Assembly (NCBI GenBank): GCA_964199315.1
Contig: OZ116700.1
Location: 4,030,001-4,094,000, forward strand
Origin: Orbicella franksi
Lineage: Eukaryota
DNA length: 64,000 bases
Reading direction: 5' to 3'
The position numbers and the translations under genes are program-made. Shown here one piece after another: positions 1 through 64,000 of the stretch (within the stretch, counting starts at the first letter, position 1; each line of letters begins with the position of its first letter). The notes below the pieces were generated by a model. The model saw only the letters and a program-made list of their open reading frames with translations. It was not told the origin of the DNA and searched no databases.

Positions 1-457
1 TCTCGAATGTAACAAGATGTTATACTGTCACTTAAGGGCATTCCAGCATTCCACATTGCTTAAAATTTGTCCAAAAGTTAAGATCAACCATTGCCATACT
101 TAAAAATGTACGCCAAGGGTTTCTAATACCCCTTTCACACCAACTGAACGTGTTAAATTAAACCAGGTTTAACAAAATGAGAATCAGCAACAGAAAACTG
201 GTAGACTGCATTTTACATACCATAAAATCCCACCTTAAAGCCCTGGGCTTATATAACTTTGAGTGGGCTTATAAACGGGGGAGGCTTTTATCCGGGGGGC
301 ATATAAGCGGAATAAAAAAAATGTTTCGGAACGACGAAATAAAACGTATCTGAGAAACGAATTAAAGCTAACATGCCATTGGTTTCTTAAGCTCCCTAAT
401 AATTATTAGGAGAGATGTGCTCCATGAACATTCATATCTGTAAAAACTGCAACTCAC

Positions 458-3400
458 TTAAAATGCATGCTCCCACGTTTGTCCCTTTTTTTTCACTGCA
501 TCCTTTTGGGATATGCACTAGCTTGTTGCAGACATTCAGAATGATCCTTACACCAGGGGCGCCACTGACACTAACATTATAATCTTTGTCTTTGTTATAG
601 AGATGGGACAAGTTAAACATGTAACCATACTGCTTGTCCTCCACTGTGCAGTTATTGCCATGTTCTAGAGTCAGTGGACAAGCGCTGGGTGTCTGCCATG
701 AAAACAGGTACTCACACTCTGGAGATTCAGCCACGAAGATAGGAGAGCCCTAGAGCCATGGAAACAGACTTTACACTAAACCTTACCACATACTTTGTTT
801 ATAAAAAACACAACAGGGCTTGCAAAAAACTTAAACTCCAGCTTGCCCTTTGGCAGCTGACAAATTGTGTTGCCCTGGGAAAATTTTAGTTTAACTTTCT
901 TGGACGTAGTTGGAAGACGACTTGCAAGTGAGAATAAAAAGTTACTTGCCCGGCATGAAAATCTACTTATCCAGGACAACCCGGATGACAATTTTTTCAG
1001 CCCTGCCCGTGACCGGCCTTACAAGGTACAAGCTGAGGGGTTGTTATTTCCTTGATACCCTGTAACGAGACATTTTCGAGGCAATCTTCCTTCACCATAT
1101 TTGCGCCTTGTAATCCTATCCCTTACCATAATCTCTGAACACGAGAAAACGATTCTAACGCTCCTGTTGAACTGGTGATGGCATCCACTCCCTCCAGAAT
1201 ACTGCAACGACAGCTCCCCACTGGCTGCTATCTGTGGATTACTCTGCACATATCCCAAGTTGAACCCTCTCTTGGATTTGTGGTCGATCTGACAAGCACC
1301 AATAGCTCCACCAGGACATTTCATGAGTTCTGGGGTTGGATTCACGGAGCGACAAATGTTGATGAAGTAATGAAGGTGTCTGTCCTGTGGTCTGGTATCA
1401 ACTGCTTCCCAGTTACCTTAAAAAGGTGCACACATACATCAAAGTTGCAATCAAATACCACCACTCATTTCCATTTTGGAATTGCCCAGCCTAGTTCAGT
1501 ACCCACTCCTGTATTTTATAATCTCTACTTCTATTATCAAAGTCCTCCCTCAAAGTCTAACATTTCAACACACGATAAATTTAATCTGGTTTCAGGGTCA
1601 CTACCAAAGTTGTGTAAGGTAATTTTTTCAAATTCACTATGTTCTTGTTGCACTCTGGAAGCTAAAAGAAGGCTTATAAAGTTACACGTGGCTTACATGT
1701 GTGCAGGGAGGCTCGTGAATTTACAGGGTTGTCTGGGTTAGCTCGTGAACCTGGCTCCTTAAGCCTTGCAAGCGCCTTCCCTACACTCATCTATTGTTGA
1801 TCAGTTTAAAGCAGAGATGCTCCTGACATTAAGCACCATTTACACTTTTCTTTGAAGGCCCTAACATAATGCTTGCATGGACAACTTGATAAACGCCACC
1901 CAAGCACTGGCCATTTCTTAAAGACTTAGACATTATCACAGCAGCCATTTAGCTTACCATCATGAAGTCCCAAAGGAGTTAAGTCATATGATTTGCCATC
2001 ATGTTCTGACGTCACTGCACACTGAACAGCTGAAGGTGAACACACCAGTGACGTCTGAACATCAAAGAAGTACTTATTTCCCTCCTGCCCACTAAATGCT
2101 GGCTCTCCAAATGGCTTCTTTGGATTGCAGTAGAACTTGATATGAACTTCTCTTTGTTGTCCAGTTTGTTCAAAATTGTCCCCTGCCCTACAAGTTTGTA
2201 TCAAGAAAAAAAAAAAAGAGAAATCACAGGAGGAATGCACACGTAGGCAATGTGTCTGATTTGTCCCCAGGGTAGGGGGGAGGGGCAATTAGACATTACA
2301 TGACCACAGGGTTAGAATTTGACATGGCTACAAAGGCAACCATTTTGAAAGACTGAGACCACACGAAAATACGTTTTACAGTATCTTGAAAACACCCAGA
2401 ACTCACCAAAAGCAAGCTTCACTAGTCTTTTCAAAAGTTAGCACACAGGAAGTTTGAAAAGTATCAGATCTTTCTTCCTGGCAGGATGTTAGTCATCAGA
2501 ATTTACATTCACATATAATGTAACTTACACATCTACTTAATCATTCCATTGAGTTTAAACAAAGGAAAGCATAACAATGAAGGTGATTTAGATATCTGAC
2601 TACAGTCTAACCGCCACTAGCGGCCACCTGTCTATAACAGTCACCTCTAGATAACGGTCACCTTTTTGTCCTGGTGGATGGTTCTAATGGTATACTCACT
2701 CAAATCTTAACCTCTCTACAATGGCCAGTTAATCAACGATTGATGAATGATGTACATAAAACCCCCACATCTTTTATTGTAACAGGCCACCAGACTAGAT
2801 CCATACTGCATGTCGCTGGTCTCTGTTGCTGTTTAGTTTCTGTTTTATGATTGTGTTTCGTGTGTATATGCTACTGACAATAAACATTTTTTTTTAAATG
2901 AAAAAGGCTGCAGAGCCTGTAAAAAAGGTGTCATATTACACCCCTACCTCCCCATAACAGCCACCTCTCTACAACAGCCACTTTCCTCAGTCCCCAGCGT
3001 GGCCGTTGTGGAGAAGTTCGACTGTACAATAAACCAGTTTTGATGTACATGTACCTAAAGTCTAACATGGTGCTGAGACTCAAGGAAGCAACACAAAAGA
3101 AATATCAAAGTCAAGGATTGAACAAATTACATTTAATATATTACAGGGAAGTCTCGAGGTGAAAGCCAAGCTTTCCGATTGTTTTTTTTTCTTGGTTGGG
3201 ATTTTGTCATACAGACCATTTCCTAGGAAATGGTCCTAAGAAGTGTATTTTTTGTTTTCGAGTATCTTATGTATTTAATATAATTATAGACTACATACTA
3301 ACTTAGCTTAAGCTGTACTGTGGAATGCTTGCCCCATGCTGTCACAATTTTTGTTAGTGTGAGATTAGCGTTTCTCTTGTTTTAGTCCCCTGAGACTTGG

Positions 3401-5536
3401 CACCACAATAGAATTTTGATATTCGTAATTTCATGTTAAATAGTCTATTACAGTGAGCCCTGATTTTTTGATATGGCAAGAGGACAGCAAAATCATATTC
3501 TTAAATCAGGATATATTGTAAACAAACTCCTAATTTAATGATTTGGCCACATAGGAAGTAATAATTTCACTATATGAGGATATGGTCAATAATTAATTTT
3601 TCCAAGTGCAATCACTAAAATCAGTAAGTCTCCGCATATGATACCTGCCAGTGTATGTATTTTATTTACAGTAATTGCAATGGGCAAATGAATCACAAAT
3701 GCAAAGTATTACTGTAACTAAATCAAACTTTGGGTACTTGCTAGGTGTTTGTCACTCTTTTGCAAGAACGTGACATTGCTTATATCATTGTCACAGGAAA
3801 CTTTATGCTTGCGCCACCAGATTTCCATCGTTATCTTGGGAATACAGTTGAACTGAATATTGTTACATGGGGATTTGATCTGCTCAATACAAATTACTGT
3901 AACTTTTCCTGGGACACCAAATGCTGATCATTAAATTGGGATCTGGACGTTTAAATCGACGATCGTAACATCCAGGTTCCACTGTAGTGGTACATATCCT
4001 TTTCTGGTTTTATTTCTTTACTTATCCCTAAGTTCAATAGACATTTCCAAACACCTTGAATTTTGACAAAAAATATGCTACTGCCATTTCTTGCCATTCG
4101 GGAATGTGACAGCCACCCTTTGCCCTCAACTTACAATAAAGAATTGCTCTGCAATTCCTCATGGAACCAGTTCAAATTGCACATCTTACCTGTACACAAG
4201 AGTGACAATTTCACCCTTGTATTCCAGGTGCTTGTTTGCCTTTCCAAGGACAATTTTTTTTCCATTCTTAGTCAGACAGGCCCCAATGCCATCCGTTTCC
4301 TTTCCACATGCAGAAACTGGGCCACAGATGTTAAGCTCGAACGTTCCTTGTTCTTTGTTGTCAGTCATATTTCCACTGTACACAAGGTTGTTTCTCTTCA
4401 ACAAGGGGAGTAGGTTAAATGTCGTGTAAGACTTAGGATCCTTTACAGCACAGTTGCTACCCTCAACATTTTTGATTGCACAGGCAGCTGCGGTTTGCCA
4501 CTCGAACTTGAATGTGCAGCCAATAGTCTCAGTAAACTTAGGAGAAGAGCCCTGTGAAGGCATAACATGCATGTCATGGGTCTCACGTTACACTGTACAC
4601 TGTGCGTCAATGGATGAATCTATGAGATGAATTTCCTTCATCCTAATCATTTCCTAATCTACATTGTACCCATAAATCCAATGCCAGAAGCTCATTGAAT
4701 AATTATATTGCATTGAAATAACAATATCGTTTCAAGTGTAACAGAGAGGAAAATTCCATAACTGAAAATTTGTAATCAGTTGAATGAATAATTTACTTTT
4801 TCAGCACGTTGCATAATCACAATGTATACGTAGGAGGCAGAGTGGCCAAGTGGTTAGGGTGCCAGAGTTGAAATCTGGAGGTCAGGGACCAACAGCTGGT
4901 GTTGTTCTCTGTAGTACCGAGTTCAACTCCCCGGTCACGCTTGTAAATAGCCAATTAGTACACCTCCTGCCAGTTGGGATTCTCAACCATGTTGTGGTCA
5001 TTTACATTGTATTATTTTGTTTAATCATTTGTTTCCAATAGCCCTGAAAAACCCCATTGGGGAAGTGGTTCATTATGATATTTTTATTATTTTTTTATGC
5101 GAGTAATGCCTACAACTTTCCTGTTAACTTACTGCCGAAATTCTCTTAATCAGCATTTTATTTTATCACATTGTGGAACATGCTACAAAATGCAGTCACC
5201 TGCTTACAAAAGCAATGGCAGAGAGCCTGGAGCAATTCAAAAGATGTAAGCTGTACACCTCCCACTTATCCATTAGCATGTGAATTTAAACAAACCTCAA
5301 GCATAGAAAAAATCAAGAAACTGATAACAATTATAATTATAATTATTGCAAAGCATTGAAATGTACATCATGCATTGGTCACTCCCACATCTTACTATCG
5401 CTAGTAATTCTATAAAACATAAAACAAGTAGAATTTACGAAATCTCTTGGAGTACATATAGATGAAAACTTAACTTGGAACGTACATATCAAACATATTT
5501 CCAAAAAATTTGCCTCCTGCTTTGGCATCATGAAGC

Positions 5537-5570
<34 letters not shown>

Positions 5571-6038
5571 ATGCATCTATAATGCTTTAGTTCAACCTCA
5601 TTTTGATTACTGTAGTGTCATATGGGGGAATTGCAATAAATCTGTTTCCATTAAACTACAAAAACTACAGAATCGTGCTGCGCGTATTTTGACCTCTTCT
5701 TCACATGATGCCAATGCAGATGACGGAAACTTAATCTTCAGCAAGAATTAAAAACAGCCCCTACGGTCTATAAATCTCTAAATGGTCTCGCCCCTGATTA
5801 TCTGAAATCAATGTTTACTGATCGGAGTGCAATATCTACCTATTCTCTTAGGAATTGTGAGGGCAAACTAGTTGTTCCACTACCCTACACCAATTTTCCA
5901 AACAACAGTTTCAGCTATAGTGCGGTGCTGTGGAACAGGTTATCTACCAATCTGCAGCAAGTACAAACTCTTGCTAGTTTTAAATCTGGCTGCAGGGGTT
6001 TCCTCTTTGATAATGAATATGTTAATTAATCACACAGT

Positions 6039-6073
<35 letters not shown>

Positions 6074-6133
6074 TTTTTGTTGTTATTAGATTTAATTAGT
6101 AGTAGATTAGTATCTTAAAAATGTAATTAATAC

Positions 6134-6166
<33 letters not shown>

Positions 6167-9100
6167 ACCCATGTATAAATAAATAAATAATTAATAAATA
6201 AATAAATAAATAAAGATAAATGGTAAATCCCTTGGCCATGAACCATTCTGTTTGGACCTTGTTGGGCCCAGGCTACTCGCCAAGATCAAAAACCACAGAT
6301 TACCCACTTGACCTTCCTCCTGTCACTCAACAATCGCTTAGTTCAAATTTCACAGTACACTGAGTTGCTTAATTATTAGGTTTACAACTAACTGCATGAA
6401 AATCAGCATGGAAGATGATTACAAGAAAAACTCACCATTAATCCTTGATTGCAGATGAAAGTTATTTTTGATTCATAGCGCTGCTTGTCATTACATTTGT
6501 CCCCATTAACGTACGTTATGACGATGTTCTTGCCTTCAAAATGTGGTGCATCTGCTACAGCACCTACAAGAATTGAGAAAAACAAGTTCCACAGGGAATG
6601 TTACTGTACTAGAATAAGATGCTAAAACCTCTCTAAACTGTAATTAATCAAAGTCAAAGATATGATATGAGACAGTATGGTTCAAAATCTAGAATTTGTT
6701 AACCTAATTATAATGACTTGAAATTGCAGTAAAAAATAAGATGATGACAAGTGGACAGTTTATTGCTTGTATAGAAACAACTACTGGTAATACAACTATT
6801 AGTATAAGTAGAATGCTGAGTACTGCGTGAACATACCATAATGATTCAGTTTAGTGCTCTCCTTCCAAATGGTTACTGTCAATTGTTCACAACAGAAACC
6901 TGACAAATGATGGCAGTAACAAGTAGTCACTTACCTAAGTTAAAGGTCCTGCCATCTTTCTTCATGCAGATGGCAGCAGTTCCACTACAGCCTGATACCA
7001 AAGGTCCAAGATTCAGTGAACGACAAACATTGATGTAAAACTTTCTGCCATCACTTTGAGCTTGCCAGTTATCTTTTGTCCTCACCAAACTCGTCAAGTT
7101 ATACTGATGAGCTTCTGACCTGGCTACACATTCAGTGAGCTGTAAAAGGATGCCAAGATTAAAATCTTAGTTGCTACATGTACCAACACAAAAGTCCAAC
7201 CTGAATCAAGTGACTCTGTATAACTGTAAACTTGACCTCTTATAAGCAGACACCACTATTAAGCAGATACAATCACTTTAAATTTGCCTCACCGAATGTA
7301 TTTTCATTGTCTTGACAACCATTTACACTCTAGTTCATACATGGAGCCATACCACATTTTTGTTCATATATGGCCAAGCTAGTGGTCAAACTACTTCAAA
7401 TCATTCCTTTTCACAAATTGGAGAAGGAGGTATTAAAATTAGTAATGTATTTAACTTTTAAATTGATTGGGTCTTCCTTCTTAATATCAAATTCTCAATT
7501 CATGAAAAGATGACACGATTGCTGACTGCACAGTAAGAGGCATACTGTATGTTAGTCACTTTTAAAACTTAATATTACTTTGTGAAAGAAAATGGATGAG
7601 CATTCAGTGAAATCTTGAGAGCATCGCATTCTCTTTAGGGTTTGGGGAAAGAGAGGGGTGTGATCAGTTGATTTTCAGTAGTTGTACATGTAAGAAAAAG
7701 AAAGGTTGAAATTTAAATGTGATAAAGATAAATCTGGGACATTTTGGAGTTAAGAAATGTCTTATAGCTTCAAAACACCTTTTGACTGGTACTGTATGGT
7801 CCTACAAAGTGTTAAACAAAAAGAAAAATGTGGATTAAAATACACCTTACTGAGTTAGAAGTTGTTAGCAGAAAGAAACTAGTTACAGAAGTCTAGTGAC
7901 TGGTTGTGCCATGACTCTGGCCTGATGAGCCATAAAATCATTGCTTGACTAACCTTTGCAGGACACGCATATTTTGTGAACCATCTAAAGTTGTACACAC
8001 AGTGATTCTCCTTCTCATACTCTGGCACTCCTATTCCATTATTATCTGCTGAAGAATTGCAGAGGAAGGTAATGTGCGTGGTGCGAGAAACGCCATTGTG
8101 ACAGCGTGTTCCATGACCATATGTTAAATTAAGCATTCCATCATAGTAATACAACATGTTATTTGGTTGACCAAGGGTCCAGTTTTGCTTGGGGTTTCTC
8201 TTTTTAATTTGGCATGAACCAACATTTGAACCAACGCAGCCTGTTTTGCTGCTTCCTCCACACACCTGTGATCACAGAAAAATACAAGTGCACATAATTA
8301 AAAGGCATTTGATAGTTTGCTTATCTCGGAGCTCTACTTCAGCAATGATGTACTGCAACAGTGTAGATGGGATATCGTCATGTAGTTACTTGTTTACACT
8401 GACAGGAAAGTTAGAAAGTCATTAGTGTAGATAAACCACTTTTTTTGATACCTGAGTTTATTATATGGCTAGCTCTGTGAGCAGGCAAGATGAATCAAAT
8501 CCCGTGCTGTGACTGGCTAGCCGAGCAGGAAAGATGGAGCTATCTTGCCCGCTCAGGACTAACCGCTGTGTCCTGCAAGAAAAATTTCTCCCAAAGCCAT
8601 ATAATAAATCCTTTATTGACCAAGCTTGTTTGGTCAAAATGGCTGGATATTGACCTTGGTCTTTTTTTGCAAGTTTATGCACCTTGACTCCATCTCGGTC
8701 CATAAACATGCAAAAAAAAGAACTTGGCCAATATCCAGCCATCTTGAACTCACACTTGCTCAATAACCCATACATATTGAGCATTAGTACACGAACAAAA
8801 AATAAACTATTAAAGGCCTCTACCACATGGAAAACAACCCATCAATAATTTTCTTTACTTCACATGTGGTCACACAGCCATGAATAGAAATTAATCTTCA
8901 AAGGTTATTCCAGTGTAGATTGTCAAAAGCTACAGTTGGCTGTAGATGAATCTCTGTTACTTCGTACTTCAAACAAAATAACAAATTTGGAATGATTTTT
9001 CAAGCAACATTTCTAGATTTATGATTGAAGGACAAGTAGGTGTGAAAATTTTGTGGGAGGGGGCTAAATCAACATCAAGAGAAATCAGCAAGTGAGAAGT

Positions 9101-12100
9101 GCCTGATAGATACATGCATGGTAAGATTATGAAAGAGCAACAAAAAATTAGATTTTCTTAGACTTGTCACAAGTTTAGTTTCTATTCTGTAATGGTCAAT
9201 ATCTGTCTATTACAGATTATCAATATTTAATGGCCAAAACAACTGAATGAGATCCAGTCTGGAGACTGGAAAATACCATCCCTGAACATCCCAGAGAGTT
9301 TTTAAAGAAGCTCAGCCACCGTTTGCACATTTTGAAAAGTTTAGCCTAAATATTTCAAATTTGTTGTTAGCAATCTGATTCAATCTTTGCCATCCTTGAC
9401 CATCCTTGTTCCTTTATGGTTTATTATTATCTCTTTGATGTTTTTCTATCTTAGTAAACTATTATTTTCAGCTTTCCTTCCATTTAATGGAGATTTTGTA
9501 CATGGCCAAAAAAAGATGAAACACCATGACTGAGCTCCTTTACGCATGCATATACCATGTACATGTATAATACTAGTTTTAACATGTACAGTACACTACA
9601 TACACTAGTTTTAACAAACGGTCCACACACTAGTGAGACAAACTCAACTTGGTTTAGTGCAATTTGAAACTTGATGACACGGATGTCTCCTAAACATGAG
9701 CCCTCACCTTCAACTGAAACTTGTATTGAGAAGTACCATTTACAGTGTAAAAATCATCCTTGCCCCATTTATGTGTGGCCAAAGGAGTCAAGTCAAACAC
9801 ATAACCAGCATTTTTATCTTCCACCTTGCAATCTTGCCCAAAATTTAGACCCAGCGAACATGCAGCAGCTGTTTACAGGTCATTTAAAAAACAGAAAGGT
9901 CAGTAATGTATAACACAAGGCATGTGCAACAACAAAATAATTACTAAACTGATCACTGTTCTGTGGAATCACTTGGACTCTCAACTGAGGTTTTACCAAT
10001 GAGCCCAAATCTTCCCATGCTCAGATTGTTTTGATAAATGACCAACTGAAGGGGTGTGCGGAAAAAGACCCTTAGCGACATCTGATAGACTGCAAGATTC
10101 CCCTAGCAAATTGCTTTCCGCTTACTTCAATGAAAAAAGGAGAATTTGACATGAGATCAAGAGTCACTTAGGGCTTTTTTCCATGCACCCCTTCAACTAA
10201 TGTCAGAAACCGGGTGGAGTGTTGCTGCACTTGTTTAGGAGGTAAAATGTTTTGAGCCTGTACTGTTCTAAAAGCTTTAATAACTAACGGGGTAAAGAGC
10301 ACCTCAGTACCTGACTTCCACATAAACTGATACTGGCAGTCATCTGCTGTATGAGACACTAGCACAGGAGGACTCTCCAAATCCCCTGGTTGACACACAA
10401 ATGTTATTGTAGAGTTTCTTGTGATACTTTTCCCCTTGTCCTTCTTGCATTCACTACCCTGGGTATAGACCAGTTTAATAGAGTTGTCTTGATTCAGGGT
10501 TGGTCGATCAGTGTACTTCCCAAGACTTACCACCTTCCCCTTGTCAATCATACAGATAGCAGATCCGCTATCACACTGGCTTGTCTCTTTACGAGGCATT
10601 AACTGACCACAGACATTGATGAAAATCAACTTGTTAGAGTTGCTGCTCTCTCCATCTAGGGCAACCCAGTTGGAAGCATTTTCCATGCGCACAAGTTCTG
10701 AGAGATCATATCGGACACCAGAGGCACTTTCTACTCGACAGGCTGTCCCAGTGCGCCGACTAGGTGGACAGGCATATTTTGTAGTCCACGAAAAAAAGTA
10801 AAAACAATAGCTCTCAGTGAGAAAAACAGGCTCTCCTTTGCCAGCATGATAATCACATTTAAACAAAATAACAGTTGTTCTGTTGAGTCCATTACTGCAA
10901 CTTGTGCCATGGTCGTAAGTTAATGTAAGCTGGCCATCTGCATATTGCATTTTCTGTGTTGATATATCTCCCAGTGACCATCTCAAATGAGAATCATATT
11001 CCTGGCACACTGTAGATTTGATTCCTGACAGCCAACAAGAAAACAATGTTATAACAATCTCTGAGAGTGTTGCTTAACATAGAGTGTAACCCAAACATTC
11101 CATATGCTAATATTGATAACATATTAACTTAATCCAAGAAGTTTGGTTTTACAGCTATGATCACTGTCATAAAGACATTAATTTTATAACTTCAGGGCAT
11201 CCCATCATTAAAACTTCTGTTATCCTGCATCACATGTCCATTTTTACTCTCATCTCGCATCCTGCCAAACGCATGTTGGACCCTCTTATTAATAACTGGA
11301 AAGTTTCTAACAGAAAGGAAAATCAATGTCTTTATTTGATCGTTCATTTCCAGAAAATATCCATACTCCCCCCACGGAAGGGATTGGAATTTCCTGGGGG
11401 GGTGGGGGGTTCCGTAAGACCAAAAAAATTAAAGAAATGCATGAAGCTCAATTGGAATTTCCAGAGGGGTTGGGGCAGGGGGGGGGGACTTAAAAAAATT
11501 CCCTTCCGTGGGGGAGGTATGGATATTTTCTGGAACTACACATTTTCAAATTATTCCAGTTGCTGCATAGCTTTGTGATTGGCTCCAACAAGTCAATGAG
11601 CAATAAAAGCGGCAAATGATGTAAACTGTGTAAAATGCAAAAAGCATTTTCACATAAAATTGGGCTACATTGTAAGTATATTCAGTGCAGATGCTTCAAC
11701 ATATCATATTGTTACGCTAGATTTGTGGGTCTTCTGTATTTAATAGTTGAACAGTAAAGAGTACAGTATGTAAAGAAAAATGGAGTCAAACATGTTCAAT
11801 CAATCACAAGTGGTTTAAACACCCTTCAAGAAAACATGAGCGAAGCTTTACTTCTATTTAACTATACATTTTTGTAGATGTTTTATGAGTTCAATACATG
11901 TAATTCTATCACATAATAGTTGACAAGGGCATAGCTGAGGCAACTATCACGCACAGAAATTGAGAGTGAATAATCTAATTGTTTTAGTATAAATCTAGTA
12001 GTCGTTCAAAACTTTGTCTAAATCCTGTTTACAGACACTTTGAAAATGCAAAGAAGTGGCCATCATTTTGTTAACAACTGCACATTGTTAGGCTACGCAC

Positions 12101-15100
12101 CATCCACATGTACAAAAGAATAGATGGTGAGTGGCATAGCCAATAAAATATTACAGAGAATGACATTAGAGAATGATACAATGATACAATGATACAATGA
12201 TACAATGATACAATGTTTGTAGATTTATACTAAAACTTGATAGAAACACAGAGGTAGCATGGGCTGTTGATGTAATTACACATATGGTGAGAACAAATCA
12301 AAGAGGATCTAAATTTTGCCAATCAAAAGAAAAGATTGGTTTTCCTTTCTTTTTCTCACATTATAGAAAGGATTTTCTCTCTGTTTCTTTTGGGGTATAG
12401 AAACACTGATAACAATTAATTTGGGTGAACTAAAAAACACTCCCCTTATGTGTCATCTATAACTTGTTAGTATAAATCTACTAGCATTTGTGCATGAATG
12501 CCGCTCTCTTATTGGCTACGCTACACACTATCTATTATGTTGTAGATAGTCAGTAACCCAGCAGTGGCTGTGGCTGCTTCTTTGCATTTTCAAAGTGTAT
12601 CTGAAGACGAATTAGATAAAGTTTTGAATAACTAGATTTATACTGAAACAATTACACAATGTAGCCTATTTACTTTCAACTTCTATGCGAGATAGTTGAT
12701 TCCGACTGCATTCTCTTCAACTACATGTATAACACATTAGAAATCTTGAGCTTATAATCTAATAATTGTTAAATAGAAACTGGGAAAGTGTTTTCTATTT
12801 CCTCAATCAAATATAATGTCCATGACACAAACCTCCACAAAGATAAACAAGTGCTTGACAAACGTTGATGTAATAATGATAATGGGTTGTTTTGCCTTGC
12901 GAATCAACGTCATCATGCTTTATCATGTAAGGGGTGAGTCTGGCATTAGTGAGCGGCGTCAAGTCGAAGTTAACAAATTCATTCCTCAGCACACAGCTAT
13001 TTGTAGACATGACACTGGACTGTGGGCAAGCAAAGTCTGTCTCCCAGAGAACTTCAAATGCACAGTCATCAGCAGCTGTCAACAATGGGCCTTTATCACC
13101 CTGAAATAAAGATATATGCATCCAGTTTATACTGTGCTTAAGGAATATCATGGTGGTCCACTGGAGTGCCTTAATTGGCTCCAGATTGATAGATATGGGT
13201 TAGACACCTGACACAATTCACCAGAGCTGGCATTAAGGGCTGTAACCCATAACATCTGTTACAGCTGAGTATACTTAATTTTCCCTTGATCTACAGGTTT
13301 AATTGCCTGTTGTTGACAGAATTCACCCACAAAGTAACAAGACTTTTACCAATCATATACATCTGTACATGTAATCCTTCAATCCAAGCTAAAAATGTTC
13401 TTCAAACATTACAATCTCCATGAGCATGTTTGCATTGCTTACTTACCATTTGTTTTGGGCACTTGAAGGTTATGGTAGTTACAGGTAAGCAGCTGTCAAC
13501 TTTTTGCATTGTGTTGTAAACAAGGATAATATCATTTTGTGGTGAGAATCGGAGATTACTGGCGTAATTGATATTTCCCAAATCGTTTGTTGTTTGAAGC
13601 TTTTTGTCTATTCTGCACATAGAACTGTTTGCGGGACAGTCTTGAGTGTCGCCAGTCTTTTCAGCAGTTATTCCTCTGCAAACGTTGATGTGAAAATCAA
13701 AATTTGAAATTGAAGAAGAGACCTCATGTCCACCTGTGACAAAGAAATTAAAGTGTTTGTGACTTAACTTAACATTAAGTATGTTGCACTTATTTACTGA
13801 GGAAAAGGGCCAGAAAGGAAAACATTTGGCATAGTGTCATAGTATGTAGAGCACAGCAATTGACAAACTGATGATAAAGACTAGATATGTTCCCCATATT
13901 AATATACCCTGACCTAACATGGGTAGTAAATGTGTTAGAAAGGTTTTTTGAAGAAACACTGTAAGATCAAAACCAGAGAAATCAAAAGCAACTGACTCTG
14001 AAATTTTGAGCTTGAAAATTCTGTCATGAGGACGGTTGTAATTGTTTGCTATTGATTCCCCTACTCTTTATCTTAAAAATAAAATTGTGTTACAATGGTG
14101 CATCTGTGGGAGCTCTGAGTTTATTTACTCAATGCACCAATTGAAATTAAATACTTCAGCACCATACTTATCTTTGAAAGATCTACTCATTGAAACTAAA
14201 AACTGACACACTGTGCTCTTTGGGTATGTAGGATTTACTTGACTGAAACCCTGTCCAAATATTTGGAGATCAAACATGATCAAACACTGTTTGGTGACTA
14301 AACATGCTGATGTCGTACTGAGTGGCTAAACGGTATCAAACATGTTTAATCACAGTCCAAACGAACAAAATATTTTACAGTGTTTGATCAAATGTTCAAT
14401 GTTCAATGTTTTAGTCACCAAACAGTGTTACAGTGTTACTTTTACAGAGTTATACTTTCACTGTAAACATGATACAAGTAACCTCCTTTGGGTCCTGCTG
14501 TTTGTCAGTGTGTGGGTTTATCTGCTTGTACATATATGTGTTGTAGGAGGTGAGGTGGCCTCATGTTTTATTAGTGCATGCGACTCTGGATTGAGCAGTC
14601 CAGATTCAAGCTGTGGCCGGGGGATTTGTGTTGTGTTAACTTCTTGGGCAATGGACTTTATTCTCTCAGTGCCTCTCTCCACTCAGGTGTATAAAAGGGT
14701 ATCAGCAAATTTAATGCTGGGGTAACCCTGCCATGGACTGACATCCCATCCAGAAGGGAGTAGAAATACTCCCAGTTGCTTCCTGTTACGAAAACCAGGA
14801 TAAGCTCTGGCCTGATTGTCCACTTGGCTCATTTGCATACGTTACCTTTACAAATACATATAAGAAAAACAAAAATATACTTAACATTGATTCATCCTCT
14901 GCACAATATTGATACCGTACCTTTCAGTTTAATTAGAGGTGTAAGATCCCTCAGTTTGTTGTCCTTTCCATACAGTGAACATGGTATCTCAGGTATCTTG
15001 GACGGTATCTTGCAAGCCTCATTTGTGACAAACTCAAAGTTTGCCACACAAAGACTGCCTGCCACAGAGACATCCACAAACTGAGGTGATCCCTAAAGTT

Positions 15101-26242: not shown

Positions 26243-26693
26243 CAGTTGAACCTCTGGTTGCGACCACCTCTCCCCAGCGCCCAGTTTTCCAAAGTACCAA
26301 AAGTTTCCAAGTCAAATCACTATATTTGGAACCTCTTGTAAGCGACCACCTCTCGTAAGCGATCGCGACCACTTTTAGAGCTAAAAGTTTGAAATTTTCT
26401 TTTGTTTTTAACCTCCCACAAACGACCACTTAACAGGTAATAGAGAGGAAATTGGATAATAACGAGTTGTAATATTATCGAATTCCTGGGTTGTACAAGA
26501 GACGGAAATTCTCAATGGGAATTACCAGAATATTTTTCTCCAAAATGACTTTCCACAAGAAAACACAGTTAAAAATTTTAAGAAAAAATTCACATACACC
26601 GTACTCTAGCAAAATTTTGACTCAATATGGTCAAAGTTCTCATAAGCAACTAGGCCTGACATTTTGGCTGATCGCTTATGGGAGGTTCGACTG
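26243..26693. mobile_element. Tc1/mariner-type MITE (family also at 38271-38768 and 54204-54707)
   Basis: TA|cagttgaacctc ... gaggttcgactg|TG; internal gcgaccacct repeats; long blocks shared with the other two copies. Confidence 0.85.
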
Positions 26694-26899
26694 TGTTTTA
26701 TGTATTATTAATGTGATTTTCCTACAAAAATGCTGGGCCACAATACCATACCTCCACACAGATAAATTTTTTTCCAAGACCCTTCCCCCACCTCTCTGGA
26801 AATTCCAATTAAGCTTACTAAATTTCTTTAAATGTTTTGGTCTAAGAGAACCCCCTACCCCTCAGGAAATTCCAATCCCTTCTCTCTCTGTGTGTGTGT

Positions 26900-26931
<32 letters not shown>

Positions 26932-27430
26932 GTATGGATATTTTCTGGAACTGCACAATGGAGAATACAAAATGTCCACACTCTCACATCACAATACTCA
27001 CTTTAATGAAACAATTGATATTTTACAAAATGGACCTTACAATGAATGCAAAAACAAAAACAGATTGAAGGCTGTACATTGTTGATGTCAAACTCTGCAA
27101 GTAACCTTCAGCTACTCCCCCTGCAAGTCAGAAAAAAGATACATTACTACGTACACCTTAAATGGGAACAGTTTTTTTCTCATATCTTACTTAAGTAACA
27201 CATCTTACTTATGAACTTACAATAATCTGCAATTGGGATTTTCTGAGGTTACTGCTGGCAGCCTACTTTGATGTGTTGCAGTGACTGAAAAAATTACAAA
27301 CCTGAAAGCCTAGGATTGCATCTCTGAACATAACTTTGGTGGTGAAATTTGATGGTATTTTGCCAACAGAAAAGAAGAAAGCAAGCTAATATGGATCGGT
27401 CTGTATCGTACTACACAGAATGATTCTAAT

Positions 27431-30400
27431 CTACGCATTCGTAGCATTCCTTACCGGGGTATTATCCTCAGCTTGTGGTTCATAGGACTGTAACTGAAAG
27501 AAGGAAATGAAATAACACAAATAAAAATTAATCACACTTCAGTCACGAAAATCCTAAGTGTCTTCTCGCATTTGCTGTAGTTCTTTCAGAGTGAAATTTG
27601 TCCTGGTTAATCAAAACATCTTTTTTAAAGCCATCTAGTTTGCAGTTCTTGAAAAGCTCCAAAATGTTCCAATCCTGTACTTACTCAAGACTGTCAGACG
27701 AGAATAATATTAGATTCTTACAGTATAAAGATGGACCTCTGAAATAACATAAGCATATATTGACTGCCATTAAAGCGATTGATTTTTTGATTACATCACG
27801 ACAGCTTATTGCATATTACAAATCACACAGATGTGCATCACAGACACTACAAGTAACCAGCTGTTTTTAATTCTCCAGTGCAACAGAAAGATGGTTTTAC
27901 TCCTTTTAAACTGCTATGTGCTAGATCTTAGTACTTGACATTAAAGACTCTTCAACATCATGCCAAAGAAAATCAAAACAGTTAAAATATCTGGAGTGAT
28001 TTGCAACAAATAAGTGACAAATTCAGTGGCAGTGTCAAAGTTGGCATAAATGTTAAAAAATACAACAAAACTAAAAAATAGGAAGGTAACCCTGGACCTT
28101 GTCTTAAAAATAACATTCTTTGCTTTCTAGGAAGATTTTTAATTGTTATGAAAAAAGAGAGAAAATTGCAGACAACACCAGCCCTGTTCCTAAATTTACA
28201 TGTTCCACAGTCATCAGACGAGTGCACAATATTTCCTTCAAGAGTTGATACCTCCATGCTTTACTAGCAGAGCAGTTGGCTACTCATACAAGCCATTATG
28301 AAAGTCAATTTCGCTTAAAATCAGGCATTAAATTCTTGGTCTACATTACTTGGTTTGAATCCATCAAATTCTTATCAATCACATACTATAACAAACTACC
28401 AATGATATATTGCTTAGCAATGAATGCATAGTTCCAGGTAAGTGAGGGGCCTCAGGTATAAACCCTACATGGTCAGCTACACGACCTGACAAATTAATAA
28501 AAAAATGGTGAAGATTTGGTGGGAACAGTGGGAATTGACCCGTTGCAATTCCTTGTTGGCACCCTGCCTTGAATAATGAAAACTTATCTGGAACCCTGTG
28601 AATGACATATTTAATTTTATTCCCCTGCAAATAATGTTAATCATCAGGTTATACAAGGACCAGCCCATTTATTAAAAATAAATGCAACTGTAGCAGCTTT
28701 TACATCTAAATTAATGTGATTTATGTTCTTGTTAATTATTTTTGTTTCTATCGTGCCAGGATTACGGTGCAAACATTAAACCACGTGCTGAAGAACAAAA
28801 TTACTCACAGGTTTACTCAGAAAGTTCAACAATAGGCTCCTGTACAATAACAGGCCCTGGAGTCCTTGCAGATCTACGGCTGTTGGAGCGGCTTTGCATC
28901 TAGTTTAAAGCTACTTTTAGTATGCTGTTAATTCCCATATCAGTATTTAAGCTGGCTAAGTTGGTTTGAAACATTATTTTCGTCCCATGTAAATCACCTT
29001 GGAGAAAGACAACTTAAACATCAAAGGCTTTTAAGAAGTTTTAAGACCGAGCATGAGAAAACTAACAGTTACTGGTAGAATAAATGAATTGACAAAAAGG
29101 TGCAAATTACATTCTGTCAAGTAAGTTTAAATGTGCTTCACATTTACCAGATCAGAAAGACCCAGATCAGACCTTTACATTGAATTGTTTAAGTATATTG
29201 GCAGTTGCAATATTTTATGTGTACAGCAGTCCACAGTCAAGAATTATCAAATTGATAGAAACTAGAATCTGTCACATGGGTATATAACAAACAGACTATA
29301 AAAACTCCTTGGTACTAGACCTGCATAATGTCCAGTACTAACTCAATACTTTCATGCCTCATGGCTTCTACTTTTGCCATTTCTTGTATGGATCTACTAT
29401 TTTATTTGGTCTTATTCAATAATACCCTTTTCTTCATGTGAGGCAAATATCAAATAAAAAAATATAGTGGTCTGATCTAGGTCTTTAAAAAGTGTTTTTT
29501 TAAAAAAGAAAAATACATTCAAAGGGGTGGCAAATGGTCTGGGTTTATGCGCCTTCTGGCACAACGAAGAGGAGAGAGAGCATGAAGATGATGATAGTAA
29601 GTTTCACTTGGTGACACAAATAAGACTGTCGTTTCTTGAACTGCAGGCCTAAGACTTCCTCAGCGTAATGTTTAAAAGAAATTGAGGCTCTTAAGCGGCC
29701 TTCACACAGCAAACTTAAGTTGGCAAACTCGTGTTGGCAAACTTCAGAAAGTTGGCCAACTCGTACCTTCAGACGTCAAACTCGCCTCAAATCACAACAC
29801 ATGGTAATTTGCAACATGGCCAACTTAGTGCAGTGGCACTCACGTAGAACAGTGAAACAGAAGAAGAGAAGAAAAGAAACAGAAAGCGGTGGAGAAATAG
29901 AAAGGTTTGGACGAAACCCAATTTGTCTGCTAGCTCCTCCATTTTCTTTTGCTTGTTTTTAGGTATCTTTGTAGACTACAGATGAAATGTCCCACACAGC
30001 CGGACAATTGTGAACGTCTTCGATAAATTCAAAAGTGGCCTCATGTTCATCTTGAATTGCGTCCGCTATTTTGTGAAGTGTCATGCAGATAAATCATGTG
30101 TATAGAGCCCGTGTTTTGATTGGTTGACAGTCAACAACACATGTTTGCCAATCGTTCACACGTCAGAAACAAGTTTACCAACACGAAAAAGTTGGTGAAA
30201 AAGTTGGTGAGAATAGAGACAAGTTCTATTTGTTGCCAACAGTTTGCCAACATGTTAACCAACTGTTTTTGTGCCGTTCACACACACCAACTTGAGTTTG
30301 CCAACTTAAATTTGCCGTGTGAAGGCCGCTTTAGACAGTAGCCCTAAACTCCCTCTCCCCATCAAAAAAAAAAAAAAAAAAATTGAGATTCTTAGCTACC

Positions 30401-32651
30401 TGTAACATGACCAAAATGTTTTCAAAGGACCATTCACCACCCCTATAATTTATAAGTTACTGTTCTAGTGCCAGCAAGTGATGAAGTCTGTTGTTATCGA
30501 GTGGATGGGACTTACAGGAGTTCCTTGGGCCCATGACAGCTGCTTTTCAACACTTTTGAGTGCACTAGAGGTAGATGGTGGCTCAGAAAGTGATATTATC
30601 TGTTATAGTTAAATGATGACTGTCACAAACAATGGTTTTGTTTACATGTTAGCTTTTTCACAGAAGGGTTTAATGTTTCTACAGTGTAGAATCATACAAT
30701 ATCACAATCTAAAAACAGACAGTATTAATTTTACACTGTTTAAAGGTCAGTATGTTGAATAGTTTAATTCTCAACTGTTTCAGGCGACATTAGTAATGAC
30801 AAAATAACAAATAATGGACTATCCAATTGTAAATGATGTGTGTCATCAACAATGTGCAATTGCCCATCAACTATGTACAGTTCTTTTAATATGAGAAGTA
30901 GCACCTGACAGAACACCCATCAGGTACTCTGCAGTGAATTGCTAGCTATAATAATGTTAACAGTTTTTTAAAGAAATACTACTAGATGAAATTGCTGTGG
31001 GCCAGGGCAGCAGCCTAACCCAAGTCTTATTGAAAGCACTGATCTAGAGACCTGGGGTGATAAACATGTTATTCAATGTACACTAAAAGTGATTCACGGT
31101 TTCCAGGTTTCCAATTTGTTTCTCAATATTCTACATAATTTTTATGTACTCTTACTTAATCATGTTCTAGATGACAATTTTATCATCAGATTCTTCACAA
31201 AAGGAAGCCAATAATTTCACAGAATTGCAAACATGTGAACCTACCACTGCCACTGCAGAAAAAGCCAATTGAATTATGTTGGGTTTGAGCTAGTTTCACA
31301 ACAGAACTCAAAACAATGAATACATGGATATTTAAGAGTTTGTAGAACTGTCAATGCAATTATTTATTTCACTGTCAACCCCACATCAGCAACCATTTCC
31401 ATGATTTATTGTTCAACAAATATCAACAAGACAAAAACAGAGGCCATCCATCTATTTTGAATAATACTGGAAATAGATGGATGCTAAGATTTGTAATTCA
31501 TGTCAATACTGATATGGTACACAGTCTGCTTAGTTTGGTATTAATGCATTTATGGAAGTTTTAAGGGTTTAAATACTATACAGCTTATATATATATAAAA
31601 GAACATTAAACTGAATTTTAGATAAAATTAAATTAAAAAATCCCAGAAATTCACCTAATTTTACAAACTCTGTGTTGTCTTATACCACATAATTTTCAAA
31701 CTGGTGGATTTTACTGCAGCAACAGTAACACAAAAGTTCTTTGCAATGCCATTGGTTCTCACTGCATTTGTTACCTCACTCAATTGACAAATTCCCTGTA
31801 CTTACTCTTTGTTTCAATTCACTGTTTTCTGCCGTCAGCTGATCAACTTTCTGTCGTAAGTCTGAGACTTCATTTCTCAAAGACTCAATGTCGGCAGTTT
31901 CAGGGGGTCCCCCATGGAGATGTTCTTTCATAAAGCTTGAGCATTATTAAGGTAATAAAAATCTTTGAACAAATTGTTACACATTCATCCAAAAGTGTTA
32001 AAATAATGTGTACTTCTAATACAAATTAGATCAATTGGCACTAGTTTTGCGTAGTCCTCAGAAAATTTAGCACCAAACTCTCAATTATAGCATTTAAGGG
32101 TTCAAGAATCACAAACTTAGTTATCAGGAGCTGATCAACATTTTGTTCATTAGCAGCTTTTGACTGACACCTGACAATCAGTGATAAACTTCTCAACTTG
32201 CCAGGTTGAACGGATAACTCTCTACGCGTATACACTTAGTATTTCAATTAAAAAAATTGCTAACCACCAGGAAGAACTCCTGACATGTAAGTAAATTTAT
32301 ATAAGCTTAAAAGTTGAGTCTTAATTAAGGGAAATATTAGCTATTTGAAAGGATACTCTAATGCATTAGCTGGTTTCTCCGGTTCCTCGTACAGATTCAC
32401 GAGAACTGTAAACACATAACAAAATAGAATTTAGCAACAGGAGCTAAATTCGACTGCCTAAACGACGCAAAAATTACCTTTCGTCAAAGCATCCATAACT
32501 CCCGCCTTTTCCAGATACTTTCTGAACTCCTCGCGTTTTGAATCGGCTACCTTCAACGAAAAGAGCTCAAAATTAACACAAGGCTTCAGGTTTACTCAAC
32601 CACTTGGAAGCATGTAAATTCAATGTCACAAACCCTGTACTGTGATGTCAT
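27431..32651 (-). CDS. MYCBP: c-Myc-binding protein (AMY-1), 110 aa; alternative end ..DNTP|GE* via exon 27112-27120 (105 aa)
   Basis: Exons 32634-32651, 32478-32550, 32357-32405, 31806-31935, 27431-27493 give MTSQYRVADSKREEFRKYLEKAGVMDALTKVLVNLYEEPEKPANALDFMKEHLHGGPPETADIESLRNEVSDLRQKVDQLTAENSELKQRLQSYEPQAEDNTP..., matching the MYCBP signature DSKRE.FR.YLEK.GV.D.LTKVLV.LYEEPEKP..AL.F. Confidence 0.95.
29694..30330 (-). mobile_element. Non-autonomous PIF/Harbinger element with a MADF (Myb/SANT-like) remnant
   Basis: TTA target duplication and ~40-bp TIR (agcggccttcacacagcaaacttaagttggcaaactc). The minus strand at ~29905-30088 reads FIEDVHNCPAVWDISSVVYKDT/KNKQKKMEELADKLG with a 1-nt frameshift. 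Confidence 0.85.
31936..32356 (-). other. U12-type (minor spliceosome) GT-AG intron in MYCBP
   Basis: 5' site GTATCCTTTC; branch-like ACCTTAAT at 31953-31946, about 10 nt from the AG; no polypyrimidine tract; phase 2. Confidence 0.85.
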
Positions 32652-32827
32652 CTTTCCAGGCCTAAAGATTTACGAAGCCTTCAAAAAGTGATCGAGGAAC
32701 TGTTAAGAAAAGTCTGTAGCAACGAAAATTACAGTCAACACTCCACCGAACTGCATTACGGGAGAAATGAGTGCTACTCGTCCCAGGCTCCACTCACCCA
32801 CCTGCAGCTTCAGTGCATTGCGTGACA
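32652..32827. promoter_or_regulatory. Probable bidirectional promoter / 5' UTR region between MYCBP and the glutaredoxin-like gene
   Basis: The two start codons point away from each other, separated by only 176 nt. Confidence 0.6.
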
Positions 32828-34830
32828 ATGAGCACCAAAGTATTTCGATACGCACTTTGCTTGAAAAATGAATTCCTTTCACAAGCTCTCTCTGGCACAA
32901 GACTCACACGTTTTTCAACTAAACCTGTTCTTCCAGTTCTGACCTTGTACACCAAGGTAAGTTATCAAACTTAACTATAAGTTATCAAACAAAGTAAACT
33001 GGGGATTTATTAGCTCATGTTAAATTAAAGATAAAATGTAATACTTTTAAAAATTACAATAACTTTTATAGTGAAGATTACGAGATCGTACTTGTGTGTA
33101 GCTTTAAAGACTGAATATCCAAAGTTTAAAACAGGAACCTGGCCCCAAAATGCTACCAAGTGCTATGACCTGAAATGACCAAATGCCTGGGGCGTGTCAT
33201 TAAAGGAACCCCCCTTATTGGCAGAAATCTGAAACCTTCCAAATGCAGAGTCAGGCACTTAACAAGAACCTCAAGGAAGAGAGGTTACAAAACTGAAGAA
33301 TGTAACATGACAGTTAATGAAAAACAACTGACTTATATTTGAAAAAAAAAAGAAAAATCTCTAAGCAATAATTGACTGCAATATAATCAGCTTAGAATGG
33401 CTCAACTTAGAAGATACACCCATATACCCTAAATCGTCATGGCGACTATCAAAACAGGCGAGCCATGAAAACAATTTCCTCTTCTTTGACAAAGCCACAG
33501 CGAATGACATAAATTTTATAACAATTCACAGTACAATATAGTGTACAAGTGAATACCATATGAAAGATCATATATTTGAACAGCGGAGAAAGATATGAAG
33601 ACATGATTGATCATTGCAGTTATGCACACGATATAAGCAGTGGTGAAAATTCAGGCCTGAAGTTTTTTCAGGCTTTAATTTCAGAACTGCTTAAGTCGTG
33701 TGCATAACTGCGATGATTAATGTCTTCATACAATATGGTCTGTCGTTATTTTCTAGGAATCCCAATGATTTTTTTGTTCAAATTGTTTTGTAGTCAAAGT
33801 TCGTTCAAATCAGACAGCCAGTAAGTTTGTAAGACTGTTTATTTCAAGATAACCTTACTCTGTCCCTTTTCCACAGCATATTTGTCCACTCTGTGATGAA
33901 GCAAAGGCTGTCCTAGAGAACTATAAACACAGGGTATGTATAGTGTGGTTATACTCTGATTTATACATTATGTTGTGATCCTGCAATACACGGAAGCCCC
34001 CTCCTCCTCAGGGGGGACTCCCATATAAAAAGGATCCTGGGTTGCTAGTCATACCTTTTAGGGGTTAAAAACATGGTTTTGGTACCTCTTAGATCAGTGT
34101 TCAGCCTCAAAAGGTCCACAGAGGAAGCTTTTGCAGTACCTTTAAGCTAAGGGTATTAAACTGAGAAAAGTATCGCAGATGTGTTGTTTTAGAATTGGTA
34201 TCTCTTAGGGGTGAAGAACATTTCAAGCCGTGCCCACAAAACAGAATCTTGGTACCTCTTAGGGGTTCTCTTCAAAATTTTTGATGAGCAGCATCGTCCT
34301 TTTTATATGCGAGTCTTCCTGAGATGATAGCCCTTAATGGCACGGGTTCTTTTATATAACTGTTATGGCTGGACTATGGTTTAAGTGTTCCAGTTTCAAG
34401 CCCAGGAGCCATGGTTGGGACTGGGTTACTGTCAGAGTGGTGTTCTTAAGCTGGCCTGTATCACAGACAGTATAAGAGTGTACTAAACTTTATCAAGGAT
34501 TTCAACACATCCAGCTGCACCTTGAACTATCTTTAGCTTAGGCCAGACACCTCTTGAAACTCTCAGTATCTCTCTGTCAAATCTCCAGGTTAATTTTGTT
34601 CAAAATTATGCAATGTTTTCAGTAATTGTCATGTTATCATATAAACTGATCTTTAGTTTCAACTTGAGGAGGTGGACATCAAAGCAAAAGGAAATGAAAC
34701 ATGGTTTGACCAGTACAGATATGAAATTCCCGTGTTTCATCTAAATGGATCATTTCTCATGAAACACAGAGTGAACGAAGAATTACTAGACAAGGAACTG
34801 AGAAAGTATGAAGAACAGAGCTGCAGATAG
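32828..34830 (+). CDS. C5orf63: Glutaredoxin-like protein, C5orf63/YDR286C family (119 aa, CPLC site, probable mitochondrial presequence)
   Basis: Exons 32828-32956, 33877-33933, 34657-34830: ..KPVLPVLTLYTK|HICPLCDEAKAVLENYKHR|FQLEEVDIKAKGNETWFDQYRYEIPVFHLNGSFLMKHRVNEELLDKELRKYEEQSCR*. The N-terminus is rich in Arg/Ser/Leu. Confidence 0.92.
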
Positions 34831-36565
34831 TCTCTACATGAAACGGTGTTTATTATAAGATATTGTCATGACAATTCACTGCTAATGCATGAATTTTAAA
34901 AACTCAATGCCTGTGTACATTTATTGGGGTGAAAAAAAAAAAGCGTAAGAACATTAAGTCTTTGAGTGGTGTACAAAATTAATAACTAACTATAATTTAG
35001 CTTGTTCCAGGCATTATTCTGATTAGTGCAGGTCTGGTGTTGGTCAACTTCATACTGTCATGGACTGTGTAATCAGGCCATAGTGACACATTTTGTTCCT
35101 TGTACTATAAAGACACCACAATCCTGCTGGGAAATTCTAGCCACAGGTAATCCCACTAGGATATTTAAAAACTCAAGAGCCTGTTTATTCAAAGTAGGAT
35201 TTAAAAGTGTCAAGTGCAAAAGTAATTCAGTTTTCCAACAATCATTTCTTTGTTCTTGTTGTTCAATGTCAAACTTCTCAACTTAAATTTGGCAGTGAAA
35301 TGCAGTTTGAAAATAAGAGAATTACGACTCTTGGTTAACTTTATGATCCTTTATTAGCATTAATCAGCTTTTGAAGCACTTGGCCCTACTGGTCAAAATC
35401 CTGGGAGACTTTGGTGATATGTCAGTTTTGCGCACCAGAAAAGGGAGAGCTGGGGTGTGTGTAGAGTATGGAGGACACTATCCATCTGCTAATGGAACAT
35501 TCTGATCCACATTATTTTACTAGAAGACTTGACGTTTGTTATAGTTTCTACTCTTTATTATAATATTATTTCTAACTTACAAATGGTGAAGTCTATTATG
35601 TACATTTTTCTGGGCCAAAGTTGTGATGCAAAAGCACATTATTTTTAAATAAATTATTATGAATAACTGTACAACTAATAAATAATACAAAACAGTCTTT
35701 TTCTAACTCTTCACTGTACACGGATCTCACAATAATCCTTATCAAAGCACAGAGTTGTTAAACATAACCAGGTACTGGCAAAATTAGTACCATTTACTTG
35801 TGATAGTCATTCTGCTGGCTTATTTGTTTTGTTAGAAATAGGTTGGCAAAATCAGTCCCATACTTATTACTAACTTCAGGTTTTTGTGACAACCCAGGCA
35901 ACACTTTTAAAGTATTGAAAAAATGCAGATGCCTGTGGTTTGAACACCTAAGTACAACATTGCAAACTTTGTAAATATATGTGAACTTAGATCAAAAAGG
36001 TTTATATGTCACAGTACATGTTCATTATGTCATTCCAGAAAATATCCATACCCCTCGCACAGGAGGTTTTTTGGACTAGGTTCTTAATGTCCTTAAAAAA
36101 GTTTGGCCTTTTACAACACCACCCTGGGATTTTCCAGTAGTTCTTTTGGATATTTTCTGGAGCCACACATTTCAATTTTGTGATTTCTTTTCCAAAGTGG
36201 TCATCAAATTGAAGGAAACCATATTTTAATTAAATAATACTTTACTCTACAGTAGGAAAAAATGGCAAAAAGCTCAAATATGAATTTACCAAAAAAGGAG
36301 GAAAGACGGCCTAGAAAGACTAAAGGAATTATGAACAAATTGTTTTGTCAACTTTTAAAAATGTTTCTGGTGATTTATTCAGGATGGACAATTCATGACA
36401 CCGGTTCTTTTATATAACTGTTATGGCTGTGTTCTAAATCCTGACTCTACTAATTTGATAAAACACCTGATAAATAATTATTGTCTAGAAATTACGACAT
36501 TTAGAACCTAAGCTAATGTGGTTTTAGTACTTATAGTAAACATTATGCAACATGCACAACTATCA

Positions 36566-39500
36566 TTAAAGAGAATCATCTTGCAACATTTTGATATTTT
36601 CTGAATGTTTGGTAATTCCAATGACACCACAGGCCAAGCAAGATCCACTATTTCCAGTTGTGAGGCTCAGTTCATGTCCTCCTGTCCCAAGATCATCTAC
36701 TCCTGCACAAACCTGTGAAGCAAACATCCTTACTGAAGCTTACTTTTTACTACAAACAAACAAGTTTTCCAGACAACTGTCTTTAACAATTTTGATTGTG
36801 TGAATGAACAGCAAACTACCCTAAACAACTTCTCTTCACAAGGTTTCATTTGCTTATGAAAAACTTAATAAGACAATTTTTTGACAAATACTCCTTAAAG
36901 CCACAATACTCTTGTGTGCAGTGGAATTATTTAAATTTTAAATCCAAGTTCTTTATTCTTTCATCAATAACTTTTTTGGGTCATGCAAATGAGCATGTTT
37001 TACCATTTGACAAGTTCTATCTTGAGAACAATCTCCTTGCAGTAGGATATAGTTGTCAAGGAACAACCTGCCAAATCTTCTTAATGAGCCTCCTAATGTA
37101 TATGTGAAGACCTACTTGTCTATAACTTCATAAAGACTGAGATTAATTTCTTTCAACTAAGGCTGGTTTGGTCCAGTTTGATTTTAATAATAAGCAATCC
37201 CAAGGCCCTGTTGGGGTGAAATTCTGAAATGCCAGGACACTGAAACAATGTGGGGTCTGATAAAGTGGCAGCCAGTATGACAAATGAATGTAACAAACTT
37301 ATGAAATTGCAACATGGAAAGGTTTGAAATTCAGACAAGGATTGGATATGCTTAACCCCGCTTACAGGACCGCAGCCATGCATCACTCTGTACAACCGGA
37401 CATTACAAACGTCATCTGTGTAAAAATCACTTCAGTCTATTACAGTACTGTACAATTACTTGTAACCCACTAGTCAATGAATGATGAACAAGAGCATTCT
37501 GGAGGGCGGCATAAGGTTTTATGGTGATGCTTTTTGGTGTGGTTTTGCAGAATTTTTTTTTAACTTGCAGTATTGCAGTTTTAAAAGACTAAGCGGTTTG
37601 CAGTTTCATAATGTATTGCCGATTTAGTTCAATTGCGACCAACTGCAAAAAAATGGGTGTTTCTAAGCTTGTGTTTGGGATATTTGAGCCTGAAAACTAG
37701 CATCTTGATAAATTTTCACAAGTATGAAGTATGAAGTATTGATGACAGCATTTAGCACACTTGTAACTATGGTTTTGGTGTTTTGGTAAATTTTGATGCA
37801 GTATTGCAGATTTTTTTGGACATTTTTCTACCCACTTTTGCAGTTTTTGGACCCCCCTTACACAACCCTCATTCTAATATTTGGTTCCCAGATCATGAGC
37901 AGTCAACTTTGCAATACAGACTGCTTAACAATAAATTTCACAAGGAAAATACTGACCTCTAATGTGCGACCTATTACTGAGTGTTCCCCTGTTAGTGAAA
38001 CAATGTTATCAGTAATGTTCACTTCTGCCTGGCCTTGACTGTCAGCTTCAATGTTCCCAAGGTCTCCTGCATGTCTATTATAAAAAAACAAAATGAATTT
38101 AAATAAATAACTTACTTACCCATGACAGTTAGTGTAAAATGAATTATAAATAGATTCGAACCCCTATTAAGCAGCCACCTATTAAATGGCCACCCCTATC
38201 ACGCGGCCAGCCCCTTTGCGGCCACTATCCATTTCCCCAAGGGTGGCCGTTTAATAGGGGTTGAAATGTACAGTCAAACTTCTGGTTGCGACCACCTCTC
38301 ATAAGCAGCCACCTCTCCCCAGTAACCAGTTTTCCAAAATACCAAAAGTTTCCAAGTCAAATAACTACATTTTGAGCCTCTTGTAGGCAACCACCTCTCG
38401 TAAGCGACCACGGCCACTTTTAGAGCTAAAAGTTTGAAATTCTCCTTTGTTTTTATAATAACCTCCCATAAGCGACCACTTGACAGATAATAGAGCGGAA
38501 ATTGGACAATAAGGTGTGGTTGTAACCTTATCGCATTCCTGGGTAGTACAAGAGATGGAAATTTCTCAATAGGAAATACTGGATTTTTTCTCAAAATTCA
38601 CTTTTCACCAGAAAAAAAGCATTAAAAACATGGGGTAAGTCTCTGCAGTTACCATGTATGGGACAAAATTTTGAGGCAACATGGTCTAAGCTCTCGTAAG
38701 TGACCACCTCACGTGAGCGACCATCTAGGCTTGACATTTTGGGTGGTCACTTGCGGGAGGTTTGACTGTAACTGCACAAAAATTGTTTTTATTCAACATA
38801 AATTATGAAAAAAATAATGAAATAATTGTAAAAAAATTTTAATATAAATTGATAATTAATGTAAAATGTAAATAATAAGTTTCCTGATTGAATTAGAATT
38901 TGGAGTGTTGAGTTTTGAGGAAATTGTAAAACCAGAAACCCTCCGAGCAAGGATGAGAGCCAAAACAGCTCAACCTACAAATGACTGACTAGGTCCAGGA
39001 TTTGAATCTGGGCCACATTTTGAGGAGCTATGCCATGGTTTTGTATCTTGAAAAGTTTAGCCAAAATTTTTCAAGTTTTTCCATTGTAATTCATGTCAAT
39101 CTTCTCCACCCTTAACCATCCTTGTTCCCTTATGGTTTAATATTATCTTGTTGGTGATTTTCTATCAACAGTAAAGTAATATTTTCAGGTTTCCTTCAGT
39201 CTAAAGATAATATTTTACATGCCCAAAATAACTGAAAATGCTATGACTGAACTTCCCTTAAGAGTGCCGAGGGCTCTATTACCATAGTACCATTCCTGCA
39301 TTCTTTCCACTAATAACTGAATGTATACTTATAAGTTAATTTAAGGCTGCTGTCACCAAGTAAATTGTATATACATGTCCTACTTTTTTCCTTACCTGTC
39401 TTCATCTTCTGGTCCTCCATGGCTTTTGTTCAGTGGATTAAAGTGAGCCCCAGCACTATTACAACCTAGTAGGTAAAAAAAAAAAATAATAATAATAATT

Positions 39501-41469
39501 TTATGCTGCCCCACGAACAACATACTACTACTACCAACAACTTACAACACCAGCGACAACAACAACAAAGTACCCTGAGAAACTAGGATTATCGAAAATG
39601 TGCAACAAAAATACCATGAAAGATCACAGAGAAACATATTAACAACCTTGTGATATATCCCCAAATTCTAGAATATGAATGCCATGATGCCCTTCTGTCA
39701 GTCCTTGTAACACTCCTGTGATTACACACGGCGCACCAGGATACTAGAAATAAAATTTACTTATCAGTCATTCCTAGCCATATTTAAAAGGATCTAAACA
39801 AAGGATTCTTCAATAGACCATCCCAGTTTCTAGTGCCATCTTTGTTGGGAGGGACAAACACAATTAATGTAAGGGAACTGTTAGATGTTCGATATCCTAA
39901 CAATTCAAGGATGATTAACATTCCCACATTTTTATGACTTAAAAGTTAAAGATACCCAGGAAAAGATTTTAAAAATTAACTTTGAAGGACAAAGCTGTGT
40001 CTAAGAAGCTGAGGAATCACATTTTCAAAATTTCATTGCAAAGGAAGACTTCATTTTACAGACAAATGCAGGGTGCAAAGAAAAAGGGTAAGGGGTCCGA
40101 CATTTGAGTGTACAATTTAACAAAACTTTGTAGAGTGTCCCCCAGGACAAAGGTCCAGGGTATGAAAACTTCAAAAACACGGAAACCGTAACACTGTGGC
40201 TTAATTTTCTTGGGATGCTCGTTCAGTAAATTCCTTTATCTCAAGCACATCATTTGGTATTCAAATTTTCTGTGATTCCTCTGACATACAATTCTCCACT
40301 ATTCAAGTTTGCTATGTTCCCCCCGCCACCCAAGCAAGAAACCATCAAAGGGCCTTAAGGCTGCTGTACACTAGCTGATTTTTGGTCATAGACCTGCGGT
40401 TTCTTTGTCGGAGTCAAATCGGGTTAAAATTCGTCGGGCCATCAGTGTGCCGCACACTAGCCAATTTTTTGTTGCGACTAACCACGTTGACGCTTGGGAC
40501 CGAGTCATCCAAAATCAAGATGGTGCCTATTCCACTCACATGACTCTTATGACATTTCCTAATTGGTTGAGGCGCACACTAGCGGACAAGGCCCGACAAG
40601 ATGTTTTGAGATCTAGCACTGTCAGATATCGCCCGACAAGCCCCGAACTTGTCGCAGACTTGTCTGAATAGACCACACACTAGCCAACAAATGAAGATTT
40701 TTTGTTGGCCAACAAAAAATCAGCTAGTGTGCGGGGGCCTTTAATTGCAGCGTCAGCAAGAGTCAGGACTTCACTAGGGCAACCTGTTTTATTGCCAAGT
40801 CACAGAGAATGTGATAGCACAGTCACTTAAATTATTAATTTCAAGAGGTTTTGTTTTAATTTTTTCTCTCTATACAAAAGTTTTCTCCAAAAAAATAAAA
40901 CCTAAGGATATTTTAGTTAAAATATCCAATTTCGTTCTGTATGCTCAAGTGTTTATTGTTCAGTGGGATTTTATGGTGGCACATTTTCCACGCACTTGCA
41001 TTGACAACTGACCGTTCAAATGTAAACAGAGTTTGATTGTAAATATGAGTTTGACTATTTTAAGCATGTGGAACATAACCGACGGAGACCAATCTCTACC
41101 TTAGTTAGGTGACAATTACTGTAATAAAGGATACTGAAATGCCACCATTCACCAAATTAATTAAGCTCATGACAGCTGGATCGATCTCACGCGCATGATA
41201 AGATAACGTTGTTTAAGCTAATTATGTGGATCAGTACTAACTTCAATTTAACTTCCTTGTGGAAATATTCAAATAGTCGATTTCAGAACAGAGACGACCT
41301 CTTCAACAGCTTTCTTCCGAAACAGGAATAATTGACAACCTGTGTGTACTTGTGTATACTACACGAAGCAGTTCTTTTTAACCTACTTGAAACGAACGCT
41401 TACCTCTTGTAAGAACGTAATCGATCCTTGAACATCACTGCCAGCTAAGTAACAGACTGCTCGAGCCAT
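36566..41469 (-). CDS. SOD1-like protein (165 aa) with intact Zn site but altered Cu site (H48L, H120C, R143C; human SOD1 numbering); probable pseudo-enzyme
   Basis: Exons 41404-41469, 39647-39743, 39396-39465, 37957-38074, 36566-36712; GT-AG, phases 0/1/2/0 as in SOD1. Protein: [165 protein letters not shown]. Confidence 0.9.
38271..38768. mobile_element. Tc1/mariner-type MITE (same family as 26243), abutting a ~115-bp MITE at ~38155-38268
   Basis: TA|cagtcaaact ... gaggtttgactg|TA. The neighbouring element has the TIR gaacccctattaa/ttaataggggttg. Confidence 0.8.
40358..40740. mobile_element. PIF/Harbinger-type MITE
   Basis: TTA|aggctgctgtacactagctgattttt ... aaaaaatcagctagtgtgcgggggcct|TTA. 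Confidence 0.8.
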
Positions 41470-43412
41470 ACTTGACAAGCATCAGAGGTATTTGTAAAAT
41501 ATATATTATCAGTTCAGCTTCAGTCAAGACCGCAAAAACAACAACTTCCAACTTTGACGTCTCGAACGCGCGCGAAAGACAAACACACCGCTGACACAAA
41601 GAACTGCCCCTCCCCCGAAGGTATAGCTACTCCATTCCACGTACATTCGAGCCATTACTGTTAGCCTCCTTGGCAGAAATTAATCTTTCTCTTAGGACTC
41701 TGGGAAAAAGTGTGTGGTCCGTGAGCCAAGAGTCTCGGCGAAGGTCATCAACATTATCGGCGGGGGTGGGTGGGAAAGACAGGGGGGTGGGACTCCGGGA
41801 GAATACGGGGCGAGAGAGGAAAGGGCGGGAAGCAGGAGTTCTAAGAGGGCGGGAACCTTGAGAGAAATGCAAAATACTAATTTCTGTCATTTAATAAACG
41901 CTTAAATACTTTCAGAAACAGGAACCCCAATTTTTTCTTTACTTCCACTTTAATAGCATATTTTGAGACTTCTGGGCAAAAATTCGCCCTTAAAAACTGA
42001 GGCTTACTTCCAGTAAAATTGAAACCACAAGGTCGGGAGTCGGGAATGCAGGTGCAGGAGTTCTGACCCCCTGTTTCCCTCCCCCCCACCCCCGCCAAAC
42101 AACAACATTGCTTGGAGGGGTGGTTAGTACCAAATCAAAACGTGAGGGGCATGTGGAAATGGGTTTTAGAAGGTATGATGTATGCAGTCGCTTGGAAGGG
42201 GAGAAGGGGTTTTGTCTGGCTTCAACAGCAGATTTAATGCAGTCAGTTGTGCTCATTTTCCCAGATACCACATGACTAAATGTTTGGAACAACTGTATGG
42301 AAATTTCCTGGGAAGTCTGGAGATTTGTTGAAAACATTCAACTGAAAATTCTGGAAATTCCAGTAGAAAAATCAAATAGAATCAAAATTTCTGGTGAGAA
42401 ATTTCCAAAAATTTGGGTAAACAAGATTAGTTAGTCCTCCTTTCTGGAAATTCCAGAAAATGCTGTTCCATTCATCCCTGGAAAGTTAAGAAAATTCTGA
42501 CCAGAATTTTTCATCATCATTATTAGCCTGTCCCATGCCAGGCATTTGGTTAGTCGAGGGGCAGTGCAAATACAATGGAAGAAAAAAAGGCAGGTATTGA
42601 GAGAAATGAGTCGTACTCCTCACTTATTTTTTCTCTTCCTTTTTTTTTTTCTTTTCTTTTCCCATTTTAGCACTGTGTCTGCCCCCAACTAACCAACCAC
42701 CTGGAACAAGTTAATAATTATTGGTCTTACGGTTACAGACTGAGGTACTATAATAAGCAGACCGTATATAAGAAAGAGCATGGATTGTGTGTCAAAGCAG
42801 TTTCTTTAAACACAGGCAGAAAAGCCACTTGTGTAAGCTTCAGGCCATTATTTAAAAACAGGCCAACTTTGCTTCAAAGGACAGAGGATATCACTTTACA
42901 TGATCTTTCAGTGTTCATATCAGCCCTTAGTATCCATTACTCAAACCATAGTTTGTAAGTCACATCAGCTTTAAAATTAACCTAGCATAAAACTGTTGAA
43001 TGATGGAAATTTATGAGAACCTTGTAAGAGATATTTTTACCAGGAAAAAACAACCCCTCAGGAACCATGGAGAGGGAAGGGCTGGTGGAGCTATTAATAA
43101 CTTGGGTTGACAGTTTAGTGGTCTAGATGACAAGGATAATGTATGAATTTTGCAACAAGAAAGCAACAAAATGGCAAAAAAGTGACCCCTAAGAATGCTT
43201 GTTTGTCCTGGCCAGATTTTTTAGCCCTACCAATTTTTGGTCTCTTCAATCCCTACCCTAGTCTGTGAACACAGATGTATTTCCAGCTGTCACTTGTCTC
43301 TCCCAAAAAAAACAGCATTATTTTTAGTGGAAACAAGCAACAGCCAGAAATTAAATACCTCTGCGTTCGCAGGCTATCCATGCCCCTAAATAGAAATAAT
43401 TTGCAACTGGCA

Positions 43413-46216
43413 CCCGTTTTAAGAAGCTCAATGTGGCGTAGAAATTTTTGTAGAGCTCTACGACTCTACGCTTTCGTCACCAGTCTCCTCCTACATGTTG
43501 GAAAGATACATTACCTCTCCTACTTCATAGCTTTTACCGTAGTTCTGTATTGTTACTATGGTTACCTGCCTATTTTGTAACATTTGATTTCAATTTGCAG
43601 CATATTCCTCACATATATCTCATATATATTAAAATGCTATTAAAGTGTCATTACGGTTTACAGTGTTTTAATCGTTTCCAATTTAAAATTTTGTATTGAG
43701 TTTACCCTCTACCATCTATGCTCTACGCTCTACAGTTCTATGTACGAGCATAGAGGCTAGAGGCTTACAGTTATTGTAGCAAATATTAAGGTGCATGGGG
43801 AACGTTTAGTGTTATTACAGTTTACGGTGTTTTAATAATCTTTCTAATGTACAATTCTGAACTGAGTTTACGCTCCACGCTGTATGCCCGGAGGGGGGGG
43901 AGGGGATACTCCCTTACACGGGCTATATAGGTATGTGCGGCCCCAAAAGGTATGGTTTTTCAGCCGTTTTGGTCATAAACAGGGTATAGATTTTTAGGTG
44001 ATTTTGGTCATAAATAGGGTATGGTCTTTGCACTCTAGCCTTCATATGGGTAAGTTTTTTAAGAAGAAGCCACTTTTTCATCATTATCGAAAAGAAAAAC
44101 AACAAAAGCCCTTCACAAATTATGTTTATGGTAAATTAACATTGGTCTGATCTAGGGAACCAATCATAACGCAGGTCTGAAACAGAGTTTTGATTTAAGG
44201 GTCAGGTCATAAATAGGGTTTCGAATTTTTGGTCAGGTCATAAATAGGGTAGGGAATATCGCAGATTTTGGTCATAAATAGGGTAAGGGTTTTGGGAAGC
44301 GGGCCGCACACCCCCAATCAATTTTTCTGGAAGTACCCCCCCTCCCTCGCCACTGGGGCTGTATGTTCTACCATCTACATTCTACTCTCTACATTCTACC
44401 AGCTACTCTCTTCAATCTACGCTCTACGCTCTACCATCTACCCTCCAAGTCCATCTACGCTCTACGTTCTACCAGCTACTTTCTTCGATCTATGCTCTAC
44501 GATCTACCCTCTAAGCCCATCTGCTTGGAAGGCTATTGGAATTTGTAATTTTTTAAATTTTTTTACTTTTTTAACGAGCACTAGTGAACAGCACAAAGGA
44601 AGACTTCTTGTAGTTGTAAGCTTTTTTGTTTATTTTTTTTTTCGTTTATTTCCAACGCACTTCGTCTCTATCTGAGACTTCTTCAGGGAATGATTTCAGT
44701 GGGCCTAAGTTTAACTTCCCATGGAAGTGAATAACTGCTGAAACATGCTGTAAACAGACGTTACAAGAAATGCCTTTATGCACATTATTGTCATATTTTT
44801 GGGGCCATACGATTAGCGCTAATCGTATTGCGTGTTGCCATATTTTGGGGGCCATATGATTAGCGCTAACCATATGACCCCCAAAATATAAAAGAAGTTA
44901 AAAATAAAAAAACATTTAAAAAAATGTTACAACATTAACACATTAAAAAAAGACATTTTTTGTTTGGAAGGGTTTCCACAGAAATCCTATTAGAGTTTCT
45001 TAGTTATCTCTATAACAAGACTGATTGTATTAAACTTACGTACTATGTTACTAACGAAAGTAGTATTTCATTTCTTGATTATTTCTTTACAAAGATGCTA
45101 ATTTTAGCACTCAGCAGCTTTCTACCTATCAAAATCCACTAAATAAGTATCTGTACATTCCCTTTGAGTCGTTTCATCCCCAGAGCAACAAGAGGGCCTT
45201 GATTAGAGGTGAGCTTATGTGCTATACTAGAAATAGCTCCACGTTTAAAGCCTTTAGTGAAATGCGAGAAATTCTGGAAGTGCCTCCGGCTTCGCGGTTA
45301 CCCAGTTGGGGTTTTACTTCCTTTATTCAGGGAGGTTAAATACATTAACAGAACTTAGGGTCGTAATTCGTCGTAGAGATTGCTGTTCATTTCAAGTTCG
45401 AAATAATGGTTTAACTCAGAACCACTAACATCAAGCTGGTTATCCAGAGACATTTACCAGACTTAGACTGTATTGCTAGTTTTTAGGGTTGTAATTCGTT
45501 ATAGAGATTACTGTTCATTTCAAGTCCGAATAAATGGTTTAACTCAGAACCACTAACACCAAGCTGGTTATCCAGAGACATTTACCAGACTTAGACTGTG
45601 TTGTTGGTTATAAATCTTCTACTACTTTAGCATATTTATGTAAATAGTATGTTTTTGGGGGGCCATACAATTAGTGCTAATCATATGGTCCCCCAAATAT
45701 AACAACATGCAACAAGGCATTTCTGTTAATGTCTGTTTACAGCATGTTTCAGAGAAACTCATACTCGCAACCAAATACTTTTTACCCCTCTACTGGTTTT
45801 TTAAGCCTCTAAGCTAGTGTAGAGAGTAGTCAAAAATTCTTGAACTAATAAACTCATAGATACGTAGAGCATAGAGGCTGAGCGTACATGTAGATGGTGG
45901 AAGATGGAGTGTAAGAGCTTTAAGAGTGTAGCACGTTGACTGTAGATGGACGAACATATAGCATAGAGCATAAAGCATAGTCAGGGTACACTAAATACAG
46001 AATTGTAAATTGAAAACAATTATTAAAACAGTGCAATCCATAATAACACTCAACATTCCCTAAGCGATATAATATTTGCTACAATAACTATACACCACTA
46101 CACCTCTACGGTGTATGCATATGTGAGAGAAATGGAGCTTAAACATTCAAAATACTACCGTAGAGTCGAAGAGCTCTACGAAAATTTCTACGCCTAATTG
46201 AGCTTCATAAAACAGG
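43413..46216. mobile_element. ~2.8-kb foldback structure with long nested inverted arms
   Basis: Inverted matches: 43413-43470 with 46159-46216, ~43600-43870 with ~45850-46110, and ~44735-44890 with ~45650-45752. The arms are rich in CTCTACG/CTCTACC repeats; a MITE (~43890-44300) is inserted in the left arm. Confidence 0.75.
44950..45345 (+). pseudogene. Frameshifted Penelope-like reverse transcriptase C-terminal fragment
   Basis: DIF..IKLTY..ESSISFLD / STYQNPLNKYLYIPFESFHPQSNKRALIRGELMCYTRNSSTFKAFSEMRE / KFWKCLRLRGYP: PLE RT motif E plus the following helical region, with at least two frameshifts. Confidence 0.75.
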
Positions 46217-46447
46217 CTGGGTATAATAATTTGCTGCACTGAGAGGCTTATTCACCATTTCATCAGTCTTTAATCATGATTCTTCCAGAAGCTCAAGGAC
46301 AAGTGAAAACATTACAAAATGAACTTTTAATGACTACATCATGTCTCTTTCTGGTTATTTCAGACTTTAAGTCTAGTTATTACACACTTTCATGCTTTAG
46401 TCCCTCCAGTCATCTGATGCACTGCAAGAATCGGCCAAAGATGCTCT

Positions 46448-49400
46448 TTACTTAGTAATACCAATTACTCCACAGGCCTGGCGAGGACCTGCATTTCCAG
46501 TCTTCAGGCTTTCATCATCACCACCTTTTCCCAAGTCATCTTGCTTGGCATGAACCTGAAAATTGAGCCACAAGTTGATAATGATTAAAAAGGCTTTGAA
46601 AACAGCCTGCTTCTGACACATAACAATCCAAAATTAATATAGTCCTCAGTAGTAGATTTAGGGGAGGTTCTGCTACAGTTGTTCTTTCACTTTCTGGAAA
46701 AAAAAAATGTCAGTAGTGAACCACGAGTATAAAATTTCCCCTCCCACTACTTTTCAAGCAAGATATACCACAGCTCTAGTACAATCAACTTGTATCTTTT
46801 GACGGCCTCTTGTGTACAGGCTTTACTTTGATTGCACAAGTGATAATAATTTGCAGACAAAGTGTGCCACCTATGAAACAGCAGGGTATCTACAAGGTGA
46901 TTAAGTCAAGTCTAATAGATTGAACAATCTTGCTTAAGTGCCTCAATCAATAACACACATTCAAAGGGCAAATCTCAGTATTCAAATAACACACTGTCTC
47001 TGGACTTCTCTTCAACTATTAATTTTTTTGCTAGTAATAAATTCATTTAAGTCAACAAGCCAGCATGAGGCCTTCAAAATCTCAGGGTTTTCAATAAGAA
47101 TCAGAGTAGATGGCAAAACTTCAGTAGTGGACAGTGAAGGTACAACTCGAGCAGAAGGCATGACCTTGGGGTGGGGTGTACAGGAGCATGCATGGAGATT
47201 CTTAAAATTTGGACTTCTTAAAATGCCTTCTGCATTCTGGAGCAAATATATGCATTATTATAACAAGTATTAATCTGGCCGGGTTAATTCTTGTTGATCT
47301 GGTGGCTGTGGAATGGCCCTGAGGCAGTTTGTTTCAAGTTCTTGACGAAATCAGTGGAACAGGTAGCAGCTGTAAAAATTGATGCAGCCTTACTCCCAGA
47401 TGCAACAGCAATTTTAGGAGTGTCTGTTGTTGACGCTTCTCCTAACCATCTGAATCAATTAAAATAAAAGATTAGTTTCTTTATACCTTGGGTGCACGGC
47501 AGTTTATGGCTCCATTTGTGGCCACAGAAACTCAGGACATACTTGTCTCTTTACGCTGTCGCTTTTGTGGAGGTTAAAACCCTCCAACAGAGTTGTTTGC
47601 CTCTTTGCGGCAGACATCCGATGTGTAATCAATTCAAATTTTGACAAAACTCAAACTCCGCAAGGTGGACATGATCATGTCATGCATGACACATGTGGGT
47701 AGTTGTATTGGGCATGCATTGTGCAGGTTTCATCCCGAGGTTATGCATAAAGGCCAGGCTGCTCATCGCAACTGTTTTTGAACGAAAGAAGAAACAAACG
47801 TGAGTCACCGCTGCTAATTACTCGGAATTCAGGCAACTTCCTTTTGTGTTTTATGAATAAATGTTGGCCAATCCAAGCATTGTGTTTTGTAGAAAAATGT
47901 TTCATGCCATTCGTCTCATTTGACACAAGTTCCCAATCAAAGTAGGTGGCGAAATCATGTGAAGTAGCCAGCAAATTTCACTGGCCACCAGCCCTTATTG
48001 AAAACCCTGAATCTCCCAAGGTGAATAAAAGAAAACATGTTAAAGGTAGTGAGGAGAATTGATCACATACCACAATTGTGCGTCCAAGAACAGTGTTTGG
48101 TCCTTTAAGAGTAACAAGTTTGTCCGTTATGTCTACTTTTGCTTTACCATCAGCCCCTGCTGTGATGTTGCCAAGGTCCCCATAATGACTGTATGTTAAG
48201 ATACAAAAAAGTGATAACATTACAATATTAATTACTATCAAACAGTTGGGAATTCAGGGAACATTTCTAAAACAATTGACCAAACCATAAAACATGGCAT
48301 ATTCTTTTAAAGCAAAGGTACCTGTTAAAATGCTTTACACTCGTCAATATGAAGCCACAATAACTTAGCAATACTGTTACCAAAAATGGAAGTAACTTTT
48401 TGAAATTCTTTAGGATATTGCAGAGGAGAACATTCAATTTGATATCACCTAAACTCAATTTCAGTATATTTTTCTCAGATGGCCTCCTGCAAGAAAGCGT
48501 GCTGATACATAGGCAAATTTGTAAATAGGAAATCTTTACTAATTACACGCATGCAAAGACATACCGTGTGGGACGAAATTTTTGTGGGATCCAATTTTTG
48601 CAAATTTCGCAGATTAAATCCCCTGAAAACAAACTCTGGCGAACAGAAATTCAGCAGAAATTTACTCCTTTTATTTACATTGCTGAATTTCAATGGAAGT
48701 GGTTGCAAACAGTGTCACGAAAGCGACCACATGGCTTCTGTTTTTGTTACTTTCAAGTACCACACATGAAATCCGTGAAAAATTATTCCCAGAAGTAAAG
48801 TCTGAAATCCAAATAATTGGCAAAAATTTGTTCCTGTAAAACTCAAAAATCTGAAGTCTGCGAAATTAAACTCCCGCAAAAATTTCATGCTACACGGTAG
48901 ACATTTTTTATAATAGGTATAAGTTTTACTTGCTGTCTTATCCTTTTAGAAAATGCTTATTTTTAATTTAATTAAAAGCTATTAAAGATCTTAGAGCTTT
49001 AGTTTAGGTATTAAGTTAGCATTTTTGAATATGTTTATAATACTAGTGCTATACCAATTTATTTTACAATAACTGGAGACATTGTTACCGTATTGCATCA
49101 TCTGGACCTCCATGAGTTTTACCTTCGGGATTAAAATGGGGGCCAGAACTTGTACAACCTGAAAATGAAAACAAACAGATAGTCCACTATATGTGTAGCA
49201 TAATGTGGTAACCCTAAACATATCATTTACTCCTCTTTCACTATTGAACCATCAAACTGTCCTCGTAGCTGTCATCCTACTCACACCCGCTTTCAGTGTT
49301 ACCTGCATAGGTGTCATCTTTGCACTAACTTTTGACATGCAATCTTTCAACATGCCATCTTTCGACATGCTATTTAAATAGCTGACAGATTGTTAAACTG

Positions 49401-50659
49401 TGAAAGTGGAATTTTTCCAGTTATGATAATTACTGTCCCCAAATGGCTGAGGAAGATTGTAGACTTTGCATGTTTCCAGCTGTATGGGATAATTCCAACG
49501 ATTTGTGTGTAGTCCATCAGCTCTCAATAGTGACTTGTGGTCGAATTGGGTTGTTACCGCTTTTAGTATTCGAAAGATGTAAACATTCAAAACAGTCATC
49601 TCTAATAGTGTGACTTCTTGATTTTGGTTGTCATGTGACTATCCGTACATATGTACATCCGTCCATCTGTCCGTACCCCAAACCCCCTTCCTTGAAATAT
49701 AGGAGAGTAGCACCACTACCGTAGGTACATCTTTGATATTGGACATCCATGTTATGATTAATTGACAGCTGTCAAAGCAAGGTATTTGCTGACCAGTATC
49801 ACGTGACCTTATCGCAGGCTCAGATCAAGAGCTCACCAAGGTCGCGTGTAAGCAGTTGAAATGCCCCGATCTACATCTCAAATGACTACATCGTGAGACT
49901 AACGATAATACGCTTAATTATTGCATCTACCACAATGAACAACAACAACCTTTTCCTCGATACAAGTTTATGTTCCACCATTTTGGTTTTGTTTCTTGAA
50001 CATTTTCATCCCAGTCGACCACGCTGAAATTTCCCATATGAACAGACCCCAAAATTTGTCCCAGTAACTGAGCCAGCACAGTTACCGGGCTCATATGAAG
50101 AGGCCCTCAGAACCCTACCATTTGTGCCATCTCCAAACTGGTGAACGTGGAATCCATGCAGTCCAGGTGTAAGACCCTCCACTTCACCAGTAATCTTGCA
50201 CACATCTCCATCCTGTAAGAAAATTTGGGGTTACTCACTGTTTTTCAGACTCGGGCCTGTTGATCAAGGGATAATGTTTCTCTGTTGTAAAATATCAACG
50301 TCATGGAAACAGTGTGGACCGATGAGGGTGTTGCCCAATGTCGATGATGCCCCAGTTGCACGGAAGCAAAAGTAACACATGAGAAGTCTCACTGACTTCA
50401 GGAAACGATTTAAATGATTTATCTTTACTTGAAAAAAACATTTAAAGCTTCATTTCCCATGCTGTGAGTTATTTTACAACTTTTTTAACAGCTTAAAATA
50501 TTTAGCAAAGATCTGATCGTAAGAGCGAATGAATTCACTATTCACACACATGTATTCACTCGTCCTCAGGCAATACTAACAACTTACCTGCTCAAAGTGG
50601 ATCACACCTTTCACAGGGCTATTGTTGGGTAATAAAACGCAAACTGCCTTCAGTGCCAT
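46448..50659 (-). CDS. SOD1: Cu/Zn superoxide dismutase, cytosolic (153 aa)
   Basis: Exons 50588-50659, 50119-50212, 49089-49158, 48071-48188, 46448-46555. Protein: [153 protein letters not shown]. All Cu and Zn ligands, R143 and C57/C146 are present. Confidence 0.97.
48564..48897. mobile_element. MITE with TA target duplication, in SOD1 intron 3
   Basis: TA|ccgtgtgggacgaaattttt ... aaaaatttcatgctacacgg|TA. Confidence 0.75.
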
Positions 50660-53434
50660 AGCTAGTTCTGAATTTCTTTACGACTTCGAACAGCTTGAAT
50701 CCTTTTCTCTACAGCAATATGCCAAATCAGCACGTGATCTTCTTGTCAAGCTCACAGAGGAACCTGGGAAAACGCTTGAAGGAAAGCGTCAAGTCATCGC
50801 GCTTTGTTCCAAGGTTGTTACACAATAAACAGGAGTATTTTCTTATTTCACTCTGTCGCTTCTTTCAGCTCTCTTCCAGGCGTTCAGTTAGTTTGAGAGA
50901 AGCGCGAAAACACAGCGGAGCGAAAAAGGGAGAGAGTCTTTCTTGGTGCGAGGAGCGATCGAAGACGGGAGGTTATCAGCATACCAGCGGAATGTGGCAT
51001 TCTCTGCGTTACAAATACGTCAATAAACGGCCATATATTGAGCTTGGGTCGCCTGCGGTTTTGATCTTCTGCGCTGCACAATTTCTAGCCTGAAAGGGCC
51101 GAGAAGAAACTGGCTGAGAATGAAGTGGTCTCCCCTCCCATCTCTTCTGACCTCTTTCTTCCCGCTTTCTCTTCGCCCCACCCTCGACTAGAGAGCCTGT
51201 TCACAGGATACATTCATGGTCATGGGCTCGCCATGGCTTTTGTCAGCACCAGAGCATCCTTAAACTTGGTTGCTTATGAAGTTGTCTGTGGTTGACCCAA
51301 ACAACTAAAATATATAAATAAATAAATAACTTAATTTAAGTATCGAATGTACAAAGTACTGTAGTACTTATTGGGGACACTGTAAATAACTAAGTATTGA
51401 AAATAGGACACAGACTGCCCAGTTGGCTGTTCTTACACAACGCGGGTCGAGGAATTTAACTCAGGACTACCGAGAACAAATCCAGATAGCGGTAGGGTGG
51501 AGCCGACCAAGGTGTGTTCGACCAAGGCGAAGTACAGAGGAAACTCGGTTATTTTGGTCTTTTCTAGCTAAAAACATTTTAGGGCAGCCCGCACGTGACA
51601 TCTGGGCCCTTTTTTTGGCACGAAACGGCGGGTGCTTGATAAATAAATCAACCGTTACGGCCTTGGAGAAAGCCGCTGGTTAAAACAGTAATTCGGTATA
51701 AGCCCACTCAAAGTGTCGCCAGACAAGACCGACTTGGTGACAACGGAAAAGCCCTGAAGACCAGATTCAGTACAATTAACAACTCACAACGTTTTCAACT
51801 GCATCATAATTTATTAAACTAAGGTTACGAACATCTGACTGCAATTTTCCTCTTAATTTATTAGTATCTTTTTTTTTTCGTTTTTGTTTTTTCTGCGAGG
51901 ATGTCCAATGTTGACATCCCACTGTTTACGAATACTTTGACCCCACCGTCCCTTTCTCGCGACTGTGATGCGATTGTCGACTCGCGAAAGAACGAGACAA
52001 ACGAAAGAAGTGCTCTTTAAAGATCACACATGAAGCATGCAGGAAGACCAAATTACCAAGTGAAAAGGGCTGGTAAACCAGTGGTAAGCTTATCAGCAGA
52101 AAAATATAGATCAAACACTTCGACTGGAAGTTCAAAGCTACATTGCTAAGAAACATGGCTGACGTCGTCTGTTCGAGTGCAAACCATTTACAATGCATGT
52201 ATTCAAGTTCGTACAATTCGTCAGGGGTTCGTCACGCTATTTATGATCATTCTTGCCCATCTTCATTCCACAAATGTGATTGATGAAATCAAGGTTACAT
52301 AAGACGACTTCGCGTACAAATTGACCCCAACAAGTAATTGGCTTATCCAGGGGGGCGTCGGACAAGCCCCTCCGTCTCCCCCTCCCCGCTACCTTACATA
52401 TACGACCCAAACTGCCGAAAGTTGGTCTTACGTTTTAACCAGTTGCAAAGACCTCATTTCTCTTTAGACCAGCAAGCAGAAAATTAAATAGCGTAACCAA
52501 ACCCATATATACGGAAATAGGAATAGCACCAAAACAAACAGAACGTAATTCTGTAATTTTAACTCGCTTTAAAAAAAAATCCTTTTTACTCGGAGTGAAG
52601 TGTCTAAACACAAGATTGAGTAGGATAAGTTGAAGCGCAGACGCAAGTCGGTTTGTTATCGTTAGCGTTGACTGTTGGCTTTGGTAGCGTGACCGTAGTT
52701 CTCGCTGGTGTTATTTGACAAAATAATACTAACTTGCTGACTTCGTTTAACACAACAAACCGAGTAATTTGAACATGACGTTGGATCTTCGAAACCGAGT
52801 TAAGAACTGAAGATGGTACCATGCACGGAAAACAAAGGAAAAGTGTTTCCTTTTTCAAGGATTCTTAAAGTTGTTCTATCTACAATTTCAAGTGAATTGC
52901 GGGTAAGTCGCGCAAAGCTATGGTATGCACAACCAGCCTGGCATAAGATGAACAGAAACTTGGTATCAGACCCAGTCCTGAACAGTTTTGTTTGAGAGGA
53001 GATCTGGGTGAAATGAAAGAACTCCACAAGTAGCACTTGTCTGTGTTTAAATCTCGCATGCCACGAGAACGGACAGCACTCGAAAGGGTTCTTGGGAACG
53101 GTATGAAAAAGCCTGGTAAAGAAAGTGTTGCTAAGAACGGTTGCAGTTCAACCAGAAGAGATTTTAAGTATTTCGTGAGGAACATGCTTCGGAATTCGAA
53201 AGTAACACCGTGACATCAGAATCTGACTATAGGATGTAACAACACTTTTTTTTGTCCTAAAATTAGGATATGAACACCTGTATTACTTTTAACGAAATAT
53301 AAACTAACATATTCAAGCCCAGACAAATGCTGCGACTTTGCTACCCAACTGGCAAACCCAATAACTTAGTAAGATTATAAATTAAGAGCAACAACAGGGT
53401 AGCGACAAACAAAGCGTTCTCTAAGTCGGGGGTC

Positions 53435-56400
53435 TTACAGCAAGCCTTTGGGACCCTTACACACGGGAATGTAGCAAGGAGCGCTGGGATCCAGACCACT
53501 GCCGGACAGCTCGATATGATTTGGGGAGATGAGATGATTGGAAGCAAAGCGCGGAACTCCAGGGGAATCCCCGGTAGTGTAGGTAGTGGTAGCGGGCATG
53601 ACAGCCATCACCTCGGCGATCTTCAGCTTCAAGGTTTCGATCTCTCGATCTTTTGTCTTGAGGTTCGCCTGCGCTATCTCCAACTGCCTGCGCGTGTCGC
53701 CTAAAGCCGAGAACAGGTCCAACTTCAAGCGCGTCTCGGAACTCAAACTGTTCTCTAGATGAGTGTTCTTGCCCTGCATGGTTGTCAGTGCAGACATAAG
53801 CACCTCCGTCTCTTTCTTTAACTGCATGCTATCATATTCCCTGGTCTTTTGTCGCAGCGTTTCAGCCTCCTTGTCGACTCGCTTGATTTCCTCTTCTTTC
53901 TCTTGCAGCAAAGCACGCAGCTGACGACTGTCTTCCTCCAGTTCGTTCCTGAGTGCGTTACACGCCTCATGACCTGTCGTTTCTTCGCGCTGTTTCGCGG
54001 CCGCGTCCTCGGCTTTCTGTCGTCTGCGCTCCTCTCGTAGCTGACTCTCCGCCAAAAGCCGAGCATCTCGCTCAGTTTTTAGTTTACGTTCCAGAGAAGA
54101 GATGTTATTACGATCTTGCTGCCGTGCTGAGGACATGGTTTGAAGTCTGCGGAGAAAAACACGGATGATTTAAGTTTCAATTCAACACGACGCTAATATT
54201 TTACAGTCGAACCTCCCGTAAGCTACCACCCAAAATGTCAAGCCTATGTGGTCGCTTACGGGAGGTGGTCGCTTACCAGAGCTTAGAACTGCATATTAGG
54301 TCAAAATGTTGCCTCATTAACATATGGTAATTTTTAAGACATTTAGGTCGTCTCTTTTAAGACTGATAAAGTACAGTGTATGTGCGTTTTATCTTTAAAT
54401 TTTCAATGTTTTATTCATGTGAAAAATCAATTTCGAGAAAAAATCCGGTACTACCCAGGAATGCAATAATGTTACAACACCTTATTATCCAATTTTCGCA
54501 CTATTATCTGTCAAGTATTATTTGTCGCTTACGGGAGGTTAAAAACAAAAGAAAATTTCAAACTTTCAGCTCTAAAAGGGGTCGCGGTCGCTTACGAGAG
54601 GTGGTCGCTTACAAGAGGTTCCAAATATAGTGATTTGACAGGGAAACTTTTGGTATTTTGGAAAACTGGTCGCTGACGAGAGGTGGTCGCAACCGGAGGT
54701 TGCACTGTAGTTAGATAACAAAACGCACCAGGATCTTTGTATTTACAAGAGAGGGTAAGAAAAGCTGGGAGAACGGTTTGACTGTAAGTACCAATAACAT
54801 TACACTCGGACATATCTTATTTGTTGGTGTGAATCAAGGGCCAGCGGTTAATTAGTTGTACAACTATTAAGTGTAANNNNNNNNNNNNNNNNNNNNNNNN
54901 NNNNNNNNNNNNNNNNNNNNNNNNNNNNNNNNNNNNNNNNNNNNNNNNNNNNNNNNNNNNNNNNNNNNNNNNNNNNNNNNNNNNNNNNNNNNNNNNNNNN
55001 NNNNNNNNNNNNNNNNNNNNNNNNNNNNNNNNNNNNNNNNNNNNNNNNNNNNNNNNNTGTATAACCTCGCACTCGGACTTCAGCTGCTGCAGTTCAACCT
55101 TAGTAGATCGTTCGCTGGCCATCAAACTGTGCATGGTGGATCTCAGCTCCTGTTCGCCTTGTCGACTGGTCTGCAGCTCCACTCTCAGTCGTTTACTATC
55201 ATTCTCTAGTTGGGTTACATTGCTCTCAGCCCGACGACTGAAACAGAAAAAGAAACACTTGCAATGACACACTAAAAACAAACATACCTGCCAGAGAAAG
55301 TTTACATAAATAGATAGATAAGAAGCAAGGTTGAAGTAATTTAGTCACCTTTTCGACACATTTACGTTGGTTGGTGAAAAAACCCACCGCAAAACCGAGT
55401 TTATACCTCGGGAGGCAGCAAAGTCTAGGTGACTACACGTCTCTTTGTTAAACTACTAGGACTACATGTACCCGTGTTTGGAGACGACTAAGAGCGACGG
55501 AAATTGTGCATTATCAGTGGGAAAAAAACATAAAGATCTCAGAAAAAAAAACTACCGTCATCAGCATTACATGACTCTTCTTTCTGCACACCACGCAATC
55601 TTTTCGTGGGAGACGACGTTGTCGTGACGAATCCGAAAAGTGCATGCTGCGATCAGCGTAACGGTAATGTGACAACTGAACAGCAATACGTTACTGATAA
55701 ATTTAGAAACCCTAGGGCACCCTCTGTAAAAAGAACAATCACGCAAGTGAAGCATAATGCAACTCCCCACCCCCATCCCCTCTAACCCCCCCAAAACAGA
55801 CGAATCAAGTGAATGTAAGTAACCACGTTTACAAGAAACATAAAATTCTGGAGACATAAAAAACTACTGGTAATTGCAACATGCTTACCGTAGCAGCCTC
55901 TCCTCCTTCAGTTGAGCGGAGAGACTAGGTCCAAGGTCAACAGACTGAGATTTCTCATGTCCCTGTAGAGAGGAAAAAAGACCAAGTGAAATAGTCTGAG
56001 AAACACTGAAGAAAAAAAGAACAAAATGAATTCAATCGACAACAATACGGCACGTACCTTGGGTGAGTTGCTCCTACTATTCTTTCGACTGTTGTTAATG
56101 GAGCTACTGGACGCACTCAAAGAATCGCTGTCAGACTCGTCATTGTCGTCATCATCATTATGATCATCGTAGTCTTTCAACTTTTCACTTGCTTTTGTGG
56201 CATTTTTCTTGGAAGACTTTCCAAACACACCGCTGAATGTAGTACGGTTCTGTTGTCCCCCTCTACTGTTCTTTTGACTTGCTTCCAGAGACAGTTTATC
56301 AAGTTCATTTAAGTTATGGTCCTCACTTGTCTTTTTTGATGCGAGATTTGAAAGTACATCTAGATCTTTCAGTGCATTCCCTTTCAAAGCGGGCCTTGAT

Positions 56401-59400
56401 TCTAGATCACTTAGTTTTAAGCCGCGCCGACTGGCCTCCTTGGCTATAAACAGTTCTAGGTCGGTCTTTGTGTTTATCCCATTTGTCATAACAGGTAGAG
56501 ACCGTCCTCTTGGTAACGCAACATCTCCATTTGCAACTTTACCATTACATATAGCTAGATTGAGGCAATAAAAAACAAATCAAAGTCAATAGCACAGAGC
56601 AGTAAGCAGCAGTTTGTAAATATTTTAAAAGACAAAATCTTTGCACGTGATATATCAGTTAACATCCTATTCCCTGGAAATAAACAGGCCTTTTACAACA
56701 ATTGGTCACGCAATCGATTATCCAACATGTATAACTTGTGCTGAAGCTTTATCATTTGAAAAGAGCAGGTTTTAATTAACACAAATACTAATTTTCTGAA
56801 CAATTAACCCTGTCTAAACAAAAACCATCGTCGCTATATTATTGTAACTACGGGTAATCAGAATAGTGTACATCAGACAATTAACCATACGGGAATAATT
56901 CCAGCCAGTAAACAGCAAGGGAAGAACTTATGGCGGTTTTAAATTTTGAAAGATTCTTAAGGAAAAGTGCTAGAGTCCGACTGGGCAGCAACGTTTGTTC
57001 TTCCAATACAAATCCTTCTCCTATGTGAGTTGCTTTCATGTTCAACTTCATGGCAAGTAGATTATGAATGTGACCAACTATTAAGGTTTATGACAATAGG
57101 CCATGTTCGTATTCTCGGTATTGGACTGGAACTAGCATGTAACTGAGGCTAATGTGGGAAGTCATTTCAAATGCAAATGACATCAATCTTTTTTAATGAT
57201 ATTCCCCTTTGCAAGCTACTTCCATTGCCTTAGACTGCCTCCCTGCTGCCTCCATTGCAAGCTACTTCCAGTCCAATACCAAGAATACAAATATGGCTTA
57301 GGCTCTCTTCAGATGAGCCTGGTAACTGAGCTGGCTTGGTTACTGGGACAAATTTTGCTGTCTGTTCAAATGGGAAATTTCAGCCCGGTCAACCTGGATG
57401 AAATTCAAGAAACAAAAACCAAAACGGTGCCACATAAAGTTGTTGGAAATATATGTATACAAGGCAAACATTGTGCCATTTTAGCTGCTAAGTTGCAAAA
57501 GCAAAGCTATTCTGTTGAACAAGTTTTGCCCCAGTTACCCAAGCTGGAGAGTTCATATTGGATAATGCAGCAATCTCCAACTTTCAACAACAGGTTTCTG
57601 CCACCTGAACATTCATGTCTGCTTCACAGTTGTTCCATTGGATAAGCTATTTTGCAGCATCATATTAAAATTAGTCATGTTTAATTATTCACGCATTTAG
57701 CAGTCTCTACCTCTAGATGGTCTTTCTGGTGCCTCCGAATGGTTGTTCGTCTCAGGAGGCAATGCAAGGTTTATAAGCTGCATATAAAACTCATTCTCCT
57801 TTGCTACATGCTGCACTCGTCGCTGTAAACATAATGCAAAAGAATGAATAGATTTAAATAACTGCTCTGATAAGCGCAAAAACACAGCTGCAGGTCAAAG
57901 GGTCACCTGACATACAATAATTTGGGTTTCATATGGGTTCCAGTTTCCCACTGGTTATTGCAAATCAAAACAAGGATTTTTGTTCTGGTCTTCAAATTTT
58001 CATGTCATCTCTGATCAATTAACGGAACAAATGCATGGCAACATGGAATCTATTTAACCTTACTTCACTTACTTCACTGAAACTCTAGATTTAATTCTGA
58101 AAGTTATTCTCATTTGTCAAATCAAACCCCTCAGCCATGAACATAATAAAAGTTACACCACACATGCACAAACCTAATTGATCCTAATCTTTTAAAAAAT
58201 CATTCTTACCTGACGCATTTTATAGCCTACATAACTTTTAACACCATAGCCAAGTGTAACCACGGGATAACCAATACTGCAAAAATGAATAGACCAAAGT
58301 GATGTACTTCGAGTCAAACAGGGGTGGCAATTGGCCAAGACAATACCAATAACCTGGTTTGCAGGATAAGAGGAAGTTTTCCCTGAATAAGTTTGATACG
58401 AAAAATTATTTATGATAAACATGAATATAGCAGTTGCTACACTTTTAGTGGAGAAAGCAAAAAGCTGAAAACTGATACTTTAATACACCTTAACCTCCAG
58501 TTTTTAGAAACAAAATCTGTGACTTTCATAGTGAAAGAATGAACCTTATGATCATAAGCAAACATGCAAGATGAACTAATCCTATGTTGCAAGTGAGTAC
58601 CTGGGTGGGGAAGTTTGGGCTATCTTGCCCACACAGGATTATATGCTGCTTCCTGTGAAAAATTATGCTCTTTATGCATTTTATAATAAATCTTTTGTTC
58701 ACCAAGGTTGCTTGGTCAAGATGGAATATTGGCATCATTCTATGGACTGTCAACAACCACAACCTGTAACACTTATAATGGCTGAGCATGACTGACAGGT
58801 CTTTGATGTTAATGATGAACTTTCCAGTTGCTGGTGTTATTCACCAACAATGTAAGAAGTTTATTTCAGGTGTACAGATCAAGGAAAAAGGTGAACTTTC
58901 CTGTTGTTGGTGTAATCCACCAACATTGTAGGAAGTTTATTTCAGGTGTAAAGATCAAGGAAAAAGGTGACTTAAAACTTAACAATAGTCCTGATTCTGT
59001 TTATTTTTTTACCGACATTTATGGACCTCAAGTGTGTCTTAACCCAAAACCTCACACACAGAAAAGAATGTGGCCAATATCCAGCCATCTTGACCTCACA
59101 CTAAGTCAATAGCCCATACATGGAGCTATCATGTTCTTGATTTTTTTGGAAAAGCCCTTGAGTAGATTGGCATCACTTTCTGTTTTTGTTTTCACCACTA
59201 AGAACATTATTAACAATTTCACAATCTTATGAATAATATCCTTTGCTAGTTCTCTCAGTTCTAGCTGATAGGATAATAGGGAGCTTAAGCAATGACAATG
59301 CTGCCAATAAGGATGATACCTAGTCAAAAATGAATTTACATTTTACAAGCGAAGTTTGCAATTGTCTAGATCTGTTCGGTATGCCAATGACACTAAAAAC

Positions 59401-62400
59401 ATGCTCAGGCTAAATATGCAACAACAGCATTCAATTCCAAGAGGAACGACGAAGAATTAGCTGTCATCGACCACGTTCCATAGACGACGCAGAACTTGGT
59501 CATTTCACGTTGCTGCTTTGCAGAGGACAGCAAAGAAATGTACAAAGATTTATAACGCATGTGCACAGCTATTGTTTTGTTCATTAAACCTTTTGTTTAG
59601 TGACTTTATCGTTGCCGCCGTTGTCGTGGTTTGCTTAAGCTCCCTAATTATAGAGCTAGCATAGAAGAAACTGGCAAAGGAAATTGTTTTAACAAATTGC
59701 TGTTTCATCAAATTGTTCAAATGAAAAGTTCAGGCCTGTTTTGCATGTGCTGGCCTCAAAATTTTGGAGTTGGACCACTCATAGCCAGAAGGCTTTAAAA
59801 TGATCTCTGTGAAGGGACCAATTCACTTTCACCATACCTTCTCCACCCAAGTGTTGACAGGCTAAAAATTTGTTTTTCTTGTTTCCTTATTGGCTGGCTT
59901 CAGACAGGGCAGGAGACAGGGCAGGAAAAAAATCCAGGTCCAGTTGCCCGTGGAAAGAAAATTTTGCTCTTAGGGAAGTGAAAATGGAATTTTCCTGGTC
60001 CAATGGGCAAGTGAAATTAGCCTCAGTAGTCTTTCTGGAGAAAATTTTCGATCAAAAACAATAAGGTGAGTTAAACAAAGAGTTAAAAGCATGGATCAAT
60101 AATACTTATTTAAAATCCCAACATGCTTTGCTCACTTTTGCCCTCCAATCGCCCTTCTGGCTGGATTAGTTGATAAGGCATGAACATTGCACACATAGTG
60201 GGGACAACTGAAAACTGAAATGTACTGGCCCACTGGGCAACTGAATTTCAATTTTTTTTTCCTGCCCTGTTCAGGTATAATGACTAAAACAGCCTTGAAA
60301 CTAGTACAGACAAAACAACTCTGAAAATTTTAGCAACAAAATAATTTTGAACACAGCTTAGGACATTCCAGGAAAAAACCCATGACCACCATGACAAAAA
60401 TAACATTGAACCCAGAAAATCAACTGAACAATCTAGCAATGTCCCTTTAGCATTACAATAAAGGTGAAAACAGTTTTGAACAGACAAAACAGGAATCATT
60501 GGAGTGTTTTTCATTTGAGTGTGGTATATAACCAAAACCAACGTAATCACTCTATCCAATCACAAAGCACACAGACAATACAGTGAACATATCAAAACTT
60601 GAAGTAATTACATGTAGCTGATGTGAAGCACAGCAAAATGTGAGCATGCAAGTGATGATTGGTTTTGGTTTTAGTTCGGATTGGATGAAAAGCTGGTGCA
60701 AGTTTCTTGAAGCCCATTGTGTAGCATAGTAATGCAAAATCATTACTTTTCAACACTAAAATGAAAACTCTAAACCAACATTTTTTGATTACTACCCCTA
60801 ACTATGTTCTCTGTCTTACGAGAACATGTATAACACGACATACTTGAAATTACCATAACATTAATAAGAAGTTGAATGATGAACAAATTGATGCTAGTTT
60901 TTATGTGTCTGTCCTCTTATTGATGATAAATTGCATCATAACATTGTCAAAGTGGCTGTGGAACCACGAGCCGTAGGCGAGTGGTTCCACAATGAACTTT
61001 TCACAATGTTATGACGAAATTTATCATGAATAAGAGGACAGACGCATAAAAAAACTGACGTCAATTTGTTTTTTACAATAACAAGACCCCAAAATGGTCC
61101 AATGCCGGGAATAAATGAGGGGCAAAGACGCCATAAAATTGCTGTAAACAAAGATAAGTGTATTTCATTCAAAATGACACAAGCTTTGTCAATAGCTTTC
61201 CTCGCTTTTTGATTGGCTACTTAAAATAGTCCATAAAATCTCATTGGTTAAAAAGTTGACAGTTTGACAGCTGAAAGTTGAACTTGAAAGCTTGCATAAA
61301 TTAAACTTTTATCTGCCTGTACTCTTATTGATGATAAATGAGCCAATCAGCGTGCGAGAAATTAGACAGTTATTGTAAAATGTACTTTTGCAAAACGATC
61401 ACCATAAACAAGCGGTGTTAGCTGGCATTGGGGCATAAATATCAGTTTGATCCAGAAATACACCAAGAAAATCCTTGGAACTGACTTTCCTATTATGTTA
61501 GTAAGCAGTTCATAATCTTTTGGTTGAAGATTGCGATGATGAAAATCAATGTGATTCATGAACAAGGTTTGAACAAAGAAACTCCCTGACAATCACAACA
61601 AAATACATTTAATAGGGCAAGAGATCTTTACATCTAAATCGATAGCTTTCTTGGTCCACTAGCCTGCATTTCCAAAGCAGATATATACATGAACTTGTCA
61701 ATGCACCTGTACTATCCACTGGACTATTAAGCTTTAATATTCTCTAGCCTAATGGCTCTTTTTAGACCAGCCATGACTGTCATAAGTGGCTGACAAAAAA
61801 ATGGCTTGCTAAGAATATAACTCAACCTTTATACGTGTTGAATATAAACCCAAGACTACAAGGAATTGATTCAGTCATTGAAACCCCATTTACAAGTACA
61901 TGCACTAAAAGAAAAATTGGCATGGCACTGCAAATTTCAGCACTGTGCCGCAGTAAGGCACCATCCATTTAAAAAACCCACAAGAGGTTTGCTCCTGTGT
62001 GGCGCAGTAACAATTTTTGCCTTGCACCATACATTTCCATCTATTTCCCTCGGTAAAGGTAATTCCAAATGTATTGTTTTGCCACAATTGTTCACNNNNN
62101 NNNNNNNNNNNNNNNNNNNNNNNNNNNNNNNNNNNNNNNNNNNNNNNNNNNNNNNNNNNNNNNNNNNNNNNNNNNNNNNNNNNNNNNNNNNNNNNNNNNN
62201 NNNNNNNNNNNNNNNNNNNNNNNNNNNNNTGAAGTGGCTCTTCATCCACTGCACTGGAATTTAGAAGTGTTGATTTTTGTGGAGGGAGGAAAACCGGAGA
62301 ACCTGGAGAAAAACCCTCGGAGCAAGGACGAGAACCAACAACAAACTCAACCCACATATGATGCCGGGTCCAGGAATCGAACTCAGGCCACATTGGTGGG

Positions 62401-63939
62401 AGGCGAGTGCTCTCACCACTGAGCCATCCCTGCTCCCCTTGGCATAGAACTCATGTTGAATGATCAAGGATAAAACAGATTGACATCTGAAAGAAATTGG
62501 GGACATTAAAGAGAAAGACTGGAGAAAAGAATGGTTTGTCACATGTATTTTACATCACTTTTTGGAGGGAAGAGGGTGGGGGGGGGGGGGGGTTCATGGG
62601 AGTATTGACTCTACTCTCTGGTCACCATGTTTGCAAAAAGTACTCATGCACCAAGTCCAGAATCACTTTCAAATGGCCAGGGATAGTACTAAAGAGGGTT
62701 AACACAAACATGATTTTTCACCTCAATTACCCAAGCTGAGACTAGTCTAGCCACCCCCTAAATTTTGGGCACTGGTGCCACATTACAACTGGACTGATAT
62801 ATTTATTTGTTGATAACTGGGAGTGCTGTGCTTTAAAATCGTGAGCACGGTGCTAAAAATTTCATGCGGCAACATGCAAATATGGTTTTATCAGACATTC
62901 TCAATTCATAGCCACTAAACTGAAGATGGAGGGCTAGCAACAGAATCATACAAGAAAGCAATTAAGCCTAGTAGTTCAAGGTATTGTCAAAGTTTTGACA
63001 AAGACATTAGTAAATTGACATGATTATATAAATGTCTTTGTAAAACTACTTGAGCTATACTTTGGAGTTGAAAAGTACATTTGGATTATCTTCTGTTTAG
63101 GAAAATGTAGAAAGTCCAAGCTAAAGAACTGTCAACTGTGCTTTTATTCTAGTTTTATCAGAATCACCTAAATTGAAAATGAACAATTTGGATCATGGTG
63201 GTTTTAATTAATAAATCGATGTAGAACAGGTTATTAAATAAAATAACCGGGAAAAAAGGTACAATGTACTAGTATTGCATTAAGATGAACCAACAACTAA
63301 ATGTAAAAAATTGTCATGAAAAAGTACAGACAATTTTGTTTTAACGATTTTTCAACAAGATAAAATCTCGGTGAGCCGTCATTTAAGAATTTTGGAAATA
63401 AACCGTAGTTTAATGATTAATCACTCGAAAAATGAGAACTCCCGATCATTCGCCTGGAAAATTGGCGCTAAAATTTTAGCGATCGCTAAAAAAAAGAGAT
63501 TTTATAACCAGGGAAATTACCCCAAGTTGATTTCTCAACCATAACTCACAAATATCGGAAGGAAATTTTCTTTGAAACGGCCTGACTCTCACTACAATAG
63601 AGCATTACTTCCGATACGAAAAAGAACCCTATTTTGCATGAAATAACCAGCTGTCTACAGAACATTTCAGGCTAGAATATCAATTAAGGCGTGCAATATC
63701 GGTTCGCTCCGAGGAACTGTTCATATATTTTTGCATTCAAAACCGAACTTTAACCAGCCTATAGTTCAATAAAAATACTTTATAGGCAATTCACTGGCCC
63801 CACACTTACCAATGAGCGGCAAACGGCCGGCACAGATCTAAATGAAAAGGCAGATTTTTGAGCTCGCGAAGACGAACGGACGCTTCCACATAGACAAACA
63901 GTAACCATAGGCTAACCGTTGGTAGGCATAAACCACGGT
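53435..63939 (-). CDS. MACO1: Macoilin (TMEM57); 3' seven exons, 5' exons lie beyond the right edge
   Basis: Exons 63810-63939, 58210-58276, 57711-57822, 56058-56554, 55889-55962, ~55050-55237 (donor inside the N gap), 53435-54146. Signatures: GLCLPTVSLWLLFVYVEASVR..HLDLCRPFAAHCIGYPVVTLGYGVKSYVGYKMR, KENEFYMQL, and the C-terminal coiled coil LMSALTTMQGKNTHLENSLSSETRLKLDLFSALGDTRRQLEI. Confidence 0.95.
54204..54707. mobile_element. Tc1/mariner-type MITE (same family as 26243, opposite orientation)
   Basis: TA|cagtcgaacctc ... gaggttgcactg|TA. Confidence 0.8.
54877..55057. other. Assembly gap (N run) that hides the donor end of a MACO1 exon
   Basis: N run. The exon reading ..KSECEVI enters the gap, and the next exon needs a phase-2 junction. 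Confidence 0.95.
58816..58967 (+). repeat. Two tandem copies of a 76-bp unit inside an interrupted MITE
   Basis: tgaactttcc(a/t)gttg...gatcaaggaaaaagg starts at 58816 and again at 58892. Confidence 0.9.
60901..61049. mobile_element. Palindromic MITE-like repeat; related copy at ~16200-16450
   Basis: ttatgtgtctgtcctcttatt..gtggaaccac-gagccgtaggcga-gtggttccac..aataagaggacagacgcataa. Confidence 0.7.
62096..62229. other. Assembly gap (N run)
   Basis: N run. Confidence 0.99.
62230..62437 (-). mobile_element. tRNA-derived SINE (second family); degenerate relative at ~38890-39020
   Basis: The minus strand begins gggagcagggatggctcagtggtgagagcactcgcctcccaccaatgtggcctgagttcgattcc (A and B boxes), followed by the body ..ggtttttctccagg... 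Confidence 0.85.
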
Positions 63940-64000
63940 CTGAAAATATCAAAACAGTCCATTATTAGACCAAAGGACGAAGAGATATTTAGCTGTAGTT

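Follow-up and report, generated by a model that had tools for sequence, protein, structure and literature searches.

A conserved stony-coral paralog of SOD1 with a rebuilt copper site, located beside SOD1 in Orbicella franksi

In Cu/Zn superoxide dismutase (SOD1), H48 and H120 are ligands of the catalytic copper and R143 guides the substrate. The enzyme is a standard marker in studies of coral bleaching, where oxidative stress is central to current models. A natural SOD-fold protein that is missing two of the copper ligands is known from Bacillus subtilis, where the lipoprotein YojM has no dismutase activity. In a 2026 review of SOD1 derivatives, only CCS, the Cu-only SODs and CSRP are described.

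One such derivative, CCS, has a domain II that resembles SOD1, in which the zinc site is intact but the copper site disabled, and that docks on SOD1 via the dimer interface. In this domain, a single ligand change abolishes copper binding, which in the human protein is H120 to Asp (PMC13017621). The domain-I-less CCS of insects acts as a pure molecular chaperone and does not deliver copper (PMC13017621). The Cu-only SODs and CSRP are also derivatives of the Cu/Zn-SOD fold in which one metal site has been remodelled; in these secreted proteins the zinc site and loop VII were lost and copper was kept (PMC13017621). Another example is found in Leporipoxvirus, where stand-alone, single-domain SOD1 homologs are inert and act by protein-protein competition, sequestering CCS (PMC7605207).

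Here, a paralog of SOD1 from Orbicella franksi is compared with these systems. It lies in a window of 64,000 nt (contig OZ116700.1, positions 4,030,001 to 4,094,000), a term used below for this whole stretch. The paralog shares with SOD1 (PF00080) five exons, the beta-barrel, the zinc site, H46, H63, D124, loop VII, C146 and the dimer interface. Unlike SOD1, it has Leu, Cys and Cys in place of H48, H120 and R143, along with V118E, A140S and F45I, and it has a variable C-terminal tail and forms a long-stem clade of its own. While the Leporipoxvirus homologs are viral and anti-host, the paralog is a host gene with a Leu/Cys/Cys rewrite that is conserved across an animal order. Its remodelling is opposite to that of the Cu-only SODs and CSRP, an identity that was ruled out by the presence of the zinc ligands and loop VII and by the lack of a signal peptide. 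YojM differs in being a lipoprotein of bacteria in which other residues replace the ligands, and it is not known to be under constraint comparable to that of the paralog. A stand-alone fourth kind of SOD1 derivative would extend the picture given in the 2026 review, and for metallobiochemistry the paralog offers a natural experiment in which the scaffold and zinc site are kept, the copper site becomes Leu/Cys/Cys and constraint exceeds that on the enzyme.

Gene structure, transcripts and locus

The gene model, rebuilt from the window, places a minus-strand Cu/Zn-SOD gene of five exons at 36566-41469, with a CDS of 498 nt and a product of 165 aa. Every intron is bounded by GT...AG, as expected from the original prediction of a complete five-exon reading frame with clean splice sites. 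The features of the locus are as follows.

41404..41469, minus strand, paralog exon 1 of the gene model (66 nt, 22 codons, ATG at 41469-41467)
39647..39743, minus strand, paralog exon 2 (97 nt; H46, Leu48 as CTA at 39671-39669, F45I)
39396..39465, minus strand, paralog exon 3 (70 nt; C57, H63, H71)
37957..38074, minus strand, paralog exon 4 (118 nt; H80, D83, E118)
36566..36712, minus strand, paralog exon 5, coding part (147 nt including the stop at 36568-36566; Cys120, D124, Ser140, Cys143, C146 and the 13-aa tail)
35472..36565, minus strand, probable paralog 3'UTR (~1.1 kb; RNA contig L009 continues past exon 5)
41470..46447, minus strand, spacer from the SOD1 stop to the paralog ATG (~5 kb)
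46448..50659, minus strand, canonical SOD1 neighbour (exons 50659-50588, 50212-50119, 49158-49089, 48188-48071 and 46555-46448)
53412..54148, minus strand, 3' exon(s) of macoilin, upstream of SOD1 (tblastx, 89% over 199 aa)

Each exon of the paralog has a translation that matches Pfam Sod_Cu (PF00080), an assignment that the ortholog records carry precomputed, and searches of NCBIfam and the ESM Atlas returned nothing more specific than "Cu/Zn SOD". Identity to animal SOD1s is ~57-61%.

Transcripts support this model. RNA contigs L009 and L006, which come from close relatives, align onto the exon borders of the paralog, matching 41500/41504-41404 and then skipping to exon 2, so that the 5'UTR extends to at least 41504; the exon 5 and 3'UTR segment of L009, to 35472, is 77% identical overall to the window. 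Spliced RNA contigs that span the junction of exons 4 and 5 encode a protein identical to that of the window, and transcript P0357 matches residues 33-165 of it exactly. Two 1.2-kb contigs (L001 and L002) contain only exon 5, or exons 4 and 5. RefSeq isoforms from Orbicella and Stylophora run from exon 4 into intron 4, and the sole Orbicella RefSeq model (P0348) is truncated in this manner. This truncation is the observation that would favour decay of the duplicate, or else an error of assembly or annotation. Such an explanation is hardly credible given the intact reading frame and the presence of all splice sites, and it is refuted by the spliced contigs described above together with the residue conservation and dN/dS described below.

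In RefSeq, the paralog is named only "superoxide dismutase [Cu-Zn]-like", and gene models often fuse it with SOD1; therefore, expression and proteome studies may mix the two. Nothing specific was found in the literature on the coral paralog, searched by accession, on natural SOD-like proteins without copper ligands or on H120C/H46C mutants.

The neighbouring SOD1 is complete, with all copper and zinc ligands, R143, C57/C146 and exons of 72/94/70/118/108 nt, and its residues 1-79 are identical to O. faveolata XP_020601134.1. The paralog is ~5 kb downstream on the shared strand. In Porites and in RNA contigs of other corals the spacer is ~0.4-0.9 kb, and the gene order macoilin-SOD1-paralog is common to the window and Porites harrisoni. 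SOD1 and the paralog are probably co-transcribed. Exons 3 and 4 had been noted as having the same sizes in both genes, and these sizes were confirmed, but exons of 70 and 118 nt, which are also those of human SOD1, belong to what we take to be the ancestral animal SOD1 exon structure and are therefore silent on how recent the duplication is. Some coral RNA contigs carry both SOD1 and the paralog; these could be assembly joins over overlapping UTRs instead of true read-through.

Conservation of the rewritten copper site and origin of the family

In an alignment to human SOD1 chains, H48 of the paralog is Leu (CTA), H120 is Cys (TGT, 36709-36707) and R143 is Cys (TGC, 36640-36638), the last of which yields the motif C-L-A-C. 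H46, H63, H71, H80, D83, C57 and C146 are kept, in accordance with the replacements, zinc ligands and H46 that had been predicted, and a tail of 13 aa follows K153. A competent SOD1 would have the four copper ligands H46/H48/H63/H120, a set that is incomplete in the window paralog and in every ortholog, and Arg143 at the active-site channel, which in the window paralog is Cys. The zinc ligands H63/H71/H80/D83 and the D124 bridge of such an enzyme are all present and are invariant across paralogs.

Full-length orthologs were found in both major clades of stony corals, in Orbicella, in Pocillopora damicornis, P. meandrina and P. verrucosa, in Stylophora pistillata, in Porites harrisoni, P. evermanni, P. 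lobata and P. lutea, and in several RNA assemblies. In a profile search the family scored 296-344 bits versus at most 220 for any single-domain canonical SOD1, with a few double-SOD chains and fused models in between, and its named members were from stony corals only. Among the named proteins searched for Acropora the paralog was not seen, a result in which loss and missing annotation are indistinguishable.

When these orthologs were checked for the predicted replacements, L48 was present in 52/52 and C120 in 57/57 paralog sequences, and H46, H63, H71, H80, D83 and D124 were invariant. Other positions vary. The new Cys at 143, and with it the CxxC motif of the original prediction, is common without being universal: in the tabulated paralogs 54 of 57 have Cys and 3 have Tyr, and a further fragment (P0006) has Ser. 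The C57/C146 pair, claimed to be kept, is indeed present in the window paralog and in robust-clade corals, but Gly replaces C57 in Porites and in two further lineages of the complex clade, and the classical disulfide is therefore dispensable there. Residue 118 is usually Glu, with Val or Ala in two lineages; A140 is Ser across the family, and F45 is usually Ile.

That genomes and transcriptomes obtained independently from at least eight taxa show identical substitutions argues against decay or artefact, as does a dN/dS of ~0.1. Over the core of the paralog, Nei-Gojobori pairwise estimates of dN/dS, made on a set without Pocillopora CDS, are 0.08-0.20 (21 pairs). In the three species pairs with both genes, omega was 0.108 for the paralog versus 0.221 for SOD1, 0.101 versus 0.142 and 0.106 versus 0.169, and the dN of the paralog was also below that of SOD1. 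The paralog is constrained more strictly than SOD1, and it is therefore a working protein and not a dying duplicate. The C-terminal extension is different in this respect: it is present in the window, as was claimed, but is not conserved and evolves fast (omega ~0.4 to above 1). Synonymous codon variation is found among orthologs at L48 and C143, and the codon for Ser140 is AGT in robust corals but TCA/TCT in complex corals.

At sites that are at least 90% conserved among 22 canonical SOD1s, the family has eight replacements of its own (positions 3, 45, 48, 54, 118, 120, 140 and 143), and six of the eight are in the copper-pocket shell (Fisher p = 0.0008). These data show that the paralog is an intact, spliced and conserved gene on which purifying selection is strong, with changes concentrated at the copper site. 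The earlier suggestion of selection instead of decay is thus upheld by the invariant L48 and C120 of the orthologs, the low dN/dS, the enrichment in the pocket and the spliced transcripts.

In phylogenetic trees, the paralogs are set apart from SOD1 as a clade with support of 100/100, whose stem is long (0.45) and whose short crown is compatible with the divide between complex and robust corals, the support for the basal fork being only 80/48. The SOD1 tree has a polytomy at the base of animals. Grouping of the paralog with coral SOD1 was rejected by the AU test (p = 0.004), for a group that was named after the tree had been seen and with a long stem, and grouping with SOD1 of anemones and octocorals was not rejected (p = 0.15). 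The paralog is probably not a young copy of the neighbouring SOD1, a conclusion for which the rejected group was chosen post hoc.

Fold and possible roles of the protein

The paralog has both the Sod_Cu profile and the eight-stranded Greek-key barrel of the SOD superfamily. The AlphaFold model (pLDDT 86) superimposes on human SOD1 with a TM score of 0.95 and an rmsd of 1.4 A, and the best matches in PDB sequence and fold searches are SOD1 chains. In the model, residue 120 is the last of strand 7 and residue 143 the first of strand 8, and from these strand limits and general knowledge of SOD1 structure the two residues are predicted to be close together.

It is improbable that the protein is still a SOD with an unusual His/His/Cys set of copper ligands. 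In favour of such an enzyme, the paralog retains H46 and H63 along with the zinc site, loop VII, T137 and D124, and its modelled fold is intact; however, two of four copper ligands and R143 have been substituted in every or almost every ortholog, while human CCS domain II loses copper binding and activity by the single H120 to Asp change mentioned above (PMC13017621). The electrostatic loop of the paralog also lacks K136 and E133, although the two are likewise missing from many active SODs.

A true CCS ortholog, serving as the SOD1 copper chaperone of corals, would similarly be SOD1-shaped, with the zinc site kept and the copper site incomplete, as in CCS domain II. This identity is very improbable. 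The paralog is a single domain of 165 aa that opens with strand 1 of SOD1, with no Atx1-like domain I or its MxCxxC and no CxC of domain III, both motifs having been predicted to be absent; it is not orthologous to CCS and has lost two ligands and gained thiols. Its closest PDB matches, as noted, are SOD1 chains, and separate CCS genes are present in Acropora by KEGG-based annotation (PMC3750612).

The reading that we prefer, with chances that seem evenly balanced, is that of a zinc-loaded, non-dismutase partner or sensor in the shape of SOD1, in which a thiol site replaces copper. In this system, an expressed SOD1-family gene of stony corals would have abandoned SOD activity and been retained for another job, with the beta-barrel, the full zinc site, H46, the D124 bridge, loop VII and the dimer interface retained and the catalytic copper site rebuilt. 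The protein would fold and load zinc as SOD1 does. Its SOD1-type interface, which is conserved, would then let it pair with a second copy of itself, with the SOD1 encoded next to it or with CCS, in a manner like that of CCS domain II and the SOD decoys of poxviruses. Residues C120 and C143, on either side of loop VII, would point their thiols into the former copper pocket, next to H46 and H63, where they may serve as a Cu(I)-binding or disulfide-switch site. The paralog would thereby regulate or sense SOD1 maturation, copper status or redox state, without catalysis. The roles first suggested for it, those of a stand-alone chaperone, a heterodimeric regulator or a redox sensor, are candidate functions.

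In terms of sequence, the interface for such pairing appears conserved, as G51, D52, I113, G114, R115, I149, G150, I151 and K153 of the SOD1 dimer interface are invariant in paralogs. The family-specific changes at the interface (V7 to Phe/Tyr/His, residue 9 to Ala, residue 53 to Ile, and T54S) could favour homodimers over pairing with SOD1. Since C143 is Tyr or Ser and E118 is Val or Ala in some lineages, a fixed C120/C143 pair is not the whole story.

Alternatively, the paralog could be a new metalloprotein unrelated to SOD1 or CCS partnering, whose rebuilt pocket binds metal for a purpose of its own; we consider this possible but rather unlikely. The pocket could buffer or deliver Cu(I), transfer electrons at a thiolate-copper centre or take up a second structural zinc. 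In the electron-transfer variant, the Greek-key barrel would hold a His2Cys set whose axial residue is hydrophobic, like that of blue copper sites of high potential. The invariance of H46, H63, D124 and C120 suggests that the pocket is still in use, replacements are enriched in it, and the AGT versus TCA/TCT codons of Ser140 fit selection for Ser at the channel rim. His-to-Cys mutants of the copper site of yeast SOD1 reportedly bind copper as copper-cysteinate centres, which is in keeping with a metal site of this kind. However, C143 and E118 vary between lineages, and a metalloprotein of this type alone does not explain why the dimer interface is conserved or why the gene is tightly linked to SOD1.

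A bolder reading, also possible but rather unlikely, is that of an unrecognised SOD1-derived class, in which a zinc scaffold carries a thiolate site (H46/H63/C120 with C143 or E118, and Leu48) that acts as a Cu(I)/redox switch or electron-transfer centre. The gene, coupled to SOD1 both in position and in transcription, would in this way govern either the maturation of SOD1 or signalling under oxidative stress. If true, this would be a fourth branch beside CCS, the Cu-only SODs and CSRP, tied to the physiology of reef builders. Beyond the pocket, the C-terminal tail contains one Cys, in Porites only, and none in the window protein.

A spliced and expressed SOD1 paralog of stony corals

Across the Scleractinia, the SOD1-like gene seen here on the minus strand at 36566-41469 has been shown to be intact, and to be both expressed and spliced. 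Rebuilt from the window, its gene model has five exons, all bounded by AG/GT.

Exons of the SOD1 paralog in the window
41469-41404, minus strand, exon 1
39743-39647, minus strand, exon 2
39465-39396, minus strand, exon 3
38074-37957, minus strand, exon 4
36712-36566, minus strand, exon 5

Joined, these exons form a 498-nt ORF with a 165-aa product, and exons 2, 4 and 5 individually match Pfam Sod_Cu. The residue register was set by HMMER alignment against solved human SOD1 chains, where the H-x-H of strand 4 becomes H-I-L (H48L), the V-V-H of strand 7 becomes E-V-C (V118E and H120C), and G-S-R-L-A-C becomes G-S-C-L-A-C (R143C); H46, H63, H71, H80, D83, D124, C57 and C146 are kept, and a tail of 13 residues runs beyond K153. 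The rebuilt gene and this alignment bear out the gene model and the H48L, H120C and R143C changes of the original prediction, whose codon coordinates for the changed residues were also correct on re-check. Exons 1-4 agree with Orbicella faveolata XP_020601197.1 in 117 residues of 118; together with the match of the neighbouring SOD1 (below), this assigns the window to Orbicella or a sibling species. The window also contains two N runs, at 54877-55057 and 62096-62229, which are assembly gaps or masks.

Spliced transcripts, whose absence would have counted against the earlier proposal, were found. A JGI metatranscriptome protein (P0357) and a Logan protein (P0353) are identical to residues 33-165 and 34-165 of the paralog, respectively, and both span exon junctions 2/3, 3/4 and 4/5. 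Two RNA contigs of close relatives, L009 and L006, match the window precisely at the borders of the five exons and extend the 5'UTR to ~41504 and the 3'UTR to ~35472, and Porites RNA contigs align likewise on the Porites paralog gene. Three RNA contigs, representing two or more species, are free of introns and carry the paralog CDS on the same molecule as the whole SOD1 CDS or just its 3' end.

Joint SOD1-paralog RNA contigs
L007:23-1352, L008:1-1285 and L012:1-1474; counterpart in the window, 50659-36566

In these contigs the paralog CDS starts 0.37-0.9 kb after SOD1, and L007 carries an AATAAA 121 nt past the SOD1 stop. Two origins are possible: transcription of the pair as a read-through or dicistronic RNA, or an assembly join over UTRs that overlap.

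Orthologs and the rewritten copper pocket

An exhaustive HMMER search begun with paralog exon 5 found Cys120, Cys143 and the tail together in only a handful of short fragments; a second search, with a profile built from a scaffold SOD and the window exon translations, recovered full-length orthologs. A profile of these orthologs scores the family at 296-344 bits, as opposed to at most 220 for any single-domain canonical SOD1, and in this search the family took in no protein of anemones, octocorals or other animals. Cluster look-up named orthologs from Orbicella faveolata, Pocillopora damicornis, P. meandrina, P. verrucosa and Stylophora pistillata (robust clade) and from Porites harrisoni, P. 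evermanni, P. lobata and P. lutea (complex clade), which are entered in databases as "superoxide dismutase [Cu-Zn]-like", "hypothetical" or "uncharacterized". Many GenBank coral models join SOD1 and the paralog as one 'superoxide dismutase' of 300-394 aa (P0270, P0364, P0365, P0367, P0389, P0392, P0407, P0409), and expression tables resting on such fused models will pool an enzyme with a probable non-enzyme. Two RefSeq isoforms, XP_020601197.1 (P0348, O. faveolata) and X3 (P0380, S. pistillata), read from exon 4 into intron 4 (in the window ~37956-37900, minus strand, past the exon end at 37957) and then stop, leaving out exon 5 and with it C120, C143 and C146; this may be conserved intron retention or a shared annotation habit.

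Conservation of the three changed residues among orthologs held completely for Leu48 (52/52) and Cys120 (57/57) in all family sequences collected, and largely for position 143, where 54 sequences have Cys, three have Tyr and one fragment has Ser. H46, H63, H71, H80 and D83 are invariant, and C146 is kept in all sequences except one. At position 57, part of the classical SOD1 disulfide, robust-clade paralogs have Cys; Gly (TGT to GGT) takes its place, with C146 retained, in Porites and in two more lineages of the complex clade (Porites exon 3, L003:12883-12952; L010; L012). To judge from sequence, C143-x-x-C146 would then be the sole nearby thiol pair in Porites-side paralogs. The L010 lineage carries both Tyr143 and Val118.

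Set against 22 canonical SOD1s that range from fungi to vertebrates, the paralogs share a family-wide replacement at just eight of the sites where the SOD1s are at least 90% conserved: K3R, F45I, H48L, T54S, V118E, H120C, A140S and R143C. Six of the eight fall in an active-site shell that was fixed beforehand and makes up 15 of 70 conserved sites (Fisher p = 0.0008), showing that the systematic changes chiefly rebuild the copper pocket. Ser140 (window codon 36649-36647), which replaces an Ala invariant in the 22 SOD1s, has the codon AGT in robust corals and TCA/TCT in complex ones. These codon families are two steps apart, which hints at independent gain or at strong selection for Ser; the L48 and C143 codons vary synonymously. 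Dimer-interface residues 51, 52, 113-116, 149-151 and 153 are invariant in the family, and family-specific changes in the interface region lie at 7, 9, 53 and 54. Separately, an 87-aa SOD fragment of unknown organism (P0050) reads G-A-C-S-A-C for G-x-R-x-A-C and so has Cys143 with H120 kept; R143C may therefore have arisen elsewhere too.

Selection, age and genomic setting

Seven paralog CDSs, five from RNA contigs and one each from the window and the Porites genome, were compared by the Nei-Gojobori method, where dN/dS in the 153-residue core was 0.08-0.20 in 21 of 21 pairs, with dS up to ~1.3. In the three species pairs with both genes, omega was 0.108, 0.101 and 0.106 for the paralog versus 0.221, 0.142 and 0.169 for SOD1, and paralog dN was also below SOD1 dN in all three; the paralog is under tighter constraint than SOD1. 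The earlier proposal of selection rather than decay is upheld by the core dN/dS, by orthologs with the same rewrite and by the intact, spliced, expressed gene. The acidic 13-aa extension did not hold up as a conserved feature, since the tail has an omega of ~0.4 to >1 between distant taxa and varies from 12 to ~26 aa; it does not behave as a straightforward conserved functional element.

In a maximum-likelihood tree, eight paralogs form a single clade (support 100/100) with a long stem (0.45) and short terminal branches. Its Porites-side and Orbicella/Stylophora/Pocillopora subgroups agree with the complex/robust divide at a weakly supported fork (80/48); read in this way, the tree makes the gene older than the deepest divergence among living stony corals. 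Sharing of 70- and 118-nt exons with the neighbouring gene is uninformative on age, because these are general animal SOD1 exon sizes. Placement as sister of the adjacent coral SOD1 was rejected by the AU test (p = 0.004) and grouping with anemone/octocoral SOD1 was not (p = 0.15), for groups that were picked after the tree was inspected and with a long paralog stem.

The neighbouring gene is a complete five-exon SOD1 with all ligands (50659-46448, same strand), ~5 kb upstream of the paralog, with 57% protein identity to it; its residues 1-79 are identical to O. faveolata XP_020601134.1. In Porites harrisoni the gene order is macoilin, SOD1, paralog and then another gene, with collinear matches in the window, so that the macoilin/SOD1/paralog order is conserved between the two. 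The SOD1-paralog spacer is ~5 kb in the window (41470-46447), but measures 935 nt in P. harrisoni and 0.37-0.9 kb where RNA contigs of other corals span it; in the window it contains only short stray ORFs and was therefore probably enlarged by repeats. Coral canonical SOD1s (window 46448-50659; P0363, P0366, P0406, P0418, P0420) have their own peculiarities: residue 49 is Q, residue 81 (within R-H-Y-G-D) is Tyr or His, the electrostatic loop resembles that of vertebrates, evolution is faster than in the paralog, and the best non-coral matches are to brachiopod and vertebrate rather than anemone or octocoral SOD1.

Predicted structure and function

An AlphaFold2 model (pLDDT 86, pTM 0.83) of P0361, at 94% identity the nearest full-length ortholog, drops in confidence in the disulfide loop and loop VII and has a disordered tail; Foldseek matched the model to human SOD1 structures (TM 0.94-0.95, rmsd 1.4 A). 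Residue 120 is the last of strand 7 in the model and 143 the first of strand 8; in SOD1 this pair closes off the loop VII hairpin and points toward the copper. The thiols of C120 and C143 are therefore predicted to adjoin in the old copper pocket, beside H46 and H63.

It follows from established knowledge that a paralog without H48, H120 and R143 could not be a normal dismutase. In human CCS domain II, H120 to Asp alone abolishes Cu binding and superoxide dismutation (PMC13017621). The paralog may be a zinc-loaded, SOD1-shaped module that still dimerises, whose thiol site would bind Cu(I) or switch via a disulfide and so regulate or sense redox state, copper or the maturation of SOD1. A functional tie would agree with its linkage to SOD1 and the possible co-transcription of the two. 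A metalloprotein role independent of SOD1 is the less likely reading. As working analogies, CCS domain II, insect CCS in its role of a pure molecular chaperone (PMC13017621), and inert poxviral SOD homologs, decoys that sequester CCS (PMC7605207), come closest.

The paralog belongs to the Cu/Zn-SOD fold family. It differs from active SOD1 in lacking two copper ligands and R143, and from CCS in lacking domains I and III, in agreement with the earlier view that it is not a true CCS; unlike Cu-only SODs and the tandem-repeat CSRP proteins, it has lost neither zinc site nor loop VII and is non-secreted. A literature search found no description of the coral paralog, and a recent review names no SOD1 derivatives beyond CCS, Cu-only SODs and CSRP, with corals in the CSRP context only (Peterson and Culotta, 2026; PMC13017621). 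The paralog would join the SOD1-derived non-catalytic proteins. Among the top exon 5 matches were also tandem SOD-like repeat proteins, probably of CSRP type, namely P0001 (1169 aa, 7 SOD stretches) and P0004 (3670 aa), whose 29 stretches are far above the largest repeat number known, 12 (PMC13017621).
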